Below are positions 1 through 64,000 of a DNA stretch of 64,000 nt, in pieces. Numbering within the stretch: the stretch's first letter is position 1; every line of letters starts with the position of its first letter. The stretch is from a virus. Taxonomy: Duplodnaviria > Caudoviricetes. The translations under genes were made by a program, and so were the position numbers. Location of the stretch: positions 160,001 through 224,000 of IMG/VR virus record IMGVR_UViG_3300049141_000098; one strand, written 5' to 3'. The notes under the pieces are model-generated. The model was not told the origin of the DNA. It worked only from the letters and a program-made list of their open reading frames with translations, and did no database searches.

Positions 1-113
1 TTCCAGGTGAAGTCGGCGCCGAAGCTGCGCGCGGCCAGCGTGATGACGCCGTACTCGCCGCCCGTATCGATCCCGAGGTGGCCACTGCCGTCCTTGGCTG
101 GAACCTCCGTCAC
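1..113 (-). CDS. Hypothetical protein, partial (runs off left edge)
   Basis: GTG at 113 after GGAAGGGGAGG; open to position 1. Confidence 0.5.
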   Translation of the reverse strand, partial: MTEVPAKDGSGHLGIDTGGEYGVITLAARSFGADFTW

Positions 114-245
114 CCTCCCCTTCCAGGTAGGGGGCTGTCGGTTCGTTCGCCGCTCTCGCAGGGACTCGCTCATTACCTCCTGAACCAGGATCGTGTCGCC
201 AAGCGACGGCCACGCCTTCTCGCTCACCCTCTTCTCCCTCCTTGC

Positions 246-551
246 TCAGTAGAACTCGGGGAACTTGCGGCGGACCAGATCGGCCGCCCACTGCCGCAGA
301 GCGTCCTGGAAGTCGTCGTCGTCCACGTCGTCCGTCCACCAGTGCCGATCGTCGGCTCGATACCGCAGGCAATCGTCCACGAGTTCGAGGATCTTCTGCT
401 TCGACAGCTCCGGGAGCGATCCGTCATCGGCGAGATCGTGGTCCCGGTACTTCAGACAGAGAATGCTTTCGAAGTCTTCCGCTCCCAGACGGAAGGTCAC
501 CCGACGGTCGATCCTCTTCTTTCCGTCCCCTGACAGGGTCGGCTTCAGCAT
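246..551 (-). CDS. Hypothetical protein
   Basis: ORF track, 101 aa, in leftward gene run. Confidence 0.7.
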   Translation of the reverse strand: MLKPTLSGDGKKRIDRRVTFRLGAEDFESILCLKYRDHDLADDGSLPELSKQKILELVDDCLRYRADDRHWWTDDVDDDDFQDALRQWAADLVRRKFPEFY

Positions 552-552
552 G

Positions 553-813
553 TCAGGCGTCCTTACTCTCTAGATCCATCACCATCCGAAGCAGGTCGCC
601 CCAGCGGGCCGGGCTGGTCAGTGCGTCCTGCATGACGAGGACGGTGACGAACCGGTACGCCGTGCGGTTGGAATGACCAGCCCGTGCGGCGAACGCGATG
701 GCGGCGACGATGCCCTCGCTGCCGACGACGAGATGCCGCATGCCGTCGATGGATGTCAGAGTCAGCGGCAGCATGCCGCACCCATCACACTTCTCCTGGG
801 TTGTCTCGTTCAC
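553..813 (-). CDS. Hypothetical protein with CxxC
   Basis: Start moved to GTG 813; CDGC motif. Confidence 0.6.
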   Translation of the reverse strand: MNETTQEKCDGCGMLPLTLTSIDGMRHLVVGSEGIVAAIAFAARAGHSNRTAYRFVTVLVMQDALTSPARWGDLLRMVMDLESKDA

Positions 814-827
814 CGGCGTCGCCCCTT

Positions 828-1202
828 CTAGTCCCGGCCGCAGGTGCAGGCGTTCGGCTCGCTGACCTGGAAACCGAACCGACGACCCGCCTCGTCGTAC
901 CCCTCCTTGTAGAGGTCGTCGCCCTCGCACTCCGGGGAGTGACCGGCCCTCACGTGGCGCTGCTTTGCCTGGAAGTTGCAGGCGCTGGCCTTGATGTAGG
1001 GCTCATCCGCTGTCGCCCGCTGACTCTCGGAGTAGGCACCGGCCGTGACGACCTCGATGCAGAGGTTGTAGAAGGCGCCATCGGACAGGTCCGGCAGCTT
1101 CTGTGCCCACGCTCGAATGCGGTACTGCTCAGCCTCCGTCGCCTTCTCGAAGTCGTGCATGGCGCCCGGCCCGATCAGGTCGGACAGTGTCTCGTCAGTC
1201 AT
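828..1202 (-). CDS. Hypothetical Cys/His protein, paralog of 1195-1590
   Basis: Shared AGH..C.GD.LY..GY and CTCG motifs. Confidence 0.8.
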   Translation of the reverse strand: MTDETLSDLIGPGAMHDFEKATEAEQYRIRAWAQKLPDLSDGAFYNLCIEVVTAGAYSESQRATADEPYIKASACNFQAKQRHVRAGHSPECEGDDLYKEGYDEAGRRFGFQVSEPNACTCGRD

Positions 1203-1590
1203 CCTTCTTCTCCAGTCCGCAAGTGCAAGGTGTCGCCGGTCCGGGTTGATGCCGCTGTTCACGGAGTGCCTGGTTGTAACCCTTGGTGTACAGGGTGTCT
1301 CCACGGCAAGAGGCGTCATGTCCGGCCTCTTGATGGCGGCGCCGCCCTTCGTCGGCGCAGATATCCGCCCTGGCGTGCGTGCCCCAGGCGTTGCCCCGGT
1401 AGCCGTTCATGATGGCGGAGTCGAGGATCCGTGAGGCGCATTCGATCACGAACTCCCGGTCCGGCATCTCGCGGAGCTGTGGCACCCACTCCCGGATCTT
1501 GGGCTTGTCATAGCCCGGGGCTCTCCGGTAGTTCTGCATGGACACGACGCTGATCGAGGACTCCAGCTCCTCCTCGGTGATACTGGTCAT
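1195..1590 (-). CDS. Hypothetical Cys/His protein, paralog of 828-1202
   Basis: As above; 131 aa. Confidence 0.8.
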   Translation of the reverse strand: MTSITEEELESSISVVSMQNYRRAPGYDKPKIREWVPQLREMPDREFVIECASRILDSAIMNGYRGNAWGTHARADICADEGRRRHQEAGHDASCRGDTLYTKGYNQALREQRHQPGPATPCTCGLEKKDD

Positions 1591-1922
1591 CAGGCCTGAT
1601 ACCTCGGAGCCGTCTTCTCCAGGTAGTCGACCCAGAGACCCGGACTCTCACCTTCACCGTCGTTGAGGTACGGAGAACGCAGTTCGTCGAAGGCCTGTCG
1701 CGCCTCCCGGGTCTCACCCATGTAGCGCCGCACGTCGGCGGGCGCCTTCCAGGAGGTGGTCGGGGGCAGGCAGTCACATCGAACGCCGTTGTTGCGCAGG
1801 CTGGGGCAGCTCGACCCGTGCTCCTCCGGGGCTACCTCAATGAAGTCCATCTCCCGAAGAACCTGAAGCTTCTGTTCGGGTGACAGTCCCCTGAAGTCGA
1901 TGTTGTGCTTGAACTCGGCCAT
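1590..1922 (-). CDS. Hypothetical protein
   Basis: ORF track; SD present. Confidence 0.75.
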   Translation of the reverse strand: MAEFKHNIDFRGLSPEQKLQVLREMDFIEVAPEEHGSSCPSLRNNGVRCDCLPPTTSWKAPADVRRYMGETREARQAFDELRSPYLNDGEGESPGLWVDYLEKTAPRYQA

Positions 1923-1962
1923 CGCTTCCGTCCCCTTCCTTTCCGTTACGCCGTTGTGATGT

Positions 1963-2175
1963 TCAGTCCACGAGCCACGCGACGGCGCGCCCCTGCCGGG
2001 CCCCAGGAGAGTAGAGCCATCCGGTCATGAATCTCCGGCCGTCCTCGGTGGTGACCATGCAGTCATGCTTGGTCTTATGAGGTCGCACCGAGACGATCTG
2101 TGCCCGACGGCGGATCAGGCCACTGCGGGAGTAACGCTCGATGAGGAACCCGTCCTCGGTGAACACGGCCATCAC
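1963..2175 (-). CDS. Hypothetical protein
   Basis: ORF track; coupled overlap. Confidence 0.65.
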   Translation of the reverse strand: MMAVFTEDGFLIERYSRSGLIRRRAQIVSVRPHKTKHDCMVTTEDGRRFMTGWLYSPGARQGRAVAWLVD

Positions 2176-2681
2176 GCACGCTCCAGGATGCCAATCTTGG
2201 CGGCATCCTCGATCGTCATTTCGGTGCCGTTGTAGTGCACGGTGATCCCGCTGTGCCTACGGATGTCGAAAATGCATCCCACTGGGACCGTCAGGTGAAC
2301 CCCAGGCCCCTTCCGCTGCACCGGAGCCCCATCGACCGTGACCCGTGCACCGTCCCCAGTGACGGCGAAGTTGATGTTCCCACCCGAGACGACGGAGCGC
2401 TCTCCCGCAGCCGTAACGGATCCACCAGAGATCGACGACCCCCGATGAGAACCGAAGAGCCTGGTGACCCAGGAGATTGTGCTGGGCCTACCTACGGCGA
2501 TGCGCATCTCCCGACCTCCAGCGCCACCTGGCCCAGCGTGTGCCCCTAAGCCCCGGTCGGCCAGTACGTGCACCCGCCGGTGCGTGGCGTCCGGCTGAAC
2601 TGTGATCTCCACCGGGAGATCGGGTGCCTCAACTCGAATGGGCCCTGCTCCGGGTCGGTGGTGCGACTGGATCAGCTCCAC
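2172..2681 (-). CDS. Hypothetical Gly/Val/Ser beta-rich protein
   Basis: 169 aa, SGGSVT/SGGNIN beta-repeat-like segment. Confidence 0.7.
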   Translation of the reverse strand: MELIQSHHRPGAGPIRVEAPDLPVEITVQPDATHRRVHVLADRGLGAHAGPGGAGGREMRIAVGRPSTISWVTRLFGSHRGSSISGGSVTAAGERSVVSGGNINFAVTGDGARVTVDGAPVQRKGPGVHLTVPVGCIFDIRRHSGITVHYNGTEMTIEDAAKIGILERA

Positions 2682-2699
2682 GATCCTTCCCCTTCTTGA

Positions 2700-3077
2700 T
2701 CAGTCATTGGTGCCAAGTGCCAGTCGGCAGCCCAGCGTGAAGTGTTCAAGCGCGGCGTTCACTTCCTCCTCGGACCCGCCCCCGCGCGAGCGCGCGATGG
2801 CGGCGTCCCGGAAAGTCAGCATGCGGGCCTGGAGTTCACGGTTGCAGTGCAGCAAGGCGGTCTGGACAGCCCTGTCCAAGTCCCGGACGGGATCGGCGCT
2901 GTCGACCGTCAGGAAGGGCTGGTAGGCGACAGACCCCTTGGTGAGGACGTCGATGAAAGCCTCTTCCGCGCTGACGCTGTACTGCGGTTCGGCCTCTCCG
3001 ATCAGACGCGGCTCTTGCGGCCTCGCTGTGCTGACTTCCTTCACCCTGCGCAGCCGGTCCAGAAACTTCACAGCCAC
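2700..3077 (-). CDS. Hypothetical protein
   Basis: ORF track. Confidence 0.7.
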   Translation of the reverse strand: MAVKFLDRLRRVKEVSTARPQEPRLIGEAEPQYSVSAEEAFIDVLTKGSVAYQPFLTVDSADPVRDLDRAVQTALLHCNRELQARMLTFRDAAIARSRGGGSEEEVNAALEHFTLGCRLALGTND

Positions 3078-3081
3078 CCTC

Positions 3082-3573
3082 TCACGTGTCCAGGAAGGTC
3101 AGCAGGCGCACGGAGTTGCCGAAGGCGACCTTCAGGCGGTCCATGAGCAGGATTCCGGTAGGCGTGAGGTCGTCCCAGGTCGCCTCCCAGAACGCGCCGC
3201 CGTCTCGGGCCGCGAGCGTGCGACCGGTTGACCCCATGTCGGCCGCGAAGAGTACGGGAATCGACAGAGCTTCCTGAGAGATCAGCGATCGCACCATCGA
3301 TGCCTTCGCCGGGTATCCGTTCTGCTCCAGCAGGCGTGCTGCGTGATCCCGCGCCGCCTCGTCCTCGATCTGCCCCTTCGAGCCGCCCCAGAAGTCGCGA
3401 AGGTCGCTGACAGCGGCATCCGGCCGAGTGATGACGATGAAGTTCTCGATGGTGCACTTGTCTGGGTGGTCGTGGGGTCGAGGCAGTGCCGCCATGACGT
3501 ACATGCCGCCCCCTTCACCCGCATCCACCCACTCGGCGCCGGGTTCGGGGAAGCGGATCAACTCGTTGGTCAT
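3082..3573 (-). CDS. Hypothetical protein
   Basis: ORF track; SD GGAAGGAG. Confidence 0.75.
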   Translation of the reverse strand: MTNELIRFPEPGAEWVDAGEGGGMYVMAALPRPHDHPDKCTIENFIVITRPDAAVSDLRDFWGGSKGQIEDEAARDHAARLLEQNGYPAKASMVRSLISQEALSIPVLFAADMGSTGRTLAARDGGAFWEATWDDLTPTGILLMDRLKVAFGNSVRLLTFLDT

Positions 3574-3610
3574 GTCTTCTCCTTCCGCTGTGCGAATCCT
3601 ACCAGCATTT

Positions 3611-3620
3611 GGCCTAGGTC
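3611..3620. promoter_or_regulatory. Palindrome C1 GGCCTAGGTC
   Basis: Intergenic; on minus strand followed by TAGGAT -10-like hexamer. Confidence 0.75.
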
Positions 3621-3634
3621 ATAGAGAAAAGAGA

Positions 3635-3664
3635 GAAGGGCGGCCTCGGTTGAGACCGCCCTTC
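3635..3664 (-). terminator. Intrinsic terminator
   Basis: GAAGGGCGG/CCGCCCTTC stem followed by TCTCTTTTCT on minus strand. Confidence 0.7.
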
Positions 3665-3674
3665 GAGGTGTCAC

Positions 3675-3881
3675 TTACTCCCCTTCGGCTTCTCCGCCGC
3701 CCAGGAGAACTGCGCTGGCGTGGACGCCCAGGGCTTCACTGACCGCGCCATCTCGCAAGCGCCGACCGTGCAGGCCGTACGCATCCTCCAGGGCTTCGCG
3801 TTCAGTCGCGGCTTCGACCTCGTAGGTGAACTCGCTACGAGCCACGCCGTATGCCGTGACTCTCCACTTGTTGAGGCTCAT
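3675..3881 (-). CDS. Hypothetical protein
   Basis: Start moved to ATG 3881 (coupled). Confidence 0.7.
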   Translation of the reverse strand: MSLNKWRVTAYGVARSEFTYEVEAATEREALEDAYGLHGRRLRDGAVSEALGVHASAVLLGGGEAEGE

Positions 3882-4258
3882 CGGTCCATTCCTTGACGTT
3901 CCGTTACGTTCATCAACCGCGCACCGGGCGGCGGGGCGGCGACGTTCATGATGCCGGAGCCGTGACAGAAGCCTGCGGAGTCCAGTCGCCAGCGGGCCCG
4001 ACTCACGGGTGGGTACGGCGAAAGCTCCAGGCGGTCCTCTGCGGTCCAGACATCGACAACGCGGGGCGGTGCACCATACTGCCGCCGGGCATGGTCGCAT
4101 ACGAGCTGAAGGGTCACGAAGCGGCGCAGATCGGCGTCCGTGAGGCGGTCATCCTCGGGCAGTGCGGGGCACTCGACCTCGAAGGCAATCTTTTCCACCC
4201 CTACCTGCTGCCCTCCGGCGAACCACCTGAGGCGAGCATCTCCCTGCCAGGTCTCCAT
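3878..4258 (-). CDS. Hypothetical protein
   Basis: ORF track. Confidence 0.7.
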   Translation of the reverse strand: METWQGDARLRWFAGGQQVGVEKIAFEVECPALPEDDRLTDADLRRFVTLQLVCDHARRQYGAPPRVVDVWTAEDRLELSPYPPVSRARWRLDSAGFCHGSGIMNVAAPPPGARLMNVTERQGMDR

Positions 4259-4260
4259 GA

Positions 4261-4686
4261 TCAGTCCTCAAACCGGAACAGCCAGATGCCGTACTGGTTG
4301 TTGACGACGGTGAAGCCCTGCTCCTTCTTGTCATGCTGATAGATGCCGGACAGGTGCTCCTGGATCTGCTTCCGCAAGCCCTGGGACTTGATGACGCCGT
4401 CCGTCATGTCCCAGTAGCCCTCGTAGTTGACCGAGACCAGGTGGTTGTCATCGTCATACCGTTCGACCTGCGCCAGCATCGCCTCGATGATGTCGTCCTC
4501 GGTCAGGGACTGACCGGCCTTCTCCATGTCGGCCCCCCGGCGCACCAGGCGCCCCCACAGAGCCTCGGCTGCCGCCCGGATGTCGTACTGATCGGCCCTT
4601 TGGAGCTTGGCGTAGCTGGAGTAACTGCTGTCGGCCGCCGCCTTGGCGAACTCGTCAGCGAACTCGCTCATCCCGTAGTTCCGCAT
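4261..4686 (-). CDS. Hypothetical protein
   Basis: ORF track; CGGAAAGGGAG SD. Confidence 0.8.
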   Translation of the reverse strand: MRNYGMSEFADEFAKAAADSSYSSYAKLQRADQYDIRAAAEALWGRLVRRGADMEKAGQSLTEDDIIEAMLAQVERYDDDNHLVSVNYEGYWDMTDGVIKSQGLRKQIQEHLSGIYQHDKKEQGFTVVNNQYGIWLFRFED

Positions 4687-5081
4687 CGTTCCTTCTCCCT
4701 TTCCGTGTTCCGTCTATCGACTGCGATCCACTCGGATCCGATCGAGTCGACCTCCAGGTCTTGCACATACTTCCAGACCGGCTCGCTCCTGTCCCGGGGA
4801 TCCAGGGCGGTCTTGCCCTGGGGGGTGAGTATCGAGTACTCCCTGAAGTTGGCTTGCGTCACCCGACGTTGGCCCAGCGGCTGCACTCCAGGGGCCAGGG
4901 CTCCCAGTTCGGCGTCAGCTCGCACCCACAGCCCGCCATCCTCATCGACGCCGACGTCACGGCCGTGGATCCACTGAGGTTGCGCAGCGGATCCCCCGAG
5001 GAGTTCTTCTGGAGTCACCTTTAGCCCCTTTCCGGAAACACTAAGAGGGCGCCAGTCTGGCACCCTCTGTGTATAGGTCAA
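4668..5081 (-). CDS. Hypothetical protein
   Basis: ORF track. Confidence 0.65.
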   Translation of the reverse strand: MTYTQRVPDWRPLSVSGKGLKVTPEELLGGSAAQPQWIHGRDVGVDEDGGLWVRADAELGALAPGVQPLGQRRVTQANFREYSILTPQGKTALDPRDRSEPVWKYVQDLEVDSIGSEWIAVDRRNTEREKERCGTTG

Positions 5082-5093
5082 GACCCCGTCGCA

Positions 5094-5177
5094 TTACTCC
5101 TGCGGCGGGCGGGGCCCCGGCTTCGGGGGGTTCGTAGCCCCCGGCGTCCTCTGCGGCAGTGCTGGCTTGTTGGTCAT
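5094..5177 (-). CDS. 27-aa Pro-rich peptide MTNKPALPQRTPGATNPPKPGPRPPQE
   Basis: Read by eye; strong SD CGGAAAGGGAAGG; directly downstream of palindrome C2. Confidence 0.5.
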   Translation of the reverse strand: MTNKPALPQRTPGATNPPKPGPRPPQE

Positions 5178-5213
5178 CCTTTCGTCCTTCCCTTTCCGAA
5201 CCCCTCCATTATC

Positions 5214-5223
5214 GGCCTAGGCC
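5214..5223. promoter_or_regulatory. Palindrome C2 GGCCTAGGCC
   Basis: Intergenic; preceded by TACACT on minus strand. Confidence 0.75.
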
Positions 5224-5256
5224 AGTGTATCGCGACTCCCGCCGAATATCACCCAA

Positions 5257-5559
5257 TCAGTCGGCGGGGCGGAAGAACTTCAGGTCATTCGTGACGAACA
5301 GCCATCCGTCCCAGAGGAAGCCCGCCTCGACGTCCGTCACGCGTGCCCCCGTTTCACTTGTGATGACAAGGGCTCGGTCCCCAGCGGCGACCTTCAGACG
5401 GACCTGGTCGTCCGCAGGGTCCATGCGGTGAGGCTTTTCCTCCACCGTGCCAACGGCGGCGAACCGTAGAGACTTCACTCCCCAGGTGACCTTGACTCGA
5501 TCGCCTCTTCGAACCTGTCCGCGAGGGATGCGAGTCCACCCGCTGTCACTCTCGCTCAC
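5257..5559 (-). CDS. Hypothetical SH3-like protein
   Basis: VRRGDRVKV beta pattern; start moved to GTG 5559. Confidence 0.6.
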   Translation of the reverse strand: MSESDSGWTRIPRGQVRRGDRVKVTWGVKSLRFAAVGTVEEKPHRMDPADDQVRLKVAAGDRALVITSETGARVTDVEAGFLWDGWLFVTNDLKFFRPAD

Positions 5560-5664
5560 GCGTATCAACCTTCCTTGATTCACAGCTAGACGCACGGGTC
5601 GTAGTGACGTCCCGCACCCTGAGAGTCGCGCCGCAGTCTCCCGAATCCCACCCGTCGACCCCAG

Positions 5665-6009
5665 TCAGTCCAGGCCGTCCCCCGGGAAGCGAGGTGCGGG
5701 AGTTTCGTCCTCCTTGTGCACCAGGTGCCCTGACTTCCTTAGGTACGGATCGATCTCCTTGGCGGCGAGCGTCAGCCCCTGCCCCACACCGGCACCATGC
5801 TTGAGCACCGCGTCGTAGTGGAGATCGAGTACGCGGGCCGCCGCCCGATGCAGGGCTTGCTCCTCGGTCCTGTCGAGATACCAGTCCAGGTCCCGGCAGT
5901 CCGTGTCCGGCTGGTCGGTCTCCAGGATGCACTTGCCCTGGCAGCGCTTGATGTGCAGCCTGTGCCGGGCGCTGACTACGTTCGTCACCTTGTCTTCTCC
6001 TTCATTCAT
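5665..6009 (-). CDS. Hypothetical protein
   Basis: Start moved to ATG 6009. Confidence 0.65.
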   Translation of the reverse strand: MNEGEDKVTNVVSARHRLHIKRCQGKCILETDQPDTDCRDLDWYLDRTEEQALHRAAARVLDLHYDAVLKHGAGVGQGLTLAAKEIDPYLRKSGHLVHKEDETPAPRFPGDGLD

Positions 6010-6256
6010 GACCGGCCCAGTCCCGGAACAGCTTGAGTGCCAGCTCGATCGTTCCGACCTGTGCGCGCAGGATGACCTTTCCGGCCGCCTCGCAGACCAG
6101 GGACTGCCAGTCGTCATCGACCCCGTCATCTTCCAGGATCCAGTAGCGCGCCCCGTCCGGCTTGCTGGCGACCGGTACGTCCGCCTTGGACTCGGCGCCG
6201 CCCCACAGGCAGTACTCCGGGCCCCAGTCGTCCTTGCAGGGGCACTTAACTGGCAT
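6002..6256 (-). CDS. Hypothetical protein
   Basis: ORF track. Confidence 0.7.
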   Translation of the reverse strand: MPVKCPCKDDWGPEYCLWGGAESKADVPVASKPDGARYWILEDDGVDDDWQSLVCEAAGKVILRAQVGTIELALKLFRDWAGHE

Positions 6257-6257
6257 A

Positions 6258-6494
6258 TCAGGTGCCTTCCTCGCGGCCCACCTGAGTCTCGGCCGCCTCC
6301 AGCACCGCCATCAGGTCCCGGCGGTCCATGGCGTACATCGGGTAAGGCCAGCCTGGCGACAGGAATGCTTTCGAACTTCCGATCTCACTAGCCACGTTCA
6401 GAACCTCCGGATGCAGCTCCAACCAGAGCTTGATCCGACCGATCGCTGCGGCCAGGTCCCGGCCGGGGTGAAGCTCCGGGTTGCTCTCGGACAC
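6258..6494 (-). CDS. Hypothetical protein
   Basis: ORF track; SD. Confidence 0.7.
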   Translation of the reverse strand: MSESNPELHPGRDLAAAIGRIKLWLELHPEVLNVASEIGSSKAFLSPGWPYPMYAMDRRDLMAVLEAAETQVGREEGT

Positions 6495-6512
6495 ACCCTT
6501 CTCCCTTCCTCG

Positions 6513-7037
6513 CTAACTGTTGCCTGCCTTGCGAAGCGCCTCGTAGGCGTCCTGACGGAACCGCGCCCACTGCTCCTCGTGGAGAGCGCGCAGTCGCTCG
6601 TCAGCCGCCGCTGCGGCCTGCTCCCACAGCCGCTGGTCGATGTGATGTTCCTTGCGGTCGAGGATGGCGCGTGCCGTACGGGTCGTGACGTAGTACGTCG
6701 TACCGTGTTGCGCTCCCCCGATCTGGTGCCCCAACTCAGTCCACTCGTGGGACTTCTTGCCGATCAGCAGCCCGTCGCGTTCCATCCCGTCCACCAGCCG
6801 CTCAGTGGCCGGGTAGTTGATGACGGTGCGGGCCCAGGCAGTCGCCTGGTCGGCGCGCTGCCCGTCAGGTTGATGGCTGTACAGCCTGGCTGCTGCCACC
6901 AGGAGGGCTGGGCGCGTCATCGTGCTGTCCCGGGCCGCCGTGAGGATCACGATGATCTGCTCCTTGGTGGGCACCGGCTTCTCGGCGGGGAGTGGTCCCG
7001 GTTCCCCGGCTACCGTGTACAGCCTGGCCCGGCTCAT
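6513..7037 (-). CDS. Hypothetical protein
   Basis: ATG 7037 coupled to macrodomain stop. Confidence 0.7.
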   Translation of the reverse strand: MSRARLYTVAGEPGPLPAEKPVPTKEQIIVILTAARDSTMTRPALLVAAARLYSHQPDGQRADQATAWARTVINYPATERLVDGMERDGLLIGKKSHEWTELGHQIGGAQHGTTYYVTTRTARAILDRKEHHIDQRLWEQAAAAADERLRALHEEQWARFRQDAYEALRKAGNS

Positions 7038-7486
7038 CGTGACTCCGTGAAGTTGAAGAGCCAGGTCTCCATTGGGAGGTCGGCCATCTTCCCCGTGATC
7101 GCGTTCAGTACCTGGTGCTGCGGCAGTCCGCCGAGTCCGCATCCGAGCGGTGGAATGGCGATCGAGACCGGCCTGACCTGGTCACACCAGTCGACCATCG
7201 CTTCGATCCCGGCAGCCACGTCTGAGAACAGGGAGCGGTCCCGCCAGTGCCGCTTTGTCGGCACGCTGAGCATCACCCGGCCATTGGGGAGGACTGCCTC
7301 GTGGAGGACCCCCGGCTTCATCTTCCCGGCCCGGCAGAACTCCCGGTACTCGGCCACCTGGTCCGGCCAACGGTCCTGGAACGCCTTCGCGATCCCGGCC
7401 CCCGCGACGCCGACGCAGTTCACGGCGTTCACCAGCACGCAGCAGTTCGAGTCCAGCAGGTTGCCCCGCGTGTGATGCAGTGGCAT
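7034..7486 (-). CDS. Macrodomain ADP-ribose glycohydrolase, DarG/TARG1-like
   Basis: GNLL..LVNAVNCVGVAGAGIAKAF, PTKRHW, SIAIPPLGCGLGGL motifs; 150 aa from ATG 7486. Confidence 0.92.
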   Translation of the reverse strand: MPLHHTRGNLLDSNCCVLVNAVNCVGVAGAGIAKAFQDRWPDQVAEYREFCRAGKMKPGVLHEAVLPNGRVMLSVPTKRHWRDRSLFSDVAAGIEAMVDWCDQVRPVSIAIPPLGCGLGGLPQHQVLNAITGKMADLPMETWLFNFTESR

Positions 7487-7488
7487 GG

Positions 7489-7695
7489 TCAGCCCTCCAG
7501 GATCTGGATCACGCGCTTCGCGGGGATGCGTACGCGAGCGCCCCGATCGAACCGGATGACCACATAGCCGCCCTCCTCGGTGAGCGTCTCCGGCTCCTGG
7601 AAGCCGAGTTCGGGCCCGAAGTTCTCGCGAGAACCCTTCCGGTATGTGCGCTCTCCCTTGGGGCCTTCGTAGGAAACTTCGAAATGCCTGCTCAT
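7489..7695 (-). CDS. Hypothetical protein
   Basis: ORF track. Confidence 0.7.
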   Translation of the reverse strand: MSRHFEVSYEGPKGERTYRKGSRENFGPELGFQEPETLTEEGGYVVIRFDRGARVRIPAKRVIQILEG

Positions 7696-8000
7696 CCGTT
7701 CTCCCCCTCATGGTTGAGGCTATCCAGCCAGGCCAGGACGGCCTCGGCGTCCGTCTTGGTCAGCGTGGAGAGTGCCTCTTGGTAGATCTTGCTGGATTCG
7801 TCCGAGGTTCTGGCGAACCATCGCAAGAACCCGACCTGCATGGCTGAGCAGCCACGCTTCCCGATCGGCCTGAATCCGATCGTCGTCTCGTCGGTGAAGC
7901 CGACCCTCTTCCGGGGGCGTGCCGTCACCCCGTAGTCCCGGCCGTCCTCGAAGTGAATCACGCCGTCTACCCTTGCTCCGAAGTAGTCGTCAGGCGTCAT
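7692..8000 (-). CDS. Hypothetical protein
   Basis: Start moved to ATG 8000. Confidence 0.65.
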   Translation of the reverse strand: MTPDDYFGARVDGVIHFEDGRDYGVTARPRKRVGFTDETTIGFRPIGKRGCSAMQVGFLRWFARTSDESSKIYQEALSTLTKTDAEAVLAWLDSLNHEGENG

Positions 8001-8433
8001 ACCCACCCCCCTCCTTCGCCTCCTCGGTCTCGTCTGCCAATGCGAGCGGCTGCCCGTCAATCCACATCGCCGGATCACTCTCGTAGCTCTGGTTGTGCAC
8101 TTGCACCGAAGGAGCCCCGTCTGGCGCGTCCGTCAGGGCCTCGGCCAGCCACTGAAGCCAGTCGCCAGCAGTGACCATCATCGGACGATCGATCGCAAGT
8201 CCCGGCACCTGATCGTGCAGAGTCAGCTCGCCACGATCATCGGCTGCCGCCAAGAATCCCTTCACGGTGTAGGCGGCCAGCGGGTGCAGGCTGCCTGCTC
8301 GCCGTTCAGCGACCTCCAGCAGGTTGTCCAGCTCCACGCGGCCAGCGTCGGTGCGATGTACGGTCAGACACAGGATGGTGCCATCCCTGGCGACCACGTC
8401 CATGCTCAGCGTGATCGGCTCAACTGCCTTCAT
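7990..8433 (-). CDS. Hypothetical protein
   Basis: First gene after C3; ATG 8433. Confidence 0.75.
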   Translation of the reverse strand: MKAVEPITLSMDVVARDGTILCLTVHRTDAGRVELDNLLEVAERRAGSLHPLAAYTVKGFLAAADDRGELTLHDQVPGLAIDRPMMVTAGDWLQWLAEALTDAPDGAPSVQVHNQSYESDPAMWIDGQPLALADETEEAKEGGGYDA

Positions 8434-8459
8434 CTTTGGGTTCCTTCCCCTTTCCAAAT

Positions 8460-8469
8460 GGCCTAGGTC
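8460..8469. promoter_or_regulatory. Palindrome C3 GGCCTAGGTC
   Basis: Intergenic, between terminator hairpin and SD. Confidence 0.75.
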
Positions 8470-8478
8470 AGAAGATAC

Positions 8479-8516
8479 GGAAGCGGGGACCTGGCCGCAA
8501 CCAGATCCCCGCTTCC
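8479..8516 (-). terminator. Terminator-like hairpin
   Basis: GGAAGCGGGGA/TCCCCGCTTCC stem after stop of 8526-8780. Confidence 0.65.
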
Positions 8517-8525
8517 TGTGGTCGC

Positions 8526-8780
8526 CTACTCTGCGACTTTCCGGACTGACGCCATCGCGAGCAGAATGGCGTTCTCGTCGCCCGCTCGCAGCGCCTTCTC
8601 GACCTCCTTGCAGAAGGTCGGCGTGATGTCATCCGAACTCTCTGTGGCGCGCTTCCCGACAACGTCGGACACCAGCCGGGAAGCCCAGTCAACGACTTCC
8701 GCAGGCAGGCCCGGGAGCTTGCTATGAAGCCCAGTGCGCACCTCTGCCCGCACCTGATCCAAGGGGGGAATCTCGTTCAT
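8526..8780 (-). CDS. Hypothetical protein
   Basis: ORF track. Confidence 0.7.
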   Translation of the reverse strand: MNEIPPLDQVRAEVRTGLHSKLPGLPAEVVDWASRLVSDVVGKRATESSDDITPTFCKEVEKALRAGDENAILLAMASVRKVAE

Positions 8781-8795
8781 TTGCGGCCCTCCTGG

Positions 8796-8918
8796 TCAGC
8801 CCTTCTTCGGGCAGTTCTTGTCGGAGCAGGTGTGCCAGACCGTCGTGGTCCGGCCGTTCACGGTATACGTCGCCTTGTAGCAGTCGATCGGTGCTGTCAG
8901 GTCACTCAGCTCAGTCAC
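8796..8918 (-). CDS. 40-aa hypothetical protein
   Basis: Read by eye; strong SD; first ORF after C4. Confidence 0.55.
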   Translation of the reverse strand: MTELSDLTAPIDCYKATYTVNGRTTTVWHTCSDKNCPKKG

Positions 8919-8952
8919 GGTCCCGCTCCCCTTTCCCCTTCCACCCCAATAC

Positions 8953-8962
8953 GGCCTAGGCC
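8953..8962. promoter_or_regulatory. Palindrome C4 GGCCTAGGCC at the start site of a leftward promoter
   Basis: Minus strand TTGCGA-N18-TACCCT, then AGT and the palindrome. Confidence 0.75.
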
Positions 8963-9031
8963 ACTAGGGTACTGAGCGGAGGGAGCTGATCGCAATGGGT
9001 AACCGACCGCTACCGCGAAAGGATCAGCAGG

Positions 9032-9307
9032 TCACGACGCCTGGTCCGCCTGGAGCTTCAGGGCTTCCTCCAGCGCCTCCTTCGGGTTCTGGCCCTGGGT
9101 GACCAAGTCGTAGAACGTCGAGGCCTCCGTCAGGCCGAAGTGCCCGAGGATCCGCTCCAGCGCCTTGGTTGTGTGGTGGTAGACCGAGCCGCCGTTCCGG
9201 GGGTCATCGACCACCAGCTCGTGCACGTCGACCACGTTCCACCCGTACATCAAGTCGCAGAGCTGCTTGGCCGCAGCGAGCAAGTCGTACTTCTTCAGCG
9301 TGTCCAT
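9032..9307 (-). CDS. Hypothetical protein
   Basis: ORF track; SD. Confidence 0.75.
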   Translation of the reverse strand: MDTLKKYDLLAAAKQLCDLMYGWNVVDVHELVVDDPRNGGSVYHHTTKALERILGHFGLTEASTFYDLVTQGQNPKEALEEALKLQADQAS

Positions 9308-9359
9308 CGTCTTCTCTCTTTCCGTTCCTGTTTCACGGTTTTGTGTGCTCAGGTGACGA

Positions 9360-9434
9360 CTACCGGCGACGCTGCTCCCGCTTGACGATGAGCATTGCGA
9401 GGATGGTGGCGAACGCGCGAATGACCTGCTCCAT
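9360..9434 (-). CDS. 24-aa peptide MEQVIRAFATILAMLIVKREQRRR
   Basis: Read by eye; SD GGAGAGGGAGAAGG; hydrophobic core plus basic tail. Confidence 0.45.
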   Translation of the reverse strand: MEQVIRAFATILAMLIVKREQRRR

Positions 9435-9479
9435 CAGTTCCTTCTCCCTCTCCGTGGCACCCTCAGTGCCGGATCTTGA

Positions 9480-9794
9480 CTACTTGCTCGCTCGTGCGGC
9501 CAGCCGCTCCGCCTTGAACTCCTCCAGGAAGGCGTCCACCGCCTCCTGCCAGCCGCCGAGGGGGATGCCCAGGGCAAGGGCCAGCATCCACTTCATGCCG
9601 TCGAGGCGGGCCTCCCGGCGGGTGATCTCCCTCTTGCCGGGCCGAGCGGACACCTGACCGTTCATGGCCGCCCACATCCCGTTGACCTCGCCCCGGATCT
9701 CCGAGGCCATGAGATGGCAGATTTCCTCGGGTGCCGCCGTCGCGGATGCGGAGAGCCACTTCCGGACCGTCTGCATCCCAGGCTTCTCAGTCAC
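9480..9794 (-). CDS. Hypothetical protein
   Basis: GTG 9794 coupled. Confidence 0.7.
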   Translation of the reverse strand: MTEKPGMQTVRKWLSASATAAPEEICHLMASEIRGEVNGMWAAMNGQVSARPGKREITRREARLDGMKWMLALALGIPLGGWQEAVDAFLEEFKAERLAARASK

Positions 9795-10198
9795 GCTGTT
9801 CGCCCCGCCCTCTTTGCCGCTTCGCGCTGCTGCTTGCGCCATTCCTTCAGTTCGGCCTTGATCCTGTCGTTCACGTCCGCCGGAATCCAGGTGTCCCTGA
9901 AGCCGGAGGGGACCCATTTCTCTACGCCCAGCCCCCTCTTCGAGGCCCACTCGATGGCGGCCTCCAGGTGCGCACGGCGGCTCTCCGCGAGCGTGCCGCC
10001 GTGCCGGACCCGGATCTCCTTGGACTTCCGGCGTTCTCCGTCACGGAAGAACACAACCTCGGAGCGGTGATCGCTGTAGCCGATCGCATGCGGATGGTGG
10101 ATGTTGAAGTAGATTACGGGGCACTGGAATTGTTCGCCCAGCTCCCAGGCATTGACCAGGTTGAACGCGGCCCGCATGTCGTCGGTGTACTTGCTCAC
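9791..10198 (-). CDS. Hypothetical protein
   Basis: GTG 10198 coupled. Confidence 0.75.
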   Translation of the reverse strand: MSKYTDDMRAAFNLVNAWELGEQFQCPVIYFNIHHPHAIGYSDHRSEVVFFRDGERRKSKEIRVRHGGTLAESRRAHLEAAIEWASKRGLGVEKWVPSGFRDTWIPADVNDRIKAELKEWRKQQREAAKRAGRTA

Positions 10199-10434
10199 CG
10201 CAGTCCCTCCGGAATCTTCTCCTCGATCTCTTCGGCGATGTCCTGGGTGGCCTGCCAGCTCGCGGCGTGCTCGTCGCAGCACCGGGGCTCGGGGTCCTGT
10301 GACTTCACCTCAGTGGCAATATCCCGCAGGACCTCGGCCACCAGCTTCACGGTTGGACACGGCCACGGCTCGTGGCACCAGATGCAGTGCACGCTGGGCC
10401 CCCAGTCGGTCGGCTGGTGATCTTTCCAGCTCAT
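10195..10434 (-). CDS. Hypothetical protein (CIWCHEPWPCPT Zn motif)
   Basis: CxxC..WPC motif common in actinophage small proteins. Confidence 0.75.
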   Translation of the reverse strand: MSWKDHQPTDWGPSVHCIWCHEPWPCPTVKLVAEVLRDIATEVKSQDPEPRCCDEHAASWQATQDIAEEIEEKIPEGLR

Positions 10435-10703
10435 CTCGTCTCCCTTCCGAATCGCAGGTCCAGGCGTTGTGCGATGTTGCGCACGATCGACGCCTCTTGC
10501 CCCATGTAGGTCTTGCGCAGGAGGTCGGCCTGCTCATACAACTCCCCGACCACCTTGATGACGGCCTGCTCTTCCGTGTAGTGCCGCAGTTGCAGCACTG
10601 GACCATCCCCGAAGACCGATCGCATGAAGGCGATCATCTGCCCGGGGGTCACACCGTCCGGACTCGGCATCCGGACGGTGACCTCACGCCAGTCGTCAGT
10701 CAT
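10431..10703 (-). CDS. Hypothetical protein
   Basis: ATG 10703. Confidence 0.7.
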   Translation of the reverse strand: MTDDWREVTVRMPSPDGVTPGQMIAFMRSVFGDGPVLQLRHYTEEQAVIKVVGELYEQADLLRKTYMGQEASIVRNIAQRLDLRFGRETR

Positions 10704-10956
10704 AGACGTACTCGTCGACCCGCTCCAGGCCGGACTCGATGAGTACGAGATTCCTGCGCAGCTCATCGATCTGCTCCTCGATCCGCTTCTTGCGGTTCAG
10801 GAGGTGATCACGCATCCACTGTCGAGCCAGCTCGATCAGGCGCTCCTTGTCACCCCAGTAGTCCTCGTACATGATCGCGAAGTCGTAGGGGTCGTGAAGT
10901 CCGTGCCTCCGGGCCCACTCGTAGGTCTGGTTTCGTTCGACGCTGTCGCCGTTCAT
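10696..10956 (-). CDS. Hypothetical coiled-coil protein
   Basis: ATG 10956 coupled. Confidence 0.7.
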   Translation of the reverse strand: MNGDSVERNQTYEWARRHGLHDPYDFAIMYEDYWGDKERLIELARQWMRDHLLNRKKRIEEQIDELRRNLVLIESGLERVDEYVYD

Positions 10957-11390
10957 CCCTCGACCCTCACACCCTCGTGGGCCCGGCAGCGGGGCACGCC
11001 GGGGCACTTGCTGAACACCGGGAGCATCGCCCCGTAGAAGTTGGCCTGAGTCCTGTCCGGCTGCTCGTGCAGCGGGCACACCAGCGTGCTGGGGAAGTAA
11101 CCGCTCCACTGCTCGTGATCCGGGTCCAGCTCATTCAACAAGCCCTCGGCGAGCTGAATGAGATCCCTAGGGACGTTGCCCCGCTTTGCTACCGCATGAC
11201 GGAAGTTGGTACGCAGGTAGTCGACCGCTTCCCGCATGCCCGCCTCGGCGCTGCGCCGCTGGTAGTTGAGCACGCTCTCGTGGCAGAACAGCTCGCTGAT
11301 CACGCGATGCATGTCCGTCACGTTCGCCCAAGACCCCGGCGTCCGAACCTTGGCTTCACCCCAGCCATCCATGTCCATGTCGGTGCTCAC
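10953..11390 (-). CDS. Hypothetical protein
   Basis: ORF track. Confidence 0.75.
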   Translation of the reverse strand: MSTDMDMDGWGEAKVRTPGSWANVTDMHRVISELFCHESVLNYQRRSAEAGMREAVDYLRTNFRHAVAKRGNVPRDLIQLAEGLLNELDPDHEQWSGYFPSTLVCPLHEQPDRTQANFYGAMLPVFSKCPGVPRCRAHEGVRVEG

Positions 11391-12109
11391 CCGTTCCTCT
11401 CCTTCGCCTCGTTGATGGCCTGGCGCAGGGTCTCGATGTCGACCCCGCGTTCGGTCTCTTCCGTGATCTCCTCCGGCTCGACCACCGGCATGCGCACCGG
11501 CCAGAGACGGAAGCCCGGCTGCGGCAGCAGCTCAACCCGGCCGTCTTCGACAACCCACGTGAGAAGCGGCCAGCGCTCCTCGAAACGCTCAGGGTCCTTG
11601 TAGCTGGAGAGCTGCACCGTCATGGCCAGCCTCGGCCACGTCCGTGCGATCAACGCCAGCTCCTGGTTGAGGTCGTCCAGCTTGGGCCACTTGGCATCCA
11701 GGTCGGTGCCGTAGGTTCCGATCGAGCCGTCCCAGTTGCACCAGCCGGAGGGCAGCTCGAACCTGGACGCCGTCACCCGGTCATTGCCCAGGTACTCCAG
11801 GTCCAGGATTCCCAACTCCTCTCGGAGCCGTTCCCGCTCCTCGTATGGCAGCCAGTCGTTGTGGTCCCCCAGGGCTACTCCGTAGGCGGTGCAGACGGCC
11901 TGCCCCCATTCCTCACTTCGGGAGGGGAGCAGGCGACTCGGATCCGTGGTTCGCAGGCAGATCTCCCGGCCCAGCTCGGGACTCACGCTCTGACCCGCCA
12001 CCTGGAGCGTCGGCCACTTCGGCAGCTCCCGTTCGACCGGCAGGCTCGCCAGGTTCTCCCTCACCCACTCCAGCAGCACGTGCTTCGTCACGTCGCCCTC
12101 CCCGGCCAT
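11387..12109 (-). CDS. Hypothetical protein, 240 aa
   Basis: ORF track; coupled overlaps. Confidence 0.8.
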   Translation of the reverse strand: MAGEGDVTKHVLLEWVRENLASLPVERELPKWPTLQVAGQSVSPELGREICLRTTDPSRLLPSRSEEWGQAVCTAYGVALGDHNDWLPYEERERLREELGILDLEYLGNDRVTASRFELPSGWCNWDGSIGTYGTDLDAKWPKLDDLNQELALIARTWPRLAMTVQLSSYKDPERFEERWPLLTWVVEDGRVELLPQPGFRLWPVRMPVVEPEEITEETERGVDIETLRQAINEAKERNG

Positions 12110-12570
12110 CAGGCTGCGCCGTCAGCGAGGTGGATGACCGTCTCGTTGTTCGTCCGGTACTCGATGGGGATGTGCTGGCCTTCCGTCATCGAGCCGCGCT
12201 TGGTCTCGACGATGTGCTCCACGGGCCGACCCTCGTCATCCCAGGTCCACACACTCGACGACACGGCGTAAGACCCCGAGATCTCGGCCATCTCGCAGGC
12301 CTTGGCGTACTCGGCCAGCGTGCCGATCTGGGGAGCCACCTCGTCAAGGTCCCGCATCGTCCAGACGTAGCGGACTGGCTCTCGCTCGATGCCGCCCGAG
12401 AATCGAGGTTCCTCTCCCTGCTCACGATGCTTGGCGAGGTGCGCCCGGTGGTGCTCATCGAACCAGTCCAGCTCGCGCCCGTTCGCGCTCGCCGCCGCGC
12501 CCCGGTGTGACCCGTCGGGGTAGTGCAGCCGGTCGAAGTCGTCATGCCGCTCACCCTTGATGTGCCCCAT
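12109..12570 (-). CDS. Hypothetical protein
   Basis: ATG 12570 after CGGAAAGAGAG. Confidence 0.7.
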   Translation of the reverse strand: MGHIKGERHDDFDRLHYPDGSHRGAAASANGRELDWFDEHHRAHLAKHREQGEEPRFSGGIEREPVRYVWTMRDLDEVAPQIGTLAEYAKACEMAEISGSYAVSSSVWTWDDEGRPVEHIVETKRGSMTEGQHIPIEYRTNNETVIHLADGAA

Positions 12571-12617
12571 CGACTCTTCTCTCTTTCCGTTTCGCTTCCG
12601 ATGCTCCGCTGGACGAC

Positions 12618-12857
12618 CTACTTCGCCACGATGAACTCGTAGCCGGTGTCGGTGGTCTCGCCGGTCCAGTTGACGGCCGCGCCATCGAGCCACTGCTTCA
12701 CTGCCTCGGTATGCGCCACCAGCTTGTCCGGCGAGACGATCGCCCGTCGCTCGACGAGGTGCCAGTCAGCCGTCTTGCCGTTGATGACCTGCTCCACGAG
12801 GATGCGGAACTCGCCCTCGCGCGTGCGGAACACCTCGGTCTTCTCCGTCACGTTCAT
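12618..12857 (-). CDS. Hypothetical protein
   Basis: ATG 12857. Confidence 0.7.
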   Translation of the reverse strand: MNVTEKTEVFRTREGEFRILVEQVINGKTADWHLVERRAIVSPDKLVAHTEAVKQWLDGAAVNWTGETTDTGYEFIVAK

Positions 12858-12936
12858 CCCCTTCCATCTGCCACGGTGGCAGTTCGGCACGTGCACGGAA
12901 ACTCCATGCACGACCGGACTGAGACTGGGGCTGGTC

Positions 12937-13251
12937 CTACTCGTCGGGGGCCACATAGTAGGGCGCGTAAGCACCCATCTCGATCAGCCGAATGTCGATG
13001 GCCCGGGTAGTCCTGACGACCAGGTCCGGGTTCTCGTTGGCGGCGAACACGGGTCGCTCCGCCCGGTTCACATCGTTGGCGATCTCGTGCCGGAGCTTGG
13101 ACTTGATCTGCTCGACGAGGTAGCGAACCTTGTTCTGATGGGACTGCTCACTACTCAGCGTGCCCACCATGTGGAGCAGCAGCTCCTCGGGGTCCTCCCG
13201 GGTGCCGTTCTGCATCATCTCTTTTCCCTTTCCGAAGTCCGTTTCAGTCAC
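12937..13251 (-). CDS. Hypothetical protein
   Basis: ORF track. Confidence 0.7.
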   Translation of the reverse strand: MTETDFGKGKEMMQNGTREDPEELLLHMVGTLSSEQSHQNKVRYLVEQIKSKLRHEIANDVNRAERPVFAANENPDLVVRTTRAIDIRLIEMGAYAPYYVAPDE

Positions 13252-13579
13252 CCTCTGCGAGATGGGCAGCCAGTGCGACCTCCATCTCTTGAGCGGTTCC
13301 GATCAGCCGTTCCGACGCGCTGTTTACAGTGAGCCTGTCGGCGCCCTGCCTCCGGCTCTCGGTGCCGTTGATGTCGGCCACGAGCGTCTCCATATACCGC
13401 GAGAGCAGCCGGTAACGGGCCCACCACTGGCTCGCCCCGTTGACCACCAGCTCGTCGATGACGCCCCTGGTTTCGGACAGCCATGCGTCGAACGTGGTCG
13501 GATCGTCCGGCCAGGGCTTGAGGCAGCCGATCTCGTAGTCGTCGAATCCGACGCCGATCGTGACGGGGATCTCCTTCAC
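13244..13579 (-). CDS. Hypothetical protein
   Basis: GTG 13579 coupled. Confidence 0.7.
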   Translation of the reverse strand: MKEIPVTIGVGFDDYEIGCLKPWPDDPTTFDAWLSETRGVIDELVVNGASQWWARYRLLSRYMETLVADINGTESRRQGADRLTVNSASERLIGTAQEMEVALAAHLAEGD

Positions 13580-14073
13580 GCCGTAGCTCTCCGCGCCTTC
13601 TCGAAGGCGGCGTTCTCGGCGTCGCGAAGCAGCTCCTCGAACGAGCGACCGACGGCCCACGCCTCGTTCACACGACCGTGGAAGAAGTGGTCGGCGACCT
13701 GTGAAGCCAGGGGCACAGTGCTCATCGTGAGGGACGACCAGTTGAAGCCCCACAGGATGCCCTCCTGGTACTCCTCCAGAGCCCAGTGGTGGGCGTATCC
13801 CTGCGAGCAGAACATGCCGCAGAAGCGCTCGGCGTCCTCCCTGGAGGCGACGCGATAGAAGGGCTTGAGGGTGACCGGCTTGTGATTGCCGTCGTCGACC
13901 TCGGGGGCGCCGACCTTGGTGGGGTAGTAGACCACCAGGCCGCCCATGCTGGGGCTGATCGAAATCGACAGCTCCCACTCTCCCTCGCTGGCCATCATCT
14001 CCGGCTGCTTGGCGTACGGCCATGCCGAGTTCCAGCGGACACCGGGGGGTCGCTCGAAGGCGCGTCCAGCCAT
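13576..14073 (-). CDS. Hypothetical protein
   Basis: ATG 14073 after AAGGAG. Confidence 0.75.
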   Translation of the reverse strand: MAGRAFERPPGVRWNSAWPYAKQPEMMASEGEWELSISISPSMGGLVVYYPTKVGAPEVDDGNHKPVTLKPFYRVASREDAERFCGMFCSQGYAHHWALEEYQEGILWGFNWSSLTMSTVPLASQVADHFFHGRVNEAWAVGRSFEELLRDAENAAFEKARRATA

Positions 14074-14244
14074 GTGAATCTTCTCCTTGATTCCGAAATT
14101 ACTGCTCTTTGTGATCTCTTGCGCTGCGCCGGGCGTCACCCCACCGTGCAGCGATCCTTCCAGACACCGTCCCGGCGGGCCGGGCGTTCATCCAGGATTT
14201 CAGCCAGCTTTCCTCGAACTCCCGAGACAGCTTCAGTGTTCGTT

Positions 14245-14448
14245 CTAGCGACTCCCGGCGCCACGCTCCGATATAGCACCCTGCTGAGCCATGCGGCGCA
14301 GTCTGGATGAGTGGTCCTTCAGCTCCTCCAAGCTGAGCCCACGACGGAATTTGGCGCGCAACCTGGACTGTGCCCACAAGGCTTCGAACTCCCTCGCCGT
14401 GTCCTGCGGGCTCCGCTGGGACGGCTCACTCGGATTGGCTGTCTCCAT
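14245..14448 (-). CDS. Hypothetical protein
   Basis: ORF track. Confidence 0.55.
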   Translation of the reverse strand: METANPSEPSQRSPQDTAREFEALWAQSRLRAKFRRGLSLEELKDHSSRLRRMAQQGAISERGAGSR

Positions 14449-14470
14449 CCGAGTATCGTCCCCTACATAC

Positions 14471-14773
14471 TCACGCCTTGTCTTGAATTCTCACCGCAAT
14501 GATCTGCTTGGCGGTCACCCCCGGCACCAGTTCGCCGCCGTCGGCCAGTACTTCGAAGGATTCGCCGCCAGGTCGAATGCCTTCGATGTGGCCTCGGTAG
14601 AAGTGGCCGGTGGAATCCCGCACGGCGACCTGGGCGACGCTCCCCTCCGGCTTGTTCTCGATCAGGATCTTCAGTGCCGTGTAGTCGAGCGCGCCCGTGA
14701 ACTCCCGGAAATACTTGAGCTTTTCCAGAGTTCGCCCCAGCTCCGTCTCCAGGATCTGCATCTGACTCGGCAT
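14471..14773 (-). CDS. Hypothetical protein
   Basis: ATG 14773 after CGGAAAAGGGGAGG. Confidence 0.75.
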   Translation of the reverse strand: MPSQMQILETELGRTLEKLKYFREFTGALDYTALKILIENKPEGSVAQVAVRDSTGHFYRGHIEGIRPGGESFEVLADGGELVPGVTAKQIIAVRIQDKA

Positions 14774-14865
14774 GCCGTTCCTCCCCTTTTCCGTTTCTCG
14801 CGCCCACGCTGAGAGCACTCCGCGTGCGGTCGGTTTCCCGGCCGCCACGGGGCGCCATCAGTGCG

Positions 14866-15072
14866 TCATCTGTTCCGCTGCCACGGCTGCGGAAGCTCCC
14901 CGCCCCACGACAGGCGCTCATCCAGCGCCTCGATGAGGTCGGCGAGCTGTGCTCCCAGCTCTGCCGCCACCTCAAGGTCCCGGTTTGACGTCATGATGCT
15001 TCGGATCTCCCGGATGGTTTCCAGGATCTCGTTCGCCGTGGCCTCCGGCTTAACGTCGTCCACTCTCTTCAC
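14866..15072 (-). CDS. Hypothetical protein
   Basis: GTG 15072 coupled. Confidence 0.65.
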   Translation of the reverse strand: MKRVDDVKPEATANEILETIREIRSIMTSNRDLEVAAELGAQLADLIEALDERLSWGGELPQPWQRNR

Positions 15073-15206
15073 CTCTCCGACTGGTCGATATCGATACGAA
15101 ACGAGTCCCGCTCGGTCCCGCACACGCAATTCTCTGGAGAGCAGTAGCAGCCCTCTTCCCACCAGCGTCGCTGCGGCGGCCTGTCATCACCCTGCTGGCC
15201 GCTCAC
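15069..15206 (-). CDS. 45-aa Cys-rich hypothetical protein
   Basis: CYCSPENCVCG; coupled both sides. Confidence 0.55.
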   Translation of the reverse strand: MSGQQGDDRPPQRRWWEEGCYCSPENCVCGTERDSFRIDIDQSER

Positions 15207-15583
15207 CGCACGTAGTCCTTCATCTCGGGGAAGGCGGCGACGACCAGCTCGGTCAGCCACTTCCTTGCCTGCTCCTGCTCGTTGAAGCTGAGGCTGGGGT
15301 AGTCACCCCACGTGGCCAGATTTGCTGTGCCCCAGTGCTTGAGTTCTTCCCGGTAGATGTCGGCGATCTGGCGCTGAGTCAGCTCGGTCGGAAGCTCCTC
15401 CGGACGGTCGCCCTGGCGCTCGTCGTCCGGAGTGAGCCGGTTGCGGTAGTACTGGCTTCCCAGACCGTCGACCAGGTCGTGCACTTCGGGCTGAACCAGG
15501 ATTGAGAGGTTCAGCCAGGCCACCGGGCGCGTGCTCCCGTCGGAAAGCTCATCCTTACCCTTGCGCACCTTGATGCCAGCCAC
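15203..15583 (-). CDS. Hypothetical protein
   Basis: GTG 15583 after AAAGGGGAG. Confidence 0.75.
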   Translation of the reverse strand: MAGIKVRKGKDELSDGSTRPVAWLNLSILVQPEVHDLVDGLGSQYYRNRLTPDDERQGDRPEELPTELTQRQIADIYREELKHWGTANLATWGDYPSLSFNEQEQARKWLTELVVAAFPEMKDYVR

Positions 15584-15597
15584 CCGTTTCTCCCCTT

Positions 15598-15981
15598 TCA
15601 GTCTGATTCGGCGATTGCTGCCTGAGCGATGAAGTTGCGGGCCGCGTTCTCGGCGATCTGCTGTGTGAGACCGTAGATGCCGCTGTTGGCGAGCTTGCTC
15701 GTGAGGATCCAATCGATCTGGGCTTTCCGAGTGTCCCGGATGCGGTCGAGTACCTTGTCGTCGTTGTAGGCACTGTTTCCGACGGCATCGAGGGCAAGGG
15801 ACCCCTCGTAGAGGCTGTACAACGCGCGAGCGGCGTAGAAGTCAACGAAGTGGTCGCCGTCCAGCTCCATCGGCCGGTCGGCCAGGATCGTTCGCAGGTT
15901 CTCCAGCTTCGCGGTGTACCCCTTGTGGGCATTGCTTGCGTAGCGGCGCACCATGGCCGCCCGGGTGGTCTTGTCGAGCAC
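15598..15981 (-). CDS. Hypothetical protein
   Basis: ORF track; SD. Confidence 0.75.
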   Translation of the reverse strand: MLDKTTRAAMVRRYASNAHKGYTAKLENLRTILADRPMELDGDHFVDFYAARALYSLYEGSLALDAVGNSAYNDDKVLDRIRDTRKAQIDWILTSKLANSGIYGLTQQIAENAARNFIAQAAIAESD

Positions 15982-16169
15982 TTACCTTCTCCCTTCCATC
16001 AAACTCTGTGTCGCGGGTTCGTTGCATGCTGCCGCCGTCCGGCTTCTCGCCCAGATCTAGCGGCCAGAGAGGCTGGATGGACGCTCAGCCTCCCGCGTCC
16101 AGCGTCAGGATCAGACCGTAACGCAGGCCACTGACAACGCTGTTCTGGCTGTAGCACTTCAGCTCTTAT

Positions 16170-16179
16170 GACCTAGGCC
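16170..16179. promoter_or_regulatory. Palindrome C5 GACCTAGGCC
   Basis: Intergenic, just downstream of terminator 16197-16222. Confidence 0.75.
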
Positions 16180-16196
16180 ATCGTACAGAACAAAGA

Positions 16197-16222
16197 AGGG
16201 GCTCGCCATGAGGCGAGCCCCT
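16197..16222 (-). terminator. Intrinsic terminator
   Basis: AGGGGCTCGCC/GGCGAGCCCCT stem then TCTTTGTT on minus strand. Confidence 0.7.
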
Positions 16223-16227
16223 CTGGG

Positions 16228-16659
16228 TCAGCCGATGTAGGTCACGCCATGAGTCCCGTCAGCCGGGTCGTGCAAGTCCTCCCAGGGAATGGTGAGGATC
16301 CCCAGCATGAGCTTGCCGTACTTGCCGAAATTCCGGTCGTCCTCGTTCGGCTCACCGTCGTCGTCGTAGTTGTTCGCCAGGGCGTACTCATGAGCCGACA
16401 TCACCGCCTCGTGCAGCAGGAGGGCTTCGCTGACGGTCAGGGTCAGCTCGTCCGGCAGTGCGGCATCGTGGTTGTACTCCTGACAGACGTCGGCGTAGAC
16501 CTCCGCCCTCTCGTCATCGAGGTGAACGCCCTGGTCGGAGCCGTGCGCCACGGCGGTACGCAGGATGTCCCACAGTGTGATCTCAGTGCCGCCAAGGCGG
16601 ATTTCCTTCAGGTTGTAGCGGAACCGGTCAGTGTCGGCCGGGGGTGTGCGCACCGCCAT
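16228..16659 (-). CDS. Acidic hypothetical protein, paralog of 16663-17103
   Basis: Shared DR.RY.L.EI.LGG, G.D.GVH.D, NNY..DD, FG..GK.ML..L..PWE. Confidence 0.8.
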   Translation of the reverse strand: MAVRTPPADTDRFRYNLKEIRLGGTEITLWDILRTAVAHGSDQGVHLDDERAEVYADVCQEYNHDAALPDELTLTVSEALLLHEAVMSAHEYALANNYDDDGEPNEDDRNFGKYGKLMLGILTIPWEDLHDPADGTHGVTYIG

Positions 16660-16662
16660 AAG

Positions 16663-17103
16663 TCAGCTCTCCAGCTTCTCGAATCCGTGACTGCCGTCGT
16701 CGGTGAAGGTCAGAGCCTCCCACGGCCACGCCAGCGCGTGCAGCATGAACTTCCCGTGCTGCCCGAACGTCCGGGCGTCATCGTCCTGCTCGTCGTCGGC
16801 GCCGTAGTTGTTCTGGTCGGCGTACTCCCAGGCCGACACGCAGGCGTCGTACAACTCGCGAGCCTGGGCGACCGTGAGGTCCAGCCACATGCCGTTCTGC
16901 ACATCGACGCGGTACCGCCAACACGTCTCGGCGAACTCGGCCGCCCGTCCGGCGTCGTCGTGCACGCCTTCGTCGTCACCAAGCATGCAGGCGTACTCCA
17001 GCATCTCCCGCAGCGTGGGACCTCCGAGTCCAGTACCGCCGAGCTGGATCTCGTCCAGGCGGTAACGGTAGCGGTCGGTCTCGGCAGGCATGGTGCGAAG
17101 CAT
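16663..17103 (-). CDS. Acidic hypothetical protein, paralog of 16228-16659
   Basis: As above. Confidence 0.8.
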   Translation of the reverse strand: MLRTMPAETDRYRYRLDEIQLGGTGLGGPTLREMLEYACMLGDDEGVHDDAGRAAEFAETCWRYRVDVQNGMWLDLTVAQARELYDACVSAWEYADQNNYGADDEQDDDARTFGQHGKFMLHALAWPWEALTFTDDGSHGFEKLES

Positions 17104-17117
17104 GATTTCCCCCTTGG

Positions 17118-17444
17118 CTAGAGCCACTGAATGGTGTCGGCCCGAACGAGGAACGGGCGCTGTCGCTCTTCTTCCGGAACGTTCGTGCAGTTCGGATCGT
17201 CGCAGCAGCCATCACCACACATTGGATCGGCGCAACGCTCCGGCTCCGGAATCTCGACCTGCACCCGAACCCGGGTCTTCAGCTCAATGGCCTCAGCGAG
17301 GAGAGGAAGCCAGTCATCGCTCCCCCAGAAGGCGCCGGGGCTCCCCTCGATGGTGAAGGCAGCGATAGTCCCACTGTCGTCCTCGCGGTCGTGCGCCCAT
17401 GCCTTTGCGACCAGGCCTTCGTGCGTCTCTGCCTTCACGGTCAT
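17118..17444 (-). CDS. Hypothetical protein
   Basis: ATG 17444. Confidence 0.7.
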   Translation of the reverse strand: MTVKAETHEGLVAKAWAHDREDDSGTIAAFTIEGSPGAFWGSDDWLPLLAEAIELKTRVRVQVEIPEPERCADPMCGDGCCDDPNCTNVPEEERQRPFLVRADTIQWL

Positions 17445-17496
17445 GATCCCTCTCCCTGTCCGAACTTCGAAGGGCCTGCCCATCGGCAGGCCCCCA

Positions 17497-17685
17497 TCAC
17501 GTCACCTTCGCGGGCCGGTGCCCATCGCGAACGTACAGACCGGTGCCTGCGATGTACTGGCAACTCGGGTCGTACTCGTCGGCGTAGAGGTCAACGACTT
17601 CACCCCGGTGAGTGCTCTGCCCGACGAAGGCCCGCCTGTCCTTGCAGGCCTCGCACCACTTCTTCGGGTCGGCCTGAAGCATCAC
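17497..17685 (-). CDS. Hypothetical protein with CxxC
   Basis: ORF track. Confidence 0.65.
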   Translation of the reverse strand: MMLQADPKKWCEACKDRRAFVGQSTHRGEVVDLYADEYDPSCQYIAGTGLYVRDGHRPAKVT

Positions 17686-17900
17686 CCTTCACTCACCCCG
17701 CCTTCGTCCGTGAGCGATGTCCCCCAGTTGGCCTCGAAAGCGGCGTCCCGAGTCATCCGGACTCGGCCGGTCAGCTTCCCAGGCACCTCTTCATCCCCGG
17801 TGGCGGCGATCCGGTAGTCGGTGGCGTCCCACTCCACCTGGAAGGCCACCCCAGGGGCGACCCGCACCCAGCCGGTGCCCTTGCTGTCGTCGCCGTACAT
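17682..17900 (-). CDS. Hypothetical protein
   Basis: ATG 17900. Confidence 0.65.
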   Translation of the reverse strand: MYGDDSKGTGWVRVAPGVAFQVEWDATDYRIAATGDEEVPGKLTGRVRMTRDAAFEANWGTSLTDEGGVSEG

Positions 17901-17917
17901 CAACCCCAGCCCTCCCC

Positions 17918-18166
17918 TTACGACTTGTTGTACTGCGGATCCGGACTGCTCCCCCACAGACTCAGCACTCGACCGTCCTTCAGCACCAACGAGCAGGTTT
18001 CTCGCTGACCGGCGTTCACCGAGTTCCACATCTGAAGGGCCTGCTGCTTGGCATCGTCGGCGGCTTCGCCGAGCGTGATCAGGATCGCCGTGACGGCGGC
18101 CATGACCTCGCCGCCGTCGTACAGGGTGACCTGTACGGCATGGCCGATGCGATAGTCCCAGCTCAT
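17918..18166 (-). CDS. Paralog array member 5
   Basis: V.A..TAIL..LG...A and L.DGR.L.LW pattern. Confidence 0.75.
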   Translation of the reverse strand: MSWDYRIGHAVQVTLYDGGEVMAAVTAILITLGEAADDAKQQALQMWNSVNAGQRETCSLVLKDGRVLSLWGSSPDPQYNKS

Positions 18167-18390
18167 GCGCGTTCCCACTCTCGATCGATCCGGACCCAGG
18201 TCTCCTCGGCCACCCACTGGTGGTGAATCAGAGCGGCCGTGGCTCCCCGCTGCGCCTGCTGTCCACGCTTCCGAGCCTCCTCGGCCGACGCTCCGAGACC
18301 CAGAGCAATGCCGGTTACGAGGGCCGTCAGGGCTGCCTCGCCGGTTACCAGCGTCCGCTCCCCGTTCATCGTCATGCTGTAGTCCGTCAC
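18163..18390 (-). CDS. Paralog array member 4
   Basis: LTALVTGIALGLG..A pattern; coupled. Confidence 0.7.
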   Translation of the reverse strand: MTDYSMTMNGERTLVTGEAALTALVTGIALGLGASAEEARKRGQQAQRGATAALIHHQWVAEETWVRIDREWERA

Positions 18391-18632
18391 GCCCGCACCT
18401 CCTCTGTCCACATGCGAACCTGCCGAGAGTCCGACAGTGTCATCGTCAAGCCGTCCGGCGCCCCCACTGTCATCAGGCAATCCACTGCCCCCTCGACGGC
18501 GTCGGCCGCTTCCTTGGGGTTCCAGCCACCGCCCAGCAGAATGCCGTAGAGGAGGGTATTCAGCTCGTCCGCAACCATGACGCTGATAGGGGTCCGCATT
18601 TCGTCCCCAACCGTGACCTTGCACAACCTCAT
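18387..18632 (-). CDS. Paralog array member 3
   Basis: LNTLLYGILLGGGW...A, LSDSRQVRMW. Confidence 0.75.
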   Translation of the reverse strand: MRLCKVTVGDEMRTPISVMVADELNTLLYGILLGGGWNPKEAADAVEGAVDCLMTVGAPDGLTMTLSDSRQVRMWTEEVRA

Positions 18633-18874
18633 GCCCCCTCCTCCCACCAGGCCCGGACCCAGTCCCCATCGGGACGAACGTCAGTGACCTTGTTGTCCGG
18701 GGCGAACCGGCCACCCTTGCCCAGACGCAAGGCCGTGGTGCGGGCGGTCGAGTCGGCGCTCCCCTCGCTCCATCCGTGCTCCGTGAGCAGGGCGGTCAGG
18801 TGTGTCTGAACTTCTTCCGGCGTGCTCATTTCGCGCGGCTCATCGGCGCCGACCTGGATCACGTAGGTCTTCAC
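18629..18874 (-). CDS. Paralog array member 2
   Basis: VQTHLTALLTEHGW...A, PDGDWVRAW. Confidence 0.75.
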   Translation of the reverse strand: MKTYVIQVGADEPREMSTPEEVQTHLTALLTEHGWSEGSADSTARTTALRLGKGGRFAPDNKVTDVRPDGDWVRAWWEEGA

Positions 18875-19119
18875 TCGTCACCCTCCCCCGGCTGCACGAC
18901 GCTCAGCCGCAGAACCCGGCCGTCCTCCAGCCTCTCCACGGGCTCGTCCTTGGACTTCACGACAGAGTCGACCAGCTTGTTGACCCGGTCCCGAGCCTGC
19001 CAGCCCGGGACGCCCTGACCGATCATGAGGCCGAACAGCATGGCCCACAGTCGGCCGCTGTCGTTGGTGGTGTACTCCAGGCCGCCGTCGATCTGCACCC
19101 AGTAGTGCTCTTCGTTCAC
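18871..19119 (-). CDS. Paralog array member 1
   Basis: LWAMLFGLMIGQG...A, LEDGRVLRL. Confidence 0.75.
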   Translation of the reverse strand: MNEEHYWVQIDGGLEYTTNDSGRLWAMLFGLMIGQGVPGWQARDRVNKLVDSVVKSKDEPVERLEDGRVLRLSVVQPGEGDE

Positions 19120-19193
19120 TTTTCTCTCCTTTCCGTTCCGGTGGTCCACCAAGGGACACGGGCTGCGCCCGTATCCCCTAGAAGCTGACCGGC

Positions 19194-19427
19194 TCAGTGA
19201 TGCGCAAGGCGGGCAACGTACTGTCTGCCCGAACTGCGCATGTTGTCCGCCACAGGGGCGACCGCGACTTCCATGGCGCATCCCGGACAGGAGACCTTCT
19301 CGCCTTGCTCGTAGGGCCCCGGGTCGGGCGTCCACGGGCCCATCCCGTTGAACGGATCGACCGGCTGCGTCCAGCGGCTCACTGTTCCACCGCTGCGCAC
19401 ACAGGGTTCCTGCGTCCCCTCAGCCAC
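19194..19427 (-). CDS. Hypothetical Zn-ribbon protein
   Basis: C..SG...CPGC...H pattern. Confidence 0.65.
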   Translation of the reverse strand: MAEGTQEPCVRSGGTVSRWTQPVDPFNGMGPWTPDPGPYEQGEKVSCPGCAMEVAVAPVADNMRSSGRQYVARLAHH

Positions 19428-19707
19428 GACCTACCTCGCCCCAGTTGTCACGGAGCCAGATCAGCTCGGCGATCATCTTGTCCAGCTCGTCGCGATTGAG
19501 GTCCACGGTGTGCCCGTTGCAGCCGTCGGCGTACTCCGGCACGCCCTCTGCCTTCGTGACGAACGTGAGGGTGTCGACTCCGTGATAGCCCTGATACAGG
19601 TCGAGCGAGTACCTGTCCTCCGAGCCGTACGGCCGCAGGTATGTCCACTTCAGGCCCATCGGGCCGGTCGGCTCGTCCTTCTTGTCGCCCACGTTCTCTC
19701 CTTCCAT
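19420..19707 (-). CDS. Hypothetical protein
   Basis: ORF track. Confidence 0.7.
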   Translation of the reverse strand: MEGENVGDKKDEPTGPMGLKWTYLRPYGSEDRYSLDLYQGYHGVDTLTFVTKAEGVPEYADGCNGHTVDLNRDELDKMIAELIWLRDNWGEVGRG

Positions 19708-20040
19708 TCAGATCTCCATGCGGTACCGGACGACTCCCGCCCGGCTCCCGGTGCGAACGGTGGCCCACACGCTGTCTTCGTCAGCATTTGTCTCGACGAA
19801 GCAAGGGACCGGAAATTCCATGTCTGGAGTCTTGATCAGCAGGTGATCCCAGGCGTCGTCCTCGTCCATGTCGCCGTGCCAGATCTGACCCAGCAGATCA
19901 CTCACCCGCTCCGGGTGCATAAGTCCGGTCGAGCCGTCGCGTGCGACGGCAATGAAGATGGTTGGCACCCTTTTAGCATCGGCCCAGACTGCCGCATGCA
20001 GCTCCGTCTTGCCGTTGATGAGGAGTGGAATTCCTGCCAT
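19708..20040 (-). CDS. Hypothetical protein, paralog of 20064-20381
   Basis: Shared IW.GD...D.W..LLI.T..M..PVPC.VE. Confidence 0.8.
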   Translation of the reverse strand: MAGIPLLINGKTELHAAVWADAKRVPTIFIAVARDGSTGLMHPERVSDLLGQIWHGDMDEDDAWDHLLIKTPDMEFPVPCFVETNADEDSVWATVRTGSRAGVVRYRMEI

Positions 20041-20063
20041 GGCTCTTCTCCTTCTTCGTGTTC

Positions 20064-20381
20064 TCAGATCTTCATCGCGTACAGGGCGACACCGTCTGCG
20101 CCACGGAATACCGCCGTGTGATCCGTGGCGTTCGGATCACGCTCGACGGTGCACGGCACCGGGAGCGGCATGCGATCGGTCATGATCAGAAGGGCAGTCC
20201 ATGTGTCCGCAGGCAGATCGCCCCGCCAGATGGCGGCGATCATCTTGGCCACATGGTCCCGGTCGAACATCCCGAGATCGCCTTCCTGGACCATCAGGAA
20301 CACTGCGTCGGCGCGCTCTGGATCCCACCACGCCTCGACTGGGGAGCCGTCACTGGCGGTCTTGATGTGAATGCTGCTCAC
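20064..20381 (-). CDS. Hypothetical protein, paralog of 19708-20040
   Basis: As above. Confidence 0.8.
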   Translation of the reverse strand: MSSIHIKTASDGSPVEAWWDPERADAVFLMVQEGDLGMFDRDHVAKMIAAIWRGDLPADTWTALLIMTDRMPLPVPCTVERDPNATDHTAVFRGADGVALYAMKI

Positions 20382-20402
20382 GCCTTTGTCTCTCCTCGCG
20401 TC

Positions 20403-20741
20403 TCAGTGTTCGCCGAGGTATCGCACGGCGTGCATCAGCTCTTCCGTGTGCTGGGTTACCGCGAAGGCGCGACGCTCATCCTCGGGAGTGAACCCGTCGG
20501 GCTCCTCGGTGGTCACCGCCGTCTGATACTCCGTCGCCAGGCTGGTCAGGTCGATGTACGTCTCCACCTGACCTGGCGACAGAGACGGCGTTCCCGGCTC
20601 CTTGAACTTGGCCTGCATCTCTTCTGCGGCCAGCCGCAGAGCGGGGATCTCCTCTCCGCTGGCGATGCGAGCCACCTCGATCAGCAGCTCCCGGATCGTG
20701 AAGCCGGAGAGCGCCCCCGGGTGGTCGATGCCGATGCTCAC
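20403..20741 (-). CDS. Hypothetical protein
   Basis: ORF track. Confidence 0.7.
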   Translation of the reverse strand: MSIGIDHPGALSGFTIRELLIEVARIASGEEIPALRLAAEEMQAKFKEPGTPSLSPGQVETYIDLTSLATEYQTAVTTEEPDGFTPEDERRAFAVTQHTEELMHAVRYLGEH

Positions 20742-21028
20742 TTCTTGTCCCCTTCCGACCAGACGGCCAGGTTCTCGTGACGATCGAACAACTCACTGGT
20801 TTCACCCCGGGTCAGGTTTTCCCACGCCTCGATGGCCCTCCAGGGCTTATCGAGGCCAGCCGCGAGCATGAGGTGCGCGCAGAACGTGAGGTCACCTACC
20901 ACATGGTTGTGCGTGATGACGAAGCAGGCATATCCCGCCCCCTGAGGCAGGTCCCTCAGCCATCCCAGGAACACACCCTTAACGACGGGGTCTCCCTCGA
21001 TCCGGCGAGGCATCTCCTTGACGTGCAT
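20738..21028 (-). CDS. Hypothetical protein
   Basis: ATG 21028. Confidence 0.7.
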   Translation of the reverse strand: MHVKEMPRRIEGDPVVKGVFLGWLRDLPQGAGYACFVITHNHVVGDLTFCAHLMLAAGLDKPWRAIEAWENLTRGETSELFDRHENLAVWSEGDKK

Positions 21029-21101
21029 ATCTCTCTTCTCTTTCCTCCCGAGCTGACAGGACTCCACGGCGTCCCCAAAATGGAGGCGCCGCAGGCTCCC
21101 G

Positions 21102-21512
21102 TCAGAACGGTGCTTGCTGCTTCTCGGGAGTGAAGGGGCTCCCCTCCATCGTCTTCACCTCGAAGTTGCTCCGCCGCAAATCCATGACGGCGTAACCCAC
21201 CAGCTCCTCGACCACGTCGGCGAGGTCATCCCGGTCGATTCGGCCGTCCGGCATCTCGCCCCACTCGACACCGTCTCGCTTCTGCCGGGCGCCGACGTGA
21301 TCGACGAGATCCTCCCCCAGGGGTGTGACGGTGACCGTCACGAACTGCCAGCTCCCGCGCGCGAGGCTGAGCTGTTCCGTTGCGGTGTAGGCGTCGTAGT
21401 CCTTGGTCAGCAGGTCATCGTCGGGGGTGAGTTCCACCTTGAAGTCCATGTTCTCGACTCCCCAGGTCCCGCCCCGAACCGTCCACCAGTCGATCATGTT
21501 CATGCTCTTCAT
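21102..21512 (-). CDS. Hypothetical acidic protein
   Basis: ATG 21512; W.FVTVTV..GVEWG pattern. Confidence 0.75.
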   Translation of the reverse strand: MKSMNMIDWWTVRGGTWGVENMDFKVELTPDDDLLTKDYDAYTATEQLSLARGSWQFVTVTVTPLGEDLVDHVGARQKRDGVEWGEMPDGRIDRDDLADVVEELVGYAVMDLRRSNFEVKTMEGSPFTPEKQQAPF

Positions 21513-21561
21513 CCTCTCCGTTTCCACTGACAACGGGCCTCACCCGTCCGTCATCAGTTGG

Positions 21562-21774
21562 TCAGACCACGATCTGGCCCGTCCCTCCGCCCAGTCCCCA
21601 TTTCACGATCTGGGCCTGGGTGTAGAACGTCTGAAGGCCATCGCGGGTCTTCCGCGCCTCCTGCAACTCGGCCTGTTCGGTCTCCAGTTGCTCGATGACC
21701 GTGTGCGCCCGCCACTCCGCCCCCTTGGAGGCGTCGTACGGCTCACTTGGAACGTAGACCTGCACCTCGTACAC
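21562..21774 (-). CDS. Hypothetical protein
   Basis: ORF track. Confidence 0.65.
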   Translation of the reverse strand: MYEVQVYVPSEPYDASKGAEWRAHTVIEQLETEQAELQEARKTRDGLQTFYTQAQIVKWGLGGGTGQIVV

Positions 21775-21816
21775 GCCCGTCTCCCCTCTTTGTTCTGACT
21801 CCTGACGGCCAACTCC

Positions 21817-21847
21817 CCGGCGGCCGGACCCGAAGGACCGGCCGCCA
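21817..21847 (-). terminator. GC-rich intergenic hairpin
   Basis: GGCGGCCGG/CCGGCCGCC inverted repeat. Confidence 0.5.
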
Positions 21848-21863
21848 GAGGGATGAGTCAGAC

Positions 21864-22064
21864 TTAGATCTCGTCCACTGTGACCCGGAAGCGGCGCACG
21901 GCCTCTCGGTCGGTGGGGCTGTACGGATCGTCGGTCACGACCTCGATCACCACGCCCGGCTCGGCGGGGTCCGGGCCAACCAGCTCTGCCGATTCGATTC
22001 CTTCCGGGCCGTACTTCCCGAGCAGTGCTTTCTGGATTGCGTACCGAAGCTCGATCTTGTTCAC
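21864..22064 (-). CDS. Hypothetical protein
   Basis: ORF track. Confidence 0.7.
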   Translation of the reverse strand: MNKIELRYAIQKALLGKYGPEGIESAELVGPDPAEPGVVIEVVTDDPYSPTDREAVRRFRVTVDEI

Positions 22065-22107
22065 CCTGCCACCCTTCTTCTGTGCGGACCGAACGTTGCC
22101 GGTTGCG

Positions 22108-22578
22108 TCAGTCCTCTTCGAAGAGGTAAACGGTGTCGGCCGAACCCGTGGTCGCCGCCTCGATGAAGACCAGATGGTTCACCCACGGAGAACCGGACTC
22201 GGCGAAGTCGTCCCAGTTGAAAGAGTCCATGCCGCCGGACTCGTCCAGCACCTCCCAGAGCTTGCCCAGGTCGAACTCGTCGTGCTCGGCGTGGGCCTTG
22301 AGGACTGCACCCTTCTCGTGGCCTGACCCCTTGAAGGTGCGCTCAGCGAAGCCCTCGACCTCATGGACGTTCACGTGCTCGCTCAGGTGGTCCTCGACGA
22401 AGTCGGCCAGGGCGATGACCATGTCGGGGCCGTGCTTCTCGTTCAGCTCACCGAGGGCGTTGACCCAGTCCTGGAGGTCTTCGTCCCCTTCGGCGGGCTC
22501 CTCGGCGTCGATCTCGTAGCCGCTGTACAGCAGTCCGTTGATGACCTCGACGGCCAGCTTCTTCGTGAGCTTGTCCAC
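22108..22578 (-). CDS. Acidic protein, ArdA-like antirestriction/DNA-mimic candidate
   Basis: 38 D/E vs 9 K/R in 156 aa (hand count); F.G.....FNWDDFAE...VYLF tail resembles ArdA C-terminus. Confidence 0.55.
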   Translation of the reverse strand: MDKLTKKLAVEVINGLLYSGYEIDAEEPAEGDEDLQDWVNALGELNEKHGPDMVIALADFVEDHLSEHVNVHEVEGFAERTFKGSGHEKGAVLKAHAEHDEFDLGKLWEVLDESGGMDSFNWDDFAESGSPWVNHLVFIEAATTGSADTVYLFEED

Positions 22579-22597
22579 GTGCCCTTCTCCTTTTTCC

Positions 22598-23044
22598 TCA
22601 GAACTTCGGGGCGTCGCTCCAGTTGGCGACGTGCCCGTTCTCGTCGTTGCACCACGGCCCCGGGTAGGCGAACTTCGGGTTCGTCGTGATCCAGTAAGGA
22701 TCGATCCTGTACAGATCCCAGCGAACCTGCCCCCACTGCTGACCCTGGTCGTTCTTGCGCTGAAGAGACGTCATCAATTCCCGGGCGACCGGCTCGAACC
22801 TGTTCCAGAAGGGGTGTCGGGAGTCGTCGACGGTCTCGTTCTCTCGGTCAAGATCTTTCAGCGTCCCAACCGACGCACCCAGCCGGATCAGGATCTCACC
22901 GACCAGGCAGCAGGGGCTCCCGTGCCGGGCGTACCGGCCGCGCAATCCACTGTTGGCCGCTTCGTCCCGACGGCCAGGGTCGGAGTCGACAACCTCGTTC
23001 ATGACCCGGACTACGTCATCCAGGGTGTAGCGGTAGCGAGGCAC
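22598..23044 (-). CDS. Conserved actinophage-type hypothetical protein
   Basis: Y...G.PCCLVG.IL..LG and Q..ND.G..WG pattern. Confidence 0.75.
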   Translation of the reverse strand: MPRYRYTLDDVVRVMNEVVDSDPGRRDEAANSGLRGRYARHGSPCCLVGEILIRLGASVGTLKDLDRENETVDDSRHPFWNRFEPVARELMTSLQRKNDQGQQWGQVRWDLYRIDPYWITTNPKFAYPGPWCNDENGHVANWSDAPKF

Positions 23045-23046
23045 GG

Positions 23047-23337
23047 TCAGTACTCCCGATCCTGGTCAATGCGTACAAGGTCAGTGTCGTCCGGGTCGAT
23101 CCCCAGAGCCCGCATCCACCGCTTCACGGCCTTCAGTGCACTTCTGTCGGTGCCATAGAAGTCCGCCCGAGTCGTCTGGCCGTCCCGGTCCTTGTCGCCG
23201 TACGAGTCCTCGACGTACCAGCGGCTCTCCGTGTGCTTGCCGATCAGCGCCTGCGGAGACTCGGGGAATCCGTGATCACCCGTGATCAGGGCGAGTCCTC
23301 TGCCAGGCCCTGTCATGTCCAGCTTGACGACGATCAC
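23047..23337 (-). CDS. Hypothetical protein
   Basis: GTG 23337 coupled. Confidence 0.7.
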   Translation of the reverse strand: MIVVKLDMTGPGRGLALITGDHGFPESPQALIGKHTESRWYVEDSYGDKDRDGQTTRADFYGTDRSALKAVKRWMRALGIDPDDTDLVRIDQDREY

Positions 23338-23564
23338 GCCCGCTCCTTCCGCAGCCGGACCTCCCGGCCGTCGGGCAGGTTGAAGCTGCACGGAGCGTGT
23401 TCGTTGTGCATGCGGGGCAGATCCTCCCAGAGCTGACCTGTGGCTTCGTCGCTGAACTGGGCGCCTTGCAGCAGACCTGCCAGGAAGTACCGAAACTCCT
23501 CTTCCTTCGGCGTACGCAGTGACAGCGCTCCGTCGATCTCGATGATGTTGAAGACCTTCTGCAC
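23334..23564 (-). CDS. Hypothetical protein
   Basis: ORF track; LPDGREVRL tail like array 17918-19119. Confidence 0.7.
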   Translation of the reverse strand: MQKVFNIIEIDGALSLRTPKEEEFRYFLAGLLQGAQFSDEATGQLWEDLPRMHNEHAPCSFNLPDGREVRLRKERA

Positions 23565-23617
23565 CTCGTCCCCTCCTTCCCGAGTCCCGGACCCTCCCCG
23601 GGCCCCTGCATCCTACT

Positions 23618-23627
23618 GACCTAGGCC
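23618..23627. promoter_or_regulatory. Palindrome C6 in the spacer of a leftward promoter
   Basis: Minus strand TGGACG-N17-TAGGAT with GGCCTAGGTC in the spacer. Confidence 0.8.
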
Positions 23628-23664
23628 ACTTTCGTCCATCGAACTGCCGTCGAGTGCAGGACAC

Positions 23665-23916
23665 TTACTCCATGTCGGCGATCTTCACGATGACGCGAGG
23701 AGAACCCCACTCCAGCTTCCGGTCATGCGGCGGCGGATAGTCGGCCTTCTCGTCATGTTCCAGCAGGACCATCCCGCCAGGACCGCCTAGCTCCCGGACC
23801 GTGCAGAGCATGCCGCCCTTCCAGCCGAGCGCCTTGCCGCCCGTTCTGCCCCCTTCCACCCTGAAGTACTCGACGCGGTCCTCGACATTCAGCGGTGCTC
23901 CGTTCCGGTCCTTCAC
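23665..23916 (-). CDS. Hypothetical SH3/KOW-like protein
   Basis: DRNG..L.V.DRVEY pattern. Confidence 0.7.
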   Translation of the reverse strand: MKDRNGAPLNVEDRVEYFRVEGGRTGGKALGWKGGMLCTVRELGGPGGMVLLEHDEKADYPPPHDRKLEWGSPRVIVKIADME

Positions 23917-24287
23917 TGCGTCTCCTCGCCCTTAGTACGGTTGAACCGGGGGTTACTCCCCAGGCTTTTGAACACGGCCTCCCATGGATTCGGAAGCTCC
24001 CGGTCCAGGGCCAAAACCTCGAACTCCCAGAGGTCGAAGAAGTCCGTCACCCACAGTTCGCTGCGACGCGAAGCGCGGGCGATCCGGCGGCTGACCTCCC
24101 CTTCAGGGTGACCGTCGGGGAACTCTTCGAGTACGGCGTCCAGTACGCGCACGTGAAGGTCCAGTAGCGCATGGACCGCCCCGATCTCCATCTCGAAGTG
24201 AGCAGCCAGACGCTGCTCGATGATCTCCTGCCGGGTCCCGGCGACCGTCTCGCCGGGACCGCAGGTACACGCCAGCTCAGCGGCCAC
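23913..24287 (-). CDS. Hypothetical protein
   Basis: ORF track. Confidence 0.7.
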   Translation of the reverse strand: MAAELACTCGPGETVAGTRQEIIEQRLAAHFEMEIGAVHALLDLHVRVLDAVLEEFPDGHPEGEVSRRIARASRRSELWVTDFFDLWEFEVLALDRELPNPWEAVFKSLGSNPRFNRTKGEETQ

Positions 24288-24795
24288 GCTGGACCACCTT
24301 GCAGGTGCACGGCGAGCCGATCGGCTCCGGGCAGACCTGCCGGTCCGACTCGGCCAGACCCCAGGCTCCAGAGGCGGACGTCCAGCCGCTCTCGTAGACC
24401 GTGTCGGGGTCGTGAACCCGGTACCGGTTGTTCGGGTGGAAGCCCTTCACGGTGGCGTGTACGTAGATGTACGGCTCAGTCACGTCGCCCACCAGGGCGC
24501 AACGGATCAGCTCCGTGTTCATCTCGTCCAGCCATGCCAGCCGATCCCGGTCTTCCGCGAGATCGGCGTGCAGCATGTTGACGCGGTCGATGTCCACACC
24601 GTTGCTGGCCAGGGTCTCCCAAGCCATGCCGTTCCGGTTCTCAGGGGAAACCAGGTCGGAGATCCAGGCGCCGAGTTCCGTGTCGCCGTACCCGAACTCG
24701 TCTCCGTGGGCGATCTCCCGCAGGAACTCCGCCAGCGCGGGTTCGCTCCAGACCCAGTGGATCAGTTTGATCGTCGTCTGGTTCACGTATCTCAT
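24277..24795 (-). CDS. Hypothetical acidic protein
   Basis: ATG 24795 after CGGAAAGG. Confidence 0.75.
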   Translation of the reverse strand: MRYVNQTTIKLIHWVWSEPALAEFLREIAHGDEFGYGDTELGAWISDLVSPENRNGMAWETLASNGVDIDRVNMLHADLAEDRDRLAWLDEMNTELIRCALVGDVTEPYIYVHATVKGFHPNNRYRVHDPDTVYESGWTSASGAWGLAESDRQVCPEPIGSPCTCKVVQRGR

Positions 24796-24812
24796 CCTTT
24801 CCGGTCCCGTAT

Positions 24813-24850
24813 GCACTGGAGAACAGGGTTCACCCTGTTCTCCCGAACGC
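24813..24850 (-). repeat. Hairpin element A1
   Basis: GCACT-GGAGAACAGGG-TTCA-CCCTGTTCTCC-CGAACGC (plus strand). Confidence 0.85.
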
Positions 24851-24861
24851 ACCGGCAGGGG

Positions 24862-25833
24862 TCAGCGACCCTCGCGCCGGGCCTTGTCGACCTCCTTGAC
24901 GGCCTTCTTCCGCAGCGGCTCGATCACCGCATCGATCTCCCCCTGCGTCGGCTCCGCGCCGATCGCCAGACCGCTCTCCTTCCAGGCCACCGCGCGGGCA
25001 AGGTGTTGGATGTTGCGCTCATGAGCGCCGTCCTCATCACCCCAGGCGTACTGATACCAGCACTCCTGCTTCAGCTCCGTACGAGCCGTGCGCAGCGTCT
25101 TGATGACGGACCCGGTCTGCTGGCCGTCACGGTTCACCTCCTCCCGCAGGGGAGTGCCGTCGGGCAGGGTGATGACTCCGGCCGCCGCCTTGGCCTTCTT
25201 CTCTTCCCGCTTGACGCGCTCCGCCTCTCGCTGCTCGGCCCGCTTCTCCTCTTCGGGTGTGAGCAGTGTCGACTCTCCCGCCTTCAGCCCCTTGGCTACG
25301 GGGGCCGAGGGATAGCACACCGTGCATGCCCGATCCTTGATCAGGTCGACGATCTCCGTCTCGCCCATCCCGGACAGTCGCCAGAATCGGTGCATCGAGG
25401 TTCGCTTACCGCCCCGGTGGCAGGTGGTGCACCGGTTGGTCTTGTGCGCGTGCCCGTCGGTGACCAGGAACGACCGGGTCCACCTGCCCCGACGCTGCCA
25501 CTCTGTCTCGAACTTGTCCTCGACCTTGGTCACTTCGTCGATCATCGCGAGGGCGTCTTCGTAATTCCGCAGGAGCACGGCCGCCGGTCCCTGGGGGCTT
25601 TCCTTGGCCTGAGCGGTCACCTTGTCGAGCGCCTCACGGAAGGGCAGGTACGCGCGGTTGCGGTAACGATCCCCGGTGGCCTGCGTCTCGATACGTTCCT
25701 CGGCGACGTACCTGCGGTGGTACGCCAGGTCCATCATCGAATCCACAGCACCCAGCAGCTCATCCACCTGGGGCGGGGTCATCCCCTGCAACTGCTCAGG
25801 CGTGGTCGCTTCGGCTTCCTTGTACGTCTTCAC
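24862..25833 (-). CDS. Conserved actinophage-type Zn-binding hypothetical protein
   Basis: WTRSFLV..GH.H....CTTC and ACTVCYPSAPV motifs; bracketed by A1/A2. Confidence 0.85.
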   Translation of the reverse strand: MKTYKEAEATTPEQLQGMTPPQVDELLGAVDSMMDLAYHRRYVAEERIETQATGDRYRNRAYLPFREALDKVTAQAKESPQGPAAVLLRNYEDALAMIDEVTKVEDKFETEWQRRGRWTRSFLVTDGHAHKTNRCTTCHRGGKRTSMHRFWRLSGMGETEIVDLIKDRACTVCYPSAPVAKGLKAGESTLLTPEEEKRAEQREAERVKREEKKAKAAAGVITLPDGTPLREEVNRDGQQTGSVIKTLRTARTELKQECWYQYAWGDEDGAHERNIQHLARAVAWKESGLAIGAEPTQGEIDAVIEPLRKKAVKEVDKARREGR

Positions 25834-25856
25834 GTTTCCCCTCTCCGATCCGATGT

Positions 25857-25895
25857 GCACTGGAGGGCGGGCCCAAGGCCCGCCCTCCCGAACGC
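25857..25895 (-). repeat. Hairpin element A2
   Basis: GCACT-GGAGGGCGGGCC-CAA-GGCCCGCCCTCC-CGAACGC. Confidence 0.85.
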
Positions 25896-25901
25896 ACCGG
25901 C

Positions 25902-26333
25902 TCAGAACCGCTCGCCGTCCCAATCGATGTCCCGCTCGCCGTTGAAGCGGCGAATGCATTTCAGGGCGTCAGCTTCGGCTTCCCGGGTCTTCTCGTCGTC
26001 GCTCCCGACGTAGGGGGCGGCATCGAGCGTCTTGTACCGGTAGTCGCACCAATTCTCCGTGTCACCGGGGTAGTTGACGTCGTCGCAGATCATGAACTCG
26101 ATCTGCATTTCGATCGTGAGCTTGCTCATGTCAAACTCGCAACCGTGAAACGTCTCGACCGAGCCATTCCGAGTCAAGATCTCGACCTCCGGCGCCATCG
26201 GATAGGCGGTCACCGTCAGTAGCCGCCCCGGCTTGTCCGTGTGCCTGAACCGAATGTGCGCAGCCTTCCCGACCTGAAGCGGGGAGTAGTCACCGTTGTC
26301 TGTCCAGGGCGCCGCGTGCAGTACCCAGCCCAT
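25902..26333 (-). CDS. Hypothetical protein, distant paralog of 26354-26890
   Basis: WVL, RFR..D.P, I.WDG shared. Confidence 0.75.
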   Translation of the reverse strand: MGWVLHAAPWTDNGDYSPLQVGKAAHIRFRHTDKPGRLLTVTAYPMAPEVEILTRNGSVETFHGCEFDMSKLTIEMQIEFMICDDVNYPGDTENWCDYRYKTLDAAPYVGSDDEKTREAEADALKCIRRFNGERDIDWDGERF

Positions 26334-26353
26334 CCCGTCCCTCTTTCCGTTCC

Positions 26354-26890
26354 TCAGTCGTTCGGCCGCGTGCGGCCGTCCCAGACCAGGTACTTGTTGA
26401 TGTTGGTCACCTGATCCTGAAGCCATCGTCTGGCGTGTTCGGTGGCCAGCCGGACCTCCTCCGGGAGCCCCTCCACCCTGTATCCGAGGTCGCTCCCGAC
26501 CCAGGCGTACGTGACCACCTCGTCGCTGGAGTCGTAGACGTCGCCGTCCATCCGGCCGTCCATCCGGTACGAGTACTGCGCCTCTACGTCCACCGTTCCC
26601 GGCTTCCAGGAGCAGGTCAGGTGCTCCTCCGGCATCGGGGCGAACCAAGCCGCAAGGCTATCGCCGTAGCGCTCGACAACCTCCGTCATGTGCGGGCACT
26701 CCGGATCCGGCTCCTGTACGTCCATGTACGTCTTCGCCGTGGCGTAGACGTTGATCTCGAACCGGGCCTCCGGGCAGTCGTCGCTGCGGAAGCGAGCCGA
26801 GATTGCAGGACCAATCTGGATGTCACCCCCGACGTCTCCAGCGTCCTCCATGACCGGTCCGTCGAGAACCCAGTCGGCAGCCTTCTGCAT
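26354..26890 (-). CDS. Hypothetical protein
   Basis: ORF track; SD. Confidence 0.8.
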   Translation of the reverse strand: MQKAADWVLDGPVMEDAGDVGGDIQIGPAISARFRSDDCPEARFEINVYATAKTYMDVQEPDPECPHMTEVVERYGDSLAAWFAPMPEEHLTCSWKPGTVDVEAQYSYRMDGRMDGDVYDSSDEVVTYAWVGSDLGYRVEGLPEEVRLATEHARRWLQDQVTNINKYLVWDGRTRPND

Positions 26891-26910
26891 GATCTTCTCC
26901 CTTCCGTCCT

Positions 26911-27264
26911 TCAGTCTGCGTGCAGGGTGAGAACGTACGTGAAGTACGGACTTGCGCCCACGCCCTTCGGCCAGCCCTCTGCTGCCGGTGTGCGGGCGAC
27001 GTAGTTCTCCTTGAACTCCCGACCCAGCAGGGTCAGCTCCTCATCCACACCGCCATCCTTCGCCCGGTCGACCCACTCGAAGGGACCCTCTTCCCACACG
27101 ATGGCGAACGGGTAGGTGGGGGTCTCGACCACCTCGCCGTTCCGGTAGACGAACGGCTTCCAGTTCTCCACCAGCTTCGGCTCCGGCTCACCGGCGTCGA
27201 TGTAGACCTTGAACTGTTGCTTGATGCAGGCCAGGGCCTGCTCCGCCTGCTCCCTCGTGATCAC
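26911..27264 (-). CDS. Hypothetical protein
   Basis: ORF track. Confidence 0.75.
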   Translation of the reverse strand: MITREQAEQALACIKQQFKVYIDAGEPEPKLVENWKPFVYRNGEVVETPTYPFAIVWEEGPFEWVDRAKDGGVDEELTLLGREFKENYVARTPAAEGWPKGVGASPYFTYVLTLHAD

Positions 27265-27740
27265 AAGCTTCGCATCCTCTCCCCATTGAACCGCTTGCCG
27301 CGCCCCGCCTTACCATCCGGAATGACCTCGTACCAGCCGTCGAAGTACTCGCCGCCGGGGCGCATCATTCCGTCATCCATGAACTGACCCGGCTCGACGA
27401 TGCCCGTCCGGCGGTCGTAGTCCAGGACTTCCAGGTTCGGCACGATCGGCTTGCGATCCGAGGTGAAATCAGCCTTCAAGATCCGGTAACGCATGTCAGC
27501 CTCGGGGACGTGATGGATGGCGCCGACCCGGCAGCCAGCCATGAAGTAGGCGAGTCGGGTCGCCTCCATCGCCTGCATCCCGCGCTTCCACAGGTCGTGC
27601 TCGATGGCCTCAGTGGCGCCGATGACCTCACCGAATACGTTGCCGAAAGTCCGGAGGTCTCCGTCAAACTTCTTACCGAGACTCTTGATCGTCGTCGCAT
27701 CATCACCCTGCTGCGAGATCACGACGTACCGCTCGGGCAT
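27261..27740 (-). CDS. Hypothetical protein
   Basis: ATG 27740. Confidence 0.75.
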   Translation of the reverse strand: MPERYVVISQQGDDATTIKSLGKKFDGDLRTFGNVFGEVIGATEAIEHDLWKRGMQAMEATRLAYFMAGCRVGAIHHVPEADMRYRILKADFTSDRKPIVPNLEVLDYDRRTGIVEPGQFMDDGMMRPGGEYFDGWYEVIPDGKAGRGKRFNGERMRSL

Positions 27741-27914
27741 GTCACCCCTCCTCCCGAAGGGGCGGCCGGTCACTCCAGCCGCCCCAAGCGCCGTGTCAGA
27801 TGTTGTGCTTCCGGCGGATCTCGTCAGCCTGCTTGCCCAGATCCTCGCTCTTCGGGTCGGCCGCCAGCAGCAAGTCCCTCACCGTTCCATCTCCTTTCCG
27901 TATCGCCCCTCGCA

Positions 27915-27970
27915 GGCGACACTCCCGGGCGCCCGGCGCGAACCGGGCACCCTAGGGCGCCTCCCGTCAG
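27915..27970 (-). repeat. Hairpin element B1
   Basis: GGCGACACTCCC-GGGCGCCCGG..CCGGGCACCC-TAGGGCGCCTCCCGTCAG. Confidence 0.85.
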
Positions 27971-28209
27971 AGGACAGTCACCCAGCGGTGGCACGTGATG
28001 AGCACGTGGTCGTAGTCGCCGGAGGTTGCCTCGGTCTGGAAGGCGTCACCCTCCTTCTCAGCCTTCGTGCGGTCCCAGCCCTCTACGTCGATGAGGTGCC
28101 GGATCAGGCCCTTCCGGACCTTCCGGAAGATCGCAACAGCGTTGCCGTCGACCCCCGTCAGTTCCACCTCACACTCGGGGTACTTCACACCCGTCTGGTT
28201 GTCGCTCAC
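27967..28209 (-). CDS. Conserved small phage hypothetical protein
   Basis: VELTG.DGNA.AI..KV...L and SGDYDHVL pattern; bracketed by B1/B2. Confidence 0.8.
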   Translation of the reverse strand: MSDNQTGVKYPECEVELTGVDGNAVAIFRKVRKGLIRHLIDVEGWDRTKAEKEGDAFQTEATSGDYDHVLITCHRWVTVL

Positions 28210-28238
28210 GTTTCTCCCCTCTCCGTATCGCCCCTGAT

Positions 28239-28294
28239 GGCGACACTCCCGGACCGTCGACCGGAGTCGACGACCCTAGGGCGCCTCCCGTCAG
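28239..28294 (-). repeat. Hairpin element B2
   Basis: GGCGACACTCCCGG-ACCGTCGAC CGGA GTCGACGA-CCCTAGGGCGCCTCCCGTCAG. Confidence 0.85.
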
Positions 28295-28629
28295 GTCTGC
28301 GAGCCCTCCCGGATCACGTCGGCGATGAAGTCGCCCAGCTCCGCCTTGTCCTGCGGCAGCTCGCCGTCCGGCGACAGCTTCTTCAGCAGCTCCACGACCA
28401 GGTGCGCAGCCTGATCCCGTCGCAGCGCCACGGCCTGACCAGATCTCCCGTAGGGGCCGGGGTAAGGGAATGAGAACTTCCCGTGTCCGCACAGACCATC
28501 CAGGACGATGTCGAACTCCTCCACCAGCCGAGCAGCCCGCTCGTTGTGCTTGCTGCGCAGGGTCTCGGCGTACTCGGCTGCCGTGGCAACCTGCACACGC
28601 CCCTCTCTCATTCCTTCACTGGTCAGCAC
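28291..28629 (-). CDS. Hypothetical protein
   Basis: GTG 28629 after SD. Confidence 0.7.
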   Translation of the reverse strand: MLTSEGMREGRVQVATAAEYAETLRSKHNERAARLVEEFDIVLDGLCGHGKFSFPYPGPYGRSGQAVALRRDQAAHLVVELLKKLSPDGELPQDKAELGDFIADVIREGSQT

Positions 28630-28654
28630 TCTCTTCCCCTCTCCGTAAGGATTC

Positions 28655-29206
28655 TCAGTCGGTCCCGAACACCTCAGGGCGCTCAACTTTCCACTGGATC
28701 CAGACCTTGTCCGGATGCTCGGTGCCGACGTGATGCACCAGATCCATCACCTGGTCCAGACGCAGCGGACCGGGCGCCTTGGCGTACTCGTACGGAGTGC
28801 CTCGACTGGAGGGCGGACCAGGGACGAAGGTGTGGCCAGACGTCCAGGATGACTTGCCGTAACCCCAGTCGCCAGGCCCGAACTTGATGAACACCGTGGC
28901 GCTGTTGCAATCGACGTCCAGCGGCCTGGCATCCAGTTTGGTCATGTCGTATCCGTGCACGGTCTGCCAGTAGTGCCTGTGATAGGCGATGAACGAGACC
29001 AGTTGCTGCACCTCGTGATCGGTGGGTCGTTCCGCAGAGGCGAACGGCCATGGCGGATCCCATTGCTCGCCGGTGTCGGCGAGGGTTCCGAGAAAGGCGC
29101 CCGTGTAGTGCCACGTGGGCCTGAAAGATGTCACCACCGGGATGCGCAGGGCGGTGAGGGGGTCGTGTTCGAGAGCGTCCGTCCCGAATGGCCAGTTGCT
29201 CGTCAT
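28655..29206 (-). CDS. Hypothetical protein
   Basis: ORF track; CGGAAAGGGAG SD. Confidence 0.8.
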   Translation of the reverse strand: MTSNWPFGTDALEHDPLTALRIPVVTSFRPTWHYTGAFLGTLADTGEQWDPPWPFASAERPTDHEVQQLVSFIAYHRHYWQTVHGYDMTKLDARPLDVDCNSATVFIKFGPGDWGYGKSSWTSGHTFVPGPPSSRGTPYEYAKAPGPLRLDQVMDLVHHVGTEHPDKVWIQWKVERPEVFGTD

Positions 29207-29221
29207 CCTTCTCCCTTTCCG

Positions 29222-29566
29222 TCAGACCTTCGGACCGGCGAAGATCGAGAGCCCCTGTGGCGTTCCGCCTGCACCGCAGATGCCGCAGAACCCGCCGCGA
29301 TGCGCATGCGGAATCAGCTCCGGAGCCTTCTCCAGAAACTCCTCCCGAACCCATCGGAGCGGGTGGTCACCCATCTTGAACAGCTCGTAGGCGGCCGAGT
29401 ACACCCCGTCGATGCCGACCAGGTCGTAACCCCGGACGTACCCTTCCAGGAACGGGAGCCTGGAACCCGCTTCCGGATTCGACGACGTGTCAATCCGCAC
29501 GTAGTCGCCGTCCTGGTACTTCAGCGGATTGCCGTTCGGGTCCCGCCAGACCTCACGCTCACTCAC
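29222..29566 (-). CDS. Hypothetical SH3-like protein
   Basis: YQDGDYVRI...WVREEFLE pattern. Confidence 0.7.
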   Translation of the reverse strand: MSEREVWRDPNGNPLKYQDGDYVRIDTSSNPEAGSRLPFLEGYVRGYDLVGIDGVYSAAYELFKMGDHPLRWVREEFLEKAPELIPHAHRGGFCGICGAGGTPQGLSIFAGPKV

Positions 29567-29672
29567 TCGTCCCCGCCTCCGCTTGGTGATCCCTGCGATT
29601 CCGTTGTGGACACTCCTGACCCTTGATCAGGAGCTTCTTGCAGTACCGGCATCGCTCGAAGTACTTGCTCAC
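29559..29672 (-). CDS. 37-aa Cys hypothetical protein
   Basis: CRYC..C; coupled. Confidence 0.5.
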   Translation of the reverse strand: MSKYFERCRYCKKLLIKGQECPQRNRRDHQAEAGTSE

Positions 29673-29685
29673 CGACTCACCCCGT

Positions 29686-30105
29686 TCAGATCTGCCGTGT
29701 GTGCGCCGAGTTGGCGGGCAGACAAGCCGGAGTGTTCCGGTCCCACGTGAAGCATCCGTCGCAGTACGCGTCTTCGGCATCGGCGTAAGCGTGGTCATCC
29801 GGCAGTACGAGACGACCACATCCGCCCTCGCAGGGGCAGATATGAGGGGCGTTTTCCACTGCGTCGACGCGGAAATGCAGCCCCGTCCCCGTTTCCACCG
29901 ACTCTTTGCCGAGGCCCTTGCTCATGACCTGCTCGGCGTATCGGTTGGCGACCTCCGGGTGCATCCACCCATCACGGTTCCGCAGTGCCCAGTACGCGAG
30001 CGTGAACAGCCTCCCCCTGGGGAGCGGTTCGGACACCGTGGCCTTGCCGTACTTCGCCTCCCCCTCGGGGGGCTGAATGATAGACAGGACGAAACCCGCT
30101 CCCAT
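29686..30105 (-). CDS. Hypothetical protein with C-terminal Cys cluster
   Basis: ORF track. Confidence 0.7.
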   Translation of the reverse strand: MGAGFVLSIIQPPEGEAKYGKATVSEPLPRGRLFTLAYWALRNRDGWMHPEVANRYAEQVMSKGLGKESVETGTGLHFRVDAVENAPHICPCEGGCGRLVLPDDHAYADAEDAYCDGCFTWDRNTPACLPANSAHTRQI

Positions 30106-30120
30106 CGCCTTCTCCCTTCC

Positions 30121-30462
30121 CTACTGGTCCTTGATGCCGTTCAGTGCGGCGCGAGCGACGGCGGGGGGAATGTGCGCCCCCACCAGAGCGCCGTACGCCC
30201 ACAGCCACGGGTCCTGATTGACGTCGAGCACGCCGTCCATCACTCGCTGCTCCAGGTAGAAGTAGTTGAGATCGCCATACGTCCCGAGGCCCCCAGCCTC
30301 GAAGAATCCGTCCAGCAGCGTCTCCGCGTACTCCCGGAACGACTCCGCCCCCGTCTTCCAGTCGGCGGCGACCAGCTCCCGGGCCTTGTCCATGAATCCG
30401 GGGGTCTTCGTCAGCTCATCGAAGAGCACGTCCCCGAGATACCGCTGCACCCTTCCGTTCAC
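30121..30462 (-). CDS. Hypothetical protein
   Basis: GTG 30462 after CGGAAAGGAG. Confidence 0.75.
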   Translation of the reverse strand: MNGRVQRYLGDVLFDELTKTPGFMDKARELVAADWKTGAESFREYAETLLDGFFEAGGLGTYGDLNYFYLEQRVMDGVLDVNQDPWLWAYGALVGAHIPPAVARAALNGIKDQ

Positions 30463-30482
30463 CCTCTTCTCCTTTCCGTGAC

Positions 30483-30785
30483 CTACTTGAAAGCCTGGTA
30501 GGCGTGCCCTCGCGCGAACCGGCCGTCGGCGGGCCATCCGTCGTACTTGGCGGCCACGAACCGAGGCTCTTCGAGGTTTCGCGCCACCGCCCATTCTTCT
30601 GCGGCCTGCCTTGCCAGCCGGGCGGTGAGGCTGAGCCTCTCGGCAGGCGACAAGGCATCCGAGGGGCCTTCCACCTCAATCCAAACCGCTTCCCAGGCTC
30701 TTGTATCGTCCCGTGTCACCGTGGGCTGATCGTCCTCCAGCCTCACGGCCCAGCCTTCCGGGATCTCTACTCGATCAGATGTCAC
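30483..30785 (-). CDS. Hypothetical protein
   Basis: ORF track. Confidence 0.7.
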   Translation of the reverse strand: MTSDRVEIPEGWAVRLEDDQPTVTRDDTRAWEAVWIEVEGPSDALSPAERLSLTARLARQAAEEWAVARNLEEPRFVAAKYDGWPADGRFARGHAYQAFK

Positions 30786-30812
30786 GCTTGCTCCAGCCTC
30801 TTCTGATTGACC

Positions 30813-30870
30813 GGCGACACTCCCGGACCCCCGGCGCGTGGCCGGTGGCCCTAGGGCGCCTCCCGCTCAG
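30813..30870 (-). repeat. Hairpin element B3
   Basis: GGCGACACTCCCGG-ACCCCCGGC..GCCGGTGG-CCCTAGGGCGCCTCCCGCTCAG. Confidence 0.8.
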
Positions 30871-31250
30871 GAGTTGAAGATGGTCCCCCAGTATTCCTTC
30901 ATGGGGGCCGCATCCTTCAGGTCGATATGCGGCCCCTGCCGAGGCTCCGGGTCCGGACCTTCCTGGTCGTGCGTGCAGCCGACGTACTCGTCCCCATACT
31001 TCAGGCCGTGCCGAATGAACGTTCCGCACGTGGCGCAGAACTCACACGAGTCGGACTCGCCGAGGATGACGACCTCTACCGTGGTGTCGTCCCCGAGGTC
31101 CAGTTCTCCCGGGTCGTTGCTGTCGAGTCCGGCCAGCACTTTCGACGGGACGCCGATGCTCTCCAGGACGACCGTCGCACAGTGCTCGTCACCGCACAGT
31201 GCGTACGCCGTGTTGGTGTATCCAGCGTGCGTGATCAGCACCTCGTACAC
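30867..31250 (-). CDS. Hypothetical Cys-rich acidic protein
   Basis: ORF track. Confidence 0.75.
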   Translation of the reverse strand: MYEVLITHAGYTNTAYALCGDEHCATVVLESIGVPSKVLAGLDSNDPGELDLGDDTTVEVVILGESDSCEFCATCGTFIRHGLKYGDEYVGCTHDQEGPDPEPRQGPHIDLKDAAPMKEYWGTIFNS

Positions 31251-31272
31251 AGCTTCTCCTCTCCGGTCCCGG

Positions 31273-31719
31273 TCACCCGAACTGCGGGTGCACCAGGTAG
31301 GGCCTCATGTGCGTGGCGGCACAGTCGTCGCAGACCCGGCCGACGTACTGGGCGATCTCATTCCCGGCCCCCGGTCCCATGTGAGGATGGCCGCCCTTGC
31401 CATCGAAGTGGGACTCGTGCTCGCAGTTGCACCGCTCGTACACGAGACGCGCAACCCGGTCCCAGTCGAGGCGGTGGAAGGTGTCCCGGTCGAGGCACTC
31501 CTTCAGATCGAGCACCTTGCGGGCGTCGTGCGACGGCTCGGAGTTCAGGTTGAAGCCGCCGTAAGGCGCCCCAAACAGCAGGAACTCGACCCAGCAGGGG
31601 AAGAGATGCGTCTTGTCCCGTTCGTCGACCTCGATGATCCGACGAGCCCTGGCCAGCAAGGCCTTCTCGTCGTATAGCCAATTGACAAGATCGTCAATAA
31701 GCATTCCGTCCACCGTCAC
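31273..31719 (-). CDS. Hypothetical protein with C-terminal Zn motif
   Basis: CNCEH...CDDC; GTG 31719. Confidence 0.7.
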   Translation of the reverse strand: MTVDGMLIDDLVNWLYDEKALLARARRIIEVDERDKTHLFPCWVEFLLFGAPYGGFNLNSEPSHDARKVLDLKECLDRDTFHRLDWDRVARLVYERCNCEHESHFDGKGGHPHMGPGAGNEIAQYVGRVCDDCAATHMRPYLVHPQFG

Positions 31720-31765
31720 CCGTTCTCCCCTTTCCATGTCACCACTCGCGACATCCGCGTGCGGC

Positions 31766-32137
31766 CTACTTGATTTCGTGGTTGACCGGGAGGATGACGG
31801 CTCCCTCGGGGTCTCCGATCTCCCGGTACTCACCATCCCCGAGCCAGGGCGTGTACCTCATGTGGACACCCTGTTTGCCGTCATACTTGGCGACTGCGCT
31901 GCACTCGCGCCTGAGCTGGGAGCCGATGTCGGCCCGCCCCCAGACGGCCGCCTCGATCTCGTGCACGACGGGGTTCTGGTGCACCATCACCCGCAGAGCG
32001 AAGTCGGCAGCGTCCAGCGCTGTCATCGGCCGGGGCAGGTCCACGACGCCCTCGATCCGGAAGTCGTACACCCGACTCCCATCCTTGTTGACGCCGTTGA
32101 TGATCACTCGCCACGTGTCCTGCTTGCGGTCACTCAC
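31766..32137 (-). CDS. Hypothetical protein
   Basis: ORF track. Confidence 0.7.
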   Translation of the reverse strand: MSDRKQDTWRVIINGVNKDGSRVYDFRIEGVVDLPRPMTALDAADFALRVMVHQNPVVHEIEAAVWGRADIGSQLRRECSAVAKYDGKQGVHMRYTPWLGDGEYREIGDPEGAVILPVNHEIK

Positions 32138-32140
32138 AAA

Positions 32141-32308
32141 TCAATCCTCCGGCTCGGCGACGATCGCAGCGATACGCTTCAACTTGTCGGCTGACAAGTC
32201 CTTCCACTTGGTCTCGCCGGTTGCCGTCGTCAGCTTGATTTTCCCGCCGTTGTCCAGGTCCCCGAGGTCCCGGATCAGAGCGGCTCCGTAGTTGAACTCG
32301 TCACCCAT
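32141..32308 (-). CDS. 55-aa hypothetical protein
   Basis: Read by eye; IKL...TGETKW motif like 43718-43909. Confidence 0.6.
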   Translation of the reverse strand: MGDEFNYGAALIRDLGDLDNGGKIKLTTATGETKWKDLSADKLKRIAAIVAEPED

Positions 32309-32341
32309 CGTTCCCGTTCTCCATTCCGTGTCCGGCGTGCA

Positions 32342-32376
32342 CGTCAGTGGCCGATCCCGGAGGACCGGCCACTGAC
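32342..32376 (-). terminator. Intergenic hairpin
   Basis: GTCAGTGGCCG/CGGCCACTGAC inverted repeat. Confidence 0.55.
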
Positions 32377-32385
32377 GAACTCGTC

Positions 32386-32395
32386 GGCCTAGGCC
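32386..32395. promoter_or_regulatory. Palindrome C7 GGCCTAGGCC
   Basis: Intergenic; preceded by TACCTT on minus strand. Confidence 0.75.
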
Positions 32396-32449
32396 AAGGT
32401 ATCAGACCTTGGTTGCTTGTTCGTGACCCTTGACCGAACTGTGTTCTGG

Positions 32450-32719
32450 TCAGAAGTCGTTGCGCGTCCTAATGTGCAGCGCCCCCGTGTTTCGGCTGCG
32501 CATCACGACCTTGCCGGGCTTGGCGTAGGTGCGCGGCTCATCTACCGTCCACACCCGCCCGTCCCGGTCCGGGTTGTTCTTGTGGTGCGACGCGACCTCC
32601 ACGACCGTGCACGGCTCCCGAGATCCGGTCTCAACCAAGTTGGTCGTGATGGTCACCGTCCCTCCCGGCACTCGCACCGTGAGGGATCCCTCCGGCAGAT
32701 CAATCTCCCGGTTATCCAT
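32450..32719 (-). CDS. Hypothetical protein
   Basis: ORF track. Confidence 0.7.
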   Translation of the reverse strand: MDNREIDLPEGSLTVRVPGGTVTITTNLVETGSREPCTVVEVASHHKNNPDRDGRVWTVDEPRTYAKPGKVVMRSRNTGALHIRTRNDF

Positions 32720-32733
32720 GCCCGTCCCTTTCG

Positions 32734-33438
32734 CTAGTACCTGCTCGGCGGCCGGAACGTGACGGTCACCCGCGCCGCCCGTCCGCCGCAGTAGGCGTTG
32801 TCCGGGTCGTACTTGGTCAGCTCGACCCCCTTGCTGGTCCGTCGGACCGTGAAGTCGTCCCCCTCCTTCGGCCAGTCAGAGCCTGTGAACAGGGACCACC
32901 CCTGCCACTTCGCCGGGGCGAACTCGATGCGCTTCCCGTCGTTCCCAGTGATCTGGCGGACGCCCCGGAACTCGTTGCAGCCGTGGCTGAACCAGTCCGC
33001 CGACCAGCCGGGCTCGACCTCGTTGACCAGATCCCGCAGCAGGGCGTAGTCACCAGGGAAGATGACGTTCGCGCCGGACACCTTCGCCCCAGACTGCTTC
33101 ACTCCCGGCTCAGCGAACACCGGACGGTACGGCTCCCGGGAATCAGGGAACTCGACCCCCGGGGGAGCCTGATCGACTTCTGGCGCCTGGGGTCCCCGAA
33201 GGAGGTGGGGGCTGCTCGACGGCCCCGGCTCGACGCTCTCGAACGGCACGAGGATGGCCGCCGCCTCCGCGCGCTGCACTTCGTAGTGACCGGCGTATCG
33301 ATGCCCCTCACCGAAGCGGACCCGGGCCAGGCCGTACGTGACGCCCTCTCGCAGGATCACCTTCACCCGGAACCCGATCACCGGGTGCCCCTCGCCAAAG
33401 CGGACCTTGGCCGTGCCGTAGACCGTGCTGTTACTCAC
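32734..33438 (-). CDS. Hypothetical protein
   Basis: GTG 33438; internal repeat ARVRFGEGH x2. Confidence 0.7.
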   Translation of the reverse strand: MSNSTVYGTAKVRFGEGHPVIGFRVKVILREGVTYGLARVRFGEGHRYAGHYEVQRAEAAAILVPFESVEPGPSSSPHLLRGPQAPEVDQAPPGVEFPDSREPYRPVFAEPGVKQSGAKVSGANVIFPGDYALLRDLVNEVEPGWSADWFSHGCNEFRGVRQITGNDGKRIEFAPAKWQGWSLFTGSDWPKEGDDFTVRRTSKGVELTKYDPDNAYCGGRAARVTVTFRPPSRY

Positions 33439-33731
33439 GTCGCTCTCCCTTCCGTTAACCAGTCTCGGGGGATGACCCGGAAGGGCTGACACCCCGGCCG
33501 CTTGGCCGCCGCCTCCCGGGCGTCGAAGAGGGTGCCGCGAATGGTGCCCATCCGGGTCAGCCGGATCGCGTACTCCTCGTCGGCCGCACAGAAGGCCCGG
33601 AATAGCATCCGAGCCTGCTCCTTGTCCTCCGCCGCCACCCAAGCGACAGAAGCAAGCATGTCGTCCTCGCCGATCCCCAGGGGTTCCCACTCCTCCGGAG
33701 ACTGGATCACAAAGCTGTCGCCCTCGCTCAC
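33435..33731 (-). CDS. Hypothetical protein
   Basis: GTG 33731 coupled; in-frame TTA at 33456-33458. Confidence 0.65.
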   Translation of the reverse strand: MSEGDSFVIQSPEEWEPLGIGEDDMLASVAWVAAEDKEQARMLFRAFCAADEEYAIRLTRMGTIRGTLFDAREAAAKRPGCQPFRVIPRDWLTEGRAT

Positions 33732-34288
33732 GTGCCCGACTTCAGCTTGTCCCGCTCGGCAACGTGGCCGAAGGTGATCGACGGGGGCGAGGCGTTGAAG
33801 TGCGGGTACAGGTGCTCGACGATGCGCACGGCGTACGCGTTCAGGGCCCGCTGCGAGTCCGGCTCGTAGGTGCCGTAGTTCACCTCGCCGTACGGGTTCG
33901 CCGTGAACACGCCCCACGTCCGCTTGCTGTCGCAGTAGGCCAGGATCGTCCCGCGCAGCCGTCCGCCGTCCGCCGTGGCGTTGAGGTACTGAACGGCCGC
34001 CACCTTGTACTCCTCGCCCGCCACGTTCACGGTGTCGCCGAGTTCGAGCACCTTGTACTCACGGTGCGACTCCAGGACCTTGATCAGCTCTTCCCGCTCG
34101 TCCGGGGTGAGGGCGATGTGACCTCCGTCCTGAACCTTGGTCCAGGATTCATCCGCATTGAGCGTACCGATCTCCAAGACCGAGTTACGCGACGTCGGCA
34201 ACCACTCCACCCGGCCGATCACCCCCAGGGTCGCCTTCGCCTTGCTGGCAACCGCCTTGCCCAGTGCGCGCGTCAGCATCTTGATCAC
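33728..34288 (-). CDS. Hypothetical protein
   Basis: ORF track; CGGAAAGGGAG SD. Confidence 0.8.
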   Translation of the reverse strand: MIKMLTRALGKAVASKAKATLGVIGRVEWLPTSRNSVLEIGTLNADESWTKVQDGGHIALTPDEREELIKVLESHREYKVLELGDTVNVAGEEYKVAAVQYLNATADGGRLRGTILAYCDSKRTWGVFTANPYGEVNYGTYEPDSQRALNAYAVRIVEHLYPHFNASPPSITFGHVAERDKLKSGT

Positions 34289-34372
34289 GTTTCTCCCTTT
34301 CCGTCATGCCCCACCACGGGGCGCGTCAGCGCCCGGCACTTGTCCGGGCGCTCCCGTGCCGCGTAGTGAAGG

Positions 34373-34624
34373 TCAGTCCCGATTCGCGTCGTCGGGGTCG
34401 ATGCCGTTCTCCTCCAGCAGCGCCCGCAGTTGGGCGTTCTCCGTCCGCAGGTTGTTCTCCCGGCGCTTGCCGTTGTCCCGGGCGTAGATGTCGGCAACCA
34501 TCAGCTCGATCTCCGGGTCCCGGTCCGGATCCTCGGGGTCGGGCGTGTAGGCGATCGGCCGCTCGTACCCGGGGTTCTCCTCACGGTATTTCCAGTCCAT
34601 CATGTCGTCGTAGTCCGGTCGCAT
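34373..34624 (-). CDS. Hypothetical protein
   Basis: ORF track. Confidence 0.7.
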   Translation of the reverse strand: MRPDYDDMMDWKYREENPGYERPIAYTPDPEDPDRDPEIELMVADIYARDNGKRRENNLRTENAQLRALLEENGIDPDDANRD

Positions 34625-34642
34625 GTCAGCGTCTCCCTTCCG

Positions 34643-35143
34643 TCACCACTTGTTGCCACGGTTGAACCAGACCAGCGTGCCGCCGGGCTGCGTGGGGGCG
34701 CAGACCTCACCTTCGGCGATGCCGTTCTCGGCGTACCACTTGTGGTAGTCGTCCTCCGACGGCTCACCGCCAAGGAACACCAGCTCGATGGTGTTCTCGT
34801 TGGCATACTCCTCGGCGAGGGCGCGCCAGTCGTCGGTCGTCTCGCCCCGATAGGTCGACAGGACCGTCAGAAGCGTGGCCGGACTGAAGTCCTTGAAGCC
34901 GATGTCATCCAAGGCGCCGATCGCACCCCAGATGATGCCCTCCGTCGGCTCCTCCGCGTTGTCGCCTTCACTGACGACCTCGTTGCCGTACACCTCGTTG
35001 CACAACCACGCTCCGAGCCGTCCCGGCGTGCCCGGCGTGTTCTCCTCGGTGTCGATGGGGCACTGCTGCCACTCCTCCGCCGCCTCCGCCGCATCCCGCC
35101 AGTCCTGAACCGAGTACGCCCGTTGCGTGTCCACCGCGTTCAT
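34643..35143 (-). CDS. Acidic protein, ArdA-like antirestriction/DNA-mimic candidate
   Basis: 33 D/E vs 9 K/R in 166 aa (hand count); TYRG...DWRALAEEY...VWFNR. Confidence 0.5.
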   Translation of the reverse strand: MNAVDTQRAYSVQDWRDAAEAAEEWQQCPIDTEENTPGTPGRLGAWLCNEVYGNEVVSEGDNAEEPTEGIIWGAIGALDDIGFKDFSPATLLTVLSTYRGETTDDWRALAEEYANENTIELVFLGGEPSEDDYHKWYAENGIAEGEVCAPTQPGGTLVWFNRGNKW

Positions 35144-35173
35144 GTGTTCCGTTCTCCCTTCCGTCGGTCTTCG

Positions 35174-35389
35174 TTAATCCCGAGGGATCTTGCCCCGGTC
35201 GTCCCAGATCTCCAGCACCCGGTGCCAGGGGATCAACACCTCCGAGGCGGCGCCAGTCGGAATGATGATGCCCCGGGCGGACTCCTCCCACTTTGAAGCC
35301 GTCTCCCGTTGATCCGCCTTGCTCAAGAACGTGATCGACTTCACGCTCACCTCCGTCGGTACGACACGGACGCGCACGACTCTCGTCAT
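35174..35389 (-). CDS. Hypothetical protein
   Basis: ORF track. Confidence 0.7.
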   Translation of the reverse strand: MTRVVRVRVVPTEVSVKSITFLSKADQRETASKWEESARGIIIPTGAASEVLIPWHRVLEIWDDRGKIPRD

Positions 35390-35413
35390 GCACGCCCGAA
35401 CCGCACGGCCCGG

Positions 35414-36082
35414 TCAGCCCCTGCTGTTCTCGTACTCTTCGACCAGTCCCTCGGCCGCCTCCCGTACGTCCTTCGAATCGACCGCGCTCGGATGCGGGTG
35501 GGCACCTTCGACCCGCAGGTTGTCCAGTCCGGGTGCTTCGAAGGTGATGCTCCGCCAGCCGTGACGCACGGCGTCCGGGTCCACGATGTCGTGCAGGCCC
35601 ACCCCGTACGAGAACGTGACGTCATCCGTGCGCAGCAGCTCGACGCGGATCTCATAGTGCCGGTGGTCGTGGCAGGGGATGACCACCTCCCGGTGCTCCC
35701 GGTGGTCGTAGTCGACCTTGCAGCCGCCGACACCCTCAGCGCACGCCACGTAGTCCCGGACCAGGGACAGCTCCCCAGCATCCCAGAGCAGCGTCCACCC
35801 GGCGGGCAGCAGCTCCTCCATGTGATCCGAAGCCCGGTCCGAGAGGCCTCCCTGTCCGACGATCACCTCCGCCATGTTTTCCTCGGCGTCAGTTCCGTCG
35901 CCGCAGCCGCCGGACGTCCCCTTGTACCACTCCAGGGCGGCGCGCTCGTCGGCATCCATTGTGAAGCCGTGCGACTCGGCGATCTCGATGATCCGGTAGG
36001 TGTTCGTCCAGCCGTGGCACCCGTCCAGCCACGTTCCCGTACCGACTTCGGAGCCGTTCGTGAGCGTGATTGTGTCCTGCAT
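35414..36082 (-). CDS. Hypothetical acidic protein
   Basis: WLDG..GW..Y.II.IAE..G pattern. Confidence 0.8.
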   Translation of the reverse strand: MQDTITLTNGSEVGTGTWLDGCHGWTNTYRIIEIAESHGFTMDADERAALEWYKGTSGGCGDGTDAEENMAEVIVGQGGLSDRASDHMEELLPAGWTLLWDAGELSLVRDYVACAEGVGGCKVDYDHREHREVVIPCHDHRHYEIRVELLRTDDVTFSYGVGLHDIVDPDAVRHGWRSITFEAPGLDNLRVEGAHPHPSAVDSKDVREAAEGLVEEYENSRG

Positions 36083-36106
36083 CCCGTTCCCCTTTCCGCT
36101 ACGTTT

Positions 36107-36265
36107 TCAGTGATCGAACCCGCTGAACAGCCACGCCCGGTACTCCGGGTCGTTGTTCATCACCATGGAATCCCCGAACGGATTGCACTCCAGGCACATG
36201 CCGCGCCGGTCCTCCGGGTTCGCCTCATTGTGGCATTCGGCACTGACACACGGCCTACCCTTCAT
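36107..36265 (-). CDS. 52-aa Zn-finger-like hypothetical protein
   Basis: CVSAEC...CLEC; coupled. Confidence 0.55.
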   Translation of the reverse strand: MKGRPCVSAECHNEANPEDRRGMCLECNPFGDSMVMNNDPEYRAWLFSGFDH

Positions 36266-36633
36266 CCTCCCGTCTCGGCGTGCAGTCGGGCGCGCTCCCG
36301 GCCTACGTTCTCCCAGTTCTCCATGTCGGCCTTGCGGCGCTGCGACCCCTCCATGTAGGCCGCCTGCACCTGCTTCAGGTATGCCATGTCGTCGTCCGGG
36401 ATCAGCTTGCCGGTCGCCTTCGTTGTCCCGAGTGCCCCGCCGATGTAGTACGCGCAGGCCTGACGCGCTCCCTCCGGCCCATGCCACACCCGCATCTGGT
36501 GCGCGTCGAAGTAGCGGGTCCCGCCACCCAGGTCGCTGCCGGTCGTTTCCAGTGCGAAGTAGCCGTCCGTGAAGGCCTTCACCCGGGCGGACACCTCCCG
36601 CACCGTGGCCGCCGTGAACTTGATCGCCTTCAC
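36262..36633 (-). CDS. Hypothetical protein
   Basis: ORF track. Confidence 0.75.
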   Translation of the reverse strand: MKAIKFTAATVREVSARVKAFTDGYFALETTGSDLGGGTRYFDAHQMRVWHGPEGARQACAYYIGGALGTTKATGKLIPDDDMAYLKQVQAAYMEGSQRRKADMENWENVGRERARLHAETGG

Positions 36634-36776
36634 CCGTTGACCCCTTCCTGATTGTCACTCTTGACCACCCGCAGGGTGACCGGCGTCCCGTCCATCGCCA
36701 CCCAGTCGACTTCGCGCCCTTCGTCGATGTCTGCCAATGCTGCGTGCAGGTCGTCACTCGTCACGTAGACGAACAT
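36630..36776 (-). CDS. 48-aa hypothetical protein
   Basis: Read by eye; SD CGGAAGGGAG; coupled. Confidence 0.55.
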   Translation of the reverse strand: MFVYVTSDDLHAALADIDEGREVDWVAMDGTPVTLRVVKSDNQEGVNG

Positions 36777-36827
36777 TCAGCCTTCTCCCTTCCGTCCCCA
36801 TTCGTCCCGTTCATGCTGATCAGGAAC

Positions 36828-36870
36828 ACACTGGAAGATTCCGAATTCGCTCCGGAATCTTCCCGAACGT
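36828..36870 (-). repeat. Hairpin element A3
   Basis: ACACT-GGAAGATTCCG..CGGAATCTTCC-CGAACGT. Confidence 0.85.
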
Positions 36871-36887
36871 TCCCGTCCGGCTGGCCG

Positions 36888-37400
36888 TCAGTGCGGGGTC
36901 CGGTCGATATACCGGCCCGGATCCCAGTTCGCGGCGTCCTCCCGCCCCCGCTCCCGCTCCCGGCCGTACTCCGTGATGTAGCCACGCTCGTCGCACTCGC
37001 CGCGCTCCCGGCGGTGCTTCTGGCTGGTGAAACACATCCCCTTGATCATCTCAATGGGGAAGCCGCCGTGCGACTTGTGCTCGTGGCACGGCTGAAGCTC
37101 TTCGGCAGTGAACCGGCGCTCCCAACCACACCGGTCGAACTCCGAGCACCGGAAGCCGATGTGTACGCCGTCCTCCCACAGGGGGCGGAGAGAGACCGAC
37201 GTGCGCCACGATTGGCCCGCCTTGTACGTCCCGGCCTTCACTTGGGCCGGACTCGGGTAGTAGGTGTGGCTGTGCTCCCGGTAGCCGGAGAGCAGCGTGC
37301 ACGTGGAGCAGTGACTGAAGTAGCCGCCCGGCCCGGGGGGCTCATCGTCGTAACTACGTTCCCGGATCTTGCAGAGGGGGCACATGGGTGCCTTCTCCAT
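36888..37400 (-). CDS. Cys-rich hypothetical protein
   Basis: CPLC, CSTC; bracketed by A3/A4. Confidence 0.75.
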   Translation of the reverse strand: MEKAPMCPLCKIRERSYDDEPPGPGGYFSHCSTCTLLSGYREHSHTYYPSPAQVKAGTYKAGQSWRTSVSLRPLWEDGVHIGFRCSEFDRCGWERRFTAEELQPCHEHKSHGGFPIEMIKGMCFTSQKHRRERGECDERGYITEYGRERERGREDAANWDPGRYIDRTPH

Positions 37401-37451
37401 CCCCTTCTCCCTTCCGTCCGCATTCGCGGTAATTCGCACCCGATCGGAGAT

Positions 37452-37502
37452 GCACTGGAAGATTCGGAACCGGATTGGAAGGCTCCGAATCTTCCCGAAC
37501 GT
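37452..37502 (-). repeat. Hairpin element A4
   Basis: GCACT-GGAAGATTCGGA..TCCGAATCTTCC-CGAACGT. Confidence 0.85.
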
Positions 37503-37519
37503 CACCGATCAGACCTGTG

Positions 37520-37849
37520 TCACTGTCCCGCCTGGCGGAGCGTGATGATCAGCTTCCGGGCCGTCTCGATGGTCCGCTCCCCGTTCTCGATCTGATCGAA
37601 CAGGGCTTTCACCGCCTTTGAGTCACCATGCCGCCGCTCCGGCACCGCCCGGTCATGCTCGTCCAGGTGGTCCCAGTAGGCCGCCAGATCAGGGTCCCCG
37701 ACACAGACGGTCTGCTTGCTCCCCCCCGAGGACATCTGATTCGTTCCGGCGATCGGCTCCGGTGCCGCGAACGACCGGGGGTCCGGCATCCGGTGCCGTC
37801 CGTTTTCGTCATGCCAGTGCTTAGGCTCCCGGCCGGTCAGCTCACTCAC
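37520..37849 (-). CDS. Hypothetical protein
   Basis: ORF track. Confidence 0.7.
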   Translation of the reverse strand: MSELTGREPKHWHDENGRHRMPDPRSFAAPEPIAGTNQMSSGGSKQTVCVGDPDLAAYWDHLDEHDRAVPERRHGDSKAVKALFDQIENGERTIETARKLIITLRQAGQ

Positions 37850-38085
37850 GTCTCATTCCTCTCCTTGAACCACTCTTCGGCATCCTGTCGGGCATCCTCC
37901 CGGAAGACCCGGTCAGGCCACCTGTTACTGCTCTTGCCTCGCATGGACGCGGGTACCTGGAAGGCGTATCCGCGTCGCCCCTCGACGACTAGGCACTTTG
38001 TGCCCTGCCCGTCCCGCAGCACGGGCCAGGTGTCGTACAGACTTCCCTCCCGCTTCTTCAGCGAGTCACCAAGGGTGATCTTCAT
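37846..38085 (-). CDS. Hypothetical protein
   Basis: ATG 38085 coupled. Confidence 0.7.
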   Translation of the reverse strand: MKITLGDSLKKREGSLYDTWPVLRDGQGTKCLVVEGRRGYAFQVPASMRGKSSNRWPDRVFREDARQDAEEWFKERNET

Positions 38086-38579
38086 TTCCCACCCTCCGCG
38101 ATTTCCTTGTGGATCAGCGCCCAGCCGTACGCCTTTGACTCGGGGTCGTAGTCGGCGTGATCGCAGCGCTCCCGCTCGGTCCACTCCTGACAGGGCATCC
38201 CATCCTCCCCGGCTCCGCAGACCGGCGGATGCATCTCGACGGAGACGATCGCCCACAGGCCCGGCTCTTCGAGGATGCGCTCCTCCAGGCCCCGGCCGAA
38301 GTGGCGGCGTCCGGCATCGAACACGAACAGCGATCCCCCCTCGGCCCACCCCGTGAGCGCCCGCCATCCGTTTCCGATCCCGTCCAGCGCGGACCGCTCG
38401 TGCGCTTCGAGCACGTCCGGCATGTCCCAGTCGCCCGACCAGTCAATGTTGATCGACTCTGGCGCGTAGTCCTCCAGCTTGGCCGGAGGGTACGGAGCCG
38501 TCTCGTACGTCCCGTCGGGCTTAACCAGGATCGGCAGCGCACTCGGTCCGTGCAGCACCTCGTCCAGCGTCTCGCTCAT
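38082..38579 (-). CDS. Hypothetical protein
   Basis: ATG 38579; W.AL.GW, WAIV.V pattern. Confidence 0.75.
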   Translation of the reverse strand: MSETLDEVLHGPSALPILVKPDGTYETAPYPPAKLEDYAPESINIDWSGDWDMPDVLEAHERSALDGIGNGWRALTGWAEGGSLFVFDAGRRHFGRGLEERILEEPGLWAIVSVEMHPPVCGAGEDGMPCQEWTERERCDHADYDPESKAYGWALIHKEIAEGGK

Positions 38580-38618
38580 GATCGTTTCATTCCCTTTCCA
38601 TTTGTCCGCGCCATACAG

Positions 38619-38656
38619 GCACTGGAAAGCGCGACCGTGTCGCGCCCTCCCGAACC
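38619..38656 (-). repeat. Hairpin element A5
   Basis: GCACT-GGAAAGCGCGAC CGT GTCGCGCCCTCC-CGAACC. Confidence 0.8.
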
Positions 38657-38668
38657 GGCATGCCCCGG

Positions 38669-38959
38669 TCAGTCCTCGTTTTCGTTGTCGTAGACGACCG
38701 GTAGCCGATCCCATGCCAGTCTGAGCATGTTCTCCAGGTCAACCACGATCGACCGCTTCCCGTACGTCCCCGCCCAGTCGGCGTCACTGTGCGCTTTGCC
38801 GAGCGTCATAGCGAACGACACCCCGTGTCCGTACTCCGGACCGTCGCCGTGCACTCCCGTCGAGAGGATCATGTATCGCTGATCCTCCGACTCGTAGTTG
38901 AGCGCGTCGTTCACCGACTCACTCAGCGTGACGTAGTCGCCCAGCACCTTGCTGCTCAT
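38669..38959 (-). CDS. Hypothetical protein
   Basis: ORF track. Confidence 0.75.
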   Translation of the reverse strand: MSSKVLGDYVTLSESVNDALNYESEDQRYMILSTGVHGDGPEYGHGVSFAMTLGKAHSDADWAGTYGKRSIVVDLENMLRLAWDRLPVVYDNENED

Positions 38960-38974
38960 CCGTCCCCCTTTCCG

Positions 38975-39274
38975 TCAGTCTTCGTCATCGGCGACCATGT
39001 CGTGCAGCTTCATCGCCTCGACCATGTCACCGAGCCGCACGAACATCCCGTCATCCCGCACCTCAGCGCTCTTGGGGATCACGCGCGTAGCCTGCACCGG
39101 CTCCGGAACCGTCACCATCTCGTCGTACGGCTCCGCGTTGCCGAACCGCGCTTCGTACTCCGCGTCCTGCATCTTGGGTAGTAGCTCTGCCGCCCAGTCC
39201 ACGTACTCCAGCGGCAGGGGCGGGAAGAAATTGCCCCGAAAATGCACGGTCAGTGCGGTACGTACGTCGATCAT
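38975..39274 (-). CDS. Conserved phage-type hypothetical protein
   Basis: L..H.R.NF.PP.P and MVEAMKL pattern. Confidence 0.75.
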   Translation of the reverse strand: MIDVRTALTVHFRGNFFPPLPLEYVDWAAELLPKMQDAEYEARFGNAEPYDEMVTVPEPVQATRVIPKSAEVRDDGMFVRLGDMVEAMKLHDMVADDED

Positions 39275-39359
39275 GCCTAACTCCCTTCCGTCAGGACCAC
39301 CCGGCCCCACGGAGCCGCACGGAGTTGCCCCCATGCCGCCCCGAAGTGCGATGTTCCGA

Positions 39360-39830
39360 CTACATCCACACCGGCACGAGTCGAACCGTCCGCTCCGGCG
39401 ATCCCTTGTACTCGATCAGGAACCGGCGAATTTCCCGCCAGTCCCGGTCGTGCTCGCATCCGGCGTTCCGCTCCAGTTCACCGCGCACCGTATCGAACAC
39501 GGCTCCTTCGAACCGGGGCGCGTCCCACAGCGCCCGGGTGATCCGGTGCACCGTCAGGTCAGCCGCCCGTGCCCGTTCCTGCGCCACGCCACAGAGCGAA
39601 CCAGGGATCACGTAGTGGCGGCCGATGCACACCCGGGGCTGGTCCTCGATCTCCTTGTGGAGAAGGTCCCGCAGGTGGCCGAGATGATCGGAGAGCCGGA
39701 TGTAGTGCGTCCAGTCCTCTTGCGGTGCATCCTCGTCCGGGCTGCCGGTCAGATCGGTCGCACCCCTCCGTGCCGCATTCCACAGCCACGTTTTCCCGGG
39801 CGGTAGGACGTACAGATACGTGTGCTTCAC
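39360..39830 (-). CDS. Hypothetical protein
   Basis: GTG 39830 coupled. Confidence 0.7.
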   Translation of the reverse strand: MKHTYLYVLPPGKTWLWNAARRGATDLTGSPDEDAPQEDWTHYIRLSDHLGHLRDLLHKEIEDQPRVCIGRHYVIPGSLCGVAQERARAADLTVHRITRALWDAPRFEGAVFDTVRGELERNAGCEHDRDWREIRRFLIEYKGSPERTVRLVPVWM

Positions 39831-40027
39831 TTCCCACCCTCCCGCTCGTCCAGCATCTCCTGGCCCAACTCCATGAGCTGACGCCCCAGCTTGACGGCCT
39901 CCTCTGGTGGAAGCTGAAGACTGCCGTCGGTCTTGCCGCTCGCCTTCTCCGTCGTGAGCAGGGAGACGTCTCCGCCACAACGGGCAAGCCACAACTCCCG
40001 TCCGTCCCTGGACTCTGGCACGCTCAC
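39827..40027 (-). CDS. Hypothetical protein
   Basis: ORF track. Confidence 0.7.
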   Translation of the reverse strand: MSVPESRDGRELWLARCGGDVSLLTTEKASGKTDGSLQLPPEEAVKLGRQLMELGQEMLDEREGGK

Positions 40028-40063
40028 GCTTCTCCCCTTTCCGTCCGTCTTCAGGGTTGTCCG

Positions 40064-40564
40064 TTACGCCGGGTCCCCAGCGTGCAGTACCGTCCCCTCC
40101 GGGACGCCTGTCGCTGACCAGCGCACCTGCGTGTCCTGGTCCCCGACCACGTGATAGAGCTGATAGCAGTACTCCTTGCCGTCCCGGTACTCGGCGAACC
40201 GCTCCGCGTATTCCCGAGCCATTTCGACCGTCGGGAAGGGAATGTTCCACGCTTCCGCGTGCCGGTAGTAGCCGCTTCCGCCGCCGATGATCGGCATGAT
40301 CCGGAATCGCTCGCCCTCCGGCGGCATGTCACCTTCGAAGAGCCATCCGTCCGTGGATCCCCAGCCGCGCGTCTTGGCGAACTCCCGGTCGGCCGATTCC
40401 CGCGTCTCGTGCTGCGTGACCTTGACTTCCCGTTCGTACCGGTGGCCGCAGCGCGGAGGCCATCCGCCCGGCGTCCGGTTCCATACCGGGCGCGGACCCG
40501 GGTCGTATCCCGGCTCCGTTTTCTCGCAGCACGGCTCCAGCACCATCACCGTGATCATCTTCAC
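40064..40564 (-). CDS. Hypothetical protein
   Basis: ORF track. Confidence 0.75.
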   Translation of the reverse strand: MKMITVMVLEPCCEKTEPGYDPGPRPVWNRTPGGWPPRCGHRYEREVKVTQHETRESADREFAKTRGWGSTDGWLFEGDMPPEGERFRIMPIIGGGSGYYRHAEAWNIPFPTVEMAREYAERFAEYRDGKEYCYQLYHVVGDQDTQVRWSATGVPEGTVLHAGDPA

Positions 40565-40806
40565 GCCTCTCGAACCTTGTGCTGCGTGTCAGCGTCCAGC
40601 ACCACGTTCGTCCCCTTGACCAGGACGTACGGCGTCCCGCCGTTCCCGTAGACCATGACGTAGACTCGCCGCCACACACCCAGATATTCGATCATGTGGG
40701 CCGTCGGGATCTTCCCGCCGTACCCGGTCACGGTGTGCCCGCTCACCGGCACCTCCGTGACCTTGACTCCCGTCACGCCCTCCGGGTCCGTGTACTCGAT
40801 ACTCAT
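40561..40806 (-). CDS. Hypothetical protein
   Basis: GYGGKIPT..M...G.WRRVY pattern. Confidence 0.75.
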   Translation of the reverse strand: MSIEYTDPEGVTGVKVTEVPVSGHTVTGYGGKIPTAHMIEYLGVWRRVYVMVYGNGGTPYVLVKGTNVVLDADTQHKVREA

Positions 40807-40822
40807 CCGCTTCTCCCTTCCG

Positions 40823-41314
40823 TCAGTCCCGAGTGTTGCGCAGCGCCATCAGTGCCGCTTGATCGTCCCGGCAGGCATGTACGGTCAGCTCACTGACTCC
40901 GACGTACTTCGCGAGGATGATGCACGCCCGCAGGTACTCCGCCGAGACGTCCGCCATCGGCCGCCCGCCCGCCGTGGTGTCGTCTGGCCCGTACCCCTGG
41001 TTTCGGGCGAACTCGGCCGCCCCATAGGCGCTCATCACCTGAGAGATCAGTTCGACCTCAAAGCGATCCCGTTCCCGGCCATCCCCCTGGCCCTTCTGCA
41101 CGGCCTTCCAGGCCCCCAAAACCCTTCCGTAGTGGCTGGACGCCTCGATGGCCACGTAACGCATGGGGTTGCCCAACGGAAGGCGCCCCCGCAGATCCCC
41201 CTCCGTCTCCGACATGGTCTGCGTCGTGACCCGCAACCACTGGTCGAACCCGTCCGCCTCCCGACCTCCCAGGGGGTTGCGCTTCCGGTCCGGCGTCTCC
41301 GTGAACAGCGCCAT
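40823..41314 (-). CDS. Hypothetical protein
   Basis: ORF track; SD. Confidence 0.75.
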   Translation of the reverse strand: MALFTETPDRKRNPLGGREADGFDQWLRVTTQTMSETEGDLRGRLPLGNPMRYVAIEASSHYGRVLGAWKAVQKGQGDGRERDRFEVELISQVMSAYGAAEFARNQGYGPDDTTAGGRPMADVSAEYLRACIILAKYVGVSELTVHACRDDQAALMALRNTRD

Positions 41315-41352
41315 GTTCGGTTCCTCTCCCTTTCCGTCTTCCGTGATCCCGC

Positions 41353-41736
41353 TCAGTGCTGCGGCTGACCGATCTCAGGCAACGGCCGCTCCCGGGGGAC
41401 TTCCCGGCCTTCCCGGCTGTAGCACTCGGCCACCCATTCCCGGACCGCGCGCATCTCCTCTGAGCCGACCCGCCAGGTCGGTTCGTCGCCCCACAGGGGG
41501 GTGGTTCCCGTCGGATCCGGCCCGTCCATGAACGTCGCGGCCGTCCAGTCCGTGACGAACTGGCCGACGACCGTAAACGGCGTTCCCGTTTCGGGGTGCC
41601 GGGCGGTGAATCGGTGGCGCAGGTCGAACCACAGAACACGTCCCGCCTTGTCCCTCTGGTGGTCCTCCGCCTCCGTGTCCAGCACCACCAGGAACGGAAC
41701 TCCCGTGACCCCGGCCGTCGTCCTCATGTGCAGCAT
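41353..41736 (-). CDS. Hypothetical protein
   Basis: ORF track. Confidence 0.75.
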   Translation of the reverse strand: MLHMRTTAGVTGVPFLVVLDTEAEDHQRDKAGRVLWFDLRHRFTARHPETGTPFTVVGQFVTDWTAATFMDGPDPTGTTPLWGDEPTWRVGSEEMRAVREWVAECYSREGREVPRERPLPEIGQPQH

Positions 41737-41830
41737 CCCGTTTCCCCTTCCCGTCGTTCCCGGCGAACCGCCGTGATCACAGAGGAGCGCGGAGTGGTCC
41801 CCGCGCTCCCCTGAAACCGGACGCTCCCCG

Positions 41831-42439
41831 TCAGACTGTCGGCCGATTGTTCGTGATCAGATCGATCATGGGATGATCGGCGTACTTGCCGGGTTCGGTG
41901 GCGAACGCCATCATCACGTCCTCCCCCTTCCGGTCGTTTACGATCCGGCGGAACTCCGCCAGGCTCACGCCCGTGTATGCCCGCGCGAACTGCACCGTGA
42001 CTTCGTGATCCAGTTCGATGCGCGCGACCGTCTCCGGCTTCCCGGTACTCCGGGCCATCGGGAACATCTCGGCCGTCCACATGATCTCGCGGGCGAGGCT
42101 GCACTCCCAGTGCCGTACCGAATCGTCGTAGAACTTGGCCTCCCCGTTCGCGTCACACCGGTTGAACCGGGACCGCCTGGAGAGCAGGGAGAGGAACCTG
42201 TCGCGATCGACCCCGTCCGCCCAGAACGCCTCCCACGTGGGCCGGATCCCGCGCACCGCCGCGCCGTTCGCGTAGCCGCTGGCCAGATGGGCGAACCGTC
42301 GCCACACCGTCACCGCGTTCTGTGATTCCTGGTTCAGGTAGCCCGGCTGTCCCGGCCCGGGGCGCCCGTCGTGCTTGCGCTTCGCGCTGGTCAGGTGGTC
42401 GGCCAGCAGCCCGTGAAATTCCGCCAGAGTACGTCCCAT
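41831..42439 (-). CDS. Hypothetical protein
   Basis: ATG 42439. Confidence 0.75.
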   Translation of the reverse strand: MGRTLAEFHGLLADHLTSAKRKHDGRPGPGQPGYLNQESQNAVTVWRRFAHLASGYANGAAVRGIRPTWEAFWADGVDRDRFLSLLSRRSRFNRCDANGEAKFYDDSVRHWECSLAREIMWTAEMFPMARSTGKPETVARIELDHEVTVQFARAYTGVSLAEFRRIVNDRKGEDVMMAFATEPGKYADHPMIDLITNNRPTV

Positions 42440-42461
42440 GGTCCCGTTTCTCCCTTTCCGA

Positions 42462-42761
42462 TTACGCCACCAGACCCGCGCGAATCGGGTCCGGCTCCCA
42501 GGTTTTTGTCTGTCCGTCATGGTGCGTGTACGTGACCGTGACGGACTCCACCCGCAACACCGTGTACCGGCCGGTCGAATCGGTCCGGTACGTGGTCGCG
42601 ACTTCCAGCTCAGTCCCGTTGCTCAGGTTGTTGCGCAGCCTCCCGGCCAGCAGGTCAGCGATGTTGTCGTCCGTCGCGAACCGCAGTGCGACGTACTCAC
42701 CCCACCCGCACTCATTACAGCGGCAGTCCCAAGGGTCGACTGCGATCAGTCGCACACTCAC
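42462..42761 (-). CDS. Hypothetical protein
   Basis: DPWDCRCNECGWGEY motif. Confidence 0.7.
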   Translation of the reverse strand: MSVRLIAVDPWDCRCNECGWGEYVALRFATDDNIADLLAGRLRNNLSNGTELEVATTYRTDSTGRYTVLRVESVTVTYTHHDGQTKTWEPDPIRAGLVA

Positions 42762-42778
42762 GATCCCGCCCTTCCGCG

Positions 42779-42997
42779 CTACTCGCGAAGCCCGCAGGCC
42801 CGCTTGAATTCCACGGCGTTGAAGGCCCTGTTGCGCTCCGTGAACAACCGGACGAACCGGTCGGCGACACCGTCAAGGGCGTCCATCGCTTCTCGGATGT
42901 ACATGCCTTCCACGGGGCCGTCGCTCAGCTCCCAAGGGTGTTGTTCGAGTTCTGCCCGAATCTCCCGGGCGACGTCCTCCGGCGTCAGTCCGTCCAT
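42779..42997 (-). CDS. Hypothetical protein
   Basis: A..F...F...N..FN...F..ACG pattern. Confidence 0.7.
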   Translation of the reverse strand: MDGLTPEDVAREIRAELEQHPWELSDGPVEGMYIREAMDALDGVADRFVRLFTERNRAFNAVEFKRACGLRE

Positions 42998-42999
42998 GG

Positions 43000-43413
43000 T
43001 CAGATCCCGTTGCTCTCGCGCTTGCCGTACGTGCCGACCAGGCCGATGGACAAGCGACACCCGCCGCATGTCACCCCGGCCAGAGCCGTACCCGACTCCC
43101 ACACAGCCAGATCCCGCCCCTGCGAGTCGGCGCAGACTCCGCGCGGAGCCTCCCCGTCCTCCTTGGGCAGCACCAGCGCGTGACGCCTGCCGTCCGTGTC
43201 CTGGCCGACGTGATGGATGCGGACCGTCGGTGCGTAGATGAACAGCGTGCCGCCGGTCTCGTAGTGCCTCCCACCGTTCGTATCGAACCAGAACGGCCGC
43301 CCTTCCGGGCTTGCCGACAGCGTGTCCAGCACGACCGCGCCACCGTCACTCGGCTTCAGGCTCCCGCGCGTGATCTCACCGATCTCGACGCGAACGGCTC
43401 CCATGCGTTCCAT
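43000..43413 (-). CDS. Hypothetical protein
   Basis: ATG 43413. Confidence 0.7.
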   Translation of the reverse strand: MERMGAVRVEIGEITRGSLKPSDGGAVVLDTLSASPEGRPFWFDTNGGRHYETGGTLFIYAPTVRIHHVGQDTDGRRHALVLPKEDGEAPRGVCADSQGRDLAVWESGTALAGVTCGGCRLSIGLVGTYGKRESNGI

Positions 43414-43421
43414 AGCGCTCC

Positions 43422-43721
43422 TCACTGACCCTTGACGGGGTTCGTCAGGGCCAGGTCCATCCCGTCGCCTGCTGCGGCGGACAGAACGACGTGCCGGGTG
43501 TCGTCGTGCATCCTGCCGTCTGTGTCGAGCAGACCGTAGCCGGACAGCACGCTCCCCAGGTTGCCGAACGGCAGGTGGCTGGGGTTGCGCGCGATCTGCA
43601 CCGCCTCGAACAGTGCCAGGGGGTGTGCGTCCCGCACGACCTGAAGGGTCATCAGGGTTGTGCGCACGGTCGGCTCCGCAACGCTGCTGCCATCCTTCAG
43701 TTCCAGCATTTCCATAGTCAT
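43422..43721 (-). CDS. Hypothetical protein
   Basis: ORF track. Confidence 0.75.
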   Translation of the reverse strand: MTMEMLELKDGSSVAEPTVRTTLMTLQVVRDAHPLALFEAVQIARNPSHLPFGNLGSVLSGYGLLDTDGRMHDDTRHVVLSAAAGDGMDLALTNPVKGQ

Positions 43722-43909
43722 TCCTCCCGCTCTGCAACCGCTTCGACCGTGGCCGTGATCATCACCTCGTACACGTCCACCGGCAGAGCCAGCCAGCGGG
43801 AATCCCCAGTCGGCCCCTCCGCCTTGACCCGGACCGTTTCGACCGGCCCTCCAGCCCCCTCCTTGAGCGCCCTACGCAACTCCCGCTCGACGTACTCTGC
43901 GTTCGTCAT
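43718..43909 (-). CDS. Hypothetical protein
   Basis: ATG 43909; VKAEGPTGDSRWL. Confidence 0.7.
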   Translation of the reverse strand: MTNAEYVERELRRALKEGAGGPVETVRVKAEGPTGDSRWLALPVDVYEVMITATVEAVAEREE

Positions 43910-43925
43910 GATCTGCCTCTCTCCC

Positions 43926-44105
43926 TTACTTCTTTCCGAGCAGGCCCGCGCGGTAGCCCTCGCGCCAGGCATCAGCGACCGCACCGCCTTGGTAGGCAAG
44001 CGGGATCTCCGGCGCCCCCGACCCTGGGTTTTCTCGCTTCCAGCGGCCCCACTTGCGACCGTTCGCCCGCGCGTCCTCAATGAGGCTGCGCCTCTGTTCG
44101 GGCAT
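43926..44105 (-). CDS. Small hypothetical protein
   Basis: ATG 44105; AWREGY tail. Confidence 0.65.
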   Translation of the reverse strand: MPEQRRSLIEDARANGRKWGRWKRENPGSGAPEIPLAYQGGAVADAWREGYRAGLLGKK

Positions 44106-44126
44106 TTTCCTCTCCCATCCGGTAAT

Positions 44127-44170
44127 GCACTGGAACGCTCCGGTCACCCTTCCGGAGCGTTCCCGAACGT
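44127..44170 (-). repeat. Hairpin element A6
   Basis: GCACT-GGAACGCTCCGG..CCGGAGCGTTCC-CGAACGT. Confidence 0.85.
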
Positions 44171-44180
44171 CACGGGATGA

Positions 44181-44513
44181 TCAGACGTACGGAGTCTCCC
44201 GGTACTCCGCGAGCGCTTCCCGGATACGGTTCTGGCAGCCGGACGTGGACGGGGTGTACTTGACGTCCGGCACCACCCAGCCACCGTCCCGGCTGTCGAT
44301 CCAGGCGACCGGCGTCCCGTAGTGGTAGACGACGTGCGAGGCGTGCTCGATGTCCTTCCGCCACTCTTCGGGCAGACGGTTCGGGTCACCGGTCGGGCTG
44401 GCTCCGAGCTGTGCGGCCCCGCGCGGGAGCCTCCCGTCCGATCCGCCGCGCCCCATGTTGATCACGTGCTGGAGTTCCTGCCACGTTCCGGTACCGATCG
44501 TCATTCCGAACAT
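44181..44513 (-). CDS. Conserved phage-type hypothetical protein
   Basis: VVYHYGTPVAW..W.VP..KY..STS..Q pattern. Confidence 0.8.
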   Translation of the reverse strand: MFGMTIGTGTWQELQHVINMGRGGSDGRLPRGAAQLGASPTGDPNRLPEEWRKDIEHASHVVYHYGTPVAWIDSRDGGWVVPDVKYTPSTSGCQNRIREALAEYRETPYV

Positions 44514-44575
44514 GTCCCGTTTCTCCCTCTCCGTCTTTCGCTATCTCTTCGCAGATTCTAGTGATCAGATGACGC

Positions 44576-44585
44576 GACCTAGGCC
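44576..44585. promoter_or_regulatory. Palindrome C8 GACCTAGGCC
   Basis: Intergenic; TAGAAT -10-like hexamer downstream on minus strand. Confidence 0.75.
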
Positions 44586-44610
44586 AATCGACATCATCGT
44601 GACCCGTTCG

Positions 44611-45150
44611 TTACCGGGGCGGCAACTTCGCCAGCCCGACGAGCACCTGACCGATCTCGTCGTCGTACTCCTCCGCGATCATGAGGCGGCTCTCGTACTC
44701 CAGGACCCCGGAGGGGAAGTCGCAGGTCCAGTCGTCCCCATCGCCCGGGTAGCCGGTCGCCATCGACGTGTCGACGCTGTAGCGGTCGCTCAGCTTGGAC
44801 GAGAGGGATACGCCCCACCCGTTCGACAGGACCAGGCGCATGACCGAACGCGGTTCGTCCCCCTCGTAAGCGGGCTCCCACTCCCACGGACCAATCACGG
44901 TGGCTCCGTAACGCAGGGACAGGCGTTCCCCCGCGTTCGTCAGCTCCCGCGTCATCCACTCCCGGTACGTCATCCCGTCCGTCTCGACGTCGAACCGGGC
45001 AGACTCGACGTCGTACCCCTGCACGATGCACCAGCCGCGCATGTATCCCTGCGCTTCCGCCGCGCTCCCGGCGGGGATCTCCGCCCGCTTGTTCACCGTC
45101 CCGTACATCGGGTGACTCGCCGTGGCTTTGATGCCGTAGATCTTGGTCAC
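44611..45150 (-). CDS. Hypothetical protein
   Basis: ORF track; LSNGWGVS pattern. Confidence 0.8.
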   Translation of the reverse strand: MTKIYGIKATASHPMYGTVNKRAEIPAGSAAEAQGYMRGWCIVQGYDVESARFDVETDGMTYREWMTRELTNAGERLSLRYGATVIGPWEWEPAYEGDEPRSVMRLVLSNGWGVSLSSKLSDRYSVDTSMATGYPGDGDDWTCDFPSGVLEYESRLMIAEEYDDEIGQVLVGLAKLPPR

Positions 45151-45229
45151 GCCCCTTTTTTCCTTTCCGTCACGCTCCCGAACCGGGAACCCACGGAGTA
45201 CGTCCCGCAGCGCGGAACGCCCCCGAAGA

Positions 45230-45406
45230 TCACCGCCCCCTGGGCTTCAAGGCCTCACGCATGGCGAGCACCAGGAAGACAAACCCAATACTGATGAACA
45301 CCTCCCCCAGGGCTACGTGCACGGTTGCGTCCACCAGGTAGACGCCGCCGAGCAGATAGAAGATCGTCCCGGCGCACATGGCGTGGAATCTTCTGTCTTT
45401 GCCCAT
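45230..45406 (-). CDS. 58-aa two-TM membrane protein
   Basis: Read by eye: MGKDRRFHAMCAGTIFYLLGGVYLVDATVHVALGEVFISIGFVFLVLAMREALKPRGR. Confidence 0.65.
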   Translation of the reverse strand: MGKDRRFHAMCAGTIFYLLGGVYLVDATVHVALGEVFISIGFVFLVLAMREALKPRGR

Positions 45407-45434
45407 CGCTCCCCGTTCCTACCCGTACGCCGGA

Positions 45435-45809
45435 TCAGACCGTGCGGCGTGTTGAATGCTGGTCTCGGGGGTCGATCGCCGGAAGATCCCGCAGCACGGC
45501 TACCGCCTTCCGCGCCGCCTTCAGCACCACATCCGACGTCCCAGCAGACTCCCCACCGTTCACGACCGGCGTCGACTGATCCGTGCGCCACGGCGTCCCG
45601 TCGTACGTGACGTCACGCAGCGGGACCGTCTCCCGAATCGTGATCATGTCGATCCGGCCGGTGTCGGCCTTCCACATGAGGGAGATCCCGCGCTTGTTGG
45701 CCAGCCACACCCGCGCAACCTGGTCCCCCTTGTGCGGGCCCGTGAACGGCCCTTCCACCGCCGCATTGAACTCCAGCGACAGATGACCGGCCACCTGCAA
45801 AGCGTCCAT
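45435..45809 (-). CDS. Hypothetical protein
   Basis: ORF track. Confidence 0.75.
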   Translation of the reverse strand: MDALQVAGHLSLEFNAAVEGPFTGPHKGDQVARVWLANKRGISLMWKADTGRIDMITIRETVPLRDVTYDGTPWRTDQSTPVVNGGESAGTSDVVLKAARKAVAVLRDLPAIDPRDQHSTRRTV

Positions 45810-45867
45810 TCCCGTCCCTCCCTCTCCGTTACTTCGCTGGCAAATCCGCGCTTTGACTTCCGAACGG

Positions 45868-46176
45868 TCAGCCCTGCCGGTCGCCCATGGGCGGATACGT
45901 CGCGCCCGGGGCGGGCTCCCGCTTGTGCCACGGGGTGTCGTCCCCAGTCGTCGCGCTTCCGTCTGCGAGATCCTGCGCCCGGACCGCGTAGCCGTCCCGG
46001 TACGCCCGGCACAGGATCCCGTCCGGCCCGTCGGCGTACATGAATGGCACGTCCGTCACCTCCGTGGCGAACGGCTCCCGGTAGGTTTCGCTGTAGTCGT
46101 GCGCCCGGTCGGCGTCGTCCCGTCCGTGCTCCCACGCCTCCGCCGCGTCCGCGTTCTGCGCGAACTCCGACGGCAT
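45868..46176 (-). CDS. Hypothetical protein
   Basis: ATG 46176 (GTG 46191 alternative). Confidence 0.7.
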   Translation of the reverse strand: MPSEFAQNADAAEAWEHGRDDADRAHDYSETYREPFATEVTDVPFMYADGPDGILCRAYRDGYAVRAQDLADGSATTGDDTPWHKREPAPGATYPPMGDRQG

Positions 46177-46219
46177 CCCTTTGCTGGTCACCCTGGTCCC
46201 CTTTCCGTTGTCCGTGCCG

Positions 46220-46277
46220 GGCGGCACTCCCGGGCAACCGGTCTCACGACCGGTTGCCCTAGGGCGTCTCCCGTCAG
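46220..46277 (-). repeat. Hairpin element B4
   Basis: GGCGGCACTCCC-GGGCAACCGGTC TCAC GACCGGTTGCCC-TAGGGCGTCTCCCGTCAG. Confidence 0.85.
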
Positions 46278-46456
46278 GTACAGGCCCCGTGCGTTGTACG
46301 TCCGCGCGGGACCGTCCCGGAGGGGTCGGCCAGCATCGCGCGGGGCGTGATGTTGCTTCCGAAGTACACGCCCTTCCCCCGGTAGTCGTTCGTCGCGTCA
46401 CCCCGGTCAGGGTCCTGCGCCGCCCGATGCCGCGCCATCTTCACCGTGTGCGTCAT
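46274..46456 (-). CDS. Small hypothetical protein
   Basis: ORF track; bracketed by B4/B5. Confidence 0.65.
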   Translation of the reverse strand: MTHTVKMARHRAAQDPDRGDATNDYRGKGVYFGSNITPRAMLADPSGTVPRGRTTHGACT

Positions 46457-46485
46457 GTCCCGTTTTCCCTTTCCGAATGGTGTCA

Positions 46486-46547
46486 GGCGACACCCCCGGG
46501 CGGTCGGAATGTCTCCCGGCCGCCCTAGCGCGACTCCCTGACGTCAG
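46486..46547 (-). repeat. Hairpin element B5 (divergent)
   Basis: GGCGACACCCCC-GGGCGGTCGG..CCGGCCGCCC-TAGCGCGACTCCCTGACGTCAG. Confidence 0.75.
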
Positions 46548-46894
46548 AGTGCGTTGACTTGATCCCGGTAACCGCCCGCGCAGTCGATCATTTCCGGATC
46601 GATCCGGTCCTGTTCGACGTTGAACATTCCGCGTGCCGTCTCCTCGAACGACGTACGGACCAGGGTTGCCAGGCGCCTCCGCCCGTTACCGTGATCCCGC
46701 CCCTCCCGCAGTACCGTCCACGTGTAGACGCGTCCGTCGGTCATGAGCATCACGCCACGCGCGAGACACTGATCACCGGGGCGCATCCGGAACTGGATGC
46801 TCTGCGACACCTTCCCTTCCACGTACTCACCGCGCCCGAAGCTGTAACCGTTCGGTCCGTACGGTGCTCCCTGGTCCCAGAACGCTTCCGTCAT
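46544..46894 (-). CDS. Hypothetical protein
   Basis: ORF track. Confidence 0.75.
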   Translation of the reverse strand: MTEAFWDQGAPYGPNGYSFGRGEYVEGKVSQSIQFRMRPGDQCLARGVMLMTDGRVYTWTVLREGRDHGNGRRRLATLVRTSFEETARGMFNVEQDRIDPEMIDCAGGYRDQVNAL

Positions 46895-46917
46895 ATCTCC
46901 CGCTCTCCCTTCCGTTC

Positions 46918-46927
46918 GGCCTAGGCC
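46918..46927. promoter_or_regulatory. Palindrome C9 GGCCTAGGCC
   Basis: Intergenic; 6 nt downstream of TAGCAT on minus strand. Confidence 0.75.
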
Positions 46928-46936
46928 ACGAGGATG

Positions 46937-47278
46937 CTACCGCATCCGCCCGACGCCCGCGAAGGTTCCGTCAGCGACCGTCCGACGCAGCCACGCATCC
47001 CGCAGGGTCTCCAGGGTGCCGAGATCCCCGTAGCTGTGCTCGATCCCGTCCGCCGAGATCAGCGTGACCTGAGCGGCGAAAACGGACACCCACTCAATGG
47101 CCACGCACGTGATACGCCGACCGGCATACCGGTAGCCCGACACGCGGATCGCCGCGCCGTTGATCTTCCGGGTCGGCAGCCCTCCCATGATCCGGAGCTG
47201 TCCGACCCCGTCGTTCGCAACGGCCCCCGTCCCGGATTCCGTCGCGTGATCGCTGGGCTTGTCCATCGTGACACCCAT
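46937..47278 (-). CDS. Hypothetical protein
   Basis: ORF track. Confidence 0.65.
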   Translation of the reverse strand: MGVTMDKPSDHATESGTGAVANDGVGQLRIMGGLPTRKINGAAIRVSGYRYAGRRITCVAIEWVSVFAAQVTLISADGIEHSYGDLGTLETLRDAWLRRTVADGTFAGVGRMR

Positions 47279-47392
47279 GTCCGTTCTTCCCTTCCCGAAC
47301 TCCCCTGCGAACGCCTTTGCGTCCGTCGCGGCAAGCAGGCTGGAGCGCCCTTCGGCTCACCCCCGAAGGGCGCTCCCGTCCACCGGCCCCGA

Positions 47393-47803
47393 CTACTTCT
47401 TGATCTTGTAGCCCATGGACAGACAGTCGGCCGACGCCGTGACCGTGGCGTACGAGATCACCGTGTTGTGGTTCCGGTAACGGTCGTACGCCATGTCGAA
47501 CACGAACTCCCGCACGCTCGCACGGATCCCGGACTTCACAGCGGCCTTGCACACCGCGCGACGCTGCGCCGCACCCTCCCGGCTGCCGTCACCCAGCCAC
47601 AGCAGGGCACCGTCCCGGAACGTCCCGGTCTTCAGGCACTTCCGGTCATACTCCGGCATGCCCCGGTAGCCGGTCTCACAGATGGACTTCGCCGCCTTGA
47701 CCGTCCCGCGCGCCGGAGCTGCGTCCGCCGGGGGGTTGAACGCCATCAGCGCGAGGAGCCCCGCGAGGACGGTCAGGATGCTGCGGCCCTTGATGTTGTT
47801 CAT
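47393..47803 (-). CDS. Secreted protein with Sec signal peptide
   Basis: MNNIKGR-hydrophobic-PPADA/A; four Cys. Confidence 0.75.
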   Translation of the reverse strand: MNNIKGRSILTVLAGLLALMAFNPPADAAPARGTVKAAKSICETGYRGMPEYDRKCLKTGTFRDGALLWLGDGSREGAAQRRAVCKAAVKSGIRASVREFVFDMAYDRYRNHNTVISYATVTASADCLSMGYKIKK

Positions 47804-47902
47804 GATTGTTTCCTCTCACTTTCCGTGTCTCGTCCCTCACTCCCGGACGATTCGGCCCGGACCCGGGGCATCCCCGAGCCGGACCGGACCGCACGGCCGT
47901 GA

Positions 47903-48523
47903 TCAGTAACCCTCGCGCCCCTGCGCTACCGCGCTTCCGTCCTCGTAGAACCGGACGTCATAGGGGTTGCGGTTGACGTCCCGCAGCGCTTGTTCACACT
48001 CCGCCGGTCCCTGTCCGCACTCCGTGTAGGCCTGCCAGGACAGGTAGGCGCCCTCGATGATCAGTTCCCGCGCGGCGTCCCGGTCCGGGTCACCCGCACC
48101 CGCCGGAGTCCCCACCACCGTGACTGGCAGCACCGGCCGGTCCGGCGCATCCGGGTTGTTGCCGAACGTCCCGAGCAGCCACGCGACCATGAGCAGCACG
48201 GCCACGCATCCGGCACCGATCACGCCGACCACCACCCGTTCCGACGTCCGGAGCTGTCCGCTCCCGTCCACCGGCATGGTTGCCCACGGTTCCCGCGCGT
48301 CCGTCTCCCGGTCCTGCCCGGCCGCCGTACCGGCCGCATCCCGGATCAGTTCGTTGACGATCTCGGCGAACTCCGGCCCGTCGATCTTGCCGAGCACGTA
48401 CCGGCCCGCCGCGCGGTCGAAGATCTCGCGGAACGATTCCCGCACGTCCCTGCCGTTCACCCGCTCGATGTGCGGAGCCAGCCGACGACGCTCCGCCGTG
48501 ATCACGTTCTGCTGCTGCGTCAT
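47903..48523 (-). CDS. Single-pass membrane protein
   Basis: VVVGVIGAGCVAVLLMVAWLLG helix. Confidence 0.8.
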   Translation of the reverse strand: MTQQQNVITAERRRLAPHIERVNGRDVRESFREIFDRAAGRYVLGKIDGPEFAEIVNELIRDAAGTAAGQDRETDAREPWATMPVDGSGQLRTSERVVVGVIGAGCVAVLLMVAWLLGTFGNNPDAPDRPVLPVTVVGTPAGAGDPDRDAARELIIEGAYLSWQAYTECGQGPAECEQALRDVNRNPYDVRFYEDGSAVAQGREGY

Positions 48524-48585
48524 GTCCCGTTTCCCCTTCCCGGCGGGGCCCCGGTGCGTCCCGGGGCCCCTTGTGTGCGTGCGAG

Positions 48586-50457
48586 TTACTTACCGGCCCT
48601 TGCCAGACCCTTGCGCGCAGCCTCCTGCGTGCGCTTGTCCGCCTTGCGCGGGGCGGGCTTGCGCTCACCCTTCGGCGTGAACTCCGGGCGAGGCTCGTGC
48701 GAAACCGTCCCGCCCACGTTGCCATCAGCGAACGATCCGACCGACGCGACCTTGCGAGACTCCCGACGCTCCGTTCCCGTGAGCCGGGACCCCTCGGCAA
48801 TCTCCCTGGCCTTGGACGCTTCCCGCGCTTCCTCGCGGCCCTTGAGGTATGCGCCTACCTTTGTGGAGTGACGCCGCCGCTGGGCCCGGCTCATGCCCTT
48901 GTGGGCAATGTCCTTGGGTGCCTGGCACAGTGGGCAGATTTCACCGGACACCCCGGGGTCAACTCCCGGGCGAACCGTCGCGGGAAGGCTCATGGTTCCC
49001 GCCTTACCGACCCATCCGCCGGGCCGGACCGGAGCCATGTTCTGACTCCCGGTCGTCGCGGCACCGTCCACCGAACCGTGATCCCGCTGACCCTTACCGG
49101 CGTCCGCACCCGTCCCGCGCGGGGTCACCTTGCGCTCGCCCTTGCCGTCCGCTCCCGCCCGGCGGAACGACTCACCCGGCACGGTGTGAATCGACATGAT
49201 CCACACGTCGCCCTTCTTGCGCTGGACCCGCTTCAGCTCAACGCCACGCCGACCGCACCCCTTGGGACCGTCGCACGTGATCGTCCCGCCCGTCGCGTCC
49301 TTGACCACCTTGCGCGACCGGCCGCACCGGGTCTCGGCAACGCGCCGCTTGTCCGCCGCCGCAGGGTCGCCCGGAATGGTCCCGTGTTCCACCGTGTCCA
49401 TGGACTTTGAGGACATGTGCGGGTTCGCGGGAGGGTTCACCCCGTACTCAAAGTGCGAACCGATCCGGAAGTCGTCGTCTGCCACCGTGTCCGCGAGGGG
49501 GATGTACGCGCGGCACTCCGGGCACTTCCCGTGCGTCCGCTCCGGGTTGACGATCTCCACCGGGCCCTTACCCGCGCACCCTCGATAGTCCGTGTCACCC
49601 GCACCATTCGTCCCGGACCACTGCCCCCGTCGCACCGCCGGATCCGGAAGGGACGCCACCTCCGCCGGTACGGGGTGACCGGCCGCGTAGTAAGCGGCAA
49701 CCTGGGCCCGCATCTCAGCGTGCGTCAGACCCGTGACCCCGGTCGTCTCGTCCATTCCGGGCAGGGTCGGGGCAGACTCGTCCCGCACCGCCGGAACGGT
49801 CGGACGCTTGTGACGACGCATGCCACCCTCGCGACTTACCGCGATGATCCGGTCGCAACCTTCCCCCGGGCACTTCCCAGAGTGCTTGCCGTTGTAGTCG
49901 TCCGGCACGCTCACGGTGTGGTCATCGCGCTGTACACGCGTCCCAGCCATCGGAGGCTCACCGGTCCCGTCACACCGGTCGTTCTGCGCGTCCCGCGCCG
50001 CCCGCTGTTCGGTCAGCCGCGCCCGCTCCCGGTCAACCGCCACCGTGCGCCGCGCCTTACCCTGCGCGCCCTTGGACGCCTTGACGATTTCCCGCACTTC
50101 CTCACGGGCAATCTCCCGCACTGCCGGAGCAATGTCCGCGCCCAGCTCCGGGCCACCCTCGGCACCCTCCGCGTACTGGGCATACTTAGCCTCACGCGCG
50201 GCCTCAATGTCGTTCTTCCCGCCGGTCGTGGCCAGCCACTTGACGCACCGGGCACACATTCTGTCGCCGGTGAACTTTTCCGTCAGACGCTCCGAGTCGA
50301 CACCCTTTCCGCCGCACGCCGTCCCAATCGTCCCGCCCGTCGCAAGCGGGTCATTCATCGCTCCCGCCGGAATCAGCAGCGCGTGACCCGCTCCGCTTTC
50401 GTACCCGTACATACGGGGGGTGTCATCGGCCGTGAGTGCCACAAACAGACTGGTCAT
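48586..50457 (-). CDS. 623-aa protein with repeated Zn-ribbon-like modules
   Basis: Three C.G.G...C(P)..C...H modules plus CARC and CPLC; basic tail. Confidence 0.8.
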   Translation of the reverse strand: MTSLFVALTADDTPRMYGYESGAGHALLIPAGAMNDPLATGGTIGTACGGKGVDSERLTEKFTGDRMCARCVKWLATTGGKNDIEAAREAKYAQYAEGAEGGPELGADIAPAVREIAREEVREIVKASKGAQGKARRTVAVDRERARLTEQRAARDAQNDRCDGTGEPPMAGTRVQRDDHTVSVPDDYNGKHSGKCPGEGCDRIIAVSREGGMRRHKRPTVPAVRDESAPTLPGMDETTGVTGLTHAEMRAQVAAYYAAGHPVPAEVASLPDPAVRRGQWSGTNGAGDTDYRGCAGKGPVEIVNPERTHGKCPECRAYIPLADTVADDDFRIGSHFEYGVNPPANPHMSSKSMDTVEHGTIPGDPAAADKRRVAETRCGRSRKVVKDATGGTITCDGPKGCGRRGVELKRVQRKKGDVWIMSIHTVPGESFRRAGADGKGERKVTPRGTGADAGKGQRDHGSVDGAATTGSQNMAPVRPGGWVGKAGTMSLPATVRPGVDPGVSGEICPLCQAPKDIAHKGMSRAQRRRHSTKVGAYLKGREEAREASKAREIAEGSRLTGTERRESRKVASVGSFADGNVGGTVSHEPRPEFTPKGERKPAPRKADKRTQEAARKGLARAGK

Positions 50458-50511
50458 GATCTTCCCGCTTTCCGTATCCGCGCCGCGCTTTTCGCGGCGT
50501 CTGCGATTTTC

Positions 50512-50697
50512 TTACTGCTCGACGATGTGCCGGGCGTCACTGCCCCATGCGCTACCGCGCACCCATGCCGCACTCGCCGCGTAGTCACCCAAACCGGGCC
50601 GCCGGTAAATCCGGCCGGTTTCGCTCCGGTACTCAATCGTCCCGGACTCCTTGACGATCACCGTTGCGCCATCCCGCAATGCGAGCGTAAGAGTCAT
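50512..50697 (-). CDS. First ORF of leftward block, hypothetical
   Basis: ATG 50697 after CGGAAAGGAAAAG. Confidence 0.65.
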   Translation of the reverse strand: MTLTLALRDGATVIVKESGTIEYRSETGRIYRRPGLGDYAASAAWVRGSAWGSDARHIVEQ

Positions 50698-50819
50698 CCC
50701 GCTTTTCCTTTCCGAAGCCTCCCCATGCGGAGGGCGAAACGGACACAGCTCACCCGTAATAGCGTCACGCAGGTTCTTTGCCTGCTGCCTACCGGACGTG
50801 AGTTGTCCGTTCGTGCTCA

Positions 50820-51460
50820 CCGCACGTGAGCGATAAGGGGGCGAACCGTGCGTCGTCCAGTGGAAAGCGTCCCGTTTATCGGGTCGTCTGTCCGTGCGTC
50901 GCTATCAGCGTTCGCCCCCTCCTCATGCAATCCGGTCCCGTAGGACCGGGCACGGGGCGCTAAGCGTTACCCGTGCGTCGCCGGGGGGAGTTTCTGAGGC
51001 TCCCCGTATCCGGCCGGTACCGTCGCACGTCACCCCGGTCAACCCCACGGGGGATTAGACCCGTGCCCGGAGAGTGCGTGATCATCTATGCCGTCCTCGC
51101 ATAGTGCGTTTGGTAACTCGCACCCGGGGTGAAACGGGTTCCGCTACGGACTGACTATTTCGACACGTGTTCCCGAATGCATTCCCAGGTTTCACCGCGT
51201 GGCTTGCGGATGGACTCCCTGACAAGTGGCCCGTACTTACGTGCGCCGTAACTCGCGGAGGCTGGACTAACTGACTTGACACGCTTTCCCATGACATCCC
51301 CGGATTCCCCCGCCGCGCAGGTTGCGGCTGTAAGGCATTCCGGCGAGTGGCCACGTACTCCCGTGCGCCATACCCCCGACTGACGGAAGGTTTACCCCTC
51401 CCCCAGGTGCGAGCGCCCACCGTTTCCGGCCGTGGTGGACAGTGCCGTTTGCGCCTCCCG
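50820..51460 (-). ncRNA. Candidate large structured RNA/leader with tandem duplicated domain
   Basis: Nested inverted repeats, C(UACG)G tetraloop on minus strand, repeat units 51113-51247 and 51248-51369; no credible ORF. Confidence 0.6.
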
Positions 51461-51744
51461 CGCTACCCGGTCAACCCGGGCGTTTCGCGTTCGGCTCCGA
51501 GAATCTCAAGGAACCCCATTCGGAGTTGCGAGCAACGAGACTGCCCGCGCTTCCGTCCGGCCCGCTCCCGCCCCATCGTCGTCCGGCGAACCGGTGCGTC
51601 AGAGCGAATGCGAGTGCTTGTGCTGTGCGCCCCGCGCTGCGTCCCGTAGGCGCTGCGTCGTGGCGACAACGAGAACATTGGCAGAGATGGCTGCCATTGC
51701 GTAAGCGAACAGCGCGAGCAACGGGTCTCCCGATTTGCAAACTC

Positions 51745-52497
51745 GCAGGTCAGAGCGTTGTAGCGAAGTTGATGTTGGATCCCATATCTCACGACCACAT
51801 GCACCCTGACCTGCGAAGAAGACAAGTTTGGTAACGAACAGATAACGGCCTAGGCCACACGGTATGACCTGCGACGATGCGACAAAGGTTTTTGTTTGTG
51901 CAGGTCAGAGAGGTCCCAAACTTCGAGGTCTCGCGAGTGAAACAGACAGAACGGACAAAAATTGACCAACATTTACGAGTGCTGGGGGGTATGCAAACGT
52001 CAGTGGAAAAGAGTTTCCAGAGCTGAGTGTGACCCAAGTCACACGACAATCGTCTCAGCAGTGACCAAACCGGACAGGTGCGGGGAGGGTTCCGGGCGAG
52101 TGAAAGGGGGGCGTCCCGATTCTCAAAACCAGCACTTGACCAGCAACAACACGCGTGACGTACGCGTATGTCCAGTTTGGTATGTCTGTCTATGTATGTA
52201 GTGGAAAGAAATGGAAAGTGGGATAAGGGCCTTACGCTCTGTATGGGATTGGAAGTGCTGGAATTTCTCTCGCCGGAAACCTGTACCGGACGTCAGAAAC
52301 ATGCAGGTCAGAGGCGTGTCCCGAATGTCGGAATCAGCGCTGATCATGCTGCTGAGCTGCGGGAATGCGACGTGATGACCAGGGCGCAGCACTCGGCTTG
52401 TGAGACACGCTGTCAGCAAAAGCGGAATAGCAAACACCGCAGGTCAGGCAGGGTGCGACTTGTGCTGTCTGGCGTACTGATCATGTGTCTGACCTGG
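51745..52497. repeat. GCAGGTCA iteron cluster
   Basis: Exact copies at 51745, 51807(rc), 51865(rc), 51900, 52303, 52439; variant at 52490. Confidence 0.75.
51847..51856. promoter_or_regulatory. Palindrome C10 at putative main leftward promoter
   Basis: Minus strand TTGTCG..TACCGT-GT-GGCCTAGGCC; -35/-10 spacing short (15 nt). Confidence 0.7.
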
Positions 52498-53460
52498 GGA
52501 TATGCCAGCCCTACGCGCGCGCGTGCGCTCTCCTGTCTCCCGCTCGGCCTGTCCCGAATGTCTGATACGCGACACATTGTGTGGAGTCCCGGACGCCATA
52601 GCCATACGGGGTAGGGGTATGTAAGAGATCTTGAGAGGGAGAGGTTCGAGCAGTGAGGTGGGTGGGGATGCTCGAAGGTTTGGCCAGTTCAGGGCGCAGG
52701 GTGCTGGCCAGACAGGGGACGTGACGAGACGAGACGTCTCGGAAGTGGTGACCAGGTGCACGCACGTGCGCGCGACGCACGATGCGGGCAGGCATGCGCG
52801 CGTGCCAGGCGCAGGCAGGCACGCGCGCGCGTTGCGGGCACGTTCGCGCTCGACGTTTCTCGATATCGCAGCGTGCCAGCAATGGCGACATGCGGCGCGC
52901 CTTTGTCGAGCGCCCAATGGGAGGCATGACGAGAATGGTGCGCAGCAATGCAAGAGGCCAGGCAGGGCAGGCAATGTGAGGCAGAGGGAAGTGAGCGGAA
53001 ATGCTGGAATGTCAAAGCCTCTTTCGCTGCTTTATCTCGCATTCTGTTTTGTGTAAGTCGCTGCTACACATCACACCTAGTCTGACCAGCAATGACAGGA
53101 GAGGCAGGCAGGGAAGCAGGAGGGAAAAGAACTGGAAAGGAAAGGAGTCTCGCCAATGCTCACGACTATCGCCCTATGTCAACAAAGCAGGAAAGGCAGG
53201 GCAGAAGAATGCAAGAGACAAGGCAGAGGACAAGGCAAAAGATATGCAGGGAAAAGGAAGGGGAAAGGTCTGGCTATCTCGGCAGCAATCAAAGGGATAT
53301 GAACAACTCTCTATGTCACGCCAATGCACAAGCCCTATGCGTACGAATGCATGCATGAACAGGAGAGGAATGGAAGGCAAGCGAGTGCGAGGGAAGCAGC
53401 GGAGAAAATCAGCAGACAACTCGAAAGGAATTCGAATTGAAAGATGCACTATGCAGAAAA
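52150..53460. other. Non-coding block with alternating purine-pyrimidine tracts and purine-skewed segment; possible terminus/packaging/origin region
   Basis: ACGCGCGCGCGTGCGC at about 52513, GC/GT tracts 52757-52850, A/G-rich plus strand 53090-53460. Confidence 0.5.
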
Positions 53461-53719
53461 CCAATTCTCTATAGCTATTTGGAAATGGGGCCCGGGTTAG
53501 GACTGCATGTCCGTCTACGCGTGGGCCCCGTGGGCAGTGTCCACAGCACCTCTCGATGCAGGAAATCATCCAGGAAGCGACAGACGGTGAATCCGAGTGC
53601 CAGAAAAATCCGCCGTCTGCTGCACACGTGGGCGCCCGGTGGGCTTACTTTAGTTTCATGCGAGACCGGCCCGTCAAACTACAAGATCCTTTTAGTTTGT
53701 TCTGCGTTATCGTAGGGAG

Positions 53720-54223
53720 ATGGAAACGAAGCAGGCCTACTGGCGTTCCCGGCAACCTACCCTTCCGCATCTTGGAACCGCGTGGGACGTAGGTGAAGAG
53801 TTTGGGATAAGCGGAAGGCTGATCGAAGAGTGGTGTGTCAGGTATGACAATCCAGCGTCACGACCCTCCGTCCCTGCTCAAGGAATTTTCCCTCCTCCGG
53901 TCATGCAGCTAGGAGGTCGGGACGTCTGGCTGATCGACCAGGTTCGAGAGTGGCACACATGGATGCTCGACAATGATCCGGACTTCGCCGCCTATCGAAA
54001 GCGTCGGGCTCCGCACCTTCTGTCGGCCTGGGGTGAGACAAAGTCGTATGCCGAGTGGCTGCTGGATGACCGATGCCCTCTCGTATACGTCTCGACCCTG
54101 ACGGGGAGGCTGGGTCGCGGATGGCCGCCAGAGCGCGCCGTCTCAACCCCGGTTCAACCCCAAGGCAGGTCTTCCGCTCAGAAGCCCTACACGGAGGGAG
54201 AATCCTTCGCCCGAGGCCGATAG
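53720..54223 (+). CDS. AlpA/excisionase-like HTH protein fused to a phage DNA-binding repeat
   Basis: FPPP...GGRDVW....VREW; LSAWGETKS.AEW...RL.RGW..E.A..TP. Confidence 0.7.
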   Translation: METKQAYWRSRQPTLPHLGTAWDVGEEFGISGRLIEEWCVRYDNPASRPSVPAQGIFPPPVMQLGGRDVWLIDQVREWHTWMLDNDPDFAAYRKRRAPHLLSAWGETKSYAEWLLDDRCPLVYVSTLTGRLGRGWPPERAVSTPVQPQGRSSAQKPYTEGESFARGR

Positions 54224-54318
54224 CCTATGGGGGCACGGTCGAGGTTCTTGAAACGGGTCCCTCCTGTGCGTGCCCCGCCTTTCGTGGATGGCGACCCGAA
54301 AGGCGGGGCCGACAACCT

Positions 54319-54690
54319 TTAACTGGGACGCCATCCGGCACGTCGGCACTCCGGGCATACCGTCGCGCTCTTATAGGCCCGCACTTCTGCACAGTCCCCC
54401 ACCCCGTCCTGCATGCAGGCGAACATGCGCTGCATCGGGCCATAGGGTCCGTGCTCGTGTGCGTCATGGTCCGGCAGGGGAACGTTCGCCCACCCGGCAG
54501 CCATGGCGGCCTCCCACGCCTTGTCCCCATCGGGGAAGGTGGAGGCCCGTTCCGCCACGGTCGTGTAGACCCACGAGTCCCCCGAGCCCGCGAGGTAGTG
54601 GCCGCAGTCCGCCGAGCAGTAGACCCTCCAGTAGGAGATGCGCTCGTACCCCTTGCTCCGGTACGTCGACTCGCGCTGCTCTACGTCCAT
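54319..54690 (-). CDS. Hypothetical Cys/His-rich protein
   Basis: CSADC, CPEC; ATG 54690. Confidence 0.65.
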   Translation of the reverse strand: MDVEQRESTYRSKGYERISYWRVYCSADCGHYLAGSGDSWVYTTVAERASTFPDGDKAWEAAMAAGWANVPLPDHDAHEHGPYGPMQRMFACMQDGVGDCAEVRAYKSATVCPECRRAGWRPS

Positions 54691-54851
54691 GGCTTCACCC
54701 TTCACCCTTGGCTCGTAACCCTCGTCGCGTATTCTCGTCCTGCTGGCATCCGGGTGAAAGACCCGGCGCTCACGCCTTGCGCTGTTTGAAAGGTGGCCCG
54801 TCCTGGGGAGGTCGGAGGACCCCTGTGCCAGCACTCTCTACCCGCAATCCC

Positions 54852-55052
54852 GTGCGTCTCGTATGGTCGGACCCATGCCGAAGAAGGGATGGCGCACTGA
54901 AGCGAGCGGTCCGGCACCGCATGACATCCACGGACGAGACCTACACGGTGGCCCGTCAGGCGATCCTCGACGAACGGAATCGGCAGGGCGAGGGGTCGGA
55001 CGCCGAATCCCCGCCTGTGTCCGCACCTTTCCCCCGAGGAGTCACCTCATGA
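54852..55052 (+). CDS. Small hypothetical protein
   Basis: LKRAVRHRM..TDETYTVAR resembles the common actinomycete K.A.R.RM..TGE.Y..AR motif. Confidence 0.55.
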   Translation: MRLVWSDPCRRRDGALKRAVRHRMTSTDETYTVARQAILDERNRQGEGSDAESPPVSAPFPRGVTS

Positions 55053-55252
55053 AGACCGGAGTCGGCATCCAGTTCGTCGGTGGCCCAGCCAACGGAAGGC
55101 TCACGTTCATACCCGAGGATCCGATGGATCCTCCGCTCACCTACGAACTGCTCCTGGCGAGTGGGTCGAAGGCCGTCTACGAGCGGCAGGCGAACCCGGG
55201 CGACGACGGGCCCCTCTGGCTGTACGGCTACTCGGGGAGGCTGGTCGAATGA
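55049..55252 (+). CDS. Small hypothetical protein
   Basis: FVGGPANG motif; coupled. Confidence 0.7.
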   Translation: MKTGVGIQFVGGPANGRLTFIPEDPMDPPLTYELLLASGSKAVYERQANPGDDGPLWLYGYSGRLVE

Positions 55253-55525
55253 TCTACTCCCGGCGAGAGTGGCTGAAGGCCGAGTGGGAGTATCTGTTGT
55301 GGAAGGTCGGCTGGAAGGACTACTGCCTCCAGTGCGACGAGATCTTCTCTTGGCCCAGGAGGAAGAGGCACAGGGACTGCCGGTGTGCGGGCCTTTGGAT
55401 GCTGTGAAAACCACCCGGTTCAATCCAGCTCCGAAATCCAGTCGGCAGAAAAATTCGCGGAACATTCTCTACGTGGGCCACTTTGGGACGATTTGCGCTG
55501 CGCGGCATTTTATAGTCTTGTCGAC

Positions 55526-55780
55526 ATGACCACCTTCAAGTACGGCGCTCCGTTTTCCGGCAGCTCCATGCTGGACCTGCCGGAAGGCGACATCCCCAAC
55601 GTGGCCCTGACGTTCACTGTCGTCACGGAATTGGCCAACTCCCTGCCGACCGGAACCAATGAGATCACTCCGCTCATGCTGGCCGAAGCGCTGAACGATC
55701 TCCTCGTGGAGAACGGCTGGCCGCCCGCTCAGTTCTGGGGCACGCCCGCCGATGTGCATCTGAACGACCTCACCCCCTGA
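55526..55780 (+). CDS. Hypothetical protein
   Basis: ATG 55526. Confidence 0.65.
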   Translation: MTTFKYGAPFSGSSMLDLPEGDIPNVALTFTVVTELANSLPTGTNEITPLMLAEALNDLLVENGWPPAQFWGTPADVHLNDLTP

Positions 55781-55817
55781 CAGGGCTCCACCCTCACGAA
55801 GCCCTGTCAGCCAAGCA

Positions 55818-55846
55818 CCCCTCTTCGGTCGGCTCCGAAGAGGGGT
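55818..55846. terminator. Hairpin between convergent genes
   Basis: ACCCCTCTTCGG/CCGAAGAGGGGT. Confidence 0.65.
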
Positions 55847-55856
55847 GTCGCAGTAC

Positions 55857-56273
55857 TCAGAGCCAGCCCTCGTCCTCGCTCTCGGCGACGGGACGCCGCA
55901 TTCGCCGCTCGACAACATTCGGCCGGTCCGCCATCAAGTCGAAGATGTCGTGCGACTTCATCTCCGGTGGGAAGGCCGTGTTGACGTCCAGACTGCCGTC
56001 GTCCACGAGGCGCAGGGCCCGGACGTCGGAGCGCTCGTGAGCGTTCAATCCATCCCGCACGACGAGCAAAACCATCTCGCGAGCATCGCAGAAGGCGTTG
56101 TCGCAGTACAGCTCTAGGCGCCCCGGATCCTGCGACCGGTCGGAGGCCGACCTTTTGAGCGTCTTGTCACCACAGAACATGCACTGCACAGAGTTGGACT
56201 CGTGCTCATGGGTGGCGTTGGGCTGATGACGTCGAAGCCACGGTTCGCCACCCGATCCCCATTCGTTTGACAT
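55857..56273 (-). CDS. Hypothetical Zn-binding protein
   Basis: CMFC..YCDNAFCDAREM. Confidence 0.7.
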   Translation of the reverse strand: MSNEWGSGGEPWLRRHQPNATHEHESNSVQCMFCGDKTLKRSASDRSQDPGRLELYCDNAFCDAREMVLLVVRDGLNAHERSDVRALRLVDDGSLDVNTAFPPEMKSHDIFDLMADRPNVVERRMRRPVAESEDEGWL

Positions 56274-56345
56274 GGGCGGCAGCGTAGCGGGGTCGAGGCC
56301 ACGGATGCCGGGCCGCTGCGGCAACAGCCCGGATATCCTCGAACG

Positions 56346-56564
56346 GTGGCCGACATCAGGAACTCCTCCGAACCGGATCAGGTAGAGCTGACCCTCACCC
56401 TCGAAGAGCTGCGGGTCATGGTTCACCGCCTGGCGCCGAGGGGTTCGTTCCTCCGCAAGAGGGCGGAGGCGTTCCTCCCCGAGGGGCACCGCAAGATGGC
56501 GGACGATCTGTCGGAGAAGCTGCGCCGGTTCCACGACCGAGGAATGAATCGGTCCGACGGCTGA
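56346..56564 (+). CDS. Hypothetical protein
   Basis: ORF track. Confidence 0.65.
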   Translation: MADIRNSSEPDQVELTLTLEELRVMVHRLAPRGSFLRKRAEAFLPEGHRKMADDLSEKLRRFHDRGMNRSDG

Positions 56565-56607
56565 TCTACCGGACGGCTCTACCACTGGCACGAATCCTCC
56601 TCAAGGT

Positions 56608-56617
56608 GGCCTAGGTC
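56608..56617. promoter_or_regulatory. Palindrome C11 GGCCTAGGTC
   Basis: Intergenic; TAGGCT 4 nt downstream on plus strand. Confidence 0.75.
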
Positions 56618-56650
56618 GCTGTAGGCTGGAGGTAGCGGAAAGGGGAAGCT

Positions 56651-57103
56651 ATGACCGACTCGAACCAGGAAACAGCCCGCCACCTACTGCATCGATACGG
56701 GGTGCCCGAAGACATCATCGACGGAGCACTCTGCCTGCATGCGCAGGAACTTGTGGCTATCCAACGGAAGGCGCACGACACCATGCGGCCGTACTCGCAT
56801 GGCGGCCCGTCCTGCAAGCCTGGGTACCCCTGCGGGGCGCGCAAGGTGATCGACCTGATCGACCCGACCCGGCAGATGCCCGCCGGGTCGCAGCACGACA
56901 ACCAGGATCACGAGCCCGTGTGGGTGACCGCGCTCGATGGGGACGACGAGCCAGCCAGGGACGCCGAGGGCCGCACCTGGGCGCACTGCGGCATCTGCGG
57001 TACGCGGCGAGACGCCGAGCCGAAGCGTTGTGTTGGTTGCGGTGAACCACAGAACAACGGAGTGCTGCACGGTCACGGTGGGGGATACGGTGGGTGCGCC
57101 TGA
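56651..57103 (+). CDS. Hypothetical protein
   Basis: LCLHA.EL...R pattern; Cys motifs. Confidence 0.75.
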   Translation: MTDSNQETARHLLHRYGVPEDIIDGALCLHAQELVAIQRKAHDTMRPYSHGGPSCKPGYPCGARKVIDLIDPTRQMPAGSQHDNQDHEPVWVTALDGDDEPARDAEGRTWAHCGICGTRRDAEPKRCVGCGEPQNNGVLHGHGGGYGGCA

Positions 57104-57108
57104 CCCCC

Positions 57109-57136
57109 TGGGCCCCCGCAGGTGACTGCGGGGGCC
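57109..57136. terminator. Hairpin between convergent genes
   Basis: GGCCCCCGCAG/CTGCGGGGGCC followed by TTCTTCT. Confidence 0.65.
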
Positions 57137-57151
57137 TTCTTCTCGTCGAGG

Positions 57152-57358
57152 TCAGTCGGTAGCAACCTCGATCTTCTGAATCTCCAGCTCCAGAACGGTT
57201 TCCTCCTCCTCGCCCGGGTCTGCCGCGTACACCTCCAGTCCGCTCCACTCGCTGTCGACCCACTCCTCCAGGGAGTCGAGAGTCTCGGGGGTGGCGCCGT
57301 CGGTCTGCTTCACCTTGAAGACGACGGTCAGGGTGCCGGTGAGCTTCTTCTTCGTCAT
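57152..57358 (-). CDS. Small acidic hypothetical protein
   Basis: ATG 57358 after GAGGAA. Confidence 0.65.
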   Translation of the reverse strand: MTKKKLTGTLTVVFKVKQTDGATPETLDSLEEWVDSEWSGLEVYAADPGEEEETVLELEIQKIEVATD

Positions 57359-57592
57359 GTCGGGTTCCTCAACTCGCAGCGTGCAAGGAGGGGTTGGCCA
57401 ACCCGGTGGCATCCACACTAGGGCAGCAAAGCCCCTGGTCAAAGGGCATGCCGGATGACTTGATTCCCGCTGGGGACGCGATTTCATGAAGACGCAGGGC
57501 CATTCGGGCGCAGAATGATGTGAGGGCAGCACAGAAGATGGCAATGGATGTGTCTGGAAGGCTCGCGAGAGCCAGAACTTCCGCCCGCAGTT

Positions 57593-57607
57593 GATATGTA
57601 ACATATC
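57593..57607. promoter_or_regulatory. AT-rich inverted repeat GATATGT-A-ACATATC
   Basis: Perfect 7-bp arms between divergent genes. Confidence 0.5.
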
Positions 57608-57634
57608 GATAACACCTCTCGAAGGGGTCCGCCT

Positions 57635-57853
57635 GTGTCCGCGCCCGTCTCGCAGATGACCGTCGATCAGGTCATGCATGCACTCGACAACTCGACGCCC
57701 TACCCGGTGGAACTCGACAAGGCCGTGCTCCGCTTCATGGCCGAGCGCCTGCTGGAGATGACCGACATGCACAAGCGCCTCGATCACGAGGTGTGGCAGC
57801 CGGAGGATAAACCGGCCGACGGTCCCGAGCCGGAGCCGATGCCTCTCTGGTGA
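57635..57853 (+). CDS. Hypothetical protein
   Basis: ORF track. Confidence 0.7.
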   Translation: MSAPVSQMTVDQVMHALDNSTPYPVELDKAVLRFMAERLLEMTDMHKRLDHEVWQPEDKPADGPEPEPMPLW

Positions 57854-57861
57854 AGACGACC

Positions 57862-57871
57862 GGCCTAGGCC
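57862..57871. promoter_or_regulatory. Palindrome C12 GGCCTAGGCC
   Basis: Intergenic; TAGACT 5 nt downstream on plus strand. Confidence 0.75.
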
Positions 57872-57907
57872 GTTGCTAGACTGGGCGGCCTAAGCAATGG
57901 GGGTTTC

Positions 57908-59071
57908 ATGACCGACGCATCACACAACAGTCCGGCGTTCGAAGACGCCTTGCAGAACCTTGGACACGCTCTTCTCGCGACAGATCCACGTCGGTCCCTG
58001 GTGTGCGTGCTGGAGACTTTTCGTGCTGAGCACCGTGAAGAGGTGCTCGCTGAGTCCGCCTCGCTTGCCGACCGAACGGCGTCGCCTGGCGCCTTCGTGC
58101 TGTGGCTCGACGCCTCGGACGGCTCGGTACCCACGCATGATGGCATTCAGTGGCCCGACGGATCCGCAACCATCCATCATCGCCACTTCGGGATCACCAC
58201 TACCCATCACAGCCCTGACGCTGCCTGCCAGGCCGCGCACGGCAAGCAAGGTCGGATTGTCTGGCCCGACCCCGCGCCCACCGACCGGGCTCTCACTCGC
58301 GCTGAAGCTTTGCGCGACGCCGCCTCCTATCTGGGGGCCAGGGCCTCAACGCTGGAGTTAATTTCCGGTTCCGACGACGACAACGAAGGGTACGCCGCCC
58401 GCAGACTGCGCACTGAAGCCGCCCAGTTGCGCCGCATGGCCGACGAGGCATCAGCCGCCGAGGATGATGGCGAGGGGGATGAACTCGTCTGCGTCGACAT
58501 GTGCGGCAGTTGCAACGCCTGCGGCATGGAACCCTTCGGCACCCCCGCCGAGGGCTGGCGGGAGGCTGTCCGTTTCTTGCGTCGCAACGCCCGCGAGTCC
58601 GGCGACCGGACGGGCGCCCTGCACGGGGCCCGTCTCATCGAGGCCGAGCTGCGCCGCGTAGCCGATGAGACGCGGCGCACCCAGCCCGATGGACTCCGCT
58701 GCGTCTGCGGCGACCCCACCGCCTCTGACACCGTTCACCGAGCTGACGCACCTTGCTACCAGATCGAGCCGACACAACGGATGCTGAACGAGGCGGAGCG
58801 CAGGATGCTGGCCTTCGCTCTCGATGAGGCTCAGGAGAAGATCTGGTCGCAGGACGGGTTCACCAACGAACATCAGAACGCCGTTGACTCGTTGCGCACC
58901 CTGCTCACTGAGGCTGCGCCGGTTCGGTCCATGAGTGTCGACGACGACCCTCGACTGGCTCGCGCCCGGGAAGTGCACCGGGAAACCTGCCTGCTGGCAC
59001 GAGGCGAGGTCAAGCCAACGGCCTTCACGTGTGGCATGTGTGAGGCACTCGACGAGCCTGCTGGCCTTTGA
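57908..59071 (+). CDS. Mosaic hypothetical protein, 387 aa, with TTA codon
   Basis: Several short phage modules; in-frame TTA 58358-58360. Confidence 0.75.
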   Translation: MTDASHNSPAFEDALQNLGHALLATDPRRSLVCVLETFRAEHREEVLAESASLADRTASPGAFVLWLDASDGSVPTHDGIQWPDGSATIHHRHFGITTTHHSPDAACQAAHGKQGRIVWPDPAPTDRALTRAEALRDAASYLGARASTLELISGSDDDNEGYAARRLRTEAAQLRRMADEASAAEDDGEGDELVCVDMCGSCNACGMEPFGTPAEGWREAVRFLRRNARESGDRTGALHGARLIEAELRRVADETRRTQPDGLRCVCGDPTASDTVHRADAPCYQIEPTQRMLNEAERRMLAFALDEAQEKIWSQDGFTNEHQNAVDSLRTLLTEAAPVRSMSVDDDPRLARAREVHRETCLLARGEVKPTAFTCGMCEALDEPAGL

Positions 59072-59232
59072 TTCGAAGACGCCAGGGCGCGGCGCCGTCT
59101 TCGATTGCCAGGCAAGATGTGCTTGATGGAGCCTATTCGCTTACTTACCTGAGAGTCAGAACTCCTCACCTCAAGGTCATAGTCGTGGCCACGGCTCCCT
59201 CAAGTGGACTGCGCGCGTGCATACTTCGCGCC

Positions 59233-59751
59233 ATGGGACGTGTTAAACAGAACCGAGGCCGCCGTGACAAGCAGCCGAGCCCCCTCCACTGGACTCCGCT
59301 TCAGCAGTCGTGTGGATGTGTCGTCGAATGGGGATGGGACACGGAAGCATTCCCTCCCCCGGTGTTCATCGAGTGGTGCCTGGCCGTACTCGACGCACCC
59401 TGCATGTGGCACGGGGCAGAGACGGGAGTTCAGGTGCCTAGGGATGCTGAGATGATCCAGCTTCGTACACCACGAGGTCTCCTGCGTACCCGGCAGGCCA
59501 AGGGCGATCGGCTTCCCTTGGGGGCCGAGCTGACCCGGCAGGCGAAGGAGCTGACCGAGAAGCTGAAGCAGGACGACATCTCCGGCATCCTCGTCGACAT
59601 CCCCGCCAAGTATCAGCGCGTCATGCGGGCCAAGGGCTACGACCCGGCAGAGACGTGGCTGGAGATGAGGATGGCGGACATCTTTCTCAATCACGGTCGG
59701 GTTACCCTCACCGCCGAGATGATCGAGAGGCTGCCCGAACCCAAGGGGTAG
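59233..59751 (+). CDS. Hypothetical protein
   Basis: ATG 59233; SCGC..W..PC.WH. Confidence 0.7.
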   Translation: MGRVKQNRGRRDKQPSPLHWTPLQQSCGCVVEWGWDTEAFPPPVFIEWCLAVLDAPCMWHGAETGVQVPRDAEMIQLRTPRGLLRTRQAKGDRLPLGAELTRQAKELTEKLKQDDISGILVDIPAKYQRVMRAKGYDPAETWLEMRMADIFLNHGRVTLTAEMIERLPEPKG

Positions 59752-59800
59752 ACCATGCTGTCCGCGCCCAGGCTGTCGGGTCGAGAGGGATACTCAGCTC

Positions 59801-60610
59801 ATGACCTTGATGACCCTCCTTCACAGACTGCTCTACCCGCAGGCCTGCAATGACAGCGTTCGAAACCTGGATGGCTCGTTGCTTCGGTGCTCGCTGCGCA
59901 AGAGGCATGTCCAGGAGCGGCATCTGGCACGGAACGGTTGCACGTGGCGGCGACGCCCCGATGGCGGCATCGTGACAGTGATTCACCCGGGGGACGTCGA
60001 GGACTGGCATGACAGTAAGCAGGCGGCCGAGATCAAGAGGTTGCGTGGCGACCTCCGGTGGATGAAGGATCACGCGAGCGACGAGCAGCTTCTGGCCTGG
60101 GCGGATGATGCGGGCAAGCACATCGCTGAGATGGAGGACACAGACCCGGACTGGATCCGAAGGTACGCGGACCAGTTGACGAGCCTCACCTTCCGGTTGG
60201 ACCAGGCTCTGAACGATCAGGACTGGGACATCAAGATCAGCGGCATGGGCCGGGAGGTCCGCGTTATCGGAACCATCCCGAGGGAACGGGTTCCAGGTCT
60301 CCTGCACAGGTTGGCCGTCTCGTATGGCGAAGACTCCGGGACGACCCTGGAGAAGTCCCTCCGCTGGGAGGTCGACCGGTTTCGACTGGAGCGCAACGAG
60401 GCCCGCGACCGTCTGGAACGGATCGCCCAAGCGCACACCAAGAGCCTCGGCGCAGGAGGCATGACCGACGGCACATGCATCGAGTGCGGTGAGGCGGATC
60501 CGTGCCCGACGCGCATCTGGGCCACGACGGAAGGGCGGAATCCCGCCCTAAACGCCTGGGCTCCAGCCGATGATCCGGAGCCCGATGGGGCGCCTGGGAC
60601 CTCGTCGTAG
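59801..60610 (+). CDS. Mosaic hypothetical protein
   Basis: C-terminal C.EC...PCPT motif. Confidence 0.75.
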   Translation: MTLMTLLHRLLYPQACNDSVRNLDGSLLRCSLRKRHVQERHLARNGCTWRRRPDGGIVTVIHPGDVEDWHDSKQAAEIKRLRGDLRWMKDHASDEQLLAWADDAGKHIAEMEDTDPDWIRRYADQLTSLTFRLDQALNDQDWDIKISGMGREVRVIGTIPRERVPGLLHRLAVSYGEDSGTTLEKSLRWEVDRFRLERNEARDRLERIAQAHTKSLGAGGMTDGTCIECGEADPCPTRIWATTEGRNPALNAWAPADDPEPDGAPGTSS

Positions 60611-60652
60611 GATCAGAAACCGCAGTACACCGGAAAGGCAGAAGGAACAAAA

Positions 60653-61249
60653 ATGCAGATCGGGCAACAGTGGGCTGACGAGAATCGCCCCAGCAAAGAC
60701 CTTGACTACCTGCGGCTGGTAGCAGTCACGTCCGTCATCGAGTCAGAAAACCTGGCCAATGGACCGAAGGCGGCACTCGGCCAGCGCTTCGACTACGACA
60801 CAACCCTGCGGTACGCCATGCGCCGAATTGAGGAGACCTCGCAGGAGACCAAGCTGGAGAACCCTCCGGCCGCCAAGCTGCTTGGCCTCCTCATTCAGTC
60901 CTGGGCCGAGGGTTTCATCTTCGGATCACTCATCTACCGGCAGGAGCATCGCGGCCTTCGGCCGGAACCCTTCCTGGATCGGATCGCCCTGGCGAACGCC
61001 AGGAACACCCTCGCCTCCCTCGACGGCGAGGGTCTCTCTCGCCTGTACAACGAAGCCATTTCCAAAGATGCTCTTGGTTACGTCAGTAGCGTCAGGTCCA
61101 TGAAGGCCCTCCAGATCCTCGACACCATGGCCCCAGTAGCCGACCATCGGGCGATCAAGTCCCTCCTGGGCAGTCACTGGATGGACGGCTTGCTGCTCGG
61201 GCTGATCTTCGAGGAGATGGGCGGTCACGTAGAAGGACCGAAGGCCTGA
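60653..61249 (+). CDS. Hypothetical protein with internal duplication
   Basis: Two W.EG/DG..G.I/L.. helical halves. Confidence 0.75.
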   Translation: MQIGQQWADENRPSKDLDYLRLVAVTSVIESENLANGPKAALGQRFDYDTTLRYAMRRIEETSQETKLENPPAAKLLGLLIQSWAEGFIFGSLIYRQEHRGLRPEPFLDRIALANARNTLASLDGEGLSRLYNEAISKDALGYVSSVRSMKALQILDTMAPVADHRAIKSLLGSHWMDGLLLGLIFEEMGGHVEGPKA

Positions 61250-61250
61250 C

Positions 61251-61523
61251 ATGGCATTTCTGGGACGCTGGCCCGACGAGTTCGTGCCGGAAGAGCACGG
61301 CTGGGTGCGCAGCGAATCAATGCCCGAGGCCAAGATCTGGCTGCGCTGGGAGATCCCCTATCGGTTCCCCGCCACCATCTCGGAGTGCCTGCACGATGAG
61401 GCGACGGGAGCCGTCGGTGGATGGTACGAGGGGCCGGTCAAGGGCGCGTTCCCGGAGGAGGTCCGGACGGGCGATGTGTGGGCCGAGATGCTGCGAACGG
61501 ATCTCGGCCCAGTGAGGGTGTAA
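61251..61523 (+). CDS. Hypothetical protein
   Basis: ORF track. Confidence 0.75.
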   Translation: MAFLGRWPDEFVPEEHGWVRSESMPEAKIWLRWEIPYRFPATISECLHDEATGAVGGWYEGPVKGAFPEEVRTGDVWAEMLRTDLGPVRV

Positions 61524-61524
61524 G

Positions 61525-61809
61525 TCACGTCCACCATCGGCGTATGTCGGCCCCACGGAAGCGGGCGTACGCCATCATCTCCTCCATCCGCCTCACGTCC
61601 TCGTGCGTGCGACAGGGCCACGCCCTCTGAAGGAACCAGACCTCCCAGGTGTCGAGTTGGCATCCGTGCAGATGCTCCCTCCTGGTCGCGATGCGACACT
61701 CGCGCGGGTTGTAGCCGGAGTCCCGCATGAAGAGCTGCGCCACGCGGACGGTTGGAGCGATGATCACCCGGCGTGCGGGCAATGCCGTCGGATTTTTCGC
61801 AAGCGTCAT
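61525..61809 (-). CDS. Hypothetical protein
   Basis: ATG 61809 coupled to multi-HTH gene. Confidence 0.7.
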   Translation of the reverse strand: MTLAKNPTALPARRVIIAPTVRVAQLFMRDSGYNPRECRIATRREHLHGCQLDTWEVWFLQRAWPCRTHEDVRRMEEMMAYARFRGADIRRWWT

Positions 61810-63056
61810 TCCTCTGCCTTTTCCTTCTCCTGCATCTTCTTCCACTTGCGGTAGCGATGAAGGGACATGTCGGGGAGATGGCCGCATTGCCGCAACGCTC
61901 GGGCCAGCCAGTTGTGATCCACCTCAAGATCCCTTGCGACCCCCTGAATCGGCTCCTCTTTATCGATAATTCGTTCAGTTAGTTCATCCAGACGATCCTC
62001 GATCTTTCTCCAACGGGGATCCGACATGTCCGGCTGTACTCGACCATGCGAGTCCACACGTCCGGCAGTGAGATGTTCTATGGCTCCACTCCTCTCGGCG
62101 AACCGCCCATGCCGCGTGTACGACCTGGAATGAGGAGCCTTCTCCCGAGCTGGACGGGAGGTCTCTCTGAATGACACGCCTTCTCTTTTGAGCAGTGCGC
62201 GCAATTTGTCCAAACTGATATAAACGTCGCGTGCACTCAAGAAATAGAGAATAAACCCAAAATCCCTTTCCTCGTCCCGGTACATGCGAACAATTACTCC
62301 AGTCAGTCTGTCCAGCTCTCGACTGACCCACTCGCTTCGAGTAGAAACGACATAGCCGCTCTGCTCCAACGCCTCCTTCAGTGCGTGAGTTCCGATTCCT
62401 GCGCGCCTGGCCAGGCGCGCAATGGATTCTCCCTTGCCTTCGGCGTGCCGCTTCGCGAGTGACCTCAATCGGTACTCGTTCAGCAGTGGCTCAGCCGAGG
62501 ATGATGAACGCTCATCGGCGCGACGCACGAATCGATAAGGGCGAGTCGGAGGCTCGACCAGCCGAAGACCGTTGAAGAGCTGTGCGTGATAGAGATCCCT
62601 CGCCGACCTGAAGGAGAAGCCTTGTGGTGCGGCCCTCGGGATGTCGCCTGAATTCGCATGTCGAATAACCTGATGCCGGTCCAAAACCTGCTCTACAGCG
62701 CCTACCGTCACCGAGATGCCAGCCCTTTTCAAATCGGCGACGATGCGATGAACCGACTCTCCACCTTCATAGCGCTCGATCACTTCGCCTTGAGGAAGTT
62801 GCACAGCGATCCTATTAAGGGGCGTATTCCGCTCTTCCGGATCTACGAGGAGACCTGCCCTCTTTAGGTGCTTCCTCAGAGTGACTCCTGTCGTGTCGAC
62901 TTCTTTGGCGAGACTCGCCAAACTCTCGCCGCTGGCGTGCCGAATGGCCATCCTTGCAAGATCGACAAGGACCGAGTTCGGTCCTAGGCGGACGTAGTGC
63001 GCGACGAGGTCGCCCTCCATGTCGATGCCGTCCATCTCCTTCGACCGCTCCCCCAT
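61806..63056 (-). CDS. Multi-helix-turn-helix DNA-binding protein
   Basis: At least four GES/EPI-x-x-LA...L..AG HTH repeats; ATG 63056 (63092 alternative). Confidence 0.75.
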   Translation of the reverse strand: MGERSKEMDGIDMEGDLVAHYVRLGPNSVLVDLARMAIRHASGESLASLAKEVDTTGVTLRKHLKRAGLLVDPEERNTPLNRIAVQLPQGEVIERYEGGESVHRIVADLKRAGISVTVGAVEQVLDRHQVIRHANSGDIPRAAPQGFSFRSARDLYHAQLFNGLRLVEPPTRPYRFVRRADERSSSSAEPLLNEYRLRSLAKRHAEGKGESIARLARRAGIGTHALKEALEQSGYVVSTRSEWVSRELDRLTGVIVRMYRDEERDFGFILYFLSARDVYISLDKLRALLKREGVSFRETSRPAREKAPHSRSYTRHGRFAERSGAIEHLTAGRVDSHGRVQPDMSDPRWRKIEDRLDELTERIIDKEEPIQGVARDLEVDHNWLARALRQCGHLPDMSLHRYRKWKKMQEKEKAEE

Positions 63057-63162
63057 GTTCACCCTCTTCCATGCGTCCCTTCCTGCTTCCATGGTATCAC
63101 TTCTCCTGTGCCACTGAGGTGCTAAGCTGTGGAGCAGAACATACCCGTAGCCGGAGGTCCGC

Positions 63163-63648
63163 ATGACCGTACTGAACATCCACCTCGAACCAGAGGTGCT
63201 TGCCCACCTCTCCAGCGCGGGTTCCACCGACGTCATCAACATCTCGATCTCCCTCGGTGCGAAGCCTGTCGAGCCCGAGCCGGTGAAGGCTAAGCTCAGC
63301 GGTCCCCTAGCGGACCTCATGGAAGCTGGCCTGCTCAAGGCTGACGAGAAGCTGGCGTTCTACCAGCGTCGCGCCAAGCGGACCGGTCGGGCCACAGTGA
63401 CGGCTGACGGGCAACTCATCGTTGAAGGGCAGGCCAAGGTCTTCTCGTCACCCTCCAAGGCGGCGGCGGCCGTCACAGGGAACGTCATCAACGGATGGAC
63501 GCTGTGGCGGACCCAGAACGGCGAGGGGTCGACCCTCGACGAGCTGCGTCAGAGGCTGAACGCTCAGCCGCCCGGCTGCTGCGGACATGATCCGGAGCGT
63601 CATGACGACGACGGCTCGTGTCAGAGCTGCAACTGCAACTGGAAGTAA
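63163..63648 (+). CDS. RAMA-domain protein (restriction enzyme adenine methylase associated)
   Basis: LADLMEAGLL...L..A.VT.DG.L..G..FSSPSKAAAAVTG..INGW.LW...TL.ELR. Confidence 0.8.
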   Translation: MTVLNIHLEPEVLAHLSSAGSTDVINISISLGAKPVEPEPVKAKLSGPLADLMEAGLLKADEKLAFYQRRAKRTGRATVTADGQLIVEGQAKVFSSPSKAAAAVTGNVINGWTLWRTQNGEGSTLDELRQRLNAQPPGCCGHDPERHDDDGSCQSCNCNWK

Positions 63649-63664
63649 CGGAAAGGGGAGAGAA

Positions 63665-63877
63665 GTGGCCGACAAGAAGGTTCCATCGTTGGGTGGCAAG
63701 AAGTTCTCCATCCGGCGCAACGGATACGAAGTTGAGATGGCCTGGGTGGACGAGGCGATCCGAAAGCAGAACGGTGACGCCCTGTTCGCGCCGGAGGATG
63801 CCGTCAGCCTCGGAGAGGCGCTGATCCTCATCGGCCGCGAGGTACAGCAGGAGCAGGAAGGGAAGGGTGATGACTGA
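63665..63877 (+). CDS. Hypothetical protein
   Basis: GTG 63665 after CGGAAAGGGGAG. Confidence 0.7.
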   Translation: MADKKVPSLGGKKFSIRRNGYEVEMAWVDEAIRKQNGDALFAPEDAVSLGEALILIGREVQQEQEGKGDD

Positions 63878-64000
63878 GCACCCGAACGAGACGGCCCGCA
63901 TGGCGAGGCGTGGACTCACCTCGCAGATGGATTACAACCGGGCGGCCGTGGCCCGCGAAGCTGAGCACATCGCGGAGTCCGCCAAGCAGATCGCCAGCAA
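63870..64000 (+). CDS. Hypothetical protein, partial (runs off right edge)
   Basis: ATG 63870 coupled; open to end. Confidence 0.55.
   Translation, partial: MTEHPNETARMARRGLTSQMDYNRAAVAREAEHIAESAKQIAS

Follow-up and report, generated by a model that had tools for sequence, protein, structure and literature searches.

A conserved non-coding RNA of about 1 kb with two paralogous arms, located beside the terminal-repeat region in jumbo Streptomyces phages of the cluster-BM type

The locus and its neighborhood

The DNA analyzed here, referred to as the window, is a stretch of 64,000 nucleotides (positions 160,001 to 224,000) of the 259,646-bp virus record IMGVR_UViG_3300049141_000098, which belongs to the Caudoviricetes. 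The window contains a leftward arm of genes encoded by the minus strand. The first gene of this arm (50512–50697) encodes a protein of 61 aa and the second one (48586–50457) encodes a CxxC-rich protein of 623 aa. Neither protein belongs to any Pfam or PHROG family. Among 14 loci searched, 12 have a homologue of the 623-aa protein downstream of the RNA described below, the exceptions being the short loci L047 and L050, and the 61-aa protein was detected in 4 of the 14. The 623-aa protein contains at least five CxxC pairs as well as Lys/Arg-rich stretches. Its Atlas model is of low confidence (pLDDT 0.51) and provided no usable match.

Upstream of these genes lies a conserved, structured, non-coding RNA. 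It would extend on the minus strand from about 51740, where its 5′ end is probably located, to 50698. A conserved GC-rich hairpin (50717–50735, minus strand), recognized in the sequence and in the alignment, is located just 5′ of the ribosome-binding site of the first gene. No terminator-like site was found between the RNA and the first gene, no sigma-70-like promoter was recognizable in the region 50300–52400, and no tRNA genes adjoin the RNA. An open reading frame of 112 aa (51082–51420, minus strand) covers the two repeated units of the RNA. It was rejected as a protein-coding gene because the open frame is not kept in the relatives, most of which have 1–7 stops in every frame. In the alignment of the relatives, no conserved open reading frame was found across the RNA.

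In cluster-BM-like jumbo Streptomyces phages, the RNA borders on the terminal-repeat region, and it seems to continue into the leftward early arm. In the genome of Satis, the RNA heads the genes gp337–gp235, more than 100 genes that are all leftward and small, and lies ~0.7 kb inside the right terminal repeat, which has a length of 1,049 bp (PMC6687918). Two segments of the window, 52295–52361 and 53362–53515, match the two ends of the Satis terminal repeat. They belong to a low-GC stretch (0.50–0.58) at ~52260–53500, the ends of which match positions 34–100 and 913–1067 of the Satis genome. Thus, the physical genome end is probably located just to the right of the RNA, and the IMG/VR contig is probably circularly permuted, with the physical ends in this stretch. 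The open reading frames listed at 52168–53474 may be spurious.

In the first-pass annotation, made from the sequence alone, the element was proposed to head a long block containing terminators. The RNA is indeed upstream of the leftward block and co-oriented with it. Terminators, however, are not enriched there: 9 canonical terminators, one of them on the coding strand, were found in the downstream block 31000–50700, versus 8.1 expected. No Pfam-level phage RNA polymerase (Rpb2 domain 6) and no sigma-70 region 2 were found in the genome, so transcription by the host polymerase is likely. A search for T7-type polymerases also gave no match; its own controls matched nothing either, which makes this search uninformative.

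Inverted copies of the motif CTGACCTGC are located directly upstream of the RNA (51745–51816), outside its fold. Counting the CTGACCTGC and GCAGGTCAG motifs in both orientations, five of the seven exact copies in the window fall into the region 51745–52447, versus 0.84 expected. The cluster includes a perfect 11-bp inverted repeat (51743–51753 with 51806–51816). The sequence of the CTGACCTGC motifs is kept in all relatives without compensatory change, which suggests protein-binding or promoter elements at the DNA level. The copies directly upstream of the RNA are a candidate promoter or operator region, and the cluster probably consists of protein-binding or promoter elements of the early region. 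Another short element, the palindrome AUGGCAGCCAU (51687–51697, minus strand), is located upstream of the main structured region, within a nearly invariant GCAATGGCAGCCAT block, and is kept in almost all relatives. It may serve as a protein site or mark the 5′ end of the RNA.

Relatives, paralogous arms, and fold of the RNA

A region with ~70% identity to the RNA was found in five phage-collection records, namely those of the Streptomyces phages Satis, Kradal, Quantum, EhyElimayoE, and Frankenweenie. There is no annotated feature beneath the match in any of these five records, and the annotations of Satis and Frankenweenie show no gene further upstream than the last one of the leftward arm. 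With pattern scans, IMG/VR contigs (168–251 kb) and 12 contigs from soil or rhizosphere metagenomes were also obtained. In total, 18 distinct sequences, 50–99% identical, were obtained from Satis and Frankenweenie (both cluster BM), IMG/VR contigs, and soil metagenomes. In each genome, the RNA is encoded at one locus only. The nucleotide identity of the RNA to its counterpart in Satis (~70%) is comparable to that of the better-conserved genes of the leftward arm.

Other candidates from the scans were discarded. The TACAGSCGCRACCT... pattern was found at 32 loci of viral contigs, and nhmmer matched the RNA only in L007, L012, L016, L037, and L039. At the remaining loci, the model of the repeated unit had no match or one below 20 bits, and no match to either half of the RNA, 5′ or 3′, was found. 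Six contigs having only the 21-nt AAACGCAC...ACGG pattern are unrelated to the RNA. The pattern scan of bacterial genomes yielded 32 hits, all scoring below 20 bits with the unit model, and these hits were thus attributed to chance.

Two abutting paralogous units (51113–51369, minus strand) form the center of the larger structured RNA. The ordered sequence blocks, for which this segment was initially described as a tandem repeat, are present in both units. The repeat itself was therefore retained; the limits first given to the units are off by ~8 nt from those of the structural units, which are closed by basal stems. With the latter limits, the first unit, or arm 1, occupies 51257–51377 and the second unit, or arm 2, occupies 51143–51252, both on the minus strand. 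Arm 1 is supported by the covariance model of the unit (R1), the pair counts, and its basal stem, and arm 2 by R1, the cross-profile matches, and its basal stem. The two arms (121 and 110 nt) share 84 identical positions. An HMM built only from the arm-1 orthologues of nine phages matched arm 2 at E = 1.5e-9, and the reverse HMM, built for arm 2, matched arm 1 at E = 1e-11; neither HMM had any further match in the 64-kb window. In a scan of the whole virus record, R1 found exactly two copies of the unit, arm 1 (126.5 bits) and arm 2 (95.6 bits). The arm-1 orthologues resemble each other (82% identity between the window and Frankenweenie) more closely than the two arms do, which places the duplication before the divergence of these phages. 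A degenerate third unit had been suspected at 51370–51455, but with the unit model no match to this region was obtained, even with a threshold of E ≤ 1. Instead, it comprises the 5′ strand of a long-range helix, P0, together with a small hairpin, H1.

The RNAs belong to two architectural groups. Both units are present in group A, which includes the window, Frankenweenie, and seven other sequences. Group B, including Satis and five others, has one unit and a different second domain. The group B units were left out when R1 was built, and R1 detects them at E-values from 1e-9 to 1e-5. Since arm 2 is exchanged for another domain in group B, the tandem arrangement itself is not essential. In group B (L002:1902–2238, L004:3052–3382, and others), the single unit is carried by a long extra stalk, and a multi-hairpin sub-domain is found in place of arm 2; 92 pairs were predicted for this fold, 38 of them with compensatory changes, in only six sequences.

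The fold of the unit was calculated with RNAalifold for 17 units and includes 24 pairs. Standard pairs occupy 96.2% of the cells, versus 24–46% when the 3′ partners are slid by 1–3 columns. Half of the pairs (12 of 24) are compensatory, that is, changed on both sides. The observed values were reached by none of 500 shuffles. Each arm is an irregular rod, consisting from base to tip of the basal stem, a 13-nt asymmetric loop on the 3′ strand, the helix P1, an AGUAC/GGAA internal loop, the helices P2–P4, and P5, a terminal hairpin with a 7-nt loop. The CCGC/GCGG terminal hairpin, pointed out early for its differing 7-nt loops, is present in both arms and covaries in the relatives, being replaced by CCAC/GUGG, AUCAC/GUGAU, or GCGC/GCGC. 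Likewise, the pairing of GCACG with CGUGU through a G-U pair, said to be possible on the minus strand only, corresponds to P1. The first pair of this helix is a G·U conserved in 16 of the 17 units, and P1 is thus complete on the minus strand only. The 13-nt loop on the 3′ strand, between the basal stem and P1, is conserved and contains GUYAGU. A CUUACAG loop is found in arm 1 and is missing from arm 2.

In the internal loop between P1 and P2, a near-invariant AGUAC strand is located opposite GGAA. These strands occupy 51355–51359 and 51286–51289 in arm 1 and 51233–51237 and 51170–51173 in arm 2 (minus strand). GUACG is invariant in the 17 units, and the A preceding it is found in at least 90% of them; GGAA is also invariant, with its flanking C-G pair kept in 17 of 17. 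The loop E, or sarcin-ricin (bulged-G), motif is formed by 5′-AGUA-3′ opposite 5′-GAA-3′, with flanking Watson-Crick pairs. The internal loop of the units has this sequence and may adopt a loop-E/sarcin-ricin-like bulged-G structure in three dimensions. In a metagenomic relative (L048:2947–3087), arm 1 has an insertion of ~20 nt between P2 and the GGAA strand. The insertion forms its own hairpin (CAGACC...GGUCUG), so this spot tolerates an extra helix. Two kinds of loop contacts were sought by eye, complementarity between the conserved unit loops and other conserved single-stranded blocks and a link between the arm-1 P5 loop and upstream GCAGGU repeats; they were dropped because the loop sequence is not conserved across the phages.

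Both arms have basal stems of their own. The arm-1 stem is formed by 51377..51367 with 51266..51257. In the window it pairs GGGGG-UA-UGG with CCA-G-CCUCC, and in the relatives it is represented by GGGAA/UUCCC, GGGGGA/UCCCCC, or GGGAGA/UCUCCC. The arm-2 stem is formed by 51252..51246 with 51149..51143, being GUUACGG/CCGUAGC in the window and GUUGCGG/CCGCAGC elsewhere. The pairing of the cognate ends, with −12.7 kcal/mol for arm 1 and −9.2 kcal/mol for arm 2, is more favorable than that of the non-cognate ends, with −9.7 and −6.1 kcal/mol, respectively. A small hairpin predicted by RNAalifold at 51380..51367 was rejected, and the covarying arm-1 basal stem was preferred.

The arms are enclosed by P0, a long-range closing helix of 13 bp between its 5′ strand (51401–51413) and its 3′ strand (51117–51129) on the minus strand. 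An extra CCCG/CGGG arm, previously assigned to one of the units, proved to be unconserved; its bases are the 3′ strand of P0, pairing with 51413..51401. Compensatory changes in P0 were found at 5–6 positions in group A. In group B, P0 lies at the same place and differs entirely in sequence, pairing CUGAUAGGCC with GGCCUAUCAG or, in Satis, CCCAAC with GUUGGG. The small hairpin H1 (51386–51400, minus strand), with five pairs conserved in nine sequences, is stacked on P0. In the predicted fold, P0 encloses H1 and both arms, forming a four-way junction in a domain of ~300 nt. For this domain, 94.8% pairing and 28 compensatory pairs were found in the nine phages of group A, and 92.3% pairing and 42 compensatory pairs in the six phages of group B. 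The slid controls had 29–46% pairing and 3–17 compensatory pairs. Thus, the units do not form the self-contained tandem domain that was originally described; they are two arms of one closed junction within a multi-domain RNA.

The ~300-nt domain is the core of this non-coding RNA of ~1.0 kb. The global RNAalifold consensus for 15 sequences, covering 51565 to 50793 (~800 nt), has 180 pairs, including 70 compensatory ones, compared with 40.5 ± 3.7 compensatory pairs in whole-RNA shuffles. Pairing over the whole RNA is 89%, versus 36–46% with slid partners. The 5′ domain (51465–51565, minus strand) contains a covarying hairpin, 51548..51531, and an invariant hairpin, 51515..51493; further covarying helices were found upstream, as far as ~51720. 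The 3′ domain (50793–51106, minus strand) is a series of covarying helices in the consensus fold. The first of them are 51104..51086, 51078..51024, and 51072..51033, followed by 51016..50976, 51005..50985, and 50971..50954, and finally by 50944..50838, 50826..50812, and 50809..50793. In most relatives, among them L001, L012, L013, and L047, the 5′ domain is separated from the GC-rich repeats by an extra 80–130 nt. The insert is without counterpart in the window and L037, and it carries its own covarying helices.

The fold is also specific to one strand. In 7 of 7 alignment blocks, the minus strand folds more stably than its reverse complement, and the ratio of G·U to A·C is 282:86, versus 210:114 for the reverse complement. 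The covariation among relatives bears out the view of a structured, RNA-type element on the minus strand. The units are real, evolutionarily maintained arms of an RNA, and the RNA structure is almost certainly a real functional one.

Comparison with known RNA families

The RNA belongs to no known family. With the 4,227 models of Rfam 15 and gathering scores as the membership criterion, no match was found in the whole 64-kb window. At E ≤ 10, the region and seven homologous loci gave only chance miRNA matches of ~20 bits. The initial impression that no known consensus fits the element thus holds for Rfam at either threshold. The internal anatomy of the RNA, including the paralogous arms, the basal stems, P0, and the loop-E-like motif, and its two architectural groups are added here.

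The put elements of phage HK022 mediate processive antitermination by the nascent RNA, acting in cis and as RNA only (PMC9378689). Similarly to putL and putR, the RNA described here is a phage RNA that would head early transcription, is co-oriented with a long operon, and has two similar stem-loop modules; it could possibly act in cis on the host polymerase without phage proteins. On the other hand, put is ~70 nt long, consists of two simple stem-loops, and belongs to a lambdoid coliphage, whereas the arms described here have 110–121 nt and five helices each and lie inside an RNA of ~1 kb, so the RNA does not have the size of a put-type element. A put element lies just downstream of the early promoter and ahead of an operon with terminators; the RNA described here heads the leftward arm, with no promoter recognized and canonical terminators at chance level. 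There is no similarity to put in sequence or model.

EAR and conAn2 are long leader RNAs with which the polymerase reads through terminators in long operons (PMC8191782). conAn2 has 260–600 bp and needs the upstream-encoded protein ConAn1 for long-distance action (PMC8191782). Both are long structured leader RNAs ahead of long operons, as the RNA described here would be. In contrast to it, they are found in Firmicutes plasmids and Bacillales; no equivalent of ConAn1 was identified in this phage, EAR has only ~120 nt, and no Rfam match to EAR was found.

GOLLD, ROOL, and OLE are large ornate RNAs that form homo-oligomers (PMC12286853). The RNA described here is likewise very large and has many conserved helices, and GOLLD and ROOL are often borne by phages or prophages. 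With 180 pairs over ~800 nt, it is in the range of large ornate RNAs, i.e., more than 500 nt with many maintained helices. The covariance models of GOLLD, ROOL, and OLE do not match it. Many GOLLD and ROOL loci adjoin tRNA genes, whereas this RNA is in a leader position and not adjacent to such genes.

Tandem glycine riboswitches are similar in that a leader carries a pair of adjacent, homologous structured domains. A tandem riboswitch has two homologous aptamers followed by an expression platform; here, two homologous arms are present and no such platform follows. In addition, there is no model match, both arms are enclosed by one closing helix, and group B does without the second arm. The pRNA of phage phi29, for which a separate Rfam family exists, is an RNA of ~174 nt that assembles into a ring on the packaging motor and is made early from a gene adjoining the genome end. 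Both it and the RNA described here are structured phage-encoded RNAs with a gene beside the genome end; pRNA is far shorter, and its model does not match.

Possible functions of the RNA

The position and orientation of the RNA favor a cis-acting leader, as does the absence of a terminator between it and the first gene. Action on the host polymerase without proteins is an established solution for the long operons of phages and plasmids, as with put (PMC9378689) and with EAR and conAn2 (PMC8191782). That the RNA is the leader of the early arm seems probable. Our best guess for its function, proposed tentatively, is that it acts in cis similarly to put, EAR, and conAn2 and secures the expression of the early arm. 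In this model, the host RNA polymerase would make the RNA among the first transcripts of the infection. No phage proteins would be needed, and the RNA would ensure in cis that the very long early arm is expressed. Most likely, it would render the elongation complex resistant to termination, as for HK022 put, EAR, and conAn2, and the conserved internal loops of both arms would be the contact surfaces. Antitermination specifically is a reasonable guess from position alone, and we consider it possible with considerable doubt. Since the downstream arm has no excess of canonical terminators, they lend no support to a need for antitermination.

The main rival to the cis-acting leader is a large ornate non-coding RNA, either free-standing or processed, that acts in trans like GOLLD, ROOL, or OLE. 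In size and complexity, the RNA resembles the large ornate RNAs, which makes this a strong rival, although we would call it possible rather than probable. Having ~1 kb and ~180 pairs, the RNA greatly exceeds put, EAR, and conAn2 in size and complexity, and its size fits a free-standing ornate RNA at least as well. Its closed multi-arm domain with invariant internal loops, its single copy at a fixed place in each genome, and the absence of matches to any cis-regulatory family point in the same direction, and the homo-oligomeric GOLLD, ROOL, and OLE provide precedents (PMC12286853). Possible roles of a trans-acting RNA are RNA-only assembly, a scaffold, or an early decoy for a host factor or defense sensor. 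On the other hand, the 3′ end of the RNA has no terminator-like site and is directly followed by the first gene of a co-oriented operon, and the locus is not beside tRNA genes, unlike many loci of GOLLD and ROOL.

With similar reserve, we suggest that the RNA may represent a new class, an ornate phage RNA of ~1 kb with duplicated arms that, made from the DNA end, would be the earliest product of the infection and would function purely as RNA. Such an RNA might assemble itself into a particle, act as a decoy for a nuclease, polymerase factor, or immune sensor of the host, or directly re-program the host polymerase over an early arm of more than 100 genes. If the RNA alone does re-program the host polymerase or block a host factor, this would be a new kind of takeover by jumbo phages, preceding any phage protein. 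To our knowledge, beyond rRNA, RNase P, introns, OLE, GOLLD, and ROOL, there are few large, intricately folded RNAs in bacteria and phages, and every newly found large ornate RNA that we are aware of has opened new biology. The carriers Satis and Frankenweenie are cultured, publicly available phages with tractable Streptomyces hosts. In addition, the location of the RNA, heading the early arm and beside the terminal repeat, is well defined and suggestive, and its secondary-structure model is well supported, so that its function is directly testable.

Control of the early arm by a ligand sensor with one or two aptamers, i.e., a tandem riboswitch, is unlikely. The two homologous domains, their invariant internal-loop nucleotides, and the location upstream of genes agree with a sensor; however, no riboswitch family matched, and P0 encloses the arms and is followed by ~400 nt of other conserved structure, not by an expression platform such as a terminator or a structure sequestering the ribosome-binding site. 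Moreover, arm 2 is without the CUUACAG loop and is absent from the phages of group B.

It is quite unlikely that the RNA is a transcribed replication element, such as a structured pre-primer at an origin near the genome end, similar to ColE1 RNA II. The locus is near the terminal repeat and beside the clustered CTGACCTGC repeats, which could bind an initiator, and the cumulative GC skew turns at the RNA. This turn coincides with the switch of gene orientation and with the probable physical end, so the skew says little about an origin, and nothing links the RNA to replication proteins.

Hairpins formed in the DNA itself, as in a packaging, injection-stop, or terminase site, would account for the closeness to the terminal repeat, and T5-type phages have repeat-rich non-coding regions near their ends. 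Such a DNA-level element is nevertheless very unlikely in view of the strand asymmetry (the excess of G·U over A·C, the conserved G·U of P1, and the better fold of one strand), the AGUA/GAA loop of RNA type, and extensive compensatory change as expected of a single-stranded fold.

Still less probable is a self-cleaving or self-processing ribozyme: the complex fold does have invariant unpaired nucleotides, but no Rfam ribozyme family matched and there is no indication of a processing site. Finally, a decayed, functionless DNA duplication, which the first-pass annotation had named as the alternative, explains the repeat itself and nothing more; its probability is negligible, as it is contradicted by the covariation, with orthologous arms kept in nine phages and the pairing of both copies preserved by compensatory changes.
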